Assembly: GCA_021323475.1 (NCBI GenBank)
Contig: JAJQJM010000002.1
Location: forward strand, 1 to 58,578
Direction: 5' to 3'
DNA from: Vampirovibrio sp.
Lineage (GTDB): Bacteria > Cyanobacteriota > Vampirovibrionia > Vampirovibrionales > Vampirovibrionaceae
Length of the DNA: 58,578 bases
The notes below the pieces were generated by a model. That model had not been told where the DNA came from, did not search any database, and saw only the letters and a program-made list of their open reading frames with translations. The translations under genes were made by a program, and so were the position numbers. This document shows positions 1-58,578 of this stretch, piece by piece (position 1 is the first letter of the stretch; every line of letters begins with the position of its first letter).

Positions 1-35
1 TTAGATTTGAACGGAGTCTTTTAATGTTTCACTAT

Positions 36-51
36 TCAGTTTTCAAGGTAC
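36..51 (-). promoter_or_regulatory. boxA-like leader element of a leftward operon (probably rRNA) that runs off the left edge
   Basis: Minus strand reads GTACCTTGAAAACTGAA. This resembles the (T)CTTTGAAAACT-type boxes I recall from rrn leaders. It lies just downstream of four tandem strong promoters. Confidence 0.35.
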
Positions 52-70
52 GAGGGGCTTTGGGAGTCTT

Positions 71-99
71 ATCCTAGTTCGACCAGTTGAGCTTGTCAA
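71..99 (-). promoter_or_regulatory. sigma70-type promoter, tandem copy 1 (closest to the left edge)
   Basis: Minus strand: TTGACA (99-94), 17-nt spacer, TAGGAT (76-71). An A-tract (AAAAAGAGAG) sits directly upstream of the -35. Confidence 0.6.
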
Positions 100-150
100 C
101 TCTCTTTTTCAGGGGGCTCACCAGGAGGACTTCCGTTTCTTGGGAGTCTT

Positions 151-179
151 ATCCTAGTTCGACCGGCTGAGCTTGTCAA
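151..179 (-). promoter_or_regulatory. sigma70-type promoter, tandem copy 2
   Basis: Minus strand: TTGACA (179-174), 17-nt spacer, TAGGAT (156-151). An A-tract lies upstream. The module is nearly identical to copy 1. Confidence 0.6.
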
Positions 180-253
180 CTCTCTTTTTTTGAAGCGTGA
201 CTTGCTTGAGAAAGGTCTAGTGAGGGGAGGACTTCCGCGTCTTGCGGAGCTTC

Positions 254-282
254 ATCCTATTGCGACCAGAGGAGCTTGTCAA
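254..282 (-). promoter_or_regulatory. sigma70-type promoter, tandem copy 3
   Basis: Minus strand: TTGACA (282-277), 17-nt spacer, TAGGAT (259-254). An A-tract lies upstream. The flanks have diverged from copies 1 and 2. Confidence 0.5.
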
Positions 283-332
283 CCCTTCTTTTTGGCCTTG
301 CCAGGAATCACTTCGCGACTTGGGGGAGTAAT

Positions 333-361
333 ATCTTATTTCTCCCTTTCGGGTTTGTCAA
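333..361 (-). promoter_or_regulatory. sigma70-type promoter, tandem copy 4 (most distal)
   Basis: Minus strand: TTGACA (361-356), 17-nt spacer, TAAGAT (338-333). Confidence 0.4.
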
Positions 362-425
362 CACTCTAATCCGGAATTTTTATTTCCTGCCCAACGAAGC
401 TTATCAAAGCCTTTTCGACTGCACT

Positions 426-455
426 TTACCAATTTCACCCCTTACTTTATATAGT
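426..455 (+). promoter_or_regulatory. candidate promoter of the efflux operon
   Basis: TTACCA (426-431), 18-nt spacer, TATAGT (450-455). Confidence 0.3.
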
Positions 456-474
456 ATGCCACCCTTAAAAACAC

Positions 475-490
475 GCAAGTACATACTTGC
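475..490. promoter_or_regulatory. perfect palindrome, candidate operator for the operon-encoded TetR repressor
   Basis: GCAAGTA-ca-TACTTGC has 7-bp perfect inverted arms. It sits ~20 nt downstream of the candidate -10 and 75 nt upstream of the first efflux gene. Confidence 0.35.
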
Positions 491-564
491 ATTTGTGAAT
501 TTCATAAGCTAATCTGTCATATACCGACCTATACCGAATGCACTTGAAAAGAAGGCTCTTTTAC

Positions 565-2001
565 ATGAAGGCAGGCATTTACAGACTCATTTCCAGCCTA
601 CTGATTACAATGGCCTGTCTGCCGATACCGGCATCCTTAGCGGCAAGTCCGCCAGAAAAACCCACTGTCCCGACTCTTCCTCAATGGGCTGAACAAAGCG
701 AATCAGCCTCAACGGGCACACCACTCAGACTGCAGGCCGAGTTTCCGGATCAGCAATGGTGGAACTTGTTTAACGATGCCTATCTGCCCAGCTACATTAA
801 CGGGGCCATCCAGAACAATCCGTCTTTGAATATTGCAGCGGAACGGGTCATCCAGGCACGCGCCCTGGTGCGGCAAAACGTGGCATTGGAATTGCCTTCT
901 GTAGATGTGAACCCCAGCTATTATCATATCGGCTTGCCTCAGCAGGGTGCGGGAGTCGGCGTTAACCTGCCACGCTCCCTGAATTTTTATTCTCTGCCGT
1001 TGCAAGCCTCCTATGAGCTGGACTTATGGGGACGTAACCTGGATCAAATCCGCTCATCCAAACGACAGATGGAGGCTACGGAATTTCAGAGCAAAACCGT
1101 TTTGACCGGCATTATTAGCGAAGTAGCCTCGGCATACGTCAATCTGCTTCGAGCAGACGCCCTGATTCGCACCCAACAGGAGAATCTGGCTTTGCTGAAC
1201 CGCATTGAAGAGTTGAAGCGCTCCCAGAATCAGGCCGGATTAACATCCTATGACGAAGTGATTCGGGCCGAGCGGGACACAACGGAGGCGGAAAGCCAGC
1301 TTGCCAAGTACCAGCAGCAACAGGCCGTCTTTGCCCATCAGCTTTCCGTGCTGACGGGAACTTCGCCGTCCCCGCAAGCACAGCTTCAGCGCGGCAGCCT
1401 GGAAGAGCTGGCGTTACCGGTGGAAACCCAGGTGGGCATTCCGTCCGAATTATTAGCCCGCCGCCCTGATTTACTGGCGCAGGAGAAACTGCTGGAAAGC
1501 GCCCATCTGGATGTGTCCGTCGCCCGAAAGGCATTTTTGCCCAAAATCAACCTGGGCGCCTTCTTCGTGATGGGCGCATTGGATATTCATAATCTGTTCG
1601 ATTGGGGCAATCTGGTGAACGTACAATCCGCCGTAGTGAACCAGCCCCTCTTTAAAGGCGGCAAACTGAAAGCGGAACTGAAGTACCGGAAATCCAAGCA
1701 AAAAGAGCAACTGGAGAACTATCGGCAGACGATTTTAAATGCTTTCAAGGATGTAGAAGACAGCATTGCCTTATTAAAAGCCGATAGCGCCACGCTGGAA
1801 GCCAACCAGAAACGGCTGCTTCTTACCGAAAAAAACCTGGGGCTGACGCAGAGCCTGGCCCAACAAGGGTTGGTTCCCCGTTTGAATACCCTGCAAAGCC
1901 AAAGCGAAGTCATCCGGTACCGGCAACTCGCCATGCAAAGCAAAGCCGATAAGGCCATCGACACCATCAGTCTCTATAAAGCGCTGGGCGGCGGATTCTA
2001 A
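565..2001 (+). CDS. outer-membrane efflux factor (TolC/OprM/NodT family)
   Basis: The ORF has an N-terminal signal/lipoprotein-like segment (LLITMAC), a two-repeat OEP-like helical sequence, and a C-terminal LYKALGGGF. I placed the start at ATG 565 because AAGAAGG lies 9 nt upstream. The ORF is open from 538. Confidence 0.85.
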   Translation: MKAGIYRLISSLLITMACLPIPASLAASPPEKPTVPTLPQWAEQSESASTGTPLRLQAEFPDQQWWNLFNDAYLPSYINGAIQNNPSLNIAAERVIQARALVRQNVALELPSVDVNPSYYHIGLPQQGAGVGVNLPRSLNFYSLPLQASYELDLWGRNLDQIRSSKRQMEATEFQSKTVLTGIISEVASAYVNLLRADALIRTQQENLALLNRIEELKRSQNQAGLTSYDEVIRAERDTTEAESQLAKYQQQQAVFAHQLSVLTGTSPSPQAQLQRGSLEELALPVETQVGIPSELLARRPDLLAQEKLLESAHLDVSVARKAFLPKINLGAFFVMGALDIHNLFDWGNLVNVQSAVVNQPLFKGGKLKAELKYRKSKQKEQLENYRQTILNAFKDVEDSIALLKADSATLEANQKRLLLTEKNLGLTQSLAQQGLVPRLNTLQSQSEVIRYRQLAMQSKADKAIDTISLYKALGGGF

Positions 2002-2028
2002 AAAGACTTTACAGAAGGAACCCATGTT

Positions 2029-3348
2029 ATGACGGATACAGCACCCCCACCCGAACAAGAAACTTTGAAAAAGGGCAAATCGCCGCGTAGAAAAATGATG
2101 CCGTCCGGCAAGGGATTGTTAATCATCCTGGGTCTTTTTCTGCTGGCAACACTCGGGGGGGTGGCCTGGTGGCTACACAGTTCCCAATTTGAGCAAACCG
2201 ACAACGCGACCATTGAAGGCCATGTTCACCCGGTAAGCGCCAAAGTGGCCGGCAACGTGGTTAAGGTTCTGGTGGATGACAATCAGGCCGTCCAGCAAGG
2301 CCAATTAGTAGCTGTCATCGACCCCAGGGATTATCAAATTGCGCTCAGCGAGGCGGAGCATAACCTGGCAAACGCCAAAGCCCAAGCCAAAACCGCCTAT
2401 CAAAATATAGAGGTTTCCCGCAAGCAGGCCGCTTCCCAAATTACCCAGGCCAAAGGGGGTATTACCGCATCCCAAAGTAGCATTACTCAGGCGCGGCAAA
2501 CCGTGGCGGAAGCAAACGCCGCCGTGGAGCAGGCCCGGCAGATGGTGCAGGAACAGGAAACCAGCTACCAAAAAGCCTTGTCCGATTACAACCGCTACCG
2601 CAACGTGGATCCGGAAGCCATTTCCGCCCAGCAGTTGGAAACAGCGGCCACCAATGTCAGAAATGCGGAGACGTCCCGCAATGCGGCACAGGCATCGCTG
2701 GCACAGGCGCAGGCCCGCTTAAGGCAGAGCCGTTCCTCGGTTTCCGGCAGCGTGTCCAAGCTCACCCAATCGAAGGGGATAGCTCAGGGGGCGCAAGCGC
2801 AGGCGCTTCAGGTGGATGTGGTGAAATCCCAGTATGAAAGCGCCAAAACCGCCATTGCCGTTGCAGAGGATGCCGTCCGGCAAGCCAAGCTGAACCTGAG
2901 CTACACCCGCATCGTCGCACCTGCCTCCGGGCGTATTGGCAGAAAAATGCTGGAAATCGGCCAGCGGGTACAGCCGGGTGAGCCGCTGATGTCGGTAGTC
3001 AGCCCGCAAATCTGGATTGTGGCCAATTACAAGGAAACCCAACTGGAACGCATGCGCCCCGGTCAGCCGGTAGAAGTGCATGTGGACGCATTCCCCAGCC
3101 ACCGGTTTACCGGCCGGTTGGATAGTTTCTCCCCGGCGTCCGGTGCTCAGTTCGCCCTGCTCCCGCCGGAAAACGCGACCGGCAACTTCACCAAAATCGT
3201 GCAGCGCATTCCAGTCAAAATACTACTGGATGCCAAAAGCCTGGACGGTTATGAAGACTTACTGGTGCCCGGTATGTCCACCGTGGTCAGCGTCAAGGTC
3301 AGTGCGCCCGGCAATCGGGGCAAGCAAATAGCCACGCAGCGGCAGTAA
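2029..3348 (+). CDS. HlyD/EmrA-family membrane fusion protein
   Basis: The protein has one N-terminal TM helix, a long Ala/Gln-rich coiled coil, and a YTRIVAPASGRIG barrel motif. RBS AGAAGGAA lies upstream. Confidence 0.9.
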   Translation: MTDTAPPPEQETLKKGKSPRRKMMPSGKGLLIILGLFLLATLGGVAWWLHSSQFEQTDNATIEGHVHPVSAKVAGNVVKVLVDDNQAVQQGQLVAVIDPRDYQIALSEAEHNLANAKAQAKTAYQNIEVSRKQAASQITQAKGGITASQSSITQARQTVAEANAAVEQARQMVQEQETSYQKALSDYNRYRNVDPEAISAQQLETAATNVRNAETSRNAAQASLAQAQARLRQSRSSVSGSVSKLTQSKGIAQGAQAQALQVDVVKSQYESAKTAIAVAEDAVRQAKLNLSYTRIVAPASGRIGRKMLEIGQRVQPGEPLMSVVSPQIWIVANYKETQLERMRPGQPVEVHVDAFPSHRFTGRLDSFSPASGAQFALLPPENATGNFTKIVQRIPVKILLDAKSLDGYEDLLVPGMSTVVSVKVSAPGNRGKQIATQRQ

Positions 3349-3360
3349 AGGATATTCATC

Positions 3361-3978
3361 GTGACGCTTTCTGAAACTATGAAATTTGAAAAACCCAAAG
3401 CCAAAGACCGGATCTTAGACGCCGCCGCCAAAGTATTTGCGGAACAAGGCATCAAAGGAGCCACCACGCGGGAAATCGCCAAGCTGGCGGACGTGAATGA
3501 AACCACCCTCTTCCGGAATTTCCAAAGCAAGGAGCTATTGCTGAAAGCCGTAGTGGAAAAGGCTTCCGCAGAAATCACCGAAGCCTTGGTAGGCCCCGGC
3601 ATGAGCAACCACAACTTGCACAAGGATCTGCTGTATTACGCAGAGGCTTACAGCAAGGTGCTGGCAAAAAATGAGCCGATGGTGCGCATGTTTATCGGGG
3701 AAGCTTACCGGCAGAAAGAAGAAGCCAGCCTGATTGCCGTCAGTGCCTGGAAGCCGGTACGGGATAAGTTGATCGCCTATCTGGAAGACGCGAAGGCCAA
3801 CGGGCAGGTTCGGTCGGATTTGGACACGATCCAAGCCATTGATATGCTGAAAGGGATTCTGTTGGCGCATATGTTGCGCAAAGGACACGGCACCATTGAA
3901 TATTCCACCGACAGCTACCTGCAGACGGTGTTGGAAATTTTCATTCGGGGCATTGTCCCGCCACCCGCAACCCGTTAA
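3361..3978 (+). CDS. TetR/AcrR-family transcriptional regulator
   Basis: The N-terminal HTH reads ILDAAAKVFAEQGIKGATTREIAKLADVNETTLFRNFQSK. The start is GTG with AAAGGA upstream. Confidence 0.9.
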   Translation: MTLSETMKFEKPKAKDRILDAAAKVFAEQGIKGATTREIAKLADVNETTLFRNFQSKELLLKAVVEKASAEITEALVGPGMSNHNLHKDLLYYAEAYSKVLAKNEPMVRMFIGEAYRQKEEASLIAVSAWKPVRDKLIAYLEDAKANGQVRSDLDTIQAIDMLKGILLAHMLRKGHGTIEYSTDSYLQTVLEIFIRGIVPPPATR

Positions 3979-3992
3979 GGAAGGTCCCGTTC

Positions 3993-5582
3993 ATGGAAGC
4001 CACTAATCCAGCCTTGACCGATGACCTGACAGACGCCCCCAAACCCGGCTGGTGGAAATGGACTGTGGCCTTAACCGCATCCCTGGGCGCCATTCTGGAA
4101 GTCATTGATACCAGCATCGTCAACGTGGCGCTACCAGAAATGCAGGGAAATTTGGGCGCGACGCTATCCGAAATCGGTTGGGTCGTCACCGGTTACGCGG
4201 TGGCCAACGTGGTAATGATTCCGCTCAGCGCCTGGCTGGGCGATTACTTCGGCAAAAAAGCCTATTTCATTTTTTGCCTGATTGGATTTACCCTGGCATC
4301 CGTTTTTTGCGGATTCGCCAACAGCTTGCCCATGCTGATTTTCGCCAGAGTCTTGCAAGGGCTGGCGGGCGGCGGCTTGCTGGCCAAGGCCCAGGCCATT
4401 CTGTTTGAAACCTTTCCCCGTGAGGAGCAAGGCCTTGCACAAGGCGTATTCGGCTTGGGCGTTATGATTGGCCCAGCGCTTGGCCCGACTCTGGGCGGTT
4501 TTTTGACAGACACGATGGGCTGGCGCTCCATCTTTTTCATCAATATTCCCTTCGGTATTCTGGCGGTGATCATGGCCGCCATTTTCTTTTTGCCGGATCG
4601 GTTTAATGAGGCCATGAACCGCAAAGTGGACTGGCTGGGCATTGGGCTACTGACCCTCGGGTTAGCCTGTTTTCAAACCATGCTGGAAGAAGGGCAGCGG
4701 GAAGACTGGTTCGATTCTCCGTTTATCATCCTCATGGGCATACTCAGCCTTGTGGGAATCGTTCTGTTCATCTGGCGGGAATTGAGCATCGATTACCCGG
4801 CGGTCAACTTGCGAGTGCTGCGTTATAAATCCCTGGCGGCCGGCAGCGCGTTTTCCATGGTGTTGGGGATGGGCCTGTATGGCGCGCTATTTGTTATTCC
4901 CGTATTTGCTCAAAATATTTTGCATTACACGGCTACTCAAACCGGCATGTTGATGCTGCCCAGCGCCATTGCGTCCGCCCTGTTCATGATGCAGGGAAGC
5001 CAGCTCAGCCGGTGGTTCGATCCCCGCCTGATTATCGCTATCGGGGCTATTATTTTGTCGCTTACGTTGTTTCATCTGGCAGGTATCAACCCCAACACCG
5101 GGGAGGATAGCCTATACTGGCCGTTAATCTGGCGAGGCATCGGAACCGTGTTGATGTTTTTGCCCTTGACGCTTGCTACCATCGGCCCGATTCCCAAAGA
5201 AGACATTTCAGCAGCCACCGGCTTTTTCAACCTGACCCGGCAAATCGGGGGCAGCATCGGTATTGCGGTACTGACCACTATGCTGGCCCAACGGGAAAAT
5301 TTCCACCGCACCATTTTATCCGAGCATCTCAGTTTATACGACCCAGCCGTCCGAATGCGGCTTGAGGGCATGACGCAGGCCTTTCAGCATCGGGGTTCGG
5401 ATGCCGTGGTCGCCAAAAGTCAGGCGCTGATGACGCTGGATAACATGCTGAACCTGCAATCCACCATTTTATCGTTTGCCGATATTTTCTGGATGGTGGG
5501 CATTGCATTTCTGTTATCGCTGGGACTGCTCTTTTTCCTGGGTAAGGGTAACCCTGCCGCCATGCCTGCGGATACCCATTAA
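3993..5582 (+). CDS. MFS drug:H+ antiporter, DHA2 / EmrB-QacA family (14 TMS)
   Basis: The VIDTSIVNVALPEMQG motif is present, hydrophobicity indicates multiple TM helices, and GGAAGG RBS lies upstream. Confidence 0.9.
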   Translation: MEATNPALTDDLTDAPKPGWWKWTVALTASLGAILEVIDTSIVNVALPEMQGNLGATLSEIGWVVTGYAVANVVMIPLSAWLGDYFGKKAYFIFCLIGFTLASVFCGFANSLPMLIFARVLQGLAGGGLLAKAQAILFETFPREEQGLAQGVFGLGVMIGPALGPTLGGFLTDTMGWRSIFFINIPFGILAVIMAAIFFLPDRFNEAMNRKVDWLGIGLLTLGLACFQTMLEEGQREDWFDSPFIILMGILSLVGIVLFIWRELSIDYPAVNLRVLRYKSLAAGSAFSMVLGMGLYGALFVIPVFAQNILHYTATQTGMLMLPSAIASALFMMQGSQLSRWFDPRLIIAIGAIILSLTLFHLAGINPNTGEDSLYWPLIWRGIGTVLMFLPLTLATIGPIPKEDISAATGFFNLTRQIGGSIGIAVLTTMLAQRENFHRTILSEHLSLYDPAVRMRLEGMTQAFQHRGSDAVVAKSQALMTLDNMLNLQSTILSFADIFWMVGIAFLLSLGLLFFLGKGNPAAMPADTH

Positions 5583-5676
5583 AAAATCGCATTGAAATTA
5601 CCGAAGAAAAAATAAACTGCAGCATGCAAATTCGCGTGACTGCAGTGAGGGGGGAAAAGAATGTGGTTGCGCCAAC

Positions 5677-6978
5677 CTACGGGGTGGCAACAGAATACTG
5701 AAGCGCGGTATACAAATCCTCTTTGAAAACCGGGGATAACGTGGTGTAAAACGAGAGGGGCAATGCTTCCAGCGGGAGTGATTGCTGGATGGCCTGCTGT
5801 ACCGCTTGCCCGGTTATCATATAAGCATCCCGAAACGGTACGCCCTTTTTAACTAGGTAATTTGCCAACTCCGTCGCGTTCAGGTAGCCTTCCTTTACGC
5901 AAGCGGTCATACGAGCCGCATTGGGAGTCAGCGTTTTGATCATGGACGCAAGAGCCTGTAGACAGAGTTTCAGGGTGTCGACCGTATCGAACAGACCTTC
6001 TTTGTCCTCTTGCATGTCTTTATTATACGCAAGCGGCAGCGCTTTCATAAGCGTTAGCGCAGCTAACAAACTTCCATATACCCGACCGGTCTTGCCGCGT
6101 ATCAACTCGGCCAAATCAGGGTTTTTCTTCTGGGGCATCATGCTGCTGCCGGTAGTATAGGCAGCATCCAGCGCCACAAAATTAAATTCCTGGCTGCACC
6201 ACAGCACCAATTCCTCACAAAAACGGCTGAGATGCATCATCACAATCGAAGCCGCGCCGAGAAACTCAAGCACATGATCCCGATCCGACACCGCATCCAG
6301 CGTATTCTGCATCACACCATGAAAGCCAAGTTGCTCGGCCACCATGTTGCGGTCCAGCGGAAAACTGGACCCGGCCAACGCACCGGCCCCCAAAGGGCAT
6401 ACCATCATGCGGCGGCTGCAATCCTGCAATCGCTCTCTATCCCGTTGTAACATGGCATGATAAGCCATCAGGTGCTGACCGAACGTGACCGGCTGTGCGC
6501 GCTGCAAGTGCGTATAGCCCGGCATCAGCGTATCCCCGGCTTGCTCGGCTTTTTCTTCCAACGCTTGCTGAAGATTGAACAATAAATCCTCAATCGTCTG
6601 GATCTCGACTTCCAGATACAACCGCAAATCCGTCGCCACCTGATCGTTCCGGCTACGGCCGGTATGCAGCTTCTTACCCGCCTCTCCGATGCGGCGGGTC
6701 AGCTCCATTTCCACAAAGGTGTGGATATCCTCAACCTCCAGATCAATCGCCAGCTTGCCGCTGTCCAGATCGGTCAAAATCGCTTGCAGACCGACCACCA
6801 TCGCTTCGGATTCCAAAGCGGAAATAATGCCTTGTTTTCCCAGCATGGCGGCATGCGCAATACTGGCCCGAATATCGTATGGATACAGACGCTGATCGAA
6901 CGAAATGGAGCGGTTCAATTGCTCCGTGACCGGGTCTACGTTGCCGTTAAACCGGCCCTGCCATAGTTTGTTGCTCAT
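5677..6978 (-). CDS. argH: argininosuccinate lyase
   Basis: The N-terminus reads LWQGRF and the fumarate-lyase signature GSSMMPQKKNPD is present. The start overlaps the argG stop in a 4-nt ATGA. Confidence 0.95.
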   Translation of the reverse strand: MSNKLWQGRFNGNVDPVTEQLNRSISFDQRLYPYDIRASIAHAAMLGKQGIISALESEAMVVGLQAILTDLDSGKLAIDLEVEDIHTFVEMELTRRIGEAGKKLHTGRSRNDQVATDLRLYLEVEIQTIEDLLFNLQQALEEKAEQAGDTLMPGYTHLQRAQPVTFGQHLMAYHAMLQRDRERLQDCSRRMMVCPLGAGALAGSSFPLDRNMVAEQLGFHGVMQNTLDAVSDRDHVLEFLGAASIVMMHLSRFCEELVLWCSQEFNFVALDAAYTTGSSMMPQKKNPDLAELIRGKTGRVYGSLLAALTLMKALPLAYNKDMQEDKEGLFDTVDTLKLCLQALASMIKTLTPNAARMTACVKEGYLNATELANYLVKKGVPFRDAYMITGQAVQQAIQQSLPLEALPLSFYTTLSPVFKEDLYTALQYSVATP

Positions 6979-8231
6979 ACGGTTGCTCCTGCCAATTCAG
7001 CGGTTTGGCCTGTTTTTTGATGCATGAGGGCCCGCACTTTAGATGGTAACCCGTACAAGGTAATGAACCCTTCCGCATCGCTGTGCCGGTACAGCTCACC
7101 GGTGGTAAAGCTGGCCAGCTCTTGATCGTACAACGAATATGGAGACTGCACCCCGGCGGGAATGATATTGCCCTTATAGAGCATCAGTTTGACCGTACCG
7201 GTTACCGTTTTTTGAGTCGCATCCACAAACGCATCCAGCGCTTCCCGCAACGGCGTAAACCACAGGCCGCCATAGACCAGCTCGGAATATTTAATGGCAA
7301 TTTGCTGTTTCATACTCTTGGTCTGGGCATCCAGGCACAACTGTTCCAGCAAGCCATGCGCCCGGTAGAGCAAGGTTCCGCCCGGCGTTTCATAAACGCC
7401 TCTGGCCTTCAGGCCCACTACCCGGTTTTCCACCATATCCAGAATGCCAATGCCGTGCTTGCCGCCCAGCGTGTTTAATTCAATCAGCAAATCTTCCGGT
7501 GATAAAGCCACTCCATTCACCTGCGTGGGAATGCCCTGCTCAAACGCAATTTCAACCAGTTCGCCTTCAGCAGGTGCTTGTTGCGGCGTTGAAGACAATT
7601 GCAACAGGTGCTCATAATTGGGCGCGTTGGCGGGGTTTTCCAGCTCCAGTCCCTCATGGCTCAGGTGCCACAGGTTTTGATCTCGACTATAACTTTGTTC
7701 TTTTTTAACCGGGTATTCGATGCCTTTACTTTCCAGGTACGCAATCGCATCCTCCCGAGATTGAATACTCCACAACCGCCACGGGGCAATAATCTTGAAG
7801 TCCGGCGCCAACGCCTGAATGGCCAACTCGAACCGCACCTGATCATTCCCTTTACCGGTAGCGCCGTGGCAAATAATAGTGCTGCCTTCCTGCCGGGCAA
7901 TTTCAATCAGTTTTTGGGCAATCAGCGGGCGCGCCATTGCGGTGCCCAACAGGTAATACCCTTCATACACCGCGCCGGCTTTCAGGCACGGGAAAATATA
8001 ATCGCTCACGAACTCCGCCTGGACATCAACCACAAACGCCTTGCTGGCGCCGGAAGCCAAGGCCCGCTCCTTTAAGTAGGTCATATCATCAGGCATGCCG
8101 ACATTCACGCATACGGCAATAATCTCGTACGCATAATTCTCTTTTAGCCACGGGATGATAGTAGTGGTATCCAACCCACCGGAATATGCCAAGACGACTT
8201 TTTCAGGTTGACTGTTTTCAGATTGCTTCAT
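6975..8231 (-). CDS. argG: argininosuccinate synthase
   Basis: The AYSGGLDTT ATP-binding motif is present and AGGAG RBS lies upstream. Confidence 0.95.
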   Translation of the reverse strand: MKQSENSQPEKVVLAYSGGLDTTTIIPWLKENYAYEIIAVCVNVGMPDDMTYLKERALASGASKAFVVDVQAEFVSDYIFPCLKAGAVYEGYYLLGTAMARPLIAQKLIEIARQEGSTIICHGATGKGNDQVRFELAIQALAPDFKIIAPWRLWSIQSREDAIAYLESKGIEYPVKKEQSYSRDQNLWHLSHEGLELENPANAPNYEHLLQLSSTPQQAPAEGELVEIAFEQGIPTQVNGVALSPEDLLIELNTLGGKHGIGILDMVENRVVGLKARGVYETPGGTLLYRAHGLLEQLCLDAQTKSMKQQIAIKYSELVYGGLWFTPLREALDAFVDATQKTVTGTVKLMLYKGNIIPAGVQSPYSLYDQELASFTTGELYRHSDAEGFITLYGLPSKVRALMHQKTGQTAELAGATV

Positions 8232-8270
8232 TTGTAAAACTCCTTCGATTTGATTGAATAAAATTTGAAA

Positions 8271-9524
8271 TTAATTTTCCGACAGCGCCGACTCCAAAAT
8301 AGCAAGGGCTTCATCAATGTGCGCTTCGGTTGCAATCAGGGGCGGCACCAACCGAATCACATTCGGCCCAGCGCCAACCACCAGCAAGCCTTGCGCCATG
8401 CATTTTTCGACAATGGGCGCTACAGGTTGACTGAATTCAATGCCCTGCATGAATTTCATGCCGCGTACATCCACAATTTTTTCCGGATATTTCACTTTGA
8501 GAGCGGTTAGCTTTTGGGACAGATAAGCGCCTTGTTCCATCACATTCAGCAACCCATCCTGCTCTAAAAGCACGTTCAAAACCACCTTCGCCGCGGTGCA
8601 GGCTAACGGGTTTCCGCCGAACGTGGAGGCATGATCCCCCGGATTGAAAGACGGAGCTACTTTCGCGGATGCCATCATCGCACCAATCGGGAAACCGCCA
8701 CCCAGACCTTTTGCCAGCGTGATAATATCCGGCCGGACGCCCGTCCATTCAAAGGCGAACAACTTGCCGGTCCGACCGATGCCGGTCTGTACCTCATCGA
8801 AAATCAACAGAATATCCTGTTCATCGCAAATGGAACGAATCACTTTCAGGTAATCGGGATTCGCCAGCTTAATGCCGCCCTCGCCCTGAATCGGTTCAAT
8901 CACGATCGCGCAAGTTTGCTCGCTGATGGCGGCGTTCAGGGCTTCCAAATTATTGATGGGCACATGCACAATATCCGGCACCAGGGGCGCATAACCCGCA
9001 TGGTACTTGCCTTGCCCGGTGAGGGACATCGCCCCGTAGGTTCTGCCATGAAAACTGTTCTGCATGGCAATCACCTGGGTGCGCTGCTCATTGTAGCGGG
9101 AAACGCTATACTTGCGCGCCAACTTCAGGGCCGCTTCAATCGATTCAGCACCGCTGTTACAAAAGAACACCTGAGCAAAACCGCTGGCCTCAGTCAATGT
9201 TTCGGCCAATTCAATCTGCGGGGTGTTCCAATATAAATTGGAACAATGCATCAATTGGGCACATTGAGTGGCCAACGCCTCGGTTAAAGCCGGGTGCGCA
9301 TGGCCCAAGCTATTAACTGCGATGCCGGATACAAAGTCCAGATAACGTTTGCCCTGGATATCCCATAAGTAGCAGCCTTCGCCCTTTTCCAGCACCACGG
9401 GAAAATGTTGATAAGTGTTCATCACCGCTTGCTGGCCCCGGCTTAGCCAATCGGTTTGCAACGGGCTTTCCAGAATAGTTGTTTGCGCTACAGCCAATCC
9501 CTCCGATACTAACGCTGCGTTCAT
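8271..9524 (-). CDS. argD: acetylornithine aminotransferase (class III PLP)
   Basis: The DEVQTGIGRTGKLFA motif is present. The start overlaps the argB stop by 4 nt. Confidence 0.9.
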   Translation of the reverse strand: MNAALVSEGLAVAQTTILESPLQTDWLSRGQQAVMNTYQHFPVVLEKGEGCYLWDIQGKRYLDFVSGIAVNSLGHAHPALTEALATQCAQLMHCSNLYWNTPQIELAETLTEASGFAQVFFCNSGAESIEAALKLARKYSVSRYNEQRTQVIAMQNSFHGRTYGAMSLTGQGKYHAGYAPLVPDIVHVPINNLEALNAAISEQTCAIVIEPIQGEGGIKLANPDYLKVIRSICDEQDILLIFDEVQTGIGRTGKLFAFEWTGVRPDIITLAKGLGGGFPIGAMMASAKVAPSFNPGDHASTFGGNPLACTAAKVVLNVLLEQDGLLNVMEQGAYLSQKLTALKVKYPEKIVDVRGMKFMQGIEFSQPVAPIVEKCMAQGLLVVGAGPNVIRLVPPLIATEAHIDEALAILESALSEN

Positions 9525-10486
9525 CTTTTTCCTCCCTCATTCATAAATTGATAAGACAATTCCCCGGATTTTGAACCGGCGTTTTGAATCATGGTGCCAA
9601 CCCCGTGATGTGTAAAAATTTCCAGCAACAAGGCGTGAGGCACCCGACCGTCCAGAATATGCACCGATTTCACCCCTTGGCAGACCGTTTGAATTGCACT
9701 CTGAACCTTGGGAATCATCCCGCCGGTAATTTGCCCGTCCAGAATGGCCTGCTCCGCTTCCGCCACCGTCAGGGTGGAAAACACCGATTCCGGATTTCCC
9801 GCATCCGCCAACACACCGGGCACATCGGTTAAATAAACCAGTTTTTCCGCCTGCATGGCCTGCGCAATGGCAACCGCCACTTCATCCGCATTAATGTTAT
9901 AGCTTTGGCCCTGCCTATCCATGCCCACGGACGCAATTACCGGAATCATCCCGCTTTCCAACAATACGTGAATCAACTTTGGGTTCACCTGTTGCACAGA
10001 ACCAACCCAGCCCAAATCCGGGCCATTGGTTAGCTTTTTTTGAGCCACTAACAAATGGGTATCTTTTCCGCACAGCCCTACCGCCTGAACGCCCAGCGTT
10101 TGCAATTGCGCCACGATGCGTTTATTGACCTGACCCACCAGCACCATGTCCACCACCGCAATGGCATCATCATCCGTGACTCTCAAGCCGGAAACAAACT
10201 GGGGCTGCTTGCCCAATTGCTGAAGGGTCCGGCTAATTTCCGGCCCGCCGCCATGCACCACAATCGGCTGGATGCCCACCGTCCGCATCAGGGCAATATC
10301 GCTCAGGATGCTTTGGGCGGCAGGGCCTTCCGCCATAACGCTTCCGCCATATTTCACCACCACGGTTTTACCGTGAAACGTCTGCAAATAAGGCAGCGCC
10401 TCAACCAGAATCTCCGCTTTCCTGGTAGCCAGCTCGCGAATTTGAGCCGGACTGGTTCCCTCTTTAATAGTCGCTTGTGCTGACAC
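9521..10486 (-). CDS. argB: acetylglutamate kinase
   Basis: The VVVKYGGS motif is present. The start is GTG, with AGGAG 7 nt upstream inside the end of argJ. Confidence 0.9.
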   Translation of the reverse strand: MSAQATIKEGTSPAQIRELATRKAEILVEALPYLQTFHGKTVVVKYGGSVMAEGPAAQSILSDIALMRTVGIQPIVVHGGGPEISRTLQQLGKQPQFVSGLRVTDDDAIAVVDMVLVGQVNKRIVAQLQTLGVQAVGLCGKDTHLLVAQKKLTNGPDLGWVGSVQQVNPKLIHVLLESGMIPVIASVGMDRQGQSYNINADEVAVAIAQAMQAEKLVYLTDVPGVLADAGNPESVFSTLTVAEAEQAILDGQITGGMIPKVQSAIQTVCQGVKSVHILDGRVPHALLLEIFTHHGVGTMIQNAGSKSGELSYQFMNEGGKR

Positions 10487-10489
10487 GTT

Positions 10490-11776
10490 TTAGCTCCTGT
10501 AGCTACTGTTAATGCTGACGTATTCATGGCTCAAGTCACAGCCCCAGGCCGTCGCCGTTTCGGCGCCCGCCTGCAAATCAACCTGGAATATAATGGTCTT
10601 TTCCTGCAAAACCGTTTTGGCTTGCTCTTCACAGAACGCCAGCGGCTTTCCGTCCTCCAGCATTAAAATACTGCCGGCCTCGCTGCATAGTTCCAAACGG
10701 ACGCATTCCGGATTGAACGCAACACCAGCAGCGCCCATTGCCGCCAGAACCCGCCCCCAATTGGCATCTTCCCCATATACGGCGGACTTGACCAGGCTGG
10801 AGGAAATTACCGATTTCGCCAACGTTTGGGCCACTATTTTAGTGGGTGCATGTTTAACGGTTACGGTTAAAAACTTGGTAGCCCCCTCACCATCCTTGGC
10901 AATGGCCTGGGCCAGATGCATATTCACCAAATCCAGCGCCTGCCTGAATTTGGCATAATTCACACCCTCGCAGCTAATGGGCGGATGATCTGCCATGCCG
11001 TTCGCCAGAACCGCTACCATGTCGTTGGTGCTGGTATCTCCGTCTACGGAAATCATGTGGTAACTGTCATCCACGCTCTCCTTCAGGGCTTTTTGCAGCA
11101 GATCCTGTTCAATGTTGGCATCCGTGGTAATAAAGGCCAGCATGGTCGCCATATTGGGATGAATCATACCGGAACCCTTCGCCATGGCACCTATGGTCAC
11201 CATAGTGCCGTCCAGTTCAAACTGCACCGCAATTTCTTTGGTAAACGTGTCCGTGGTTAAAATGGCTTCCGCCGCCTGAGTGCCTGAATTTTGGCTAGCT
11301 TCCAAGTTCCCGCCCAATTGAGCAAGACCCGTCAACAACGTATCAATTGGCAATGGCACGCCAATCACGCCGGTAGAGGCTACCAATACCTCCTCTGGCT
11401 GGCATTGGAGGCAGCTGCTTGCCATTTCCGCCATTTGCCGGGCATGAATCATGCCGTTTGCCCCGGTGCAGGCATTGGCGTTTCCGCTATTTACCACAAT
11501 GCCATAAACAGTATTGCCGCCATTCAATACCTGCTGACTCCAAAGCACCGGCGCCGCCTTGACCGTATTGGTCGTAAACACAGCCCCTACGACCGCAGGT
11601 TTTAAACTGGCGATCATTGCCAAATCTTTTTTCTTCTTTTTAATGCCCGCATGCAGACCGTTGGCCAGAAACCCTTGTGGTGCGGTAATGCCACCGGCAA
11701 TATAATGAAAGCAGTCCAGACCTTCGGCGCTTACCTGCTGGCCAAGATTGGGTAAATCCTGAATCGTGAGTGCCAT
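10490..11776 (-). CDS. argJ: bifunctional ornithine acetyltransferase / N-acetylglutamate synthase
   Basis: The self-cleavage site ATMLAFITTD is present. AGGA lies 8 nt upstream of the ATG. Confidence 0.95.
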   Translation of the reverse strand: MALTIQDLPNLGQQVSAEGLDCFHYIAGGITAPQGFLANGLHAGIKKKKKDLAMIASLKPAVVGAVFTTNTVKAAPVLWSQQVLNGGNTVYGIVVNSGNANACTGANGMIHARQMAEMASSCLQCQPEEVLVASTGVIGVPLPIDTLLTGLAQLGGNLEASQNSGTQAAEAILTTDTFTKEIAVQFELDGTMVTIGAMAKGSGMIHPNMATMLAFITTDANIEQDLLQKALKESVDDSYHMISVDGDTSTNDMVAVLANGMADHPPISCEGVNYAKFRQALDLVNMHLAQAIAKDGEGATKFLTVTVKHAPTKIVAQTLAKSVISSSLVKSAVYGEDANWGRVLAAMGAAGVAFNPECVRLELCSEAGSILMLEDGKPLAFCEEQAKTVLQEKTIIFQVDLQAGAETATAWGCDLSHEYVSINSSYRS

Positions 11777-11824
11777 ACGTTGTATCCTTTCGTACTACGA
11801 CCTTGTATTGCTGAACGTCATGCT

Positions 11825-11861
11825 AAAAACCCCTGGGCTTCGTTGGAATCGAGCTCAGGGG
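11825..11861 (-). terminator. intrinsic terminator/attenuator hairpin between the Arg-rich leader ORF and argJ
   Basis: Minus-strand RNA is CCCCUGAGC-(14-nt loop)-GCCCAGGGG followed by UUUUU. Stem arms are at 11853-11861 and 11830-11838, and the U-run is at 11829-11825. Confidence 0.6.
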
Positions 11862-11886
11862 TTTTGTAAATTCCGGTTCTTGTTCG

Positions 11887-11988
11887 TTAGTGGCGATAAC
11901 GAGAACGGCAGGTCAACATCCCGAGCCCGAAAGTACGGCGGCTACGGCGACGTCGGATTTGAGTATTTTCAAAAAAGGAGATCAACAT
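11887..11988 (-). CDS. candidate arginine leader peptide (33 aa, 9 Arg codons)
   Basis: My own reverse-strand translation gives ATG..TAA = MLISFFENTQIRRRRSRRTFGLGMLTCRSRYRH. Codons 12-18 are CGA CGT CGC CGT AGC CGC CGT. A weak AGG lies 6 nt upstream of the ATG. The ORF sits between a candidate promoter and a terminator just upstream of argJ. Confidence 0.55.
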   Translation of the reverse strand: MLISFFENTQIRRRRSRRTFGLGMLTCRSRYRH

Positions 11989-12018
11989 GTCCAACCTGCC
12001 AATTGATAGTGCCTAGCT

Positions 12019-12047
12019 AAATTACCTTTAAACCCGGCTATTGTCAA
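12019..12047 (-). promoter_or_regulatory. candidate internal promoter for the leader-argJBDGH unit
   Basis: Minus strand: consensus TTGACA (12047-12042), 17-nt spacer, TAATTT (12024-12019). It lies directly after the argC stop. Confidence 0.4.
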
Positions 12048-12068
12048 CAAAAAAACAGCAGGCCGTTA

Positions 12069-13115
12069 TTACACCGGAAACAGAGGAATCGCCTCCAGGC
12101 CGGCAGTCTCTTCCAGATCCAACATCAGGTTCATGTTTTGGATTGCCTGTCCCGCAGCGCCTTTAACCAAATTATCAATGGCCGCTACCACAATAATCCG
12201 GCGGGTCCGCTCATCCAACCGAAAGGCGATATCACAGTAATTGGAGCCCTTGATCCACCGGGTTTCCGGAAGCATTCCGGGCGGCAGAAGCCGGACAAAC
12301 GGTTCCGCATGATAAGCGGCTTCGTACGCCTGCCGTACCTCTTGTTCGGTTACGGAATCGGTTAAATTGGCATAGATAGTGGCCAGAATACCCCGGTTCA
12401 TCGGCACCAGGTGAGGCGTAAAGTTAAGCGTAACCGGCATATTGGCAATGTTGCCCAACGTCTGCTCGATTTCCGGTGTATGCCGATGTGAGGCAACGCC
12501 ATACGCTTTAATGGACTCGTTGCATTCGCTGAAGTGATGCCCCAGGGCCAACGCGCGCCCAGCACCCGTCACGCCGGATTTGGCATCGATGATAATGCTA
12601 TTCGGATCAATCCAGCCTTTTTGCAGTAAGGGCGCAATCGCTAACGCGCTACACGTGGGATAACAACCAGGATTGGCAATCAACCGGGCCTTTTTAATTT
12701 GTTCGCGGCACCACTCCGGCAGTCCATAAATAGCTTGGGCCAATAGCTCCGGTTTGGGATGCGCCAGCCCGTACCAGTGTTCGTATACGTCCGCGCTCTG
12801 CAGGCGAAAGTCCGCGCCTAAATCCACTACGCGGGTTCGGGTCAGCAAGTCCGCATCAATTTTTTGGGCCACATGCCCATGCGGCAAAGCGAAGAATAGA
12901 ACATCCGCCTGCTCTACCAGCGGCTCAATGGCCTCTTCTTCACAAATCAAGGGGATGCGCTTGGCGAAATTGGGATAAACCTGCTCCAAAGGCTGCCCCA
13001 CGTAACTGTGGGAGGTAATGGCCGTCAGTTCCACCTGGGGGTGCTGGACCAACAGCCGTACCAATTCCGCACCCGCATATCCGGTTGCCCCTACCACGCA
13101 TGCCTTTACCGTCAT
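12069..13115 (-). CDS. argC: N-acetyl-gamma-glutamyl-phosphate reductase
   Basis: VVGATGYAG and the catalytic NPGCYPT motif are present. I placed the start at ATG 13115, which has GGAG 9 nt upstream. The ORF is open from TTG 13130. Confidence 0.95.
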   Translation of the reverse strand: MTVKACVVGATGYAGAELVRLLVQHPQVELTAITSHSYVGQPLEQVYPNFAKRIPLICEEEAIEPLVEQADVLFFALPHGHVAQKIDADLLTRTRVVDLGADFRLQSADVYEHWYGLAHPKPELLAQAIYGLPEWCREQIKKARLIANPGCYPTCSALAIAPLLQKGWIDPNSIIIDAKSGVTGAGRALALGHHFSECNESIKAYGVASHRHTPEIEQTLGNIANMPVTLNFTPHLVPMNRGILATIYANLTDSVTEQEVRQAYEAAYHAEPFVRLLPPGMLPETRWIKGSNYCDIAFRLDERTRRIIVVAAIDNLVKGAAGQAIQNMNLMLDLEETAGLEAIPLFPV

Positions 13116-13208
13116 CCAATCCGTCTCCAATCACAATTTAAGGCCATAACGACCATATCGTCGTTTTTTTGAGGCGTGACAACAGCCTCAACCTGCTCGC
13201 AAGAGCGC

Positions 13209-13217
13209 ATTATAGCA
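13209..13217 (-). promoter_or_regulatory. extended -10 promoter for argC
   Basis: Minus strand reads TGCTATAAT (TGn + perfect TATAAT), ~90 nt upstream of the argC ATG. No good -35 is present. Confidence 0.45.
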
Positions 13218-13334
13218 AAACAACCGCAGCAATCGAGAACTTAATACGGAAAATTTTGAATCCCGAGTTTTTAAACGGGCACCGGAGCCGGATGAATTGG
13301 CAGAAGTAAACAAGGGTTCTAGCTTACAGACTAA

Positions 13335-13362
13335 TTGTATCTGCCCGCAAAAGGACTACAAT
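13335..13362 (+). promoter_or_regulatory. sigma70-type promoter of the small acidic protein gene
   Basis: TTGTAT (13335-13340), 16-nt spacer, TACAAT (13357-13362). Confidence 0.5.
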
Positions 13363-13446
13363 AGAGCCTGCTTTGCGCACCGGGCCGGCTCAAACCCGTA
13401 GTAGGCCCGTCAGTAACACATCCGCAGGCAAACAGGAGGACACCTC

Positions 13447-13746
13447 ATGACTGGACGTGAATCATCCGACCCATCGATTACAGAACCCTTCCAGGGGGCT
13501 AACCCGCCTGAGGCGGACCTGGGCAGACCGTCCCGCGAAGAGGAGGAGCGCGAAGAGAACAAGAATATTGAGGATTATATGTCGAACCTTGGCGCGGGCA
13601 CCGGTGTGGATATAGGACCCGGAGCCGCCGGAGAAATGGGCGGAGCAGCGCGAGAGCCCGACCAAGCCCCTCCCAACAAAAAGGAAACTTCCGAGGCATC
13701 GGTTGAGTACCCGGATAGCGGCGATTTGCCCCAAATCAACCGTTAA
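13447..13746 (+). CDS. small acidic, Gly/Pro/Glu-rich, probably disordered protein (99 aa)
   Basis: AGGAGG lies 8 nt upstream of the ATG. The gene has its own promoter and an 11-bp perfect terminator. I recognise no domain. Confidence 0.6.
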   Translation: MTGRESSDPSITEPFQGANPPEADLGRPSREEEEREENKNIEDYMSNLGAGTGVDIGPGAAGEMGGAAREPDQAPPNKKETSEASVEYPDSGDLPQINR

Positions 13747-13765
13747 TCCCCTTTATTAAACTATC

Positions 13766-13794
13766 AGAGCAGCATTTTCCAATGCTGCTCTTTT
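13766..13794 (+). terminator. rho-independent terminator
   Basis: AGAGCAGCATT-ttcc-AATGCTGCTCT forms an 11-bp perfect stem and runs into TTTT. Confidence 0.8.
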
Positions 13795-14177
13795 AAATTC
13801 TTGCGTTCAGCAGCGGCTTCGGTATATAGCCCCACGCTCCCGGTTCATTGTAAGCACTGACTGAAAGAGAAACGGCCATGCAGGACGCCCATGACTTCAA
13901 TCGGGACAGGCAGCAGACAAGGCAGGAAAGCTTCTACTACGGAGGTTTCTGTTCACCTGCCTGGACACGCACGTTTGGTTAAACCCTTCAGCACGGAAGC
14001 GAGGCTCTGCCATAAATAAATAGCCTAGCGGGTAATTTTTTTAAGTGTTGACTATCCGTTAAGCTAAAATTCTTCCCTGAGAGAGAGAAGACTAGTCGCG
14101 TGAATGGGAGAGATTGAAATCGGCTTACAGGCCGGTTCAGTTCAGATGCAGTTGCCACGTTCGGAAAGGAAGGACTT

Positions 14178-16748
14178 ATGCAGCAGGATGCCAACGCCCT
14201 GGCCAAACGCTGGGGAATTTATATTGCTATGGCCGGAAGCATTACATTGGCGACTTCATTGCCGATGCTGGCCGCCCAACCCGTCAACACCATGAATGAT
14301 GGACGCATTGTTAAGGGTGGTGAATACTACAACACCGCAGACGGCAAAACAACCTTCACCAACTCCGGCTCCGGGGGACTTTGGGTGCAAGAAGGCGTTA
14401 CCGTCCGAGGGCTGGAAGCGAACGCCAATGGCAACCTGACCAATAATGGCGGCACCCTTCACTTTTTAGCCCCCGGCAGCGTGGTTCGGATTGACGGCAA
14501 GGTAGATGTCAGCGGTGTTCTAAGCGGCAACGGCGGCTATCTTGGCGACGGCGGAAAAGTCTTTGTGGATTCCGCCTTCCTGTACCAGAGCGGGCACATT
14601 TACGCCAATGGTAATAACGGCGGATTGGTGCAAATGAATGTCGGCTCCGCCGTGTTTGCTCCCGGCTCCAGTATTGAAGCCAAAGGGTTCGGCGGGAACG
14701 GAGGGGCCATCGCCATCAATTCCGACGGACTGGTCAAGATTTCCAACCGGGCATTACTGGACAGCTCTGGCCGGGTGGCGGGAACCTTCGACAGCAACCT
14801 GATTAACATTGAAGGCGGGGCTATCTACAATGCGGGCATTCTCCGCGCCGACGGCGTGGTACCCACCTCCGCATCCGGAGCAATTCCCGGCACCCGTGGG
14901 GGCACCATCCGGCTGGTGGCAACCGGAAACACCAATTTGAACCAAATGGCATCCACCTTGAATGACGCCGCCAACGTATCCCCGAATGACCCGGTGCAAA
15001 CGGCCACTATTTCCCAAACGCAAGCCCAGCAATTGAAAACATCCGCCAATCTCATGCGCATCGCCCAGGACGGCAGTATCGTGAATGAGGCTCCCAGCAG
15101 TCAAAACCCGACCGGCGGCCTGATCAGCGCAACCGGGAGCCAAGGGCCGGTGGCAGATAATAATGATTATATTCAAGATTCCACCCAGCGGGCCGGCGAT
15201 GGCGGCACCATCAGCCTTACCGCCATGAATCATGTGACCAATCGGGGCAAAGTAACCGCCAGCGGCGGAGATGGCCTGCTGGGCGACACCTCGACAAATG
15301 GGGGCAACGGTGGAGCGATTGTGGTACTTGCCAACGGCAGCATCATCAACAGCCAGGATACTCAGAGCGGCTATCGGGGCCGCTATAACGCCAATGGAGG
15401 CCGGGGCGGCAAAAGCCTGAACACAACCCCCGCATCCACGGGCGGCAATGGCGGCTTGCTGGCATTCAGCTATGGTGACCAAATGATTAACAGCGGCGTC
15501 ATTCAAGCCATCGGTGGCGTTGGCGGTGCGGGAGGCAGTGCGCCGACAGTGGGAACGGGCGGCGCTGGCGGGCAAGGCGGACTCATCGTGTTGAGCGGCA
15601 ACGCGAACCCTATTGGCGGTGGCTACCTGGATGCTAACGGCGGATGGGGTGGATCTGGCCTCGTGGGCGGAAATGGAGGCCTCGCAGGAACAATCGTGGC
15701 TCCGGTCCCCAATCAGTTAAGCCATGGCCAAATCGCATTTCAGTCCGACGGAGGAAAGGGGGCCAGCTTAGGCCAAAGTACACCGTCTCCCATTGGGCAG
15801 ACTCGACCTCTAAACCAAATCACGGCCGAGAACGAATTGCTGACCCACGGCGAAAATCTGATTCTGCTGACCCGAAACGAAGGCGGGTTACGCAAGTTTA
15901 CATTAAGAGATCGGGCGGAGAGCGCCAAAATACGCTCCGTGTTGGATCCGAAAGGCCTCGGTGTGGCAAGCCGGGCAATTGCGGCCAAGGAAGCTCCGGG
16001 CACTACCTTGCCCTACCGCAACCTCATTATTGGCAGCAGCGCGAATGACCTGTCATTGGTGCTAAACCGGGAACCCGTGTTTATCACCCCGGATTCCGAG
16101 GTGAACCTGTACCGGTTGAATACGTTAACAGTCCTGAATAACGGGTATACCACCAATACCTTCGGCTGGAGCGTGGGCGATCTCACCCACCAAACCGGCG
16201 GCAGAATCTCCATATTGGCCACGGGCGATATCGAGAACGGGACAGGCTTCAACACCTCCGGTCGGCTGTCCGGCGGCAGCATTAACCTGGCAAGCAAAAC
16301 CAACATCAGCAATTACGATGTGCTGGGAACCAGTAACCCGAACGATGGCACAGGCGTCCACGGCGGCAGCCTGATGATGAATGCCCGCCAAAGCCTGTTC
16401 AATGCGGGATTCAGGACAATCAGCACCAGCGGCGGCATGATTGGCGGAACCCAACGTTTTAATGCCAATGGCGATTTCCTGAACCTGGGCGACTTTTATT
16501 CCATAGCCTACAACACGGCGCCCGGTACACCTATTACCGGGGGAAATATTCATGTTCGGGCAGGCACCGTGTACCAGGGCGGTAGCGACGACTACAACCC
16601 CGTCTTTGTGCAGGCCAACGCCATGAGCAATAACCAGGGCTACGGCGGATACGTCTCCATCCATGCACAAACGGTGGATAACACCCTTAGCCAGATTGAG
16701 GCCAACGGCAGCCAGCAAAACGGAACCGTGATTACCGGATCGCCTTAG
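14178..16748 (+). CDS. secreted glycine-rich parallel beta-helix repeat protein (adhesin/Pmp-like)
   Basis: The N-terminus looks like a Sec signal (IYIAMAGSITLATSLPMLAAQP). GGAI motifs recur (GNGGAIAINS, FDSNLINIEGGAIYNAG, GNGGAIVVLANG), and there is a long GGxGG-rich tract. RBS AAGGAAGGA lies upstream. Confidence 0.7.
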   Translation: MQQDANALAKRWGIYIAMAGSITLATSLPMLAAQPVNTMNDGRIVKGGEYYNTADGKTTFTNSGSGGLWVQEGVTVRGLEANANGNLTNNGGTLHFLAPGSVVRIDGKVDVSGVLSGNGGYLGDGGKVFVDSAFLYQSGHIYANGNNGGLVQMNVGSAVFAPGSSIEAKGFGGNGGAIAINSDGLVKISNRALLDSSGRVAGTFDSNLINIEGGAIYNAGILRADGVVPTSASGAIPGTRGGTIRLVATGNTNLNQMASTLNDAANVSPNDPVQTATISQTQAQQLKTSANLMRIAQDGSIVNEAPSSQNPTGGLISATGSQGPVADNNDYIQDSTQRAGDGGTISLTAMNHVTNRGKVTASGGDGLLGDTSTNGGNGGAIVVLANGSIINSQDTQSGYRGRYNANGGRGGKSLNTTPASTGGNGGLLAFSYGDQMINSGVIQAIGGVGGAGGSAPTVGTGGAGGQGGLIVLSGNANPIGGGYLDANGGWGGSGLVGGNGGLAGTIVAPVPNQLSHGQIAFQSDGGKGASLGQSTPSPIGQTRPLNQITAENELLTHGENLILLTRNEGGLRKFTLRDRAESAKIRSVLDPKGLGVASRAIAAKEAPGTTLPYRNLIIGSSANDLSLVLNREPVFITPDSEVNLYRLNTLTVLNNGYTTNTFGWSVGDLTHQTGGRISILATGDIENGTGFNTSGRLSGGSINLASKTNISNYDVLGTSNPNDGTGVHGGSLMMNARQSLFNAGFRTISTSGGMIGGTQRFNANGDFLNLGDFYSIAYNTAPGTPITGGNIHVRAGTVYQGGSDDYNPVFVQANAMSNNQGYGGYVSIHAQTVDNTLSQIEANGSQQNGTVITGSP

Positions 16749-16767
16749 CCTTTGCAACCCGTCAAAT

Positions 16768-16811
16768 CCAAACGGGCGTTGGATTATTCAACGCCCGTTT
16801 GGTGCCTTTTT
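16768..16811 (+). terminator. rho-independent terminator
   Basis: CCAAACGGGCGTT-(9 nt)-AACGCCCGTTTGG forms a 13-bp perfect stem. The downstream sequence TGCCTTTTT is T-rich. Confidence 0.65.
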
Positions 16812-17081
16812 GAGAAGCTTCTTTAAATCCTCACGATGAATTAAATTGCGTCGATTCAATTGGTTGCAGCTTTAACAGGAAGGGTAACATCAACGTAACT
16901 TGCGTTATGCCCCGGAGCAATAGACTTCCATGAATTTCTCTGGTATTCGAATAGGCAGAGATGACAAGACGGGTTTTTAGATGCTGAGCAGGGGAACAAA
17001 CGGCAGCCGGTTTTGCCCTGGTTTACCCTGAATACGCCTCTGGAGGGACAGCCCTCAACTCCCGTCAACCCAAAGGAAAAA

Positions 17082-18401
17082 ATGATGGAACGCTTTTTTA
17101 CAGCTCACTGCCTCTTTAAAAAAATCTACCGGGAAGGTTATCTCTTCAAGCGCTACCTGCGTGAACTTCAGCAATCTTACCGGCTTTCCGCGGATGAGTT
17201 GGCGGCCTACCAGCGACGGCAGTTGCGGGACATGGTTCAGCATTGCTATAAAAATATTCCTTATTACCGGGACCAGTTTCGGCAGCTTGGCCTGAAGCCG
17301 GACATGATTCGAACACTGTCAGACTTATCGGAACTTCCTATATTGGATAAGCAGACTGTAAAGGATAATTTTGACAAGCTCATCGATCGCAAACGCCTTA
17401 CCCCTTGGTGCCATAAAGCAAAAACTAGCGGAACAACCGGCTCTCCCGGCGTATTTATCCGGGATCGGGACGCCATTGTGTTTGAACATGCCGCTGTTTG
17501 GCGACAATGGGCTCAAGCCGGGGATACCGGCAAAAAGCGCGTGACAATCCGGGGCGGTATGGTCGTACCCATGACTCAAGCCGAGCCTCCCTTCTGGCGT
17601 TACAACCCGATCCATCGGGAACTGATCATGTGCTGCTATCATCTGTCTCCTAAAACCGGCAAGGCTTATATCGATAAAATTCTGGAGTTCAAACCGTCCG
17701 TTCTATACAGCTCCCCAACCATCGTTTATACGCTAGCCAAGCTGTTTAAGGCGTATCGTGTGCGCTACCCGTTCGAGCATATTTTCATGTCATCGGAAAA
17801 TTTGTCCTCTGAAATGGCCCAGCTCATCCGTCAGGTTTTTGACGCGCCCATTTCCGATTGGTACGGCCAGGCGGAACGCGTGGCGGCCATCGCCACGTGC
17901 CCGCAAGGCACCTACCATATTCAGGAAGACTACTCTTTGGTGGAACTGATTGATACCCCCAACGGCAAAGAGCTGGTAGGCACCCAGTTACGCAATAAGG
18001 TTATGCCTTTGTTACGCTACCGCACCGGGGATTATGTGGCGGACGAATCTCCCGATTGTACCTGCGGCAGCAATTTTCGCACCGTCGCCAATATTATCGG
18101 CAGGCTAAACGCCTACCTGGTGACTCCCGAAGGCTACCGCATTTTTAACACCACCCATATTCCGGCCAGTATCAACAACCTGATTGAAACCCAGTTCGTG
18201 CAGGAAAAACCCGGAGAAGTGCGTATTAAAGTGCTAACCAACGGTAGCTTCCAAACGGAAGATCGCGAGGCCCTCATCCAGAAAACGCTACAATACACAT
18301 CGCCAACCATGAAGGTGGAAATTGAAGAAGTCAGCCACATTCCCCGCGGCCCGAACGGGAAATTCATCAGCATTTTGAATCAGGTGGAATCCCTCAATTA
18401 A
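17082..18401 (+). CDS. adenylate-forming enzyme, phenylacetate-CoA ligase (PaaK)/CapK-like family
   Basis: The AMP-binding loop KTSGTTGSPGVF is present and the length and architecture match PaaK-like proteins. I placed the start at ATG 17082, which has AAGGAAAA upstream. The ORF is open from 17013. Confidence 0.8.
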   Translation: MMERFFTAHCLFKKIYREGYLFKRYLRELQQSYRLSADELAAYQRRQLRDMVQHCYKNIPYYRDQFRQLGLKPDMIRTLSDLSELPILDKQTVKDNFDKLIDRKRLTPWCHKAKTSGTTGSPGVFIRDRDAIVFEHAAVWRQWAQAGDTGKKRVTIRGGMVVPMTQAEPPFWRYNPIHRELIMCCYHLSPKTGKAYIDKILEFKPSVLYSSPTIVYTLAKLFKAYRVRYPFEHIFMSSENLSSEMAQLIRQVFDAPISDWYGQAERVAAIATCPQGTYHIQEDYSLVELIDTPNGKELVGTQLRNKVMPLLRYRTGDYVADESPDCTCGSNFRTVANIIGRLNAYLVTPEGYRIFNTTHIPASINNLIETQFVQEKPGEVRIKVLTNGSFQTEDREALIQKTLQYTSPTMKVEIEEVSHIPRGPNGKFISILNQVESLN

Positions 18402-18449
18402 ATCCATAGCCGGATGAAAGTTTTAAATCCCCAAAATTCATAAAACAAC

Positions 18450-18478
18450 TTGTCTTGTATCAAGCTTTATAGTATAGT
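18450..18478 (+). promoter_or_regulatory. sigma70-type promoter preceding a ~340-nt leader
   Basis: TTGTCT (18450-18455), 17-nt spacer, TATAGT (18473-18478). Confidence 0.5.
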
Positions 18479-18571
18479 CGGCCGGTACTGGCTGAAACCT
18501 GCATCGGTATTTCTGCAGACACAGCCTTAAACCATTCCAAAACCGCGTATCTACTTCCGGGAGTCAAGTGA

Positions 18572-18652
18572 ATGATGAACAACAACGGATTTCAACCAAA
18601 TGGTTTGCTTCAATCCAACGGATTGCGGACCGTTAGGTTCTGTTGTTGTTAG
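18572..18652 (+). ncRNA. structured leader element (candidate three-way junction) that coincides with a 26-codon sORF
   Basis: P1 pairs AACAACAAC (18578-86) with GTTGTTGTT (18642-50). P2 is GGATT..AACC/GGTT..AATCC. P3 is AACGG/CCGTT. The same span reads MMNNNGFQPNGLLQSNGLRTVRFCCC, with GGGAG 8 nt upstream of the ATG. Confidence 0.4.
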
Positions 18653-18765
18653 TATCCATTTTTTGGTAGCCAGCATCGTTTGGTAATCTTATCGCTGGCC
18701 TGATCCAAGTCATATAGAGACCTTCAAATCCAATTGCGGATTTTGACTCGATTTGTCGCTAAATC

Positions 18766-18800
18766 ACCGCCCCGAGCGCTCCATATCGGGCGGTATTTTG
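18766..18800 (+). terminator. terminator-like hairpin inside the leader, 17 nt before the amidotransferase ATG
   Basis: ACCGCCC-(15-nt loop)-GGGCGGT is followed by ATTTTG. Confidence 0.4.
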
Positions 18801-18816
18801 AAGAGGTACCCGACCC

Positions 18817-19914
18817 ATGTCTCAGTTATCGCCAATTCAATCACGCGTTTTTGCGGCCCAATCACGGCCTTTATCAACAAGACTACACTCACCATCGCCT
18901 CGTTTCGGCTGCCGCCTGACTGGCGCCATGAGCACCACGGGCTCCACAGACGGGGATCAGTTCGTCAAAAGCATGACCGTCAACTTACCCGAAATCGCAG
19001 ACAAAAAACATGCCCTAACGGAAGGGGTTCATGCGGCGGCGGCCTTACTAAGGAATGATCAGTCACACGGCTGGGGTTACGCGCATTTTACGGTGAGCCA
19101 ATCACCAGGCACAGGCATCACGCTGAAGCAATTCAAGAGCCCCCTAAGCATTCTGCGCGATCCTCAATACCAGGCTCAGCGCCGCTCCTTCCAAACCGAC
19201 ACGCTTTCATCCGGCATTGCCCACGTCCGTAAAGCCACCGGGGGAACCGACATCCGAAAGGAGAACGCTCATCCTTTCAGCCTGAAGCTGGATAATACGG
19301 AATGGACCTTTGTACATAACGGCCGTTGGGACAATGCGCTTTCTCCAGCCATTCAGGCGCGCTTAAAGCAAGATCCGGTCTTTACGCCCAAGGGCACGAC
19401 AGATTCCGAGCATGCCTTTCTGGCCTTGATGCAGGCCATCCGCACACAACTGGGCACCTTGAATACTGAGCAAGTCGGCCAAGACAAAATGACACGCGCG
19501 TTTGCAGACGGCATCCGTCAGCTCACCCAGGAGCCTAGCCCATTCGTGACCGCTACCATTCCGGATTCCAACCTGAAGATTGGCGGTAAAGTCCGGGTTG
19601 GCCCAGCCTACAACTTTGTAGCCAACGATGGAGACCTAATGATAGCGTACCGTAACGGGCAAAGCCTATACTTGGGCGTCCAACGGGATGACAAAGGAAA
19701 AGTCGTTGCCCACGGGGTAGCCACAGAGCCGACTGCGCTACCGGGCGTGGTTTGGTTTGATGTGCCCGAGAACACGCTGGTAGTTATTTCCAAACAGAAA
19801 ACCACCGGGCAGTCCGCGGCCCAGGTGTTACCGCTGGAAAGCATTTCTCCGCTAAAAAAAGATTCTTACCCTCAAATGTTCTATAAATTCTTGCAAAGAT
19901 TTTCTGCAAGCTAA
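18817..19914 (+). CDS. class II (Ntn) glutamine amidotransferase, YafJ-like, with a 31-aa N-terminal propeptide
   Basis: CRLTGAMS aligns with the MCELLGMS N-terminus of YafJ-type enzymes. Other matching segments are HGWGYAHF, AHVRKATGG..ENAHPF, FVHNG and TDSEHAF. The catalytic Cys is residue 32. Confidence 0.8.
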   Translation: MSQLSPIQSRVFAAQSRPLSTRLHSPSPRFGCRLTGAMSTTGSTDGDQFVKSMTVNLPEIADKKHALTEGVHAAAALLRNDQSHGWGYAHFTVSQSPGTGITLKQFKSPLSILRDPQYQAQRRSFQTDTLSSGIAHVRKATGGTDIRKENAHPFSLKLDNTEWTFVHNGRWDNALSPAIQARLKQDPVFTPKGTTDSEHAFLALMQAIRTQLGTLNTEQVGQDKMTRAFADGIRQLTQEPSPFVTATIPDSNLKIGGKVRVGPAYNFVANDGDLMIAYRNGQSLYLGVQRDDKGKVVAHGVATEPTALPGVVWFDVPENTLVVISKQKTTGQSAAQVLPLESISPLKKDSYPQMFYKFLQRFSAS

Positions 19915-19935
19915 TTGCGGGTATCTTACACAGCT

Positions 19936-19961
19936 GGAAGAAAACTCTTCCATTATTTTTT
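19936..19961 (+). terminator. weak rho-independent terminator
   Basis: GGAAGA-aaac-TCTTCC is followed by ATTATTTTTT. Confidence 0.35.
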
Positions 19962-20042
19962 CCTTCTCACACGCTTTTCGGAAAGCGCGCCAGTTTCGGC
20001 TGTTTGCTTTACAATCAGAAAAACACAGCCGTGAGGTGGACC

Positions 20043-21329
20043 TTGAAAAAGCAATTGATCTTCATGCATCAGAATTATCCTGCGCAATTTGGGCCCATTA
20101 CCCGCTTCCTGTTGCAGGAATACGACGTGAACATTGCCTTTTTCAGCCAATACACCGCTAAAAACCCGGTGCCCGGCATTCGCCATTACACTTACAAACC
20201 TGTTAGCACCGGCCATGAGCAAAAACCTTATTTCTTTTCCAGATATTTTGAAATGGAATGCACCGCCATGCATGGGGTACATAACGCTGTGGTAACCAGC
20301 GGCCTGCAACCGGATCTCTTCATAGGCCATGTGGCGTTCGGCAACATGGGGCTGCTGCATGTGGAATACCCGGAGGTTCCCAAAATCGGCTTTTTTGAAC
20401 TGTTTTACGATCCCTACGGACGTTATTCGGAAAGCCGCCCCGAATACCCGGCTCCCAAGCCCAACCGTTTGCGGGTTCCGCTTAGGAATGCCACACAGTT
20501 GATTGAGCTTGAGTATTGCACCAAAGGGTACTCCCCTACAGGGTTTCAGCGTTCAACCTATCCCGAAGCATACCAGTCTAAACTCTCCGTATTTTTTGAC
20601 GGAATTGACACCCATCAGTATAAACCGGGCGACGTAGCTGCCAACAGCCAATTGCCTCGCACCTGGCCCGCCGATGCCCGACTGGTAACATACGTGGCCC
20701 GTGGCCTGGAGGCCATGCGCGGATTTGACATTTTTATGGAAGTCGCGCACCGGGTTTCTCAAAAACGGCCGGATGTGCATTTTGTCATCGCCGGAAACCC
20801 CAAAACCCATTACGGTTCCGAAATGCTGCAAATCAAGGAAGAGACCTTCAAAGATTATGTGATGAAGCTGCATCCGTACGACCTGAACCGCTTCCACTTT
20901 CTGAACTGGATTCCGGAACCCGCATTGGTAGACTTATTCCGCCTCAGCGATTGCCACTTCTATTGGACAGTGCCATTCACGCTCTCTTGGAGCCTGTTTC
21001 AAGCCATGTCCACCGGGTGTTTGGTATTGGGTTCCAATTCCGCGCCGGTGCGAGAAGCCATTACGGACGGTGTTAATGGCGTCCTGCTGGAGCCCTATAA
21101 TATTGATGCCCTGGAGGCCGGCATGTTGGACATGTTGGATTACCCGGAACGCTACCAGCCCTTGCGGGAGGCGGCAAGGCAAGACATGGTGGAAAAGTAC
21201 GGCTTTGAAGTCTGCCTACCAAACCTGGCGGAGTTTTATTTGGCTACTGGCAGCCCGGCTGCGCCCGCGATTGATTCAACACCCACTCATGGGCTTTCTG
21301 TGCCCGCTAACATTCCCTATAGCTTGTAA
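20043..21329 (+). CDS. glycosyltransferase family 4
   Basis: The N-terminus resembles the (I/L)FxHQN(F/Y)PxQF type, and the C-terminal GT-B motif is GSNSAPVREAITDGVNGVLLEP. I suggest TTG 20043 as the start because GAGGTG lies upstream. The ORF is open from 20004. Confidence 0.8.
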   Translation: MKKQLIFMHQNYPAQFGPITRFLLQEYDVNIAFFSQYTAKNPVPGIRHYTYKPVSTGHEQKPYFFSRYFEMECTAMHGVHNAVVTSGLQPDLFIGHVAFGNMGLLHVEYPEVPKIGFFELFYDPYGRYSESRPEYPAPKPNRLRVPLRNATQLIELEYCTKGYSPTGFQRSTYPEAYQSKLSVFFDGIDTHQYKPGDVAANSQLPRTWPADARLVTYVARGLEAMRGFDIFMEVAHRVSQKRPDVHFVIAGNPKTHYGSEMLQIKEETFKDYVMKLHPYDLNRFHFLNWIPEPALVDLFRLSDCHFYWTVPFTLSWSLFQAMSTGCLVLGSNSAPVREAITDGVNGVLLEPYNIDALEAGMLDMLDYPERYQPLREAARQDMVEKYGFEVCLPNLAEFYLATGSPAAPAIDSTPTHGLSVPANIPYSL

Positions 21330-22409
21330 TCAGACAGGACAGTCAGCTGTTTGAGGACAAGCTAACAGATATTGATCGCAGACCGTTTCTATATCGAAGC
21401 GCTTGAGCGCCATGACCCTTGCCTTGCGTGAGGATTCTTCCAACTGACCTTGCATTTGAATAATAGCCTGGGCGTATTTCTCGACAGGGGCTTTCGACAT
21501 CCGTTCAAAATCCCGATGCGGCAACCAGGTAAAGGGGATTGACTCATCCACCAGAAGGCCGCCTGATGGGCTAACCAGCTCCCCAACACCGCCATGATTC
21601 ACCCCTACCACCGGAAGCCCACATGCCAGAGCCTCAATCACCACATTAGGACAGGAATCCCAATAAGATAAGTTCAACATCAAATCACACGCCCGGTAAA
21701 CCGAAGCCAGCTCATTATGGGGCTTCTTCCCGTGGAATGTATAATGCAGCCCTTCCCGCAAACCCAGCCCATCGGCCACATTCCGGGCATAGGCAAAAGA
21801 GGCCCCATCATCGCCACCGAGAATATGCAAATGATAAGCCTGTCGTGTCTGGTGTACCAAGCGGCTCAAAATCCGAAAGCTGTCATGCAACCGGTGATAT
21901 GGACGGAAACTGTGCGACACCAGAATATTCACAGTCCCTGGCAGACGGATGTCATGCTGAGGGCCTTCCGGGGAAAACTCATTCAAATCGACGCCATTAT
22001 AGATGATATGACCAGGTTGGGTTGGTGCTACAAACTTCTGGCTAATGGCCCTGGAGAACTCGCTTTGGTAAATAATGTCATTCGCCGCCAATAAGTTCTC
22101 CCGAATTTTAGCGTTCTTTTTGCGGTTAACCTTGGCGGAGTACCAGTCATCCAGCACAGGCACCCGTAGCACAAAGGGCTTTCGTATTTTATGGTGGCGA
22201 TCGCAATAGCAGCCATCCATCCGTACCACGACTTTCGTTTTACCAGCCTTTTGGCGTTCTGTGATCCAATCCGGTAATGGCTGAAATGAAAGCTGGATCC
22301 AGTAATCGGGCTCCTCCAACGAAAAACGGCCCCGTTTCTCCAGGGCCTTCTGCAAACGGGTCAGAAAAATTCCCGGCCCTTGATGGGGGCTTGCTTCGAA
22401 TCCGATCAT
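21330..22409 (-). CDS. glycosyltransferase (GT-B, family 1/4)
   Basis: The motif PVVGVNHGGVGELVSPSGGLLVDE is present. I preferred ATG 22409. The ORF is open to TTG 22436. Confidence 0.8.
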   Translation of the reverse strand: MIGFEASPHQGPGIFLTRLQKALEKRGRFSLEEPDYWIQLSFQPLPDWITERQKAGKTKVVVRMDGCYCDRHHKIRKPFVLRVPVLDDWYSAKVNRKKNAKIRENLLAANDIIYQSEFSRAISQKFVAPTQPGHIIYNGVDLNEFSPEGPQHDIRLPGTVNILVSHSFRPYHRLHDSFRILSRLVHQTRQAYHLHILGGDDGASFAYARNVADGLGLREGLHYTFHGKKPHNELASVYRACDLMLNLSYWDSCPNVVIEALACGLPVVGVNHGGVGELVSPSGGLLVDESIPFTWLPHRDFERMSKAPVEKYAQAIIQMQGQLEESSRKARVMALKRFDIETVCDQYLLACPQTADCPV

Positions 22410-22603
22410 GACTGCATTATACCAAAGCGAACCCAAGCTTTCTGGAAGCCCCCCTATTCAGCCCTACACACCACTACAGTATGTATAAAGCACCCAATAT
22501 CCAAACTTAATCCGTTACTAAAAGTGTAAAAACGGCTACCATTAATCAGCTTCCGCTGGTACCATTCATAAGTGAGAATCCAAAGCTGCTAGGAATATGC
22601 CCC

Positions 22604-23281
22604 ATGTCTCTTACTTATAAGCCGCATCAACAATCCTATAATAACCGACAAGAAAAAAGCCAATACGTTTATGAAAAATATCAGCCGCTTCTGCAAGACT
22701 CCATTTTAGATGTCGGTGCTGACCAATGTTTTTTAAAGGATTTCTTAAAACCAGGCCAGCAATATACCGGCATCGGGATTGGCGGCGCGCCTGATATTGA
22801 GTTTAATCTTGAAAGCGGTCCACTACCGTTTGAATCCGATAGCTTTGACACAGTAATGTGCCTGGATGTGCTTGAACACTTGGAAAATATTCACGCCGCT
22901 TTTGATGAACTCTGTCGAGTTAGCCGCAAGCACGTGATCATCGCGTTGCCCAACCCTTGGTACCAGGTTTGGAATGCAATGCACGGCAGAATATATACCC
23001 CGGAGCAACCCATGGTGCATTATGGCCTTCCTTTGGAAAGACAAGAAGACCGTCATAAATGGTTTTTCAATCATGAGGAAGCCGTCAATTTTGTGCGCTA
23101 CAGAGCCGCTAAAAACAAGATGACCGTTATCCAAATGGATTGGCAAGGCGGACAGGAAGAGAAAAAGTGGAAAAAACGTTTATTCAGACGCTTGTTACTT
23201 GGGAAAAGACATAACCCCCTCAATCTGTTTGCCAGCACCTTATGGGTGGTACTGCAAAAAAACCGGAACAGCAGAACTTAG
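22604..23281 (+). CDS. class I SAM-dependent methyltransferase
   Basis: Motif I reads ILDVGADQCF. VMCLDVLEHLENI is also present. Confidence 0.75.
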   Translation: MSLTYKPHQQSYNNRQEKSQYVYEKYQPLLQDSILDVGADQCFLKDFLKPGQQYTGIGIGGAPDIEFNLESGPLPFESDSFDTVMCLDVLEHLENIHAAFDELCRVSRKHVIIALPNPWYQVWNAMHGRIYTPEQPMVHYGLPLERQEDRHKWFFNHEEAVNFVRYRAAKNKMTVIQMDWQGGQEEKKWKKRLFRRLLLGKRHNPLNLFASTLWVVLQKNRNSRT

Positions 23282-23315
23282 CATCAATAGAAGTAAGCTG
23301 TCAGTAGCAGGATAT

Positions 23316-25094
23316 CTAATCAACGGCTTCTACCTGCAATAAGCGCAGTGCCTGTTGGGGTTCGGCAATATAGTAAAGCCGGACTTTATCTGTATTATAA
23401 ATAGCCCCATGCTGAATGACTGACGTGACAGACTCATACGGAATATGCAGAGACTCCCATAAAGAAGGTGTGTGGCGAACATATGGCAAATCATAAGTTG
23501 CTATTCTGTATGGTGCCAATTGCTCTTCTAGTGAACCGACCTTAGCCCATCCCCCCTCACTCAGATAACAAATTTTAACCGGGGGTAAGCATAACCGATT
23601 GTATTGGACTTCCTCAAATAGAAAGTAATGAACTTTATTAGAAGCGAGTAATGCTTTAAAATCTTCAACCGAGTGGAACTTTAGCACTTTTCGCTCTGGA
23701 AAATAGATGGAATACACAGGAAAACGGTAAGGAGTGGCAATGGGTTCTCCCGGCTGAAGCTTAGGCTTCAAATCCTTGGCCAACTGATTATAACCAGAAG
23801 AGAGCTGTGTAAACCCGTAACTAAACGGCAATGCAGGAATAGTCACCAAGCCCAGCAGAAAGACTGCGACAGCTACCTGGACTGACTTTTGTCTAAACGG
23901 CAGCCAACTGATAACAGATTGAATGCCTATTCCACAAACCAGAATTAGCAATGGAAAAAAGGGTGCCGCTAAACGAAATCGTTTTTCCGGATAAAGAAAC
24001 AACAATGCCAAACTCGCTCCGGATAAGATCCAAAGCAAAAACCAATCCGCCCGCTTCTTTCTCCAGATTTGCCAGCTTAACAGCACAGTCCCAATTGCCA
24101 GAAACAGGATGAAGAACCATCCTTCCGTATCCAGCAGGCTCTTCACAAAATATAAGTAATCGGTGGCAGCATGCACCTCATCATTCGTGATGGCCCGGCG
24201 AACATGACTTTTGAAAATATGGCTGAAAAGCTCTTGATGGTAAGGAACCACATAACCCTTGTGCAAGGTTGCATGAAAAATTTTCCGTAACCCGTGAGAT
24301 ACTAAATCCCAAAACACCAAAGGCGCAGCAACACCGGCAATAAATGGCCAAATCCTTATCACTTTACTGAAACGCCATTGATGTTGATAAATGAAATAGC
24401 CCAGCTCAAACAGAAATAACAACCCAACCGCCGGGATCATCATATCATTGGTAGTCTGGATCAGCCCGATACCCATTCCGGACCAGAACAACATTTTTCT
24501 GCTGGCAGGCCTACCAAAACGATATCTACTATACAGATAGAAATAAAACAATAAGACGAAGGCGGGCCATTGATACGGAATTCCAAAGCGGGAATAATAG
24601 ATCTGAAAACCCGAGACCGCGGTAATTCCCATTGTCATCAAAGCCAGCCACCGACTGCCAGTCAATTGCAAAAACGTCAAATATACAAGCCCAACGGTCA
24701 GCATTCCCAATACGGCGGACAGATACGCTCCCGCCGCCGGATTATTGATGCCCACCACCATTTGAGTCAACATAAGCAACACAATATAGCTGGGTTTATA
24801 GGTGATATGTGGGTAAAACCCACCATAGTATATGGATTGAAAAGCGTCTTGTACCGGCACCCCCTGCTGAATTTCAGCTAAAAACCGGGGCAATTGCAAA
24901 CAGGTTTTGGCAATTTGCATATACCAAGCTTCATCGTAGGCAAAAATGCCCTGCTTCTCAATATTTTCAAACCGTAAAAAAGCAGCCGCTCCAACGATAA
25001 GCACAACCAAAATCCAGAATAGCTTATTCAGCATGCCGGATTCCCAAAGTGCATTTGGCTGACACTCTTTCGGGACTGAGTTATTTTCCATCAT
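23316..25094 (-). CDS. polytopic membrane glycosyltransferase, GT-C fold (ArnT/PMT_2-like)
   Basis: The 592-aa protein has more than 10 predicted TM helices. A YDEAWY acidic motif follows TM1 and a soluble C-terminal domain is present. Confidence 0.55.
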   Translation of the reverse strand: MMENNSVPKECQPNALWESGMLNKLFWILVVLIVGAAAFLRFENIEKQGIFAYDEAWYMQIAKTCLQLPRFLAEIQQGVPVQDAFQSIYYGGFYPHITYKPSYIVLLMLTQMVVGINNPAAGAYLSAVLGMLTVGLVYLTFLQLTGSRWLALMTMGITAVSGFQIYYSRFGIPYQWPAFVLLFYFYLYSRYRFGRPASRKMLFWSGMGIGLIQTTNDMMIPAVGLLFLFELGYFIYQHQWRFSKVIRIWPFIAGVAAPLVFWDLVSHGLRKIFHATLHKGYVVPYHQELFSHIFKSHVRRAITNDEVHAATDYLYFVKSLLDTEGWFFILFLAIGTVLLSWQIWRKKRADWFLLWILSGASLALLFLYPEKRFRLAAPFFPLLILVCGIGIQSVISWLPFRQKSVQVAVAVFLLGLVTIPALPFSYGFTQLSSGYNQLAKDLKPKLQPGEPIATPYRFPVYSIYFPERKVLKFHSVEDFKALLASNKVHYFLFEEVQYNRLCLPPVKICYLSEGGWAKVGSLEEQLAPYRIATYDLPYVRHTPSLWESLHIPYESVTSVIQHGAIYNTDKVRLYYIAEPQQALRLLQVEAVD

Positions 25095-25245
25095 TCCATC
25101 TCTTCGCTCTATGCCGGGTAGACAGCATCAATGCTCGTAAGGTTTATCATAACGCAGTCAACCGACACATCTAAGCTATAAGCATTCATCTGCTCTAAAA
25201 GGAGGTGACCGAAGGGAGAACCTCACTGTGCTGAAGTAATGAGCT

Positions 25246-26637
25246 TTACTTCCTTTTCATAAGGTAAAGAATGCGCTCCGAGCCCGCAATAGAAGTTGCC
25301 TGTTCAATGCGGAAATACCGGGCAAATACTTCTTCAAATGCCTCCACATGATAAGTATCAAAAATATCTTTGCGAGTGGTCAATAGACGCTGTACCTGAG
25401 AGTCACTCTTCGGGACAAACTCAATAATCAGATACTGAGAAAGGTGCTGGAAAAACTCGGCAATTTTTTCAAACGGAAGATTGTTGGAAATAGCCAGATG
25501 ATGGATCAGGGCAAGCGCCATTACTGTATCTGCAGGGCCTCGGCCAGCAAAAGACTCTCGCTCCGTGTGAGCCCAACCAATCGCAGGACTTGGATTGGTG
25601 AGATCCAGCAGTAAGGGTAGCAGATTCTCTTCATGATCTTGCCGGGCCCATCGATAGTTCTTTTCAACCGCTGCAGGATCAATATCAAACGAGACTGTAT
25701 TTGCACCAAGTTTGCTGGCAATTCTACTGAAAACACCGGTATTGGCCCCTAAGTCCCAAACGCTGGAAGAGCCTGTTTGCTGCAAATAGCTTTCTACCAA
25801 TAGTTTCTTTTCGGTAAAAGCAGCATCATTGTAATTTGTAGCAGAATAATAGTCGCCCCATTCGGTGCCTTTAGGCTGCCAGATTAATTTTCGGACTGTG
25901 GAACTCAGACTGTCCAGCATGCCTTGTAATGCCGTCAAGGGAAGCTGGCTTTGGCGGGCCTGATCAACCTGCTTATCCGCATGCCGCTGTTGAGATCCCG
26001 CATGCAAATGAATATGGGTCAGAATACCAAAATTCAGTTTGGAGGAGAGCGGCAACAGTTTACTGGCCAAATCCAGCGGCAAACCGTCAATGTACTGCTC
26101 CGACAGCTTGCCTAAACGAATATCACAATAGGACATCAGGGCTAAGGGCGCTAAAAAATGCTGGCAAAACTGTCGGTATGCAACCCAGGGAGTACCTGGC
26201 TGATAACGTTCAAATGACAGCGTATCAATGAAAACAGGATTGGCTCCGCGAAATTGCACATTAAAGGCGGAACAATCCTTGAGCGTCATGCCTTTGGCCA
26301 GTGCCCGCTTCTGAATCTCCAGAGTCAGCAACGCCGCATCTTTGAGCTGACTGAAACTCCACTCATAAGGGTATGAAATGAACGGCACCTTTTCAGGCTT
26401 GAGGATCCGGTAATGAAGGCTGGATACCAACCCTTCTACATCATCCGCCTCCTCATGCGGAATCAGCAATCCATCAGCCACTAACTCTGCATACAGACCG
26501 GAGCCCATCAAAAGATCGTACTCGGCCCGATACGCCTGATTTACTTGGCGATACAGAACAGAGCCATCAAAAAAGACGAACCCTGCCGGATCTCTAAAAG
26601 AACTATTGAGTTTTGCTTTGTTGAGTAGCTGATTCAT
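25246..26637 (-). CDS. SAM-dependent methyltransferase with an N-terminal domain of unknown function
   Basis: The C-terminal class I fold has motif I VWDLGANTGVFS. The N-terminus reads FRDPAGFVF. Confidence 0.7.
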   Translation of the reverse strand: MNQLLNKAKLNSSFRDPAGFVFFDGSVLYRQVNQAYRAEYDLLMGSGLYAELVADGLLIPHEEADDVEGLVSSLHYRILKPEKVPFISYPYEWSFSQLKDAALLTLEIQKRALAKGMTLKDCSAFNVQFRGANPVFIDTLSFERYQPGTPWVAYRQFCQHFLAPLALMSYCDIRLGKLSEQYIDGLPLDLASKLLPLSSKLNFGILTHIHLHAGSQQRHADKQVDQARQSQLPLTALQGMLDSLSSTVRKLIWQPKGTEWGDYYSATNYNDAAFTEKKLLVESYLQQTGSSSVWDLGANTGVFSRIASKLGANTVSFDIDPAAVEKNYRWARQDHEENLLPLLLDLTNPSPAIGWAHTERESFAGRGPADTVMALALIHHLAISNNLPFEKIAEFFQHLSQYLIIEFVPKSDSQVQRLLTTRKDIFDTYHVEAFEEVFARYFRIEQATSIAGSERILYLMKRK

Positions 26638-26854
26638 TTTGCTGCGATTTGGAGAACATGCGGGAAACCATAGTTTTCAGGCTCACCCAGTAAGACTTTA
26701 AAACGAACAGAAAACCAAACAAGGAGGCAAGCGCCACTTGAATCACATAACTTCCACTACCAGGATCGATATAGGCCTGCGCAGGCTCGGGTGATATTGC
26801 CATAATGCCGATAATCAGCAATGCCCAGTTGGCCCGTTTTCCAATTTCAGACAT
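26603..26854 (-). CDS. small membrane protein with AYIDPGSGS motif
   Basis: ATG 26854 has AAGGGA upstream. The protein has a hydrophobic N-terminal segment, then AQAYIDPGSGSYVIQ, then a TM helix. It overlaps the next gene by 35 nt. Confidence 0.5.
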   Translation of the reverse strand: MSEIGKRANWALLIIGIMAISPEPAQAYIDPGSGSYVIQVALASLFGFLFVLKSYWVSLKTMVSRMFSKSQQNESATQQSKTQ

Positions 26855-27009
26855 GAAAGTAAATCCCTTTCCACATCGCTTAAGTCTGGTTTTAATATTC
26901 GACAATTTTCATTTGTTTAAATATCAAAACGCACGAGCTTGGTAAGAAATCCAGTAGATACCACGATATTAGGCTATTATTGCATACGCTCTCAATCTGT
27001 TCAAGGAAA

Positions 27010-29148
27010 TCATGAGGATGCCAATGATAGACCAATCTTTCCGTTTTTACGCGAAATAACATAAATTTGCGGATCGTTCTGCCCGGCCTTAAAAGCAAAT
27101 TCCGGCACAACAAAATAAAACCGGTACCGCTCTCCCTTCTCAGGCGCATATGCACGGCTCAGCGAAACGATTCGTCCGTTAAGCGACAAGGCTAAATCCA
27201 CAATAGGTTGTGGTGATTCGCCAGGTTTAAAGGATAGCTCCCCTAACAGAAAGCCTGGTAAATACGGGCCCTTCAGAGATACATTGCCCAATTTAGCCGG
27301 CTCCAATAAACGAGCAGTAACCGCTTTCTCCTTTATTCCGCCCCACTGGCCGGTACGCTGCCCCAGCAATTGCGGATAGTCTCCTGTGGCATAGAGAGAA
27401 CCAAAGCCAGGGGCCTTATGAGCAAATAGCTCATTTTTTAAGGTCAGGGGCTGTCGATAATGAGCCTGTAATGTTTGGCGAGACACAGTAAACTTTTCCA
27501 AATCCCGGCCGTAAGCTGTAATGCTTTTACGATTGGGGAAAGGGTCCTGGCGAAGAGAGACGCCATCTACATGCCAGGGAATTTGCCCCCCTGTCACATC
27601 AGCAATAGTAGGCACAATATCAATTGTTTCAGCAGGAATATCGCTAATTACGGGCGCTTTTTGGTGCGGGTACTTCACAAATAAAGGTACTTGCAGAATC
27701 GAAGCGTCATTTTCAGGGCCGACCGCCCGCGTATCCCCCTTCATGCCAAAAGAAATCCCGTGGTCAGCCACCACCATGATTAATGCCTTATCAAACAACC
27801 CTTTTGCCTTTAACCGCTCCAGCATTTGACCCAACAAGCGATCCGTATACATCAGCTGCATCAGGTGCCGTTGATACCCTTGCGTTCGCGCCCAGTCATT
27901 TTCCCAAGATTTATATTGATATTTATGCTTGGCTGTATGAATCGACTTGATACCGAAGAAGATGGCATCAGGACTGGTCCCGTCATCGTATTGCTTGCCC
28001 GATGGAAAATAAACCCAAGGGCTATGCGGTAATTCCAGGTGCATCATGTAAAAAGTATTGTCAGGATGTGGCGTTTCCAACTGGGTCAGGAACTGCTCAA
28101 AAAATTGATGGCGGGTTTGCATCGCCGTCTTGGCTTCACCAAAGTTAGCCCAATCCTTATCTACGGAAGGCAGCTTGGAGGCCATACCCTTGGGCGCTAT
28201 CAAATGCAGATATATGGTTTTCACATCCGTCATCAACCCTGCCTGACGCTGCCAGACAGATGAGCGTCCCGGCGGGGGACACAACCGCTCTGGACATAAT
28301 TCTGTCAGGGATTCAACGGCAGCAACCTGATAAGAGCCTCCCATCAACGTAAACACATTATCAGGATAGTTGGAATACGTACCCGTCCTGAATTTGTCCG
28401 GCAGTCGACTGCTGAGAATAATAGGCACCGCAAAGGCCGTCCTATCCGCAACGGTTGCTGCATTGCGGTACCAAGTGGATTGCCCTGCAAACGCTGCAAA
28501 ATAGGGGAACTGTTCCGCATCAATCTTTCCCTGTGTATTGAGCAGCGAAGAGATCGGAAGCTCATCGAAGATTAGTAAAACCACTGGAATTTGTGATTCG
28601 ATGCGAGGCGGCGCAATAGAGTGAACCCCCTTTGGGAAAGCCAATTTGCGCAAAGGAGTCAGCAATAAGAAAAACAGCGGCACCAACAGAACAGCAGGCC
28701 CCAACCAGCCCAGATAGCTCCGAAACTCGGGCTGACGCACATACAACATTGTAAGTCCGCCCGCCAGGATACTGGAAAGGAGAACCGTCACCAGATCGGA
28801 TTCTATACCTAGAACCTTTACCAGCGGCAAACAAAGGAGTAACACCAGCAAAAATACCATGCCTACCTGTAAAATACGCCACAACTTTGGACAACATCTC
28901 GCAAGCAGCCAAGCCAGAAGACCAAACAAAACCGGCACCAAGCAACACAACAGAACTACAAACAGGACAATATCCAAACCTTTGGCTCCATGAGCCAAGA
29001 AAAATTGAATATGCTGCTTATCCGACAATAAGGCTAAAAGCGGTTGCGCCGCAGCAAATACCCATAATACGCCTACCGCTAAAATCTGCTGGACAAGGCC
29101 TTTCTTAAGAATGCGAAAGAGGGTCATATATTTAGCAAACCTGCGCAA
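27010..29148 (-). CDS. membrane-anchored sulfatase-fold (alkaline-phosphatase superfamily) transferase, LtaS/OpgB/EptA-like
   Basis: An N-terminal block of ~5 TM helices is followed by a sulfatase-type domain containing MVVADHGISFG. The start is uncertain (TTG 29148 or ATG 29127). Confidence 0.7.
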   Translation of the reverse strand: MRRFAKYMTLFRILKKGLVQQILAVGVLWVFAAAQPLLALLSDKQHIQFFLAHGAKGLDIVLFVVLLCCLVPVLFGLLAWLLARCCPKLWRILQVGMVFLLVLLLCLPLVKVLGIESDLVTVLLSSILAGGLTMLYVRQPEFRSYLGWLGPAVLLVPLFFLLLTPLRKLAFPKGVHSIAPPRIESQIPVVLLIFDELPISSLLNTQGKIDAEQFPYFAAFAGQSTWYRNAATVADRTAFAVPIILSSRLPDKFRTGTYSNYPDNVFTLMGGSYQVAAVESLTELCPERLCPPPGRSSVWQRQAGLMTDVKTIYLHLIAPKGMASKLPSVDKDWANFGEAKTAMQTRHQFFEQFLTQLETPHPDNTFYMMHLELPHSPWVYFPSGKQYDDGTSPDAIFFGIKSIHTAKHKYQYKSWENDWARTQGYQRHLMQLMYTDRLLGQMLERLKAKGLFDKALIMVVADHGISFGMKGDTRAVGPENDASILQVPLFVKYPHQKAPVISDIPAETIDIVPTIADVTGGQIPWHVDGVSLRQDPFPNRKSITAYGRDLEKFTVSRQTLQAHYRQPLTLKNELFAHKAPGFGSLYATGDYPQLLGQRTGQWGGIKEKAVTARLLEPAKLGNVSLKGPYLPGFLLGELSFKPGESPQPIVDLALSLNGRIVSLSRAYAPEKGERYRFYFVVPEFAFKAGQNDPQIYVISRKNGKIGLSLASS

Positions 29149-29214
29149 GAAATAAAAACACCTGAAACATCATTCCCAATATTCATCCATATAAACAGCA
29201 CCATTCACGGAAGT

Positions 29215-30000
29215 TCAACCTGCCCGTCTAATCAGTTCAATATCAAAAAAGTAGGCCATCCATGGATTTAATGGTGATAAAAGCCGCTCTACCCTTAAAA
29301 GCAGTGGCATCAACCCGGCTGGTATCAAACTTCGGTAGGTGATACCGCCAGTAATAAAGTAGCTGATCATAGTATGGCGTCGTAAGCGAACTTCAAATTC
29401 AGGAAACTCCTTCTCAAAGAGTGCAATGTCTCTGCAAAATATAATCCACGGCAGAGCCAGATTACTCATACTCAATGGTCCGCCCGGCGGAAGCTGCCAA
29501 TCAGCCGCATGCTCATCATAGGGCTCATGATGAAAATTCTTACGAATCAGCCCACCTAACAAACTATGGTACGGCTCAATCATCAATACTCGGCCACCCG
29601 GTTTCAGTACACGCGCGGCTTGCCGGAAAAACGCCCGGGAATTCGGAATATGATGTAACACGTTTTGCATAAAAATTCCGGAAACCGAAGCATCCTCCCA
29701 CGGTAAGGCATGGGCATCCACTACCTGATCCACGGAAGGAAGAGGCAAGACATCGGTGGTAATCAGCTCCGGCATAAAGTCTTTAGCAAACCCTCCCCCG
29801 GAACCAATTTCAACCATGAGACCACCTGACGGGCACTGCTGGGCACACTCTTTATACTTTTGGTAAAAGCGACTATATACCGTATACAAAGCCTTCTTTC
29901 GCTGGATTAACAACCGATGAAGCTGGGTGGTATCCGGATGATCCTGATCCAATGCCTGAAGCGCAGGTTCTTTTAGAAGTTTCTTAAGCACTTTTACCAT
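29215..30000 (-). CDS. class I SAM-dependent methyltransferase
   Basis: Motif I reads MVEIGSGGGF. LKPGGRVLMIEP is also present. Confidence 0.75.
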   Translation of the reverse strand: MVKVLKKLLKEPALQALDQDHPDTTQLHRLLIQRKKALYTVYSRFYQKYKECAQQCPSGGLMVEIGSGGGFAKDFMPELITTDVLPLPSVDQVVDAHALPWEDASVSGIFMQNVLHHIPNSRAFFRQAARVLKPGGRVLMIEPYHSLLGGLIRKNFHHEPYDEHAADWQLPPGGPLSMSNLALPWIIFCRDIALFEKEFPEFEVRLRRHTMISYFITGGITYRSLIPAGLMPLLLRVERLLSPLNPWMAYFFDIELIRRAG

Positions 30001-30116
30001 ACAAAAACCACAATAGAGACCGTAAACCAGAAGCTATCCTATCCTAAATCCCTATAGGCAAACAGTCAACCAAGGCAAAACAGCAAAATGGCTCACTTAA
30101 GTTGCAACCGCCTTGA

Positions 30117-31889
30117 TTATACCAAGCTCAAACCGTCCGCAGGAGAAAACTGCAGATGGTACAGTTTACTGTAAAAGCCATTTCGCTCCAGCAATTCCGT
30201 ATGAGAACCAATTTCCATAATTTGCCCTTTCACCATAACCACAATCCGACTGGCGTATTTAATTGTGGAAAGGCGGTGCGCCACAATAAAGACGGTTCGG
30301 TTTTTCATGATATCCAACAATGCATTCTGAATCATTTGTTCGGACTCGCTATCCAGAGCGCTGGTGGCCTCATCCAACAATAAAATGGGCGCATCTTTCA
30401 AGAACGCTCTGGCAATAGAGATTCGTTGTTTTTGCCCTCCTGACAACATACCACCCCGCTCACCCACTCGGGTATTCAAACCTTCCGGAATAGAATCAAT
30501 CCAGTCCAGAAGGTATGCCTTGCGAGCCGCTTCATAGACCTCTTCATCCGAAGCCTCCAACCGGCCAAAGCGAATATTATCTGCAATTGTACCGTCAAAC
30601 AAAACCGTATCCTGGGAGACTATCGCAATTTCAGAACGCAATTGTTCGAGAGAAGTGTCACGAAGGTTCACGCCGTTATACAAAACGGCACCGTCTATCG
30701 GATCCAGAAAACGAGGAATCAATTCTATTAATGTTGACTTTCCGCCACCACTAGGCCCAACGAACGCAATCGTTTCCCCTGCCCGAACGGTCAAGTTTAT
30801 ATGCTGAAGTACCGGGACTCCAGGCTTATACTCAAAGTCAAGATTACGGAATTCCAAAGTTTCCAAAGGAGTTAATGGTATCGGATCGTCTGACTGTCGC
30901 ATATCCGGCTTGAGATCCATTTTCTGAAATACCCGCTCCGCCGGAGCTAAAATCCGCTGAATTTTACCCAGAATGGCAGCAATCACCTTTACCGGCTTAT
31001 ATAACAGAACAAGGGCCACCAAGAACGATACAACGTCCCCATGCGTCATGGCTCCGGTTTGAATTTGATAAGTGCTGAGCAAGATAATTCCACTAATACC
31101 CAAGCCGGCAATAAATTGCATAATCGGCTTCAGTATGGTTTCCGACTTGCTGATGCGCATTGAGGTAGAAAAAAATTGGTCCAGCGCTTTTTCAAATCGC
31201 TTTCGTTGAAAATCCTGCCGCTGAAAAGAAAGAATCTCTTTCATTCCAAACAAAGTTTCATAAATGGTATTGACCAACCCCGCGGATACTTCTCGGGATT
31301 GATGATCCAAACGTCGAATTTTCTGACTGATGAAATGCAGCGGCAAGCCAATCATCGAAATAATCAGGATGGCAAAAATGGCCAGCTGCCAATTACGGGT
31401 GAAAAGCACCACCGCCAGAAAAAGCCCCGTGAACAATTGTATGATGAAGCCTTGAAGATTAGTGACAATGGCCTGCTGTAAAGTAGTAGGATCGGTATAA
31501 TATCTGGTAATCAACTCACCGGATGAGTTACGTTTGAAATATCCCAAGTCCATCACAATCAAATGCTGAAATAGCTCTCTACGAATATCGCGAGTAATTG
31601 CAAACCCGATATAGTTCGTAAAGTAATCACTAATATACTCGAATAAACCCTGCATGATCGTGACGATCAAAACAGCTACCGGCAGTAAGAGGATGTATTT
31701 TGCATCCTTACCTTGGATCATTGCATCCAGAAAAGGACCAATCATCCAGGCGATTAAACCATTCAGCGAAGAAGCCGGTACAGAAGCCAACAATGACCAT
31801 ATAAAGCGCGTTTTATACGGCTTAATATAGCCCAGCAAACGGACGTAAAGTTTTTGATCCTTCTTGGGGTTCGATTGAGGGTTCGACAT
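30117..31889 (-). CDS. ABC exporter, fused permease/ATPase, MsbA-like
   Basis: A six-TM N-terminal domain precedes Walker A GPSGGGKST, signature LSGGQKQR and Walker B ILLLDEATSALD. Confidence 0.9.
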   Translation of the reverse strand: MSNPQSNPKKDQKLYVRLLGYIKPYKTRFIWSLLASVPASSLNGLIAWMIGPFLDAMIQGKDAKYILLLPVAVLIVTIMQGLFEYISDYFTNYIGFAITRDIRRELFQHLIVMDLGYFKRNSSGELITRYYTDPTTLQQAIVTNLQGFIIQLFTGLFLAVVLFTRNWQLAIFAILIISMIGLPLHFISQKIRRLDHQSREVSAGLVNTIYETLFGMKEILSFQRQDFQRKRFEKALDQFFSTSMRISKSETILKPIMQFIAGLGISGIILLSTYQIQTGAMTHGDVVSFLVALVLLYKPVKVIAAILGKIQRILAPAERVFQKMDLKPDMRQSDDPIPLTPLETLEFRNLDFEYKPGVPVLQHINLTVRAGETIAFVGPSGGGKSTLIELIPRFLDPIDGAVLYNGVNLRDTSLEQLRSEIAIVSQDTVLFDGTIADNIRFGRLEASDEEVYEAARKAYLLDWIDSIPEGLNTRVGERGGMLSGGQKQRISIARAFLKDAPILLLDEATSALDSESEQMIQNALLDIMKNRTVFIVAHRLSTIKYASRIVVMVKGQIMEIGSHTELLERNGFYSKLYHLQFSPADGLSLV

Positions 31890-32028
31890 GAGACGCAAGG
31901 TGACCTTTCGTGCTTATGTGTATTGTACCCCAAACCCGCAGAAAGGCATGATGTCAAAGGATACAGGAGTCCATCCAGTAACGTAGCCGCCTTCCAAATC
32001 CACTTGAAGGCTGGCTACAATGCCCAAG

Positions 32029-33570
32029 TTAATGACCAGTTACCTTACAGTCGGCCTTGTCACTCATATCATAAAACGCATATGGCCGACGAGGATATAT
32101 AAAATATTGCTTATCAGGCAAGTCCGTATAATCCATGCCGTAATAGTAGCTCAACACCCGGCGAAATGTATTGACTGGTGTAATCGTGGGATAGACGACA
32201 TTGAACTTGTTGTCAGCTCCATTGCCGGGCAGATAATAAGCGTTCAAAATAGATAGACGCTCCTGAATATAGGATGGAGTCCAGCCATCAGTAAGATTAC
32301 CGGTAAGAGGAGTGCCATGATCCCCCTGAATGATGATGATAGGAGGTGTTTTGGAATGCGCCAGAATTTGGTCGATAATCTTGATAATACGATGGTTCAG
32401 ATAAACAAGCTGATCATTAAACGCCGCCTTCAGCATGACCTTATCTTTGGAGTAAGGATCCACCGATACGGGATTACCATTATGATCAAAGTGGAACGGT
32501 GGATGCGGGCTGATAACGTGAGAAAAGACGAATTTAGGCCCTGAAATCTGAGGAACCTCTTCTTCCAACTGTTGCAGCGAATGAAGAATATGCTTGCGGA
32601 GCGTTGTGTAATATAAGTCATTTTTCCAATACTTGGATAGCAGGGTTGTTTCCATAAATTCCAATGGAAACTCGTCGGCAGGGCCAACGAGGTTAATATC
32701 CGCATTTACATTTTTCTTAAATGGAGGAGACCAGCTTCCGACATGCACATACTTGTAGCCCATCTGTTTCAGGATTCTTTGAAGGTCATAATCCTTGAGC
32801 ATATCAGTGTAAACTGAGTAATCATTCGTTTTATCTTTATAGGTCTTCTCTAAATAATTTAAATACTTGAAGTTCAAGGACGAAGACAGTGAAAGAAAGG
32901 TTCGCGGGTAATTACTACAACTTTTAGGAGCCACGTAAAATCCCCTACGCTGTAACGCATCCACAAAAGATTTATTTGAACCGTCCAACAAACGTTCGAT
33001 AATGTCAGCCCGCGGATAAGCGTCAAAAATCATGTAATACACATCGGGTTTTTGCCCGTGCAAAACGGCAGCAAGCCGGCCTTTGATCGCCTCTTCCGAT
33101 TTAGAATGAGACACGTGGGCAGCGTTGCCAGCCATATAAGCGCCGACTGTCACACCGCTCATCACCAATAATGCAATCGAGAAAAACGTTAAAAAACGAG
33201 TTACCGGCTCCAGGCTGGCTTTAGCTCGAAACGCATAAAAACACCCTAGTGCCACAAGTACGCCCTGAAACAACAAAACTTTGTCACTGTTAATTGAAAT
33301 ACCGTATGCCTGCTTCAGTTCATTATGCAAACCCAACAGGTGCCCATAAGCAAAAAATAGAAAAATCAAAAGCGAAGTAACGAACGCTGCGCGCCGCTTA
33401 TCTGAGATAATAATACCCAGCAAGGCATAGATTAACAGTACACCCCCTAATGATAGCGCCAACGGCACCAGGATATCCGTGAAAGGCGTTTCATCCAGAC
33501 TGACTGAATACAGGTATAGGACAGGATAGGCCGCAAAAAACAAGGGATGTAGAGGCGCTTTACGATGCAT
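32029..33570 (-). CDS. second membrane-anchored sulfatase-fold protein
   Basis: An N-terminal TM block is followed by a domain containing IIIQGDHGTP. Confidence 0.6.
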   Translation of the reverse strand: MHRKAPLHPLFFAAYPVLYLYSVSLDETPFTDILVPLALSLGGVLLIYALLGIIISDKRRAAFVTSLLIFLFFAYGHLLGLHNELKQAYGISINSDKVLLFQGVLVALGCFYAFRAKASLEPVTRFLTFFSIALLVMSGVTVGAYMAGNAAHVSHSKSEEAIKGRLAAVLHGQKPDVYYMIFDAYPRADIIERLLDGSNKSFVDALQRRGFYVAPKSCSNYPRTFLSLSSSLNFKYLNYLEKTYKDKTNDYSVYTDMLKDYDLQRILKQMGYKYVHVGSWSPPFKKNVNADINLVGPADEFPLEFMETTLLSKYWKNDLYYTTLRKHILHSLQQLEEEVPQISGPKFVFSHVISPHPPFHFDHNGNPVSVDPYSKDKVMLKAAFNDQLVYLNHRIIKIIDQILAHSKTPPIIIIQGDHGTPLTGNLTDGWTPSYIQERLSILNAYYLPGNGADNKFNVVYPTITPVNTFRRVLSYYYGMDYTDLPDKQYFIYPRRPYAFYDMSDKADCKVTGH

Positions 33571-33815
33571 TCACTGATTTACCTTTTGGAGTTTTCGGAT
33601 TGCACGATGGGGGACATGACTACTTATGTCAGGCTATAAAGTGAGGATTATGAATTATTACATCCTGACAATTGCCCATTGGCTATCTAATCGCTATTGA
33701 TGGGCAGATATCGGTTGAATACCAGCATAGCCTTGTTCATAGTACCAGAAGCCAAAGGCGAGTACAAATGCGCGACTTGGACTCACTTACAAAAGACCTC
33801 ATCTATCCACCTCCG

Positions 33816-33829
33816 GCTTTTGCAAAAGC
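33816..33829. promoter_or_regulatory. 14-bp perfect palindrome in a divergent intergenic region
   Basis: The sequence is GCTTTTGCAAAAGC, ~90 nt upstream of the GT2 gene. Confidence 0.2.
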
Positions 33830-33914
33830 GGCGCTCTCGATTATAGCAAACAGCCCCTAAGTATTTGCTTCCAGACCAAGCGTGCATAAATGTTTTTACA
33901 CTATAATTGTCTGT

Positions 33915-34799
33915 ATGAAACCGTATGTGTCTTTCTTAATCCCCTGTTTCAATTATGCCCGGTATCTGCGTGAGTGTCTGGACAGCATTCTGAACCAGAG
34001 CTTTACAAATTTTGAAGTTCTGATCCTTGATGATGCTTCTACCGACGAAACCCCTGAGTTGGCCCGAGAGATAGCCGCTACAGATTCAAGGGTTCAGTAT
34101 TATCGCCATGAAAAAAACATCGGCCACCTGAACAATTATAATTTCGGTATCCAAAAGGCTCAGGGCGAGCTAATCTGGCTTATCTCCGCCGATGATTACC
34201 TGGCGTCCGGCACGATTTTAGAATCCTTTACCCAACAGTTTCAGGCCCACCCTCAACTGGGTTATGCGTTCTGTCGCGTTCAATGTATGGATGAGCATTC
34301 CAACCCCTACCCCAAATTCATCCCTCGCCTCGAAGAAAAGTCGCTTTCAAGCGAGCCCCACCTGTATCCCGGCAGGGCCTTATTTCGCGAGCTGGTAAAG
34401 GGCAATTTTATTCCCGCGCCAAGCGTACTGGCCCGAAAAGCCTGCTACCAGCAGTATGGTCACTTTCATTCCGAACTCACCCATAGTGGAGACTGGTACA
34501 ATTGGCTGCTCTTTTCGTTGGACTGGGACGTCTATTACGATCCCGAACCCAAAGTGTATTACCGCAAACACAACCAGAACATGCACATGACTTACCAGAA
34601 GCCCCGCCACGCTCTGGATAATTCCCTGCTTTGCTATTTAGAACTGGAAAAATTCCTGAAAAAACACCAATATCCGGCAGTGTTACTGCGCAGCGCTTAT
34701 CTGGCCAAGCTTTACTTCATGAAAAAGAACGGGTATCCCGTATCGCCCTTGGGCAAGTTGTTCCTACTGTATGGAAAAATGATGAGGCATCTTGCCTGA
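33915..34799 (+). CDS. glycosyltransferase family 2
   Basis: The N-terminal region reads SFLIPCFNYARYLRECLDSILNQSF..ILDDASTDET. I preferred ATG 33915. The ORF is open from GTG 33882. Confidence 0.85.
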   Translation: MKPYVSFLIPCFNYARYLRECLDSILNQSFTNFEVLILDDASTDETPELAREIAATDSRVQYYRHEKNIGHLNNYNFGIQKAQGELIWLISADDYLASGTILESFTQQFQAHPQLGYAFCRVQCMDEHSNPYPKFIPRLEEKSLSSEPHLYPGRALFRELVKGNFIPAPSVLARKACYQQYGHFHSELTHSGDWYNWLLFSLDWDVYYDPEPKVYYRKHNQNMHMTYQKPRHALDNSLLCYLELEKFLKKHQYPAVLLRSAYLAKLYFMKKNGYPVSPLGKLFLLYGKMMRHLA

Positions 34800-34809
34800 A
34801 GCAGGTGGC

Positions 34810-36036
34810 TTAAGAGACGGGCTGCTTTGCAGATACTAAATGCGTGATTTGCAGGCATACGCAGTCAATCACATACCGCACTTCATCGTCCGTCATGGTT
34901 GGGAAAATCGGCAGCATTACGGACGTTTTTGAGACAGTCTCCGTTTGCGGCAAGACAATTCCTTGCTCATAGACCGGCTCTTTATGCATGGGAGGAATAC
35001 CCCGACGGGTGGTAATGCCCTGCTGCTGCAAGGCAAGCATAAATTCATCACGTTGCGTCTGGGTAGCGCCCCGCAACCGAAGGGGATAGGATTGATAATT
35101 CCACCGGGTCACATATGTAGGTGGCTGGATGATGGAAAGTTCCTCGATCTGCCCGAATGCCTGGTTATACGCATCGGCAATCTGGTTACGCCGCACGATA
35201 AATGATTCCAGATGCTCCATTTGCCGGATGCCTATGGCCGCCTGCATATCCGTCAGACGATAGTTATAGCCCACCACATCATAACGCTCATATGTGGTTG
35301 CAGCCGATTGATGCCGTACGAAGTCGGAAATGGACATGCCATGAGCCCGCAGCACTCTGGCTTTCTCGGCCAAGGTTTCATCGTTTGTAAGCAGCATGCC
35401 GCCTTCGCCGGTGGTAATCACCTTACGGGGGTGGAAGCTCAATGAATTGGTAAAGCCGGAACTGCCCAAGGGATTATTCTTATATGTGGAGCCCAGCCCG
35501 CAGGCGTTATCCTCCATCAAAGTCAGGTGATAGCGCTTTGCCAATGCCGCAAACGTGTCAATATCCGCCGGAATGCCCAATTGATGCACCAGCAAAATGC
35601 CTTTCAACTTGCGGCCTGTCTTCCGGTTAACACCCTCAGACGTGTACCTTTCCTGAATACAGGCTTCCGCCGCTTGCGGATCCATATTCAGGGTATTGGG
35701 ATCAATATCTACAAAGCAAGGCTCCGCTCCGGAATGTCGAATCGCATTCGCCGTTGCGATAAAGCTGTAAGACGGGCACAGAACCTCATCCCCCGCCCCA
35801 ATGCCATGAATGAGCATAGAAATGTGCAAGGCGCTGGTGCAGGAATTGACGGCCACCCCATAACGGGCCTGCGTGTACTCGCACACCGCCTGTTCAAAAC
35901 GCTGGGTCAACGGCCCCATGGATACCCAACCGGACTGCAGGGACTGGGCAATCAGCTCTGTTTCATCCCCGATCAGGGTTGGTTTGGCAATAGGGATGTT
36001 AAATTGTTTTTTTGCTGTTTCCATTCTTGTGTCCAT
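34810..36036 (-). CDS. DegT/DnrJ/EryC1-family PLP sugar aminotransferase
   Basis: The N-terminus reads IPIAKPTLIGDE, and the SFHPRKVITTGEGGML lysine motif is present. Confidence 0.85.
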   Translation of the reverse strand: MDTRMETAKKQFNIPIAKPTLIGDETELIAQSLQSGWVSMGPLTQRFEQAVCEYTQARYGVAVNSCTSALHISMLIHGIGAGDEVLCPSYSFIATANAIRHSGAEPCFVDIDPNTLNMDPQAAEACIQERYTSEGVNRKTGRKLKGILLVHQLGIPADIDTFAALAKRYHLTLMEDNACGLGSTYKNNPLGSSGFTNSLSFHPRKVITTGEGGMLLTNDETLAEKARVLRAHGMSISDFVRHQSAATTYERYDVVGYNYRLTDMQAAIGIRQMEHLESFIVRRNQIADAYNQAFGQIEELSIIQPPTYVTRWNYQSYPLRLRGATQTQRDEFMLALQQQGITTRRGIPPMHKEPVYEQGIVLPQTETVSKTSVMLPIFPTMTDDEVRYVIDCVCLQITHLVSAKQPVS

Positions 36037-36494
36037 TGCTCAATATCATCCTCAATCGTTCTGATTACCCGCCCTGGAACCCCTACCACCATTGAATAAG
36101 GTGGGATTACGGTATCCTCTAGCACCACGGCGCCCGCACCGATAATGCTATGGTGTCCGATACGGCAACCCATCATCACTACCGCATTCTCGCCGATAAA
36201 CACATGATCTTCCACCACGGTTGGCTTTTGATCAACTTGTCCGTAAGCGCGCTCCGTTACGCAGCGTTTCACCGTGGAGTGCGTCAGAATCGCGGCACCG
36301 CAACTGATGTCGCAACCCTTACCGATACTAAGCCCACCCTGCCCGTCAATCAGTACAAACGCACCAATCCAAGTATTCTCTCCAATTTCCGGCTCGCCAG
36401 TAATCCAGCAATGCGCATTATACTTATTAGCCGGAATATGGTGGGTTTGTCCGTCCGGAAAGTTAGCGGGTGGCTGTTGCAGGTACTTGGGCAT
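35973..36494 (-). CDS. left-handed beta-helix (hexapeptide) sugar N-acetyltransferase
   Basis: Hexapeptide repeats are visible (IGENTWIGAFVLIDG.., IGENAVVMMGCRIG.., IGAGAVVLEDTVIPP). I placed the start at ATG 36494. The ORF is open to 36605. Confidence 0.75.
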   Translation of the reverse strand: MPKYLQQPPANFPDGQTHHIPANKYNAHCWITGEPEIGENTWIGAFVLIDGQGGLSIGKGCDISCGAAILTHSTVKRCVTERAYGQVDQKPTVVEDHVFIGENAVVMMGCRIGHHSIIGAGAVVLEDTVIPPYSMVVGVPGRVIRTIEDDIEQWTQEWKQQKNNLTSLLPNQP

Positions 36495-37515
36495 CGGCTT
36501 GTTGTTCCAATTTCCAGTTATGGGTCTGGCATTCAGCCAATAATGCTTTCGGATCGGGATAGTGCTTGAGGAACCAATCAATGTATAACTTGAGCCCTTC
36601 CTCAATCGGGATGGACGGTTTATAGCCGGTGGCTTCCTGCAGACGGGTCACGTTCGCAAAATGACGACGCACATCGCCCGGACGCTCGGGCTCCCAGATA
36701 ATGCCAAGCTCTTCCTTGCCCAGCAGTTTTAGAAGCAGCTTGGCAATTTGGGCAATGGTCACTTCCTGGCCGTAAGCCAAGTTGACCGCTTGCCCCATGA
36801 AGGCATCACATTGCCCGGCACGAATCAGAGATTCTACGGTATCGGTCACAAACGTAAAATCACGAGTGGCGGAACCATCCCCGAAAACAATGGGAGGCAG
36901 GTTGTTTAAAATACGAATCACAAAGCGCGGAATTACCTCACCGCTGGCACCTTCATAATGCTCACGGTAGCCATAGGTATTAAACGGGCGCAGTATCATA
37001 GCGGGCATGCCATACGTCAAATAATAGGCTCTGGTATAAAGCTCCCCAGCCAGTTTACTGGCGCCATAAACAGTTGTTGGCTCTACAGGATGAGTGTCCT
37101 CGTTCATAGGCACCACTTTGGCGGTACCGTATGCCTCCGAGGACGAGCAGTAAATAAAACGCTCCAGCCTCGGATTCATCAACCGGGCTGCCTCTAACAG
37201 ATTTAAAGTGCCGGTCGCGTTGACTTCATGCACATAATGGGGCTTATCAAAACAGACCCGTAGGCATTGCACCGCTAGGTGATAGATTACATCTACATCT
37301 TTCACCAGAGACTTCACCAGCTCATAATCCATAATGGAGCCTTCCACCAAGGTCAAGCGCCCACTAGCTTTAGCGTCGGCCAGGTTATCCGGCTTTCCAG
37401 TCGAAAAGTCGTCCAGCACCACCACCTGATTTTCTTTTATCAGGGCGTCCACTAGGTTACTGCCGATAAAACCGGCTCCACCCGTTACCAGAATTCGTTT
37501 GTTTTTGAGTTCCAT
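36463..37515 (-). CDS. extended-SDR NAD-dependent sugar epimerase/dehydratase
   Basis: VTGGAGFIGSNL and the catalytic YGASKLAGE are present. I placed the start at ATG 37515 (MELKNKRILVTGG). The ORF is open to 37638. Confidence 0.85.
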   Translation of the reverse strand: MELKNKRILVTGGAGFIGSNLVDALIKENQVVVLDDFSTGKPDNLADAKASGRLTLVEGSIMDYELVKSLVKDVDVIYHLAVQCLRVCFDKPHYVHEVNATGTLNLLEAARLMNPRLERFIYCSSSEAYGTAKVVPMNEDTHPVEPTTVYGASKLAGELYTRAYYLTYGMPAMILRPFNTYGYREHYEGASGEVIPRFVIRILNNLPPIVFGDGSATRDFTFVTDTVESLIRAGQCDAFMGQAVNLAYGQEVTIAQIAKLLLKLLGKEELGIIWEPERPGDVRRHFANVTRLQEATGYKPSIPIEEGLKLYIDWFLKHYPDPKALLAECQTHNWKLEQQADAQVPATATR

Positions 37516-37579
37516 AACAGCCTGCTGTCCTTGTTTTAATGGCGTAAAACTAATTTCGTGGGATGCATCATGACCCGTG

Positions 37580-38083
37580 TCAGCCCAGTGAAGCGACTTC
37601 AGCTTTTTTAACCACTCGGGCCGGGTTGCCTGCCACAACCGCCCCTGCCGGAACGTCCCTGGTCACAACGGCACCCGCGCCAATCAAGGCATTTTCGCCC
37701 ACGGTTACATTGCAGAGAATAACCGCGCCGGAGCCAATGGAAGCGCCCCGTTTAATAACCGTTGGATGAACCGCCCAGTCGGCTTCGGTTTGCAGTCCAC
37801 CCTCCGGGTTGGTGGCACGTGGAAACGGATCGTTGATAAAGACGACCCCATGACCCACGAACACGTTATCCTCAATCATCACGCCCTCGCAAATAAAGGT
37901 GTGGCTTGAAATTTTACAGTGATTACCGATGCTGGCGTTTTTCTGGATTTCAACAAACGTACCAATCTTAGAATGGTTGCCAATCGCGCAGCCATAAAGG
38001 TTCACAAAATCAAAGATCTTGGTGCCCTCGCCCACAACCACATCCGAGGCGATTTTTTGCAAGGAGCCAGCATTATAAGCCAT
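37580..38083 (-). CDS. wbpD: UDP-2-acetamido-3-amino-2,3-dideoxy-glucuronate N-acetyltransferase-like (LbH)
   Basis: The hexapeptide-repeat protein matches the ~170-190 aa WbpD/WlbB type. Its start forms a TAATG overlap with the upstream oxidoreductase gene. Confidence 0.65.
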   Translation of the reverse strand: MAYNAGSLQKIASDVVVGEGTKIFDFVNLYGCAIGNHSKIGTFVEIQKNASIGNHCKISSHTFICEGVMIEDNVFVGHGVVFINDPFPRATNPEGGLQTEADWAVHPTVIKRGASIGSGAVILCNVTVGENALIGAGAVVTRDVPAGAVVAGNPARVVKKAEVASLG

Positions 38084-39150
38084 TACACCACTCCTACCGA
38101 GTTAATTACAATCGTCTTTCCGGTACGCATAGACTCATTTGCGGCTTCCAGGATCTGCACAACCCTTAAGCCAGCTTGCCCATCGGTAATGGGGCGCTGT
38201 TTATTGAGAACACAGTCCACAAAATGGCCGATCTCGATCTTCAGGGCTTCCGTCAAATCCAGATTCGGAGCCATCATATCGCCCACTCGGTAGCCGACCA
38301 GATTGGCGTACCGCTGCTCATCACTCTCCGGCTCACCGACGGTAATGCCTTTATCGTAAATACGCAGCTTTTCCATAGATTCCAAATCATCATAGACAAT
38401 CATGCGGCTTTTACCGCCCACCAGAATCTGGCGCACCTTGACCGGCGACAACCAGCTCACGTGGAAGTGAGCAATCAGGTCATTCTCAAAGGTCACGGTA
38501 ATATAGGCAATGTCTTCCAAGCCGTTCCCGGCATGGCAACTGCCCGTTGCGTGAATGGTGCGCGGCGCCTTCCCCACGATGTAATCCATGATGGACAGAT
38601 CGTGAGGCGCCAGGTCCCAGACCACATTAATATCACTCTGAAACAGGCCCAGGTTAATGCGAACAGAGTCGAAATACAGCAGCTCGCCCAGCGCGCCGCT
38701 GTCCACCTCCTGCTTAATCCGGCGGACCGCCCCATGAAATACAAAGGTATGATCGACCATCAGTATAAGCTTGCGCTCCTCCGCTAATGCAATCAGTTCC
38801 ATACACTCTTTTGAGTTCATGGCCATGGGCTTTTCCACCAGCACATGCTTGCCGGCTTCCAATGCCTGTTTTGCCAGAGGGAAATGTGTATGTACCGGCG
38901 TAGCAATGGCAATCGCATCAATGCCCGAATGATTCAGCAAATCCTGATAGGCATCCGTTGTTAACACGTTTGGATACCGTTTAGCGATTTTCGACAGCTT
39001 TTTAGGGTCCAGATCGCAAACCGCAACCAGCTCCGCCTGATCGTTTTCATAAAAATTCCGGATCAGATTGGGGCCCCAGTAGCCGCAGCCTACCACAGCC
39101 ACTGCAAGCGACCGCTGATTTGCAGAGTGACCTGCCTGCTGTGTATTCAT
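38083..39150 (-). CDS. wbpB: Gfo/Idh/MocA-family UDP-GlcNAcA 3-dehydrogenase-like oxidoreductase
   Basis: The Rossmann motif VVGCGYWGPNLIRNF is present and the gene sits beside wbpD and wbpE. I placed the start at ATG 39150 (AAGGG 8 nt upstream). The ORF is open to GTG 39210. Confidence 0.7.
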   Translation of the reverse strand: MNTQQAGHSANQRSLAVAVVGCGYWGPNLIRNFYENDQAELVAVCDLDPKKLSKIAKRYPNVLTTDAYQDLLNHSGIDAIAIATPVHTHFPLAKQALEAGKHVLVEKPMAMNSKECMELIALAEERKLILMVDHTFVFHGAVRRIKQEVDSGALGELLYFDSVRINLGLFQSDINVVWDLAPHDLSIMDYIVGKAPRTIHATGSCHAGNGLEDIAYITVTFENDLIAHFHVSWLSPVKVRQILVGGKSRMIVYDDLESMEKLRIYDKGITVGEPESDEQRYANLVGYRVGDMMAPNLDLTEALKIEIGHFVDCVLNKQRPITDGQAGLRVVQILEAANESMRTGKTIVINSVGVV

Positions 39151-39358
39151 GTGTTGAGCCCTTACGTTAAACCCTAATACCGGCATTTCGCCTAATGATG
39201 ACATAACCACCTTGCATAGACAAGCAAAGCAGTAACCATACAGGCAGACTGCCGAATGAATGGCGCTTACGAAACGCAGACCTATTTTTATTGATTCCAG
39301 CCCGTTACCTTTGCGGTAAGATGGACTGTTACCAAGTCAAGATGAGGAGCCGCACCGC

Positions 39359-40483
39359 ATGACCGTAAAGGCCGTGATTCCACTTGTTAACCTTCGTCGG
39401 CAACTAGACCGGCACTATGATGAGTTTGCGGAGTGCTACAGGACACTGGCCGAAAAGACCGACTTCGTTGGTGGTGCTGCCGTATCGGAATTTGAGGCGG
39501 CTTTTGCGGAATACAGCCATGTCGAGCATTGCATCGGGGTCGGTAATGGTACGGATGCGCTCTATCTGATTTTTCGGGCATTGGACTTAAAGCCGGGCAA
39601 TGAAGTCATCGTTCCCGCCATGAGCTTTATCGCCACCGCTGAAATTTTGCCTCCGTTGGGGGTGAAGGTGGTGTTTGCCGACATTGATCCTGACACCTAC
39701 ACATTGTCTCCTGAAAAGGTTCACCCCTTAATTACGAAGGCAACCAAGGCCATCCTACCGGTACACCTGTACGGGCAGCCTGCTGATATGGCTCAACTCC
39801 AAACGCTGGCGGATGAGCACGGCTTGTTACTGATTGAAGACGCTGCCCAGGCTCATGGCGCCGCATTTGAGGGCAAACGGGTCGGGTCTATGGGAAAAGC
39901 GGCTGGCTTTAGCTTTTACCCCGGCAAAAACCTGGGCGCCTTTGGTGACGGCGGAGCCATTACCACCAATGACACCGAGTTGGCGGATAAAATCCGCATG
40001 CTGGCCAATCATGGTCGCTTAACCAAGTATGAACATGCCATGCCCGGTATAAATAGCCGTCTGGACACATTCCAGGCCCAGATTCTTTCCGTCAAACTCA
40101 AATATCTGGACGAGTGGAACAATCAACGTCGTCATTGGGCCAATCAATTCAACGAGCTACTGGCTGATATTCCTGAAATTACCTTGCCTCACGTGGCTAA
40201 CAACCGTACCCATGTATACCACCTGTACGTCATTCAAACCCCGTACCGGGATGAGCTGCTGACCTTCCTGCACGAACAGGGGATTTATGCCGGTATTCAC
40301 TACCCAATTCCCTTACACTTACAGCCGGCTTTTCAAACGTTAGGCTATCAGGAAGGCAACTTTCCGGTTTCCGAAAAGTTAGGAAATGAATGCCTGTCGT
40401 TGCCGCTATTTCCAGAAATGACCCAGGCGGAATTTGAAGCCATAGTGCATTCTGTAAGACAGTTCTTTCAGAATCGCAGGTAG
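39359..40483 (+). CDS. wbpE: DegT-family aminotransferase (UDP-2-acetamido-2-deoxy-3-oxo-glucuronate aminotransferase-like)
   Basis: The [17 protein letters not shown] motif is present. GAGGAG RBS lies upstream. The gene is divergent from wbpB. Confidence 0.7.
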
Positions 40484-40663
40484 TAAGGCCCACATCTCTC
40501 GACGCCAACATAGACGTCCCGGCAGGGTGTGACTTTTGCTGAAAGCAACAGACAGACTTCCAAAGTTGCCCAAAACAAGACTTATTTCAGGTCAACCTTT
40601 TATTTTGCGGTGATCCGTTTTACTCTATAGTAGTTATTTGCCTCCCCAAAAAGAGTGAGTTCC

Positions 40664-42013
40664 ATGACCCGCGTCCAGCCCCCCAGTGTTGCAATCAGCC
40701 CGAAAAGTACCGTCCTGGAAAAACTTGAAGCCGCAGAAGCCCAGGTTGGCATCATCGGCTTGGGTTATGTTGGCCTGCCTTTGGCATTAACCATGCGGGA
40801 AGCAGGATTTCCCGTCATCGGCTTTGATGTAAACGCTGAGCGGGTTCAAAAGCTGAATGCCGGCCACAGTTATGTGGATGATATCTCGGATAATGAGCTT
40901 CAAGCAGGCATCCAATCTGGAAAACTCAAGGCCACCACTGACTTTTCGCTACTAGCGGAGATGGACGTCGTCATTATCGCAGTACCTACCCCCATTACCC
41001 GAAACCGGGTCCCTGATATCTCCTACATTGAAAAAGCGGCGGCAGCCGTGGCGAAACATCTGAAGCCGGGGCAGTTGGTGGTACTGGAAAGCACCACTTA
41101 CCCTGGTACGACAGAGGAAGTCCTGTTACCGGTTTTGAAAGAATCCGGCCTGACCGAAGGCGAGGACTTCTTCCTGGCCTACTCGCCGGAGCGTGTGGAT
41201 CCGGGGAACGAAAAATTCCATACCCGCAATACGCCCAAAATTGTGGGAGGCCTGACGCCAAATTGCCAAAAAATGGCTGTAGCACTGTATCAAAAGGCTA
41301 TTACCACGGTGGTGCCCGTCAGCTCGGTGCGGGTGGCGGAAATGGTAAAAGTGTTTGAGAACACATTCCGCGCGGTTAATATCGGACTGGTCAATGAACT
41401 CGCCCTGGTATGCGACAAACTGCAGATGAATGTGTGGGAAGTGATTGATGCCGCCGCCACCAAGCCATTCGGCATGATGAAATTCACACCGGGACCAGGC
41501 ATTGGCGGGCATTGCATTCCGGTGGATCCGTTTTACCTGACCTGGAAGGTCAAAGAGCTGGGTTTTCAGACCCGCTTCATTGAGTTGGCTGGCGAAATTA
41601 ATACCACCATGCCCCACTTTGTGCGGGAGAAAGTCCTGCGGGCGCTGGGCGAATCTTTCAAATCCATTAATGGCAGCACCATCCTCATCATTGGGGTGGC
41701 TTATAAGCCCAATGTAACGGATTGGCGGGAGTCACCGGCCCAACATGTCATTGATATCCTGTCCCAGGACGGCGCTTTAATTCAATACCACGACCCTTAC
41801 GTGGATACCATTGAGGATCGGGGCGGTCGAGTGTATTACAACTCTTCTTTAAGCGATGCGCTTCTCTCAGAAGTAGATTGTGTGCTGATTTTAACCAATC
41901 ATAGTAATATCGACTTCAACCAAATCGCGCAGCATGCCAAAGTAGTCGTGGATACACGCAATGTGGTTCGGGAGATTGACCCCAAATACCACGACAAAAT
42001 CCGTCTGCTTTAG
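40664..42013 (+). CDS. wbpA: UDP-N-acetyl-D-glucosamine 6-dehydrogenase-like nucleotide-sugar dehydrogenase
   Basis: IIGLGYVGLPLAL and GHSYVDDI are present, and the protein has the UDPG/MGDP dehydrogenase architecture. I placed the start at ATG 40664. The ORF is open from GTG 40655. Confidence 0.75.
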   Translation: MTRVQPPSVAISPKSTVLEKLEAAEAQVGIIGLGYVGLPLALTMREAGFPVIGFDVNAERVQKLNAGHSYVDDISDNELQAGIQSGKLKATTDFSLLAEMDVVIIAVPTPITRNRVPDISYIEKAAAAVAKHLKPGQLVVLESTTYPGTTEEVLLPVLKESGLTEGEDFFLAYSPERVDPGNEKFHTRNTPKIVGGLTPNCQKMAVALYQKAITTVVPVSSVRVAEMVKVFENTFRAVNIGLVNELALVCDKLQMNVWEVIDAAATKPFGMMKFTPGPGIGGHCIPVDPFYLTWKVKELGFQTRFIELAGEINTTMPHFVREKVLRALGESFKSINGSTILIIGVAYKPNVTDWRESPAQHVIDILSQDGALIQYHDPYVDTIEDRGGRVYYNSSLSDALLSEVDCVLILTNHSNIDFNQIAQHAKVVVDTRNVVREIDPKYHDKIRLL

Positions 42014-42018
42014 AGTTT

Positions 42019-43437
42019 ATGACGCTTACCAACCCAGATCTCAGCACCCAAACAAAACGCAGCCTTTTCTGGAGTGGGGGAAGCTATGCCATAACGGCTC
42101 TTCTGAACTTCGGAACCCTGTTTGTTCTCGTCAAATTGCTCTCCCCTGCGGATATGGCCATGATTTTTATTGCGGTCATCTTTCAGGATTTAGCCATGTT
42201 GTTTGTGGATAACGGCATGGGCAGCTATGTAGTCCAGCAGGAAACTCTGACACACCGGGAGCGTTCCAGCCTGTTTTATCAAGGGCTCTTGCTTGGAGTT
42301 GGGCTCGCAGCAGCCTTATACTTTGCTTCATCTTTGCTGGCATTGTTTTTTAACTCACCGGCATTAAGCCCCACTCTGAAAATTACCGCCTTCAGCCTTG
42401 TACCGATTGCCCTCGCCTTTCCTCAAAAAGGCTTACTGCAAAAGCAAATGCACTTTCGAGCCATTGCCACCGCTGAATTCATCGGCATGCTCACGGCCTC
42501 CGCTGTCACCATTGGCCTTGCCGTAGCAGGTTATGGCTTTGTAAGCTACTTATACGGTTTCCTATCCCGCAAAGCATTGGAGCTTCTAATGCTATGGGGC
42601 AAAGAGCCTTGGATTCCCCAAATATGCATTGTACCGGAGCAGGTGGTTAAGCTGTTCCGGTTTAGCGCTTATGCAGCTGGCGGCGTATTATCCGCTTACG
42701 CAGTCAGGCTGGTGGATACTGCCATTGTAGGGCGCATATTGGGCGTTCAAACTCTGGGCTTATACTCCCTGGCTAACAATCTGGTATTTTTTCCGGTCAA
42801 TAAATGTGTTAGCACATTCAGCCGGGTATTTATCGCCACCTTCAGCCAATTAAAACACAATGAATCAGCATTAAAGGATTCATTCTACAAAGCATTCAAA
42901 AATCTTGCTGGTCTATTGGTACCTGCATTGCTTGGCCTGGCAATCTTTATCCCGGATCTTATGGCCGCTTTCTTCAAGCCTGCCTGGTTTTCTACGGCGC
43001 AATTGGTGCAAATTATGGTACTGAACGGACTGCTCATTATGTTTCTGCGACTAAGCGAGCCTTTGTTACTTGGCTTGGGCAAAGCCCGCCCTGTGTTCAT
43101 CATAAACGGCATCAATATTTTGCTGACATCTGTCCTGCTACTTGGCTTGACGCCTTATGGAGCCCAATTCGCGGCCTGGGCGGTAGTGCTGGGCACCGTA
43201 CCCTCGGTATGGCTGATGAGTCAAGCGTTGCGGGAGTTAATGGGATTTTCCTGGAAAACTGCATTGCGCAATACGCAACCCATTATAACGGCCTCTATAG
43301 TTAGCCTGTTAAGCACTATCAGCCTCAAAATTGCCTTACATAGCTGCCTGAGCCCGATGTTCACCCTACTCCTACTAGGCCCGCTCTTTCTGGGACTGTA
43401 TTTTATTTTATGGAAAACAGTGAAAGCCAGAGCTTAG
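42019..43437 (+). CDS. wzx: MOP-superfamily polysaccharide flippase
   Basis: The 472-aa protein has ~12-14 TM helices and a Wzx-like N-terminus. Confidence 0.75.
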   Translation: MTLTNPDLSTQTKRSLFWSGGSYAITALLNFGTLFVLVKLLSPADMAMIFIAVIFQDLAMLFVDNGMGSYVVQQETLTHRERSSLFYQGLLLGVGLAAALYFASSLLALFFNSPALSPTLKITAFSLVPIALAFPQKGLLQKQMHFRAIATAEFIGMLTASAVTIGLAVAGYGFVSYLYGFLSRKALELLMLWGKEPWIPQICIVPEQVVKLFRFSAYAAGGVLSAYAVRLVDTAIVGRILGVQTLGLYSLANNLVFFPVNKCVSTFSRVFIATFSQLKHNESALKDSFYKAFKNLAGLLVPALLGLAIFIPDLMAAFFKPAWFSTAQLVQIMVLNGLLIMFLRLSEPLLLGLGKARPVFIINGINILLTSVLLLGLTPYGAQFAAWAVVLGTVPSVWLMSQALRELMGFSWKTALRNTQPIITASIVSLLSTISLKIALHSCLSPMFTLLLLGPLFLGLYFILWKTVKARA

Positions 43438-43620
43438 TCAGGCTTTCAGCTCACTAATATCGAAAAAGCGGGATGAGGCCACATAAGGAGACTTCGCCGC
43501 TTGTTTTTTGATGAGAATAAAAACCAGCGCTTTACGGATCAATCTGGAAAAAAGCGGAAAACGCCCGAACGTCATCATATAAAGCCGGAGTATGACCAGT
43601 TTTAAGGGCGTCATCAACAT
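43438..43620 (-). CDS. small basic hydrophobic protein (60 aa), uncertain
   Basis: Its ATG overlaps the stop of the upstream gene (ATGTTGATGA-type coupling). I recognise no domain. Confidence 0.3.
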   Translation of the reverse strand: MLMTPLKLVILRLYMMTFGRFPLFSRLIRKALVFILIKKQAAKSPYVASSRFFDISELKA

Positions 43621-44582
43621 GTCGTCGTTTGCTCCAACATTTGCACCGTTAACAGATAATCGGTGGCCAAGGCAATGCAGTAACGGTCATCCATCCACTG
43701 AGGGTTAATGACCACATCCTGTTCCAAACCATTCTGTAATCGATTCAGGATTTGAGGCGCAAACGCCGCCAAGCCGGACGGATATAAATACTGGGTTCGC
43801 CGGCTGGTTTGGCTTGCATCGTAGCGACCATCCTCACCAATTCGAGGTTCAAGGAAACTGGCAGCGCGCTGACAAGCGGCCATAATATCGCCATCGTTGG
43901 TTTTCTCAACATATAACGCCAACAATCCCAGCGAAATCGTCAGATAGCCGATATCCATGCCGCCGTACTCGGGAAAATATCCGGTGGGATGCTGGGCTTG
44001 CAGAATCAAATCCTTCCGTTTAGCCGCTGCGCATAGAAATTTCTTGTCCCCTGTCAGGGTTGCCAGGTTGTGCAAGGCAACTAACGAGGCTGCCTCCTGG
44101 TTAAACACGGTGGGGTTGTTATTAGCCGCTAACCATTTGCCGGTTTTCGTCAGGGCACCCATATCGGCAGTCAGCTTACCGTCCAGTAACAGCAAGCTTT
44201 CCGTAACGGACAAGGTGGAAAACGAGGTGGCACAGAAACTACGCTCAAACGGATACACCTCATTCACACTGCCGTCGCCATTCCGGTGCTTCAACCAGAA
44301 GTCGAGCATGCCTTGAATCCAAGTCACCAACCGGGGATTTTGATAAAACCGACCATTCTCGCCCTTAAAGGGATACTTATAGAGCAGAGCTAAATACCAG
44401 CACACTTCCTGCAAGCGGGCATTGGGCAAATCCAGCAATCGGTAATGCCAATAGTTGCGGTCGCAGCAGCCAAACGTTCTGGAAGCGGGCTCCCGGTCGC
44501 ACAAGCCCAAAATCCGTGGAGCCTGTAATAAGGCTAAGTGGCTGAAAACAGAGAATCCCGTCTTAACTGAATGAGTCGACAT
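43614..44582 (-). CDS. hypothetical protein of the glycan locus
   Basis: The long ORF shows coding-like composition. It contains a conserved-looking segment GCCDRNYWHY. I placed the start at ATG 44582. The ORF is open to 44729. Confidence 0.55.
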   Translation of the reverse strand: MSTHSVKTGFSVFSHLALLQAPRILGLCDREPASRTFGCCDRNYWHYRLLDLPNARLQEVCWYLALLYKYPFKGENGRFYQNPRLVTWIQGMLDFWLKHRNGDGSVNEVYPFERSFCATSFSTLSVTESLLLLDGKLTADMGALTKTGKWLAANNNPTVFNQEAASLVALHNLATLTGDKKFLCAAAKRKDLILQAQHPTGYFPEYGGMDIGYLTISLGLLALYVEKTNDGDIMAACQRAASFLEPRIGEDGRYDASQTSRRTQYLYPSGLAAFAPQILNRLQNGLEQDVVINPQWMDDRYCIALATDYLLTVQMLEQTTTC

Positions 44583-44914
44583 GATGCGTTTAAGCTCTAT
44601 TCCAATCAGGGGCCAAGAATCACCCCCACCGGAGAAGCATAACAAATAGCTGCTTATGAAAACAGCCTCTAGAGACTTTTTTACCTGAACAGTTTTGAAA
44701 TTACACAGAACTCCTTTAAAATTCCACATTGACTTACCGTATAATTATTTGAGCAATCCTAAAGCCTCAGCGTTTTTATAAGAGTCTCTAATCAGCTACT
44801 CAGCATTACGTTAACCGAATATAAAGATTTCTCGACAGGCATTCCATTCCACCCTGTCTTCGGTAGAATAATAAGCTACGTAAGCGTGGTACCTCAGCTT
44901 CAAAAGGAGTGTTC

Positions 44915-46366
44915 ATGAAAGTCCTGGTTCTTAACCCGCCAACGCGTCAAACCGGCAATGTCATTCGTGATGTACTGTATGGCTGCTGGTGCAATGGAAA
45001 GCGTATTGGGGGTGGAACAGTACCTCCATTCGGCCTGCTGAGCCTGGCAACCACTTTGAAGCAAGCCGGCTTCGACACCACCTTCCTGGATGCTATGGGC
45101 CAGGGATTCAGCGTGGAATACGTGCGTAAAATGGTGGGCGAATACGATGCCGTAGTCTGCTCCACCTCTACCATGACCGTCAATGAGGACTGTGTTACCC
45201 TTCAGGAACTGCAAAATTCCAATCCCAAGCTGAAAACCGTGATTTTCGGCTCCCACGCTACGTTTATGCCGGAACACACCTTGGCCAAGGGCGGCATTGA
45301 CTTCATCGTCCGCAACGAACCCGAGTTTGCCGTTCGTGACCTGCTGAAAGCTGTTGATCGCAATGACGGCTCCGAATTCAAAGCGCTGGGCGTTGGCTTT
45401 AAAAACGAGCAGGGCGAGTCAGTCATCAACGCTGATTACCCTTATATCGAGAACATTGACGAGCTGCCGATTCCCGACGTTACCATGCTGCCCAAGAATG
45501 TAGACTGGTTCAACCCCATCGTCAAGCAAACCCCTTATGTAACTGCGTTTGCCTCCCGTGGCTGCCCAGCAAAGTGCACCTTCTGCACCGCGCCCTACTT
45601 CTACGGGGCCAATATCCGTTATAAGTCCGTTGATCGGATGATCAAGGAAGTGAAATACTACCTGGACAACGGGTTTAAAGAAGTTTACTTCCGCGATGAG
45701 ACGTTTACAGCCAACAAGCGCTTCGTAATGGAATTCTGCCAGCGGGTGCTGGATGAAGGCCTGAAATTTACCTGGATTGCCAATGCCCGCGTGGTTACCG
45801 TGGATGAAGAAATGTTGATCCTGATGAAAAAGGCGGGCTGCCACCTGATTAAATACGGGGTGGAATCCGGCGTTCAGGAACTGCTTGATAACGTCCGCAA
45901 GGGCATCCGCCTGGAAGACACCCGCAAGGCGTTCGCATTGATGCATCAAGTGGGAATTGATTCCCACGCGCACATGATGCTGGGCATTCCCGGTGAAACC
46001 GAGGAAACCATTGAGCAGACCATCCGCTTCGTCAATGAAATCGAGCCGACGACCGTAACCTTTGGTATTTGCACACCCTACCCCGGAACGCCCCTGTACG
46101 AGGAAGTGGCACAAGTGCACCCGGAGATCCGCGATGGTTCCGATTCCGACCTGGGCGCCCTGCACAAGAAGGGCTTGTTCAACAGTATTTACACCGAACT
46201 GGAGTCGGATGACCTGGAATCCGCTATGAAGCGGGCTTACCAGGCATTCTATGCCCGTCCGTCCTACATTGCCAAAACCATTGGCCGGGTTAAGTCGCTG
46301 GATGACATTAAGCGGTTTGCCAAGGCCGGTACCAAGGTGCTTGATTTCGCGATGCGTGGAGAGTAA
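44915..46366 (+). CDS. B12-binding-domain radical SAM enzyme
   Basis: An N-terminal cobalamin-binding-like Rossmann segment precedes the CxxxCxxC cluster motif ASRGCPAKCTFCTAP. AAGGAG lies 5 nt upstream of ATG 44915. Confidence 0.85.
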   Translation: MKVLVLNPPTRQTGNVIRDVLYGCWCNGKRIGGGTVPPFGLLSLATTLKQAGFDTTFLDAMGQGFSVEYVRKMVGEYDAVVCSTSTMTVNEDCVTLQELQNSNPKLKTVIFGSHATFMPEHTLAKGGIDFIVRNEPEFAVRDLLKAVDRNDGSEFKALGVGFKNEQGESVINADYPYIENIDELPIPDVTMLPKNVDWFNPIVKQTPYVTAFASRGCPAKCTFCTAPYFYGANIRYKSVDRMIKEVKYYLDNGFKEVYFRDETFTANKRFVMEFCQRVLDEGLKFTWIANARVVTVDEEMLILMKKAGCHLIKYGVESGVQELLDNVRKGIRLEDTRKAFALMHQVGIDSHAHMMLGIPGETEETIEQTIRFVNEIEPTTVTFGICTPYPGTPLYEEVAQVHPEIRDGSDSDLGALHKKGLFNSIYTELESDDLESAMKRAYQAFYARPSYIAKTIGRVKSLDDIKRFAKAGTKVLDFAMRGE

Positions 46367-47241
46367 TGGCTTCAAACACGCTCACCGTCAGTTGTATTAT
46401 TCCCGCTTATAACGAAGGAGAAGCCATCCGTGAGGTGGTCTCCGAGATTCAGGCAGTTTATCCCGATTTTGAACTGATCGTTGTGGATGACGGCTCCAGG
46501 GATAATACCGCCGAGGTGGCCGAGCAGGCTGGAGCCAAAGTCATTCGCCACACCTACAACATTGGCAATGGCGCGGCGGTTAAAACCGGCATCCGCAATG
46601 CCACCGGCGATGTGATTGTGATGCTGGATGCCGACGGACAACACCCACCTAATGAAATCGCCCGTTTGCTGCAGCACATTGGCCCATACGATATGGCCGT
46701 TGGCGCCCGCACCAGCATGTCCAAAGTGTCCAAGTTCCGCTCCTTCGGAAATTGGGGCTTAATTCGGATTGCGGAATTTTTGACCGGAGCGGAGATTCCG
46801 GATTTAACCTCCGGTTTTCGGGCTATCAAGCGGGATAAGGTCATGGAGTTCATTCACCTGTTTCCCAACCAATACTCTTACCCCACCACCATTACTATGT
46901 GCATGCTGAAGTCCGGCTATTTCGTAAAATTCGTGCCGATGGACTCCATTCGCCGCCGGGAGTTGGGAACCAGCAATATTAAACCATTTCGGGATGGCAT
47001 GAAGTTCATTAACATCATGGTTCGTATCATCATGCTGTTTGATCCTCAAAAAGTCTTTTTACCACTGGGTTCGTTTTGCTTTTTGCTGGGTATCTTGATT
47101 GCTCTGGTTCAAATTCTCACGAAATTGGCTGTTACGGGTTCTGCAGTGATGATGGTACTTTCCGGCTTGCTAATCGTCCTATTCGGGCTGGTGGCGGACC
47201 AAGTGGCAGCCGTCCGCCGTGAAATGAGTCGTTTGCGCTAA
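46366..47241 (+). CDS. GT2 polyprenol-phosphate glycosyltransferase-like (DPM1/GtrB/ArnC type)
   Basis: The catalytic region reads SCIIPAYNEGEAI..VVDDGSRDNT..LDADGQHP, and two C-terminal TM helices follow. The start forms a TAATG overlap with the radical SAM gene. Confidence 0.8.
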   Translation: MASNTLTVSCIIPAYNEGEAIREVVSEIQAVYPDFELIVVDDGSRDNTAEVAEQAGAKVIRHTYNIGNGAAVKTGIRNATGDVIVMLDADGQHPPNEIARLLQHIGPYDMAVGARTSMSKVSKFRSFGNWGLIRIAEFLTGAEIPDLTSGFRAIKRDKVMEFIHLFPNQYSYPTTITMCMLKSGYFVKFVPMDSIRRRELGTSNIKPFRDGMKFINIMVRIIMLFDPQKVFLPLGSFCFLLGILIALVQILTKLAVTGSAVMMVLSGLLIVLFGLVADQVAAVRREMSRLR

Positions 47242-47302
47242 CATCACGCTCATTCGGCTTAACCTTTACACCGCGCCATCATTCAGAGCCGTCTTCTTTC
47301 GA

Positions 47303-48031
47303 TTAGATCGCTGGCTGCAAATACTGTTCGTAAGGCAACAGCCGTTGACAATGCTCCGGGCTCATCCCTATGATAAAGCCATATTCCTTGTCTGTTTCCC
47401 GAAACAATATAATTTTTGCATCCGCGTTATTGCCGGAAACGACTTTTAATAAGTCTAGAACCCATTGCTCCCTCTCTGGCATTGAGGCAGGCAAAGGCCC
47501 AGCTGAATAGACAACCTGGTCTTTCTCCAGAATTCTCAACGTGGTATCGACATCGGTGCCAGTCACTTCCACCTTGTTCAGCATTTTTTTCTGCTTGAAA
47601 TAGGTGGTTATTGCCGCTTTCACATCATCAAGCACGTAACCCTTCGGAAGAATAATGCCGAAGTAATTGCATAGCAGGCGATTGATCATCTCTGGCATTA
47701 GCGCCTCGCTTGGCTGTTGGTTCCAAACTTCCGACGTGTACCGGATAATACCGAAGTTCAGGGATTGCCGGAATGCCATGGCCAGTTCCGGATAACAAAC
47801 GCCCATCTCCCGGCGAAACTCCTGACTGGGCAATGCCAGCTCATCAAAAAGCGTTTCTGAAATCTGCCGGACGATGGGATTAGTATTGGCCGGATTCCGC
47901 TTGGAGCCTGGACTATTGGCTCCCTTGCGATTCTTCATTAAAAAATACAGCACCAGGGCCGAACCGGGAATCAGCACCAGTGGCAGCAGTCCGCTCATAG
48001 CATCCGTCATCGTTATCGTGCCCGCTTCCAT
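47303..48031 (-). CDS. hypothetical membrane-anchored protein
   Basis: One N-terminal TM helix (LLPLVLIPGSALVLYFL) precedes a 200-aa soluble domain with no motif I recognise. The gene is divergent from prkA. Confidence 0.55.
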   Translation of the reverse strand: MEAGTITMTDAMSGLLPLVLIPGSALVLYFLMKNRKGANSPGSKRNPANTNPIVRQISETLFDELALPSQEFRREMGVCYPELAMAFRQSLNFGIIRYTSEVWNQQPSEALMPEMINRLLCNYFGIILPKGYVLDDVKAAITTYFKQKKMLNKVEVTGTDVDTTLRILEKDQVVYSAGPLPASMPEREQWVLDLLKVVSGNNADAKIILFRETDKEYGFIIGMSPEHCQRLLPYEQYLQPAI

Positions 48032-48275
48032 ATAGTGGATATAACGCCTATGGTACTACAAAATTACCAATCCGCCTGATTCGCTCCCGGCATTGCAAGT
48101 CCGCCCACTGAATTCTTTTTATATCCTTACATCGCGCTTCACAGTAATCGAGCGGTATTTCCCAACGGGGACAATGATGGCATACGGCTCAGGAATATCT
48201 TTTTTAATTTATACAAAAAATTAAATAGCATCTTTCCTGCGGGAAAAAAAGGAATGTTTCTTTTCATAGAAAAAC

Positions 48276-48304
48276 TTGCTTATATTTTTGGGGTTCTATA
48301 TAAT
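48276..48304 (+). promoter_or_regulatory. sigma70-type promoter of the PrkA module
   Basis: TTGCTT (48276-81), 17-nt spacer, perfect TATAAT (48299-304), within an AT-rich 440-bp intergenic region. Confidence 0.55.
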
Positions 48305-48317
48305 CTCTCCGAACATC

Positions 48318-48356
48318 AAAAGTAAGTATCCATTTTTTATTTTTGCACTTACTTTT
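48318..48356. promoter_or_regulatory. 10-bp perfect inverted repeat just downstream of the promoter (operator or 5'-UTR hairpin)
   Basis: AAAAGTAAGT (48318-27), 19-nt spacer, ACTTACTTTT (48347-56). Confidence 0.4.
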
Positions 48357-48471
48357 TACTGAATGAATTAAATAAGTGGGTTTATAGGCAAGAGAAGAGA
48401 ACTTGCATTTAGTTGCTATTTGTCAGTCCTCGCCATGCTAAGAGACAACCGTATTTGAAGGGGAATACCTT

Positions 48472-50886
48472 ATGATTAACCTCACCACGTTTTCGGGCGT
48501 CAATCGTACGCAGCTACAAACACGTAAAAAAACCGAATCCAAACAGAAACCGGAAGCCCAGTCTCACGCTTCAACCGGCCCTAAAACCCTATTGGCAAAG
48601 CCCTCTGCCGGGCTTGCAAAAGTCTACTTTGGCGGCGTCAATCTGTCGGATGCCATTAAAGGCAGCAGCGAAGTCGCCAAACCCCAGCAACTCAAATCCG
48701 TGATGTCCATTCAGGACTATGTGGACACCATTGAGCAGCATCCACTGTTGCTAAGAAACACCGCCCAATATGCCCAGGACATGATCAACCGGGAAGGTGT
48801 CCGTAAAAAAACCAAGTACGGACGCGACATTCTGGAATACGATTTTTTTACTCACCCTCAAAACCCCGAAATGAAAGGCTTAAAAGGCAATCAGGGCTCC
48901 ATTAACGATGTGATGATGCACATTCGTGCCGCCGCCAGACGGCAGGATTTGGGCAAAAAACCCATTGTACTCATGGGGGGCCCCGGTTCCGGCAAAACCA
49001 GCATCGGTGATTTGATGGTGGACGGCTACGTGCGTTACAGCAAAACCGATGAAGGCGCTCGTTACGCCTCCAAATTGGTGAATCTGCCTGAAGATTTACG
49101 GATGGGTGAGGAATACGTAGAAGAAACCCTGGCCGATCCGTTGCTGTTTTTACCTCAGGAAATTCGTAAACAGGTGGTCAATTCCGCCAAACCCAAATTT
49201 GAAAAATTAAAACAGGAAGTCACCAAAGCCGAGGCGCAGAATGGCTCCGTTCGTCCCAATCTGTACGATTATGAAGTGGGCATTGAAGGCGACTTAACGC
49301 CGAAAACTCAATACATTATGAAACATCTGCAAAACATGTACCTGGATCAGGCCATTAAAATGCAAGGGCTGGACCGGGATGAACTGGAATCCGAGCCTGG
49401 CCAAAAACGCCTGGTAGACCTAAAGCGGCAGGCCTATCACAAAGCGCTGAAAAATCATTTGCAGGTCTATAAGTTCGAATACAATCCCAACGCGGTACCG
49501 GGTGGTATCGGCGTGTTTTCCGCAACGGATTCCAAAACGCTGAACACTGCCAAAATTAATGGCCAGGTCAACATGGTACGGCTGATGGATCTGCCGGAAA
49601 GCGATCCCCGCCGGTACGACTATGTGGACGGAGCCGCGTTCCGGGCCAATCGGGGCGTATTCCGCCTAAAAGAAATGCACAAAAACCCCGAAGCCTTCTA
49701 TCCGTTATTGCTGGACTTGGCACAAAGTCAGTTGATTGAGGTAGAAAGCGGCAACGCCACGGTACACAGTCTGATTCTGGCGGATTCCAACTTCCCGGAA
49801 CTGATTGAAAAGAAGGGCAAAGACGTGCTGACTGCCGCCATGAAGCGCCTGGATCACATTTATGTCACTCACCCGCTGGAGTTGTCTGCGGAAAAAGAAA
49901 TCCAGCACAGCCTGTTCGCGGACTTTGAAAAAGCAACGGGCGCACACGGCAAAAAAGGCCACGTAGCGCCACACACCAAAGACATTGCCGCATTGCTTGC
50001 CGTCATGTCCCGTCTCACAGTTCCAGAAGACAAATTGACGGAAGGTCCCGCGTTCCTGGCCAAAAAAGCCGCCGCCTATAACGGCGACGTGGTGGAAGGC
50101 ATTGAAGAGCAGGAAGTGAACGAATGGTATGAAAAAGGCCAAAAGGCTGATGATATCGAGCAGAAAGAAGGAATGGACGGCCTGTCGGTTCGGGAGATGC
50201 AAACCCTGACTAACCTGGTGACCAACGACCTGAACGTGCGTGATCTGAATTCCATTGACGGGTATGGTTATCTGCGCATTGTGCGCGATGTGCTGGAAAA
50301 GAACCGGCTGACCCTTTCCGATGAGATCAAGGAAAAGTCCCTGAACCTGCTGGGTGTGGCCGAACGGCAACTGGATGATCGCGTCAAGGGTGACGTGACC
50401 GAGGCATTGGCCGGTGATCCGTCTTATATGCAAAACATTTTTGATGCCTACCTGACCAACGTGATTGCCGAGAAGCGGGGCAAACGGGTGAGAGATCCGC
50501 TGACCAGCGAAATGGTGCCACCCGATAAGGACTTGATGGAAGACATTGAAAAACGCATGGGCCTGACGACTTATAACGATCGGCGCCAGTATCGGGATAG
50601 CCTGGCGGCGCGGGTCGGGATGCTAACCATGGAAGGACGTAAATACGAACTGGATAATGATCCGAAACTGAAGAAAGCGATTCTGGATCGGGCATACGCC
50701 AGAACGGTGGATCGGATTGACTCCAAAGTGCTGCTGACGTCTCATCCGAACCAGCGGGAAAAAGAACAACAAAACACGCTGGTGCAGCGCTTAATTGCCA
50801 GAGGATATAACGAGCTTACGGCCAATAACGCGCTGGCTCGCGTCAGCATGTTGGCCAAACGCGATCCGAAAATCCTGAACTCGTAG
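48472..50886 (+). CDS. prkA: PrkA-family AAA+/serine-kinase-like protein, paralogue 1 (804 aa)
   Basis: Walker A is GGPGSGKTS. FRANRGVFRLKEMHKNPEAFYPLLLDLAQ aligns with the YeaG segment CRANQGIMEFVEMFKAPIKVLHPLLTATQ. GAAGGGG RBS lies upstream. Confidence 0.85.
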   Translation: MINLTTFSGVNRTQLQTRKKTESKQKPEAQSHASTGPKTLLAKPSAGLAKVYFGGVNLSDAIKGSSEVAKPQQLKSVMSIQDYVDTIEQHPLLLRNTAQYAQDMINREGVRKKTKYGRDILEYDFFTHPQNPEMKGLKGNQGSINDVMMHIRAAARRQDLGKKPIVLMGGPGSGKTSIGDLMVDGYVRYSKTDEGARYASKLVNLPEDLRMGEEYVEETLADPLLFLPQEIRKQVVNSAKPKFEKLKQEVTKAEAQNGSVRPNLYDYEVGIEGDLTPKTQYIMKHLQNMYLDQAIKMQGLDRDELESEPGQKRLVDLKRQAYHKALKNHLQVYKFEYNPNAVPGGIGVFSATDSKTLNTAKINGQVNMVRLMDLPESDPRRYDYVDGAAFRANRGVFRLKEMHKNPEAFYPLLLDLAQSQLIEVESGNATVHSLILADSNFPELIEKKGKDVLTAAMKRLDHIYVTHPLELSAEKEIQHSLFADFEKATGAHGKKGHVAPHTKDIAALLAVMSRLTVPEDKLTEGPAFLAKKAAAYNGDVVEGIEEQEVNEWYEKGQKADDIEQKEGMDGLSVREMQTLTNLVTNDLNVRDLNSIDGYGYLRIVRDVLEKNRLTLSDEIKEKSLNLLGVAERQLDDRVKGDVTEALAGDPSYMQNIFDAYLTNVIAEKRGKRVRDPLTSEMVPPDKDLMEDIEKRMGLTTYNDRRQYRDSLAARVGMLTMEGRKYELDNDPKLKKAILDRAYARTVDRIDSKVLLTSHPNQREKEQQNTLVQRLIARGYNELTANNALARVSMLAKRDPKILNS

Positions 50887-50898
50887 GGGACTGAATGG

Positions 50899-52884
50899 AT
50901 GATGCCCACAGTGATTCCTCCCGGTTACGGGAGTATTCCTAAACCCGGCGTTGCAGGCATTGCCAAGACGCCCAAAAAGCCGAAGCCCGTGCCGCATGGT
51001 ATGGAGCAAACCCATGTCAGCCCGCCTCGTACAGGTGGAATGGACGCGCTTTCCGCCTACAATCGCACACGGTTGAAATCGGTTCATCCAAGATTTAAAG
51101 GCTCGGAGGGGGTAGGGCGTTATCCGTTTGATCAGGTGGATATACGGCTGGGCACACACCCTGATACCCCCTATTTGAACAAGCTGGATCACTGGATGCG
51201 CAAGGTCTGGGAAGAGGCCACCAAACCGCGCCCCGGCTTTGAAAACGGCTGGCTGCAACCGATGGATACCCTGTTTCAGGTATCAAATCAGGTGGACCTG
51301 ATGGAGGCTGCCGCCCGGAGCGGTTTCCCCACCCGCTACCGCCATTGGTCCTGGGGCCAGGATTTCAACAATCAGTACCAGCGCCAGCGGTTCGGCCTGG
51401 GACGCTTGTATGAAATGGTCATCAACACCAACCCGTCCTATGCGTTCTTATATGATCGCAACCCGGTTTACGCCCAAAAGGTGGTAATGGCCCACGTATT
51501 GGGGCATACGGACTTTTTCAGAAACAACGTCATGTACTCGGAAACCAACCGGAACATGGTACGGGTTATGGCCGACCACAAGGCCAAAATTGAGCGTTAT
51601 TATCAGGATCCACGCCTGTCCCGTACAACGCAAGGCGGAGTGCATCCGGTAGAAAAATTCCTGAACAAATTCAACGCGTTGGAATGGCTGGTGGACATGA
51701 ACGCGTTATCGCCCCCACCGTTGGAATCGGAAAAAGCGCCTGAACACCGGGAAGAGGACGACTTCGGCAAAGTCGGTGTTAATACTAAAAAATTGGGTGT
51801 CGCCCCTTGGATGCAGGACTTTCTGTATACCAACAAGGCATGGCAAAAGTACCGGAATGATACGATTCAGGAAGGGGACGCCACCCATGCCAAAACGCTG
51901 AAGCAGCCCACCCGCGATATTCTGGGTTTTCTGGTGGAAAACGCCAAGGTGTTGCATCCGTGGCAGCAGGATATTTTACGCACCCTGCGGGAGGAGTCGT
52001 ATTACTTCGTTCCGCAGGTGCGCACCAAACTGATGAACGAAGGCTGGGCCACCTTCTGGCACCATAAGCTGATGAACGATTGCCCCAGCCTGATCGACGA
52101 ATCCGAAACCACGGATATCGCCAAAAAGATGGCTGGGGTTGAAGCGCCTTCCCAGAATGGGATTAACCCATACCAGGTCGGGTATGCTATTTTCCAAAAT
52201 ATTTACGATCGGGCCGCATACGGATTGGATGATTTTGACACCACCTTCCAGCCCAATAAGACCATTAAATACAAAGACCTGCGGGACCGGATGGAGCATA
52301 CTAAGCCCAACGAAGAAGCCGGATTGAAAAAAGTGCTGGACGTTCGAAAACAGTATAACGATGTGGAATTCATTCGCACGTTCTTCACGCCGGAAGTCGC
52401 CGAAAAGCTGGGCATGGTAGTGACCAACGAACGAGAGGAATGGGATTCCCGAATGGGTCAGCGGGTCAAAGTGAAATTCGTGGAGTCGGACGATTTCAAC
52501 CAATTGAAATCGATGATTCTGGCCCAGTACCAGAACATGTTTCCCACGCTTAGTTTAGTAGACGCCAACCACAATAATCAGGGTGAATTGCTCATCAAGC
52601 ATGAAAACACGGTACAGGATTTGGACTTACAGGATACAAAAGAAACGCTGGCCGTGCTGAATGAATTCTGGGGACATCCCATTCACCTGGACACCATGTT
52701 TGAGGTGGAGGGGGATGTGCCGCCACCAAGGCCGAACCCATGGGGCTTTGGCTTTATTGAGCCGGAGGTTCCGGAGTTTAAGCGCCAACCGGTTCGGCTG
52801 TCTTATAAAAACGGGAAAATGCAGATGTTTACCTTGTCCAAGGACGGTAAGCCCCTCAAAAACATTACGGATAAATATTTATAA
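50899..52884 (+). CDS. spoVR: SpoVR/YcgB-family protein (661 aa)
   Basis: AHVLGHTDFFRNN and YYFVPQVRTKLMNEGWATFWH are present. GGGGA RBS lies upstream. Confidence 0.85.
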   Translation: MMPTVIPPGYGSIPKPGVAGIAKTPKKPKPVPHGMEQTHVSPPRTGGMDALSAYNRTRLKSVHPRFKGSEGVGRYPFDQVDIRLGTHPDTPYLNKLDHWMRKVWEEATKPRPGFENGWLQPMDTLFQVSNQVDLMEAAARSGFPTRYRHWSWGQDFNNQYQRQRFGLGRLYEMVINTNPSYAFLYDRNPVYAQKVVMAHVLGHTDFFRNNVMYSETNRNMVRVMADHKAKIERYYQDPRLSRTTQGGVHPVEKFLNKFNALEWLVDMNALSPPPLESEKAPEHREEDDFGKVGVNTKKLGVAPWMQDFLYTNKAWQKYRNDTIQEGDATHAKTLKQPTRDILGFLVENAKVLHPWQQDILRTLREESYYFVPQVRTKLMNEGWATFWHHKLMNDCPSLIDESETTDIAKKMAGVEAPSQNGINPYQVGYAIFQNIYDRAAYGLDDFDTTFQPNKTIKYKDLRDRMEHTKPNEEAGLKKVLDVRKQYNDVEFIRTFFTPEVAEKLGMVVTNEREEWDSRMGQRVKVKFVESDDFNQLKSMILAQYQNMFPTLSLVDANHNNQGELLIKHENTVQDLDLQDTKETLAVLNEFWGHPIHLDTMFEVEGDVPPPRPNPWGFGFIEPEVPEFKRQPVRLSYKNGKMQMFTLSKDGKPLKNITDKYL

Positions 52885-52919
52885 CAATTCACGCATTCGC
52901 GAACCATAGGTAACTCGCA

Positions 52920-54944
52920 ATGACCAGCATGACGCCAACCAGTTCCGCCACATCGCTGTTGCGGCCAGCCATTGAAAAACGCCTCCACACAAAGTCGGTT
53001 AAATTCAAAGGTGATGAGCCTGCCAAACCGATCGAACAAACATCAAACGATCGATTTTCCGCAACGTCAACAGATTCCGTAACCGTCGTTGCAAAACCGG
53101 AGCCTCATCCCCATACGCCTCAGGCCTCGCCTTGGCTGAAAGTGCTGGATGACATGCTGGAAAATGCGCATGCGGAACAAGAGGAAATCAACGGCATTCC
53201 GGTGGCGGAACTGATTTATATGCGGGAAAAAATCCGTCGGGCACCCAAAATCGCCCCCGTTGACGAGCAAGGCAAGGTTCGAGAATTACACCCCTGCCCG
53301 TTACCGGGTCAGCCTTCCCAACTGTGGGCCATGCTGAGCCGGGACACCATTGGCTCCGATCACCCGGATTCCAAACGGTTCTGGGATATTATCGACGGCA
53401 AAAACACGCCGAAAGATATGCTGGATAAAATTTCCAAACGGCAGGTTAAAATCGGCCCCAAGGGGCAAATCAGCTTTCCCTCCCCTAATATCAAGCGCCC
53501 GCGGATTTGGTGGGGACAGCCAGGCTCCCAGCAAAGCAAACGGGGACAGCAAGGTAAAAACGGTCAGCCGGGCCAAGGCCAGGGAATCGGCTCACATCCC
53601 GGTAAAAAAGCGGGCGACGTGATCGGCAAACGACCGGCCAAGGGCGGCAAGGGAGCCGGGCGAGAAGGCGAAGCCGGAGAAGGCGCAGGCGATTACCCGA
53701 AAGAACTATGGACGCCGCCGGTGCCGCGTTCGCAGGTAGCCAAGCTATTACAATCAGAATGGGGGCTGCCCTTCATCGAACCGCGCGGCAAGGGAAAAAT
53801 GAACCAGTTTCAGGAGTTTTGGGATCAAACCACTACGACGCCGCCCAATCTGGTTGAAAAATACCCGACGTTGAAAAACGCCATTCAACGTTCATTCGCC
53901 AAAGCCTGGTACGACAAGCCAATGAGCATGACCGAGCGCATCCGCAACGGCATGCATCCGGGCTCAGCGGCCATTCCAATCAAAGAAATACAGATTCAGG
54001 GCAACACCCTGGTGGGCAAAAAAACATTGGACAAAGCGATGGAGGAATTTCAGGGAAAAGACCTGACTTACGAGGATTTAACCAAAATCCTGACCCGTCT
54101 GGATCAAAAATATCAGGCGGCCGGTTACCCAACATCCAAGGCCATTATTCCGCCGCAACCACTGGATTCCCAGAAGCTGGTGGTTGATGTGCGCGAAGTG
54201 CGTGACACGTTTAATCCCAGGGATATTCAGGTTCACTCCAAAGATAAAGTTCGCATTGCCGCCCGTGTGGCGCCCAAGCCGGTGGCTAAAACGGCCATTC
54301 TCTACATTATGGATGTATCCGGTTCGGTCAGTAACGACATGAAGGAAATGGCACGGGTGCAGAATTATTTTCTGGATACGCACCTGATGTACCAGTATGG
54401 GTTGGTAGCCGCCCAACTGGCCAACGAAAAATACGATGACAAAAAACACTTCGGGCAAGGCGTGGTACGCCGGTTTATCGTGCATACCGATGGAGCCGAG
54501 GAAACCACCGAGGAGGAATTTTACACCACCGGGCAATCCGGCGGCACCAAAATTTCTTCCGGCTTTAAATTAGCCAAGGACATTATTGAAAAAGACTTCC
54601 CAAAGGATGAATGGAACATTTACGTGTTCTACCAGGGTGACGGAGACAATTACCAAAGCGATAACGACACCAGCATCAAACTGATGAAAGATCTGCTGGA
54701 GGACGGTGTCAATATGATTGGCTATACCCATTTAGCCCCGTATTACGAAGGCAGCACCTCCAACTCCGACGGGCTGAACCGTTGGAATTTTTACGGAGAG
54801 GTTCAGAAGCATCTGGGCGATCGCCAAAACGTTAGAACATCCATTCTGCATCGCCCGGAAATCCAGGAGTACAAGCAATCGATTCAGCGTCTGTTGGAAG
54901 AAAGCAAAAGTGGAGAAACCAAGAGCGGAGCGAAAAAGTCATGA
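52920..54944 (+). CDS. yeaH: YeaH/YhbH (DUF444, vWA-like) family protein with inserted POTRA-like module (674 aa)
   Basis: A Gly-rich GQPGQGQGIGSHPGKKAGDV..GEGAGDY tract is followed by the MIDAS-like IMDVSGSV and by GQSGGTKISS and YQGDGDN. Confidence 0.85.
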   Translation: MTSMTPTSSATSLLRPAIEKRLHTKSVKFKGDEPAKPIEQTSNDRFSATSTDSVTVVAKPEPHPHTPQASPWLKVLDDMLENAHAEQEEINGIPVAELIYMREKIRRAPKIAPVDEQGKVRELHPCPLPGQPSQLWAMLSRDTIGSDHPDSKRFWDIIDGKNTPKDMLDKISKRQVKIGPKGQISFPSPNIKRPRIWWGQPGSQQSKRGQQGKNGQPGQGQGIGSHPGKKAGDVIGKRPAKGGKGAGREGEAGEGAGDYPKELWTPPVPRSQVAKLLQSEWGLPFIEPRGKGKMNQFQEFWDQTTTTPPNLVEKYPTLKNAIQRSFAKAWYDKPMSMTERIRNGMHPGSAAIPIKEIQIQGNTLVGKKTLDKAMEEFQGKDLTYEDLTKILTRLDQKYQAAGYPTSKAIIPPQPLDSQKLVVDVREVRDTFNPRDIQVHSKDKVRIAARVAPKPVAKTAILYIMDVSGSVSNDMKEMARVQNYFLDTHLMYQYGLVAAQLANEKYDDKKHFGQGVVRRFIVHTDGAEETTEEEFYTTGQSGGTKISSGFKLAKDIIEKDFPKDEWNIYVFYQGDGDNYQSDNDTSIKLMKDLLEDGVNMIGYTHLAPYYEGSTSNSDGLNRWNFYGEVQKHLGDRQNVRTSILHRPEIQEYKQSIQRLLEESKSGETKSGAKKS

Positions 54945-57481
54945 TTACCTTACCGCCATCCCTGAACGTAATACCAGCTAAAAAGCAGGTCCGGAAATCC
55001 CTTGGTACTCCACCGACACCTATCTCGAATGCCCCTCGGCCAAGTTCGCGCACTTTGCAAAAGGACACGGTGCAGTTTTCCGGGCAACACCCGAAAGCTG
55101 ATGCCGCCGAGCAAACCAAGGCGGGTCAATATGTAGATAATCTGCTGGATCAATGCGATCAGCAGACCACTGTTCAACGAATGACGCTGCGGGATTTCCT
55201 GCTGAACTCCAAACTGGAGCCCAAGCGTTATTTACCGACCGCCAGTTCATATGTGCTGGATGCATTCGATTATTACGATAAGCCAGGCGGACCGCAGCAG
55301 GTAACCGTGTATGGCGAGCCCATGCGTCGTTTCAATATTATGAACACGCCCTGGAACAATCACCTGTCGAACCCAGCCCGTATCTACGGTCATGAGCCAA
55401 CCGTCAATCGCATATGGGAAATTTTGCGCTCGTTTAAACAACAACCGAACGCGGATCGGGGTATTGCGCTGTTTGGCCCGCATGGCAGCGGCAAAAGCGT
55501 TATTGCCAAATCCCTGATGACGGGCGTGGAAAATTTTTCCAGGCAAGATGAGGGGGCCTTATGGACCTATTCCTTTGTGTTTCCGGACGGACAAAAAGTA
55601 AAGGCCCAGCCCAAGGATGAGGCTGATATCTGGATGCAGGACGTGGCAGATGGTAAAACGCTGATGGAGCCGGATAAAATTGCGGCCCAATTGATGGCGA
55701 ACCTCAATTTAAATCCTATTTTCTTGTTGCCTCCTCAGCAACGCACCGCCTTTTTACAGGATTTGAAAAAAGAAGGCAAAATTGAGCCCGATTTTAATAT
55801 TGACTATTATCTGAAAGCGAACCTGGAAGGCAATGCCCAGCGCATTTTAAACAAGTTGCACCACTTGTATAGCGAAGATCCCAAAAAATTCCAGAAAACG
55901 ATGGAGCACATCCAGGTGGAGCGCTGGACCATGTCCGCACAGGACTACCGAGGACTGGTGGAAGTGCCGGCCTCCCGCAACCCGGACGCGGTGATGCGGG
56001 AAATTCCCGGTGAGCATCCGCTGGCCAAAGCGCCGGATTTGGTAAAAACTGCCGGGAAACGGGCATTGGAAGGACTCATGCCTCGCGCCCATCGCGGTAT
56101 TTTTTACATGGATGATTTCGGCCGTAACGGCATGCCGTTCGATCATTTGCTGATGCCGCTGGAAACGGGAGAAGTGACCATTCAAGAATTGCACGGACCT
56201 GGCATTACCAAGGAATTATTGGACTTTGTGCCCTTGTTGTCCGTAAACCCGGAAGTGTTGGAACGCACCAAACAGCACGGCAATTTTGACGCATTGGAGC
56301 AGCGCATGCTGTTTGTTCCGGTTCCCTTTGAGCGCCGCTATAAAGTGGAATCCCAGGTCATGGCGCCAATTTTAAACCATGCCAAGGCCCTTGGTAAAAA
56401 AATCGCGCCGGACACCCTGGAATCCTTTGCCTTGTGGGTGGCCATGAGCCGCATGTTCCCCATCGATAAAAATTACCAGCCCTACCAGGAAATCAGCAAA
56501 AACAACAAGGATTTTGCATCCGCGCTGAGCAAGCTGACGCCATTAGGCAAAGCCCTGCTGTACCAGGGCGAGGCTGTTCCCGGCCTGTGCGCGGATGAGC
56601 AGGAAGCCCTGGTGGAAAACCTGAAAACCATCGCCGGAGAGCATAACCAATCTTTGGGAGAAACGGAATTTACGCTCTATGAAGGTGGGGTCGGCATGTC
56701 GAATCGGGCGGCCACGAACGTGCTGAAACGAGTAACAGCCCGGCACGACAATGAGCCTATCAGTTTTTTGGACATGTTTGAGGCCATTGCCAGGTACGCC
56801 GGCAATAAACCCCAATACGAAATGAAGCGCGCCCAAATTCTGAAGGACAAGGGTAAAACCATTCCATTTCAATCCGGGCTGGAACTGCTGAGAGAGGTTG
56901 AAGATTTTCAGCGGCAGAAATTCATGAAGCAGCTGAAGGATGCCTTGGGCATGTACCAGGACCCGTCCGTTTACGCCCAGCGCATCCAGCAATACGGGGA
57001 TCATATCGCCGCCATGCAGGAAGGAAAGTCGGTGCCTCCGCGTTCCCAAGTGGACGGTGACCCCAAACCCAGCCGGCGATTGATTCTCAGTTTCGAGCAA
57101 ACCGCTCACCCGGATAGGCGATTAACTGATAGCGAGCGCAAAGCGTATCGTACCGATTTTTTGGCCCGCGCAATCGATTGGGACACGGATCTGCCGGATG
57201 AGGAGAACGTCACCCAGATCTATCAGAATGAAATGAGTCGGTTACGCACGAAAGACGAGCAGGAAAACAAGCAATACTTGACCGAGTTCCGCAATAACGT
57301 CAAAATCCTGCTCAAGGACCCGCAAGCCTTTGAGCCCCAAAAGGGCCTGCCTTCCACCCAGAGGTTGGAAAATGCGCTAAAAACGCTGGGCGATATGGGC
57401 TACAGCCCGGAAGTGCTGCCGAAAATTCTGGATTGGGCCTTGGAACACCGTTACGTGGCCGAACAGGTCAAATCGCAATAG
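54941..57481 (+). CDS. prkA: PrkA-family AAA+/serine-kinase-like protein, paralogue 2 (846 aa)
   Basis: Walker A is GPHGSGKSV. AHRGIFYMDDFGRNGMPFDHLLMPLETGE aligns with the PrkA core. The start forms an ATGA overlap with the yeaH stop. Confidence 0.8.
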   Translation: MITLPPSLNVIPAKKQVRKSLGTPPTPISNAPRPSSRTLQKDTVQFSGQHPKADAAEQTKAGQYVDNLLDQCDQQTTVQRMTLRDFLLNSKLEPKRYLPTASSYVLDAFDYYDKPGGPQQVTVYGEPMRRFNIMNTPWNNHLSNPARIYGHEPTVNRIWEILRSFKQQPNADRGIALFGPHGSGKSVIAKSLMTGVENFSRQDEGALWTYSFVFPDGQKVKAQPKDEADIWMQDVADGKTLMEPDKIAAQLMANLNLNPIFLLPPQQRTAFLQDLKKEGKIEPDFNIDYYLKANLEGNAQRILNKLHHLYSEDPKKFQKTMEHIQVERWTMSAQDYRGLVEVPASRNPDAVMREIPGEHPLAKAPDLVKTAGKRALEGLMPRAHRGIFYMDDFGRNGMPFDHLLMPLETGEVTIQELHGPGITKELLDFVPLLSVNPEVLERTKQHGNFDALEQRMLFVPVPFERRYKVESQVMAPILNHAKALGKKIAPDTLESFALWVAMSRMFPIDKNYQPYQEISKNNKDFASALSKLTPLGKALLYQGEAVPGLCADEQEALVENLKTIAGEHNQSLGETEFTLYEGGVGMSNRAATNVLKRVTARHDNEPISFLDMFEAIARYAGNKPQYEMKRAQILKDKGKTIPFQSGLELLREVEDFQRQKFMKQLKDALGMYQDPSVYAQRIQQYGDHIAAMQEGKSVPPRSQVDGDPKPSRRLILSFEQTAHPDRRLTDSERKAYRTDFLARAIDWDTDLPDEENVTQIYQNEMSRLRTKDEQENKQYLTEFRNNVKILLKDPQAFEPQKGLPSTQRLENALKTLGDMGYSPEVLPKILDWALEHRYVAEQVKSQ

Positions 57482-57484
57482 CAC

Positions 57485-58495
57485 TTATGCATTCAAATAC
57501 AGCGACGGGGCACTCAAATGTTTACGGGGTATTTTTCCGCAGTCCAGAAACTCGCCCCGTTCAGAAATAGTTCGATAGGTCAACCCCTGAGGGGTAATTT
57601 CAAACAGCATAAAGTGCAGGCGTTTGAGCAAACCGTTGCCCTCCGGGCCGCCACGTTTGGGAGTATCCAGCTTGCCCCCGGCACCACTCACCAAATGATA
57701 CGTACCGTTGATCAGCACCGGTTTTTCATAGTGGTGCTCATGCCCGGCCATATACAAATCCACCCCGTATTTGGTAAAAAGCGGCGCTAACTGCTGAGAC
57801 AATATCATTTGCTCCATGTTGCGCTTGGGTTTGGTTTTCGCCCCGGTAGAATACAGCGGATGGTGGGCATAAACCACCTTCATGGAAGCGGTGCTACTGG
57901 CCAGGGTTCGTTCCAGCCAGGCCAACTGGCTGGCTGCCTTCTGTTGAGCCAAGAATGGATTTGCAAAATCCTGTGGGTTGGTGCCGGGTAACAACATGTT
58001 GGTATCCAGCCCCCAGAATTCAATATCGTAGCCCGGTGGCCCCAACTTGAAGTTATAAAACGGCGGCACACCCCAATAAGCCGATTGCCAATCGCCATAG
58101 CCCTGCTTCACATCGTGATTGCCCCGGACGGGCCTGAATTGCACACCTCGTTGGAATAAGTCCTGATACGGGCGGGCAATCCGATCCTGGAACAGGGATG
58201 GCTCCCCGTTAGGGTAAACGTTATCTCCCAGTACCATCACCGTATTAAACGGCGCAATACGGTGCCAAACGGAAAGCTGACGGGCTACCTGGTACTGGGC
58301 GGCATCCCCCGTGCCGGCGTCTCCCATCACGGCAAAGCGAAAAGGCGCGTTTTTCGGATTGGGCCAAAAGGTATACTCCGGCCCCACATGCGGATTAAAC
58401 GACACCTGCGAGGCGTAACCACCCAGCGGCAACCTGGAAGGCAATGGACGATAAGCTGGTATGGCGGACGGTGCAAGAGTCATAGCAGACTGCAA
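57485..58495 (-). CDS. calcineurin-like metallophosphoesterase
   Basis: The motifs GDAG, GDNVY, GNHD, AHHPLYS and GHEHHYE occur in canonical order after a ~50-aa N-terminal extension. Confidence 0.85.
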   Translation of the reverse strand: MQSAMTLAPSAIPAYRPLPSRLPLGGYASQVSFNPHVGPEYTFWPNPKNAPFRFAVMGDAGTGDAAQYQVARQLSVWHRIAPFNTVMVLGDNVYPNGEPSLFQDRIARPYQDLFQRGVQFRPVRGNHDVKQGYGDWQSAYWGVPPFYNFKLGPPGYDIEFWGLDTNMLLPGTNPQDFANPFLAQQKAASQLAWLERTLASSTASMKVVYAHHPLYSTGAKTKPKRNMEQMILSQQLAPLFTKYGVDLYMAGHEHHYEKPVLINGTYHLVSGAGGKLDTPKRGGPEGNGLLKRLHFMLFEITPQGLTYRTISERGEFLDCGKIPRKHLSAPSLYLNA

Positions 58496-58578
58496 CCTGT
58501 AAAGTCGGGAAAAATTGGAGTCATGAGTGTTTTAGCAATACCGTTGGGGCAGGGCGGATCGATCCACTCAGCCTGAGA

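Follow-up and report, generated by a model that had tools for sequence, protein, structure and literature searches.

A two-partner-secretion-type POTRA domain within a signal-less, presumably cytoplasmic YeaH protein of an uncultured Melainabacteria lineage

The YeaH homologue encoded in the window (the whole 58,578-nucleotide stretch of DNA analysed here) carries a genuine POTRA domain of the TpsB/ShlB type at residues 352–427, in a protein with a vWA domain whose gene forms part of an operon with AAA+ PrkA. POTRA domains of the Omp85/TpsB and FtsQ families act beyond the cytoplasmic membrane, holding unfolded polypeptides there with no use of ATP, and the occurrence of one in a signal-less, presumably cytoplasmic YeaH is a new domain architecture. 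The gene and the parts of its product are as follows.

52920..54944, + strand: yeaH/yhbH homologue (DUF444), long form, 674 aa (Pfam DUF444)
52920..53120, + strand: disordered N-terminal extension, YeaH residues 1–67 (pLDDT about 30; not in canonical DUF444)
52998–53012, + strand: tag V27-K-F-K-G31 of YeaH (motif search)
53121..53357, + strand: clade-specific N-terminal helical region, YeaH residues 68–146 (alignment)
53475..53717, + strand: low-complexity linker rich in Gly, Gln, Pro and Lys, YeaH residues 186–266 (pLDDT below 50)
53919..54242, + strand: whole inserted module, YeaH residues 334–441 (gap in canonical 370-aa DUF444 alignment)
53973..54200, + strand: POTRA_2 (TpsB/ShlB-type) domain, YeaH residues 352–427 (Pfam, AlphaFold2, Foldseek)
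54243..54899, + strand: vWA/MIDAS domain, YeaH residues 442–660 (Foldseek, alignment)
54312–54326, + strand: MIDAS motif D465-x-S467-x-S469 (alignment)

The initial annotation had recognised a POTRA_2 module here, and the 76-residue string on which it based this is the exact translation of positions 53973–54200 (+ strand). That identification is borne out by profile comparison, by sequence matches to solved POTRA domains, by the predicted fold and by a fold search. Both Pfam profiles that had been proposed as a check score above their cutoffs in the whole YeaH protein, PF08479 (POTRA_2) with 58.2 bits against a curated cutoff of 24 (E = 7.6e-16, profile positions 2–74 of 76) and PF07244 (POTRA) with 25.1 bits against 21.3 (E = 2.8e-5); the 352–427 segment alone scores 64.2 bits with PF08479. 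By these scores the POTRA_2 match is far above chance. A single-sequence search with the segment matches the TpsB4 POTRA structure 2mhj (E = 0.0017), and a profile of 12 orthologues matches CdiB residues 52–130 and TpsB4 residues 16–94 among PDB sequences with E-values of about 3e-5. The AlphaFold2 model of full-length YeaH displays the beta-alpha-alpha-beta-beta order that the annotation had anticipated, with a block-mean pLDDT of 75–92 across residues 352–427 (DSSP: beta1 352–360, alpha1 367–377, alpha2 384–400, beta2 408–410, beta3 419–424), and the isolated domain modelled alone has a mean pLDDT of 82 and a pTM of 0.71. The best 50 Foldseek matches listed from the PDB are POTRA domains without exception (50/50, including CdiB, TpsB4, BamA, FhaC and Toc75), among them 6wim (E = 6.6e-4) and 2mhj, the latter with a TM-score of 0.66 and an rmsd of 2.4 Å over 77 columns. 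Among POTRAs, the domain is most similar to the N-terminal one of two-partner-secretion transporters. It retains G361, Y398, G402, P411, Q413 and E426, that is 6/6 of the positions at least 90% conserved among 103 POTRA_2 relatives, these being the best 103 of 149 HMMER search matches, which were scanned with Pfam. None of these best 103 of 149 lies outside an outer-membrane transporter context. One apparent second case of a cytoplasmic POTRA, protein P0106 (AraC HTH, POTRA_2 and barrel), was rejected as a fused gene call, the transporter part having its own signal peptide.

The host protein is likewise as originally described, a DUF444/YeaH protein with a vWA domain and no signal peptide, and its gene shares an operon with those of AAA+ PrkA proteins (Pfam, hydropathy, Foldseek). 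The DUF444 profile (PF04285) scores 142.5 bits against a cutoff of 27 (E = 2.7e-41), while the NCBIfam equivalog cutoffs are not reached (150.6 against 388 bits for NF003711, 125 against 468 for TIGR02877), and by these profile scores the YeaH of the window is a divergent DUF444 subfamily. Within the N-terminal part, residues 68–146 align with neither the sister clade nor canonical DUF444 proteins and have no Pfam match; AlphaFold2 places helices at 71–81 and 95–106 (pLDDT 74–80). The full-length model matches vWA/integrin I domains in Foldseek with E-values down to 5e-7, and the MIDAS motif is intact, with D465, S467, S469, T543 and D574/D576 invariant in the alignment. A reverse-strand ORF at 54078–54536 inside yeaH is taken to be a shadow ORF.

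The annotation had also placed the segment between a conserved LP-type segment and the MIDAS motif as an insertion of about 76 residues. Alignment confirms the position (the LP-type segment is GLPFIEPRG, with L283 and P284 invariant) and confirms that it is an insertion, canonical DUF444 proteins lacking it; the size requires correction, as the inserted module measures about 108 residues. Relative to the canonical 370-aa proteins it begins after Y332-D333 and ends before D442; within it the POTRA domain is flanked by two linkers, the first of which carries a conserved RIxNGMH motif. At the same site the YeaH of a sister clade (L006) has an unrelated insert of about 115 residues, which fits a permissive site taking variable accessory modules. 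That this insert might be a degenerate POTRA was ruled out (hhalign probability 0.2%, no Pfam match).

The combination of POTRA_2 with DUF444 occurs in 13 protein clusters sharing 64–77% identity, drawn from ENA, JGI, NCBI and Logan, and is restricted to one small uncultured Melainabacteria lineage. All of the sequences come from metagenome assemblies, and in one relative, the Melainabacteria MAG L001, yeaH appears fragmented, so that an assembly chimera, or the non-functional remnant of a fused TpsB gene, has to be considered. However, the same in-frame architecture recurs in all 13 clusters, which derive from independent samples and sources, conservation of the module is good, its fold is confidently predicted, and YeaH contains neither a barrel remnant (Pfam) nor a signal peptide; an artefact or decaying relic is effectively refuted. 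Mean pairwise identity is 0.64 in the POTRA domain, between that of the N-terminal tail (0.23) and that of the vWA domain (0.79). The most conserved residues of the module are those that define the POTRA_2 fold, and conservation therefore picks out no ligand-binding edge.

Neither GC content nor skew is anomalous at the POTRA segment, and recent horizontal acquisition is thus not indicated. The nearest relative outside YeaH in the HMMER search is only about 29% identical to the segment, which together with the absence of a GC anomaly indicates that the insertion is old. No donor POTRA gene was found nearby: a profile of the module, run against the window and all of the fetched loci, matches nothing but yeaH.

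The yeaH gene lies third in a cassette of four, the other members of which, with the short tags that they carry near their N-termini, are listed here.

48472..50886, + strand: prkA1, AAA_PrkA plus PrkA C-terminal domain, 804 aa (Pfam PF08298, PF06798)
48622–48636, + strand: prkA1 tag V-Y-F-G-G (motif search)
50899..52884, + strand: spoVR/ycgB homologue, 661 aa (Pfam PF04293, E = 2.6e-92)
51088–51102, + strand: spoVR tag P-R-F-K-G (motif search)
54941..57481, + strand: prkA2, divergent second PrkA paralogue, 846 aa (Pfam PrkA E = 1.4e-11, AAA_PrkA E = 7.6e-9)
55070–55084, + strand: prkA2 tag V-Q-F-S-G (motif search)

The order prkA1-spoVR-yeaH-prkA2 is the same in 5/5 complete loci examined (the window, L004, L008, L009 and L010), and the start codon of prkA2 overlaps the stop codon of yeaH (ATGA, read from the sequence). 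PrkA2 also has a weak Mg_chelatase AAA match in Pfam. A second PrkA paralogue is common to both long-form clades and missing from canonical operons, and the sister-clade cassette includes two extra ClpP-family proteins. None of the four cassette proteins has a PADLOC match, and an anti-phage defence system was discarded as a candidate; the window contains no Rfam match. Upstream of the cassette, L004 and L009 encode large unannotated proteins, an adjacency that is not recurrent, and the one in L004 is an orthologue of the window ORF at 14178–16748.

On the Kyte-Doolittle scale, the 19-residue hydropathy maximum is about 1.0 for each of the four cassette proteins, and the first 70 residues of YeaH reach a 12-residue maximum of 0.77; in scans of hydropathy and sequence, none of the four showed a signal-peptide hydrophobic core, a twin-arginine motif or a membrane segment. 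Since YeaH has neither a signal peptide nor a membrane segment and is translationally coupled to an AAA+ PrkA, we infer that its POTRA presumably works in the cytoplasm. The opposite arrangement, in which the N-terminal extensions would act as unconventional export signals and the POTRA would be periplasmic as usual, draws on the unusual extensions with a common motif on all of the cassette proteins, and on the fact that every POTRA in the literature retrieved belongs to an envelope-protein family (PMC4104836). It is very improbable, given the lack of any recognisable targeting feature, the presence of two AAA+ ATPases needing ATP among the cassette proteins, joined in the sister cassette by the two ClpP-family proteins, and the variation in flanking genes between loci, with no secretion genes consistently adjoining the cassette.

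The initial annotation had further noted that the operon partners of YeaH share an N-terminal (V/P)-x-F-x-G motif. The motif is real: it is found within the first 90 residues of 26/26 cassette proteins from six loci, where composition-preserving shuffles give 2.9 on average and 10 at most, the pattern having been defined after the data were seen. Its density in these N-terminal stretches is about 14 times that in the rest of the cassette proteins. It is located in disordered extensions that canonical homologues lack. It was proposed that the POTRA inserted in YeaH is the docking site of these peptides, and in its fullest form this idea makes the domain the receptor for the N-terminal phi-x-F-x-G peptides of all four proteins, each adding a beta strand and so assembling the complex. 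The universality of the tag in the cassette and its position in disordered extensions are in keeping with such a role, as is the known binding of extended segments by POTRA domains (PMC4490367). The proposal is nevertheless weakened by the sister clade, in which the tag occurs in 6/6 cassette proteins, often in two or three copies, while YeaH has the unrelated insert instead of a POTRA; as the tag is present in both clades and the POTRA in one, a receptor common to both cannot be the POTRA. In addition, the tag of YeaH itself is left undocked and unstructured in the full-length AlphaFold2 model (residues 1–67, pLDDT about 30). The same tag also lies directly before the catalytic Cys of a glutamine amidotransferase outside the cassette, the GATase_4 encoded at 18817–19914, which points to a signal used more widely, for processing or for recognition. 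We therefore regard the POTRA as an improbable receptor for the tags.

The explanation that we favour, with somewhat better than even confidence, is that a TpsB-type POTRA was recruited as an extra polypeptide-binding module on the vWA adaptor YeaH of a cytoplasmic AAA+ PrkA machine. The domain and its flanking linkers would have been inserted in the ancestor of the lineage, into a loop that precedes the vWA/MIDAS strand by about 30 residues, and probably kept under purifying selection since. There it may provide YeaH with a second, sequence-tolerant binding surface, a role suggested because in AAA+/vWA pairs the vWA protein is the client-holding adaptor. An extended stretch of polypeptide from a client or partner subunit would be bound there by beta-strand augmentation, and the bound segment would then be fed or tethered to the PrkA1/PrkA2-SpoVR-YeaH machine. 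Peptide binding and the adaptor role are what we infer by analogy with published systems: NorD-type vWA proteins serve as adaptors that link an AAA+ ring to its target (PMC9976466), POTRA2 of FhaC binds substrate, the site having been designed as a beta-augmentation site (PMC4490367), PrkA of B. subtilis is an ATP-dependent Lon-like protease (PMC9512850), and YeaG, YeaH and YcgB display conserved cofitness in six bacteria (10.1101/072470). Against this explanation, every canonical system, and the sister clade as well, functions with no POTRA, which makes the module an accessory and not a core component. The analogy with vWA adaptors is, moreover, taken from MoxR-type systems, while PrkA belongs to a different AAA+ family.

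A purely structural or oligomerisation element, serving as a rigid spacer or contacting a folded partner (PrkA2 or SpoVR, for example) and binding no unfolded or extended polypeptides, differs from recruitment for polypeptide binding only in the nature of the ligand. We consider it unlikely, though it accounts for several features. The insertion site tolerates a wholly different, helix-rich-looking insert in the sister clade; the second PrkA paralogue shared by the two long-form clades could mean that the insert co-evolved with an altered complex architecture; and conservation of the POTRA falls below that of the catalytic or vWA core. Against it, the complete set of POTRA_2 signature residues has been kept after long divergence, and the retrieved studies on envelope proteins describe POTRAs that bind polypeptides or mediate contacts between proteins (PMC4104836, PMC4490367).

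If the POTRA of YeaH does bind polypeptide, it may be the arm with which a Lon-like PrkA-SpoVR-YeaH machine recruits clients or subunits, and the components of the machine would all be marked by the phi-x-F-x-G tag, to be read or processed by it; this is a speculation, and we hold it doubtful. More broadly, a conserved POTRA in a soluble vWA protein coupled to AAA+ ATPases would represent a module reused in an ATP-driven, presumably cytoplasmic setting, and if this is true it would be the first POTRA at work outside the cell envelope. The PrkA/YeaG-YeaH-SpoVR/YcgB module is widespread and linked to stress and sporulation, and is biochemically obscure. A variant with a domain of polypeptide-binding type beside the MIDAS site suggests, by analogy, that YeaH may be a client-binding adaptor, and the POTRA hints that the PrkA-SpoVR-YeaH module handles extended polypeptides; if so, this would be the first molecular handle on the widespread YeaG/YeaH/YcgB module. 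The reach of the finding is limited by the small, uncultured lineage in which it is made. The YeaH module 334–441 is a concrete construct, for comparison with and without candidate peptides. A literature search found no publication that connects POTRA to DUF444 or Melainabacteria to PrkA.

Among known systems, the best matches of the YeaH POTRA in both sequence and structure are the N-terminal POTRAs of TpsB transporters (TpsB4/LepB of P. aeruginosa, 2mhj; CdiB, 6wim; FhaC), with which it shares the PF08479 match, the beta-alpha-alpha-beta-beta fold and the signature G-N-T ... Y...G-[YF] ... P-x-Q ... E. Unlike those, it occurs as one copy embedded midway along a soluble vWA protein that has no signal peptide, and its nearest envelope relative shares only the low identity given above. 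In place of the second POTRA and 16-stranded ShlB/Omp85 barrel of TpsB/Omp85 proteins, which Pfam searches with E-values up to 10 did not find after the YeaH POTRA, the C-terminal half of YeaH is a vWA fold.

Canonical YeaH/YhbH proteins (DUF444, PF04285) share with the protein of the window the profile match, the vWA domain with MIDAS and the operon with PrkA and SpoVR. They differ in length, at about 370–430 aa against 674 aa here, the additional sequence comprising the 146-residue N-terminal extension, the 108-residue POTRA module and a vWA segment of about 19 residues. The gene order prkA-spoVR-yeaH followed by a second, divergent prkA is also unlike that of the canonical YeaH module.

The AAA+/vWA pairs (NorQ/NorD, CbbQ/CbbO, RavA/ViaA and the BchI/BchD Mg-chelatase) are alike in overall logic, as a functional analogy only, and we know of no POTRA in NorD-, CbbO-, ViaA- or BchD-type adaptors. 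Such pairs consist of an ATPase gene beside one for a protein with an N-terminal domain, a disordered linker and a target-binding C-terminal vWA/MIDAS domain (PMC9976466). PrkA, unlike partners of the NorQ/CbbQ/RavA type, belongs to an AAA+ group other than MoxR and has a Lon-like C-terminal region (PMC9512850).

The POTRA of FtsQ/DivIB (PF08478) belongs to another subfamily, YeaH having no PF08478 match in Pfam. FtsQ is membrane-anchored, with its POTRA outside the cytoplasm. It is the only POTRA-bearing family besides Omp85/TpsB named in the literature retrieved, and its POTRA serves protein-protein assembly and not transport (PMC4104836).

The 76 residues read in the initial annotation as a POTRA_2-like module are the exact translation of a segment of yeaH, which lies in a four-gene cassette as follows:

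48472-50886, prkA1, first cassette gene
50899-52884, spoVR, second cassette gene
52920-54944 (+), yeaH, third cassette gene, a 674-aa ORF
53973-54200 (+), POTRA_2 segment, residues 352-427 of YeaH
54941-57481 (+), prkA2, fourth cassette gene

Two Pfam domains exceed curated cutoffs in the YeaH protein, DUF444 (E 2.7e-41) and POTRA_2 PF08479 (E 7.6e-16). For POTRA_2 the alignment spans model positions 2-74 of 76, and its 58.2 bits compare with a cutoff of 24. PF07244, the general POTRA model, is likewise above cutoff (25.1 bits vs 21.3), and since both models pass, chance resemblance to POTRA is ruled out. Searched against PDB sequences, the segment is closest to the N-terminal POTRA of TpsB4 from P. 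aeruginosa (2mhj, E 0.0017), and a profile built from 12 orthologous segments matches CdiB (residues 52-130) and TpsB4 (residues 16-94) with E of about 3e-5. Six positions reach 90% conservation or more in 103 POTRA_2 relatives, and YeaH keeps all of them (G361, Y398, G402, P411, Q413, E426). A full-length AlphaFold2 model, built from a 31-sequence alignment, places the elements in POTRA fold order (strand 352-360, helix 367-377, helix 384-400, strand 408-410, strand 419-424) with block-mean pLDDT of 75-92, and a domain-only model of residues 338-442 reached pTM 0.71 and mean pLDDT 82. Among the best 50 Foldseek PDB matches listed every one is a POTRA domain, from proteins including CdiB, TpsB4, BamA, cyanobacterial Omp85, FhaC, TamA and Toc75; 2mhj matches with rmsd 2.4 Å and TM 0.66 over 77 columns. 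The assignment proposed from sequence is as secure as computation allows.

The C-terminal half of the host protein (residues about 442-660) has a vWA fold, matching anthrax-toxin-receptor and integrin I domains in Foldseek with E as low as 5e-7, and an invariant MIDAS motif (D465-x-S467-x-S469, T543, D574/D576). Alignment with canonical 370-aa DUF444 proteins shows that the insertion is missing from them; its supposed length of 76 residues has to be revised to about 108, running from after Y332-D333 to before D442, with the POTRA domain lying between two linkers, the first of which has an invariant RIxNGMH. The protein has three more additions. Residues 1-67 form a disordered N-terminal tail (AlphaFold2 pLDDT about 30), and residues 186-266 a Gly/Gln/Pro-rich linker. 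Between these lies a clade-specific helical region (residues 68-146, window 53121-53357 (+), 'PWLKVLDDML...INGIPVAELIYMREKIRR'; AlphaFold2 pLDDT 74-80), which has no Pfam match and is missing from both the sister clade and canonical DUF444 proteins. The protein scores far under the cutoffs of the NCBIfam equivalog models for YeaH/YhbH and therefore represents a divergent subfamily.

In a large protein database, POTRA_2 and DUF444 are annotated together in 13 clusters that are 64-77% identical, one of them a fragment. The sister group consists of three clusters of about 584 aa (34-37% identical) with DUF444 only, beyond which the next relatives are the canonical 370-aa proteins. Sister-clade yeaH genes (L006 9001-10752, L007 7101-8852) carry an insert of about 115 residues exactly at the site of the POTRA, to which it is unrelated (hhalign probability 0.2%, no Pfam match); it appears helix-rich, with repeated 'F..AL..FK.AL' segments. 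This position appears to be a hot spot for accessory modules. The POTRA segment is maintained: among 12 orthologues its mean pairwise identity is 0.64, compared with 0.23 in the N-terminal tail and 0.79 in the vWA domain. The segment shows no compositional anomaly. Only one named genome, a Candidatus Melainabacteria MAG (L001, CABHPA010000030.1), contains a close relative; there the yeaH frame (about 10001-11582) appears broken, with the POTRA within a 199-codon open frame, and either a frameshift in the assembly or a pseudogene could account for this.

When 1.84 billion representative proteins were searched exhaustively by HMMER with the POTRA segment, 293 matches were obtained at E up to 0.001, with the YeaH clade represented by protein P0001 and a fragment, P0031. 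The best matches outside the clade are proteins of 750-900 aa, about 29% identical, with 2-3 POTRA_2 copies and a ShlB barrel. Among the 103 best relatives, 65 contain ShlB and 33 Omp85, the remainder being short fragments, and none has a DUF444, vWA or AAA domain. The sole relative with an AraC helix-turn-helix (P0106) was rejected as another context, being a fused gene call whose transporter part keeps its own signal peptide. A literature search found no publication pairing POTRA with DUF444. This is a new domain architecture made from two known families and confined to a small uncultured lineage.

The cassette is tight, with gaps of 12 bases (prkA1-spoVR) and 35 bases (spoVR-yeaH), and the yeaH stop and prkA2 start overlap in an ATGA, which couples the two genes translationally. 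The same order occurs in four further complete POTRA-clade loci with varying flanking genes, and in the sister clade the four genes are followed by two ClpP-family genes (L006 13549-15590). Canonical arrangements as described in 10.1101/072470 have a single prkA/yeaG; prkA2 is a second, strongly divergent paralogue (Pfam PrkA E 1.4e-11, AAA_PrkA E 7.6e-9, weak Mg_chelatase AAA match). PADLOC gave no match for the cassette, nor Rfam any in the window. The host had been described as signal-less, and indeed none of the four cassette proteins in the window has a hydrophobic stretch resembling a signal peptide or membrane helix. Because of this, and because two of the four are AAA+ ATPases, we infer with good support that the POTRA is cytoplasmic. 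Elsewhere in the window, an 856-aa protein (14178-16748 (+)) without a Pfam match combines an apparent signal peptide with a Gly/Asn-rich N-terminal region and might be a secreted beta-helical protein. In L004, another POTRA-clade locus, its 50% identical orthologue (1021-3627 (+)) follows a TolC-like OEP gene and is the immediate upstream neighbour of the cassette, an adjacency not conserved in other loci.

The N-terminal peptide said to be shared by the cassette proteins is real: each carries roughly phi-(R/K/Q/H)-F-(G/S/K/T/A)-G inside a disordered N-terminal extension missing from canonical homologues. Besides the cassette genes of L004, L008, L009, L010 and L006, the sites are:

48622-48636, tag site in prkA1
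51088-51102, tag site in spoVR
52998-53012, tag site in yeaH
55070-55084, tag site in prkA2

All 26 cassette proteins from the six loci have the tag (shuffled N-termini: mean 2.9, maximum 10), at about 14 times its density in the remaining protein sequence, figures that are indicative only, as the pattern was set after data inspection. The suggestion that the POTRA docks these peptides is weakened, since all six cassette proteins of the POTRA-less sister clade, including the two ClpP-like ones, carry the tag, often in 2 or 3 copies, and YeaH's own tag is left undocked in the full-length model. The tag is thus independent of the POTRA, and a receptor shared by the two clades would need to be a different element. 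In a class-II glutamine amidotransferase (GATase_4, 18817-19914 (+)), a propeptide of about 31 residues precedes the predicted catalytic Cys and ends, immediately before it, in 'PRFG' ('PRFG|CRLTG'); the L004 orthologue (14726-15772 (-), 1.2 kb downstream of prkA2) reads 'NAPRFG|CRLEG'. The identity of this motif with the cassette tag hints that the tag may mark a propeptide or a processing or cleavage site; tag, propeptide and assembly signal are all candidate roles.

The YeaH-POTRA architecture would be most useful as a natural experiment on what YeaH does. The role of the POTRA may be purely architectural. We propose a binding role because of what is known of related systems: fitness data from six bacteria indicate that YeaG, YeaH and YcgB act as one functional unit (10.1101/072470), and PrkA of B. 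subtilis is a Lon-like protease that requires ATP (PMC9512850). For AAA+/vWA pairs, NorQ/NorD among them, the vWA member is an adaptor, built from an N-terminal domain, a disordered linker and the vWA, whose MIDAS site binds the target (PMC9976466), and the site at which POTRA2 of FhaC holds its substrate is designed for beta-augmentation (PMC4490367). By analogy, the inserted POTRA would equip YeaH, as the adaptor, with a second binding site, tolerant of sequence, whose putative ligand is an extended polypeptide of a client or partner subunit.
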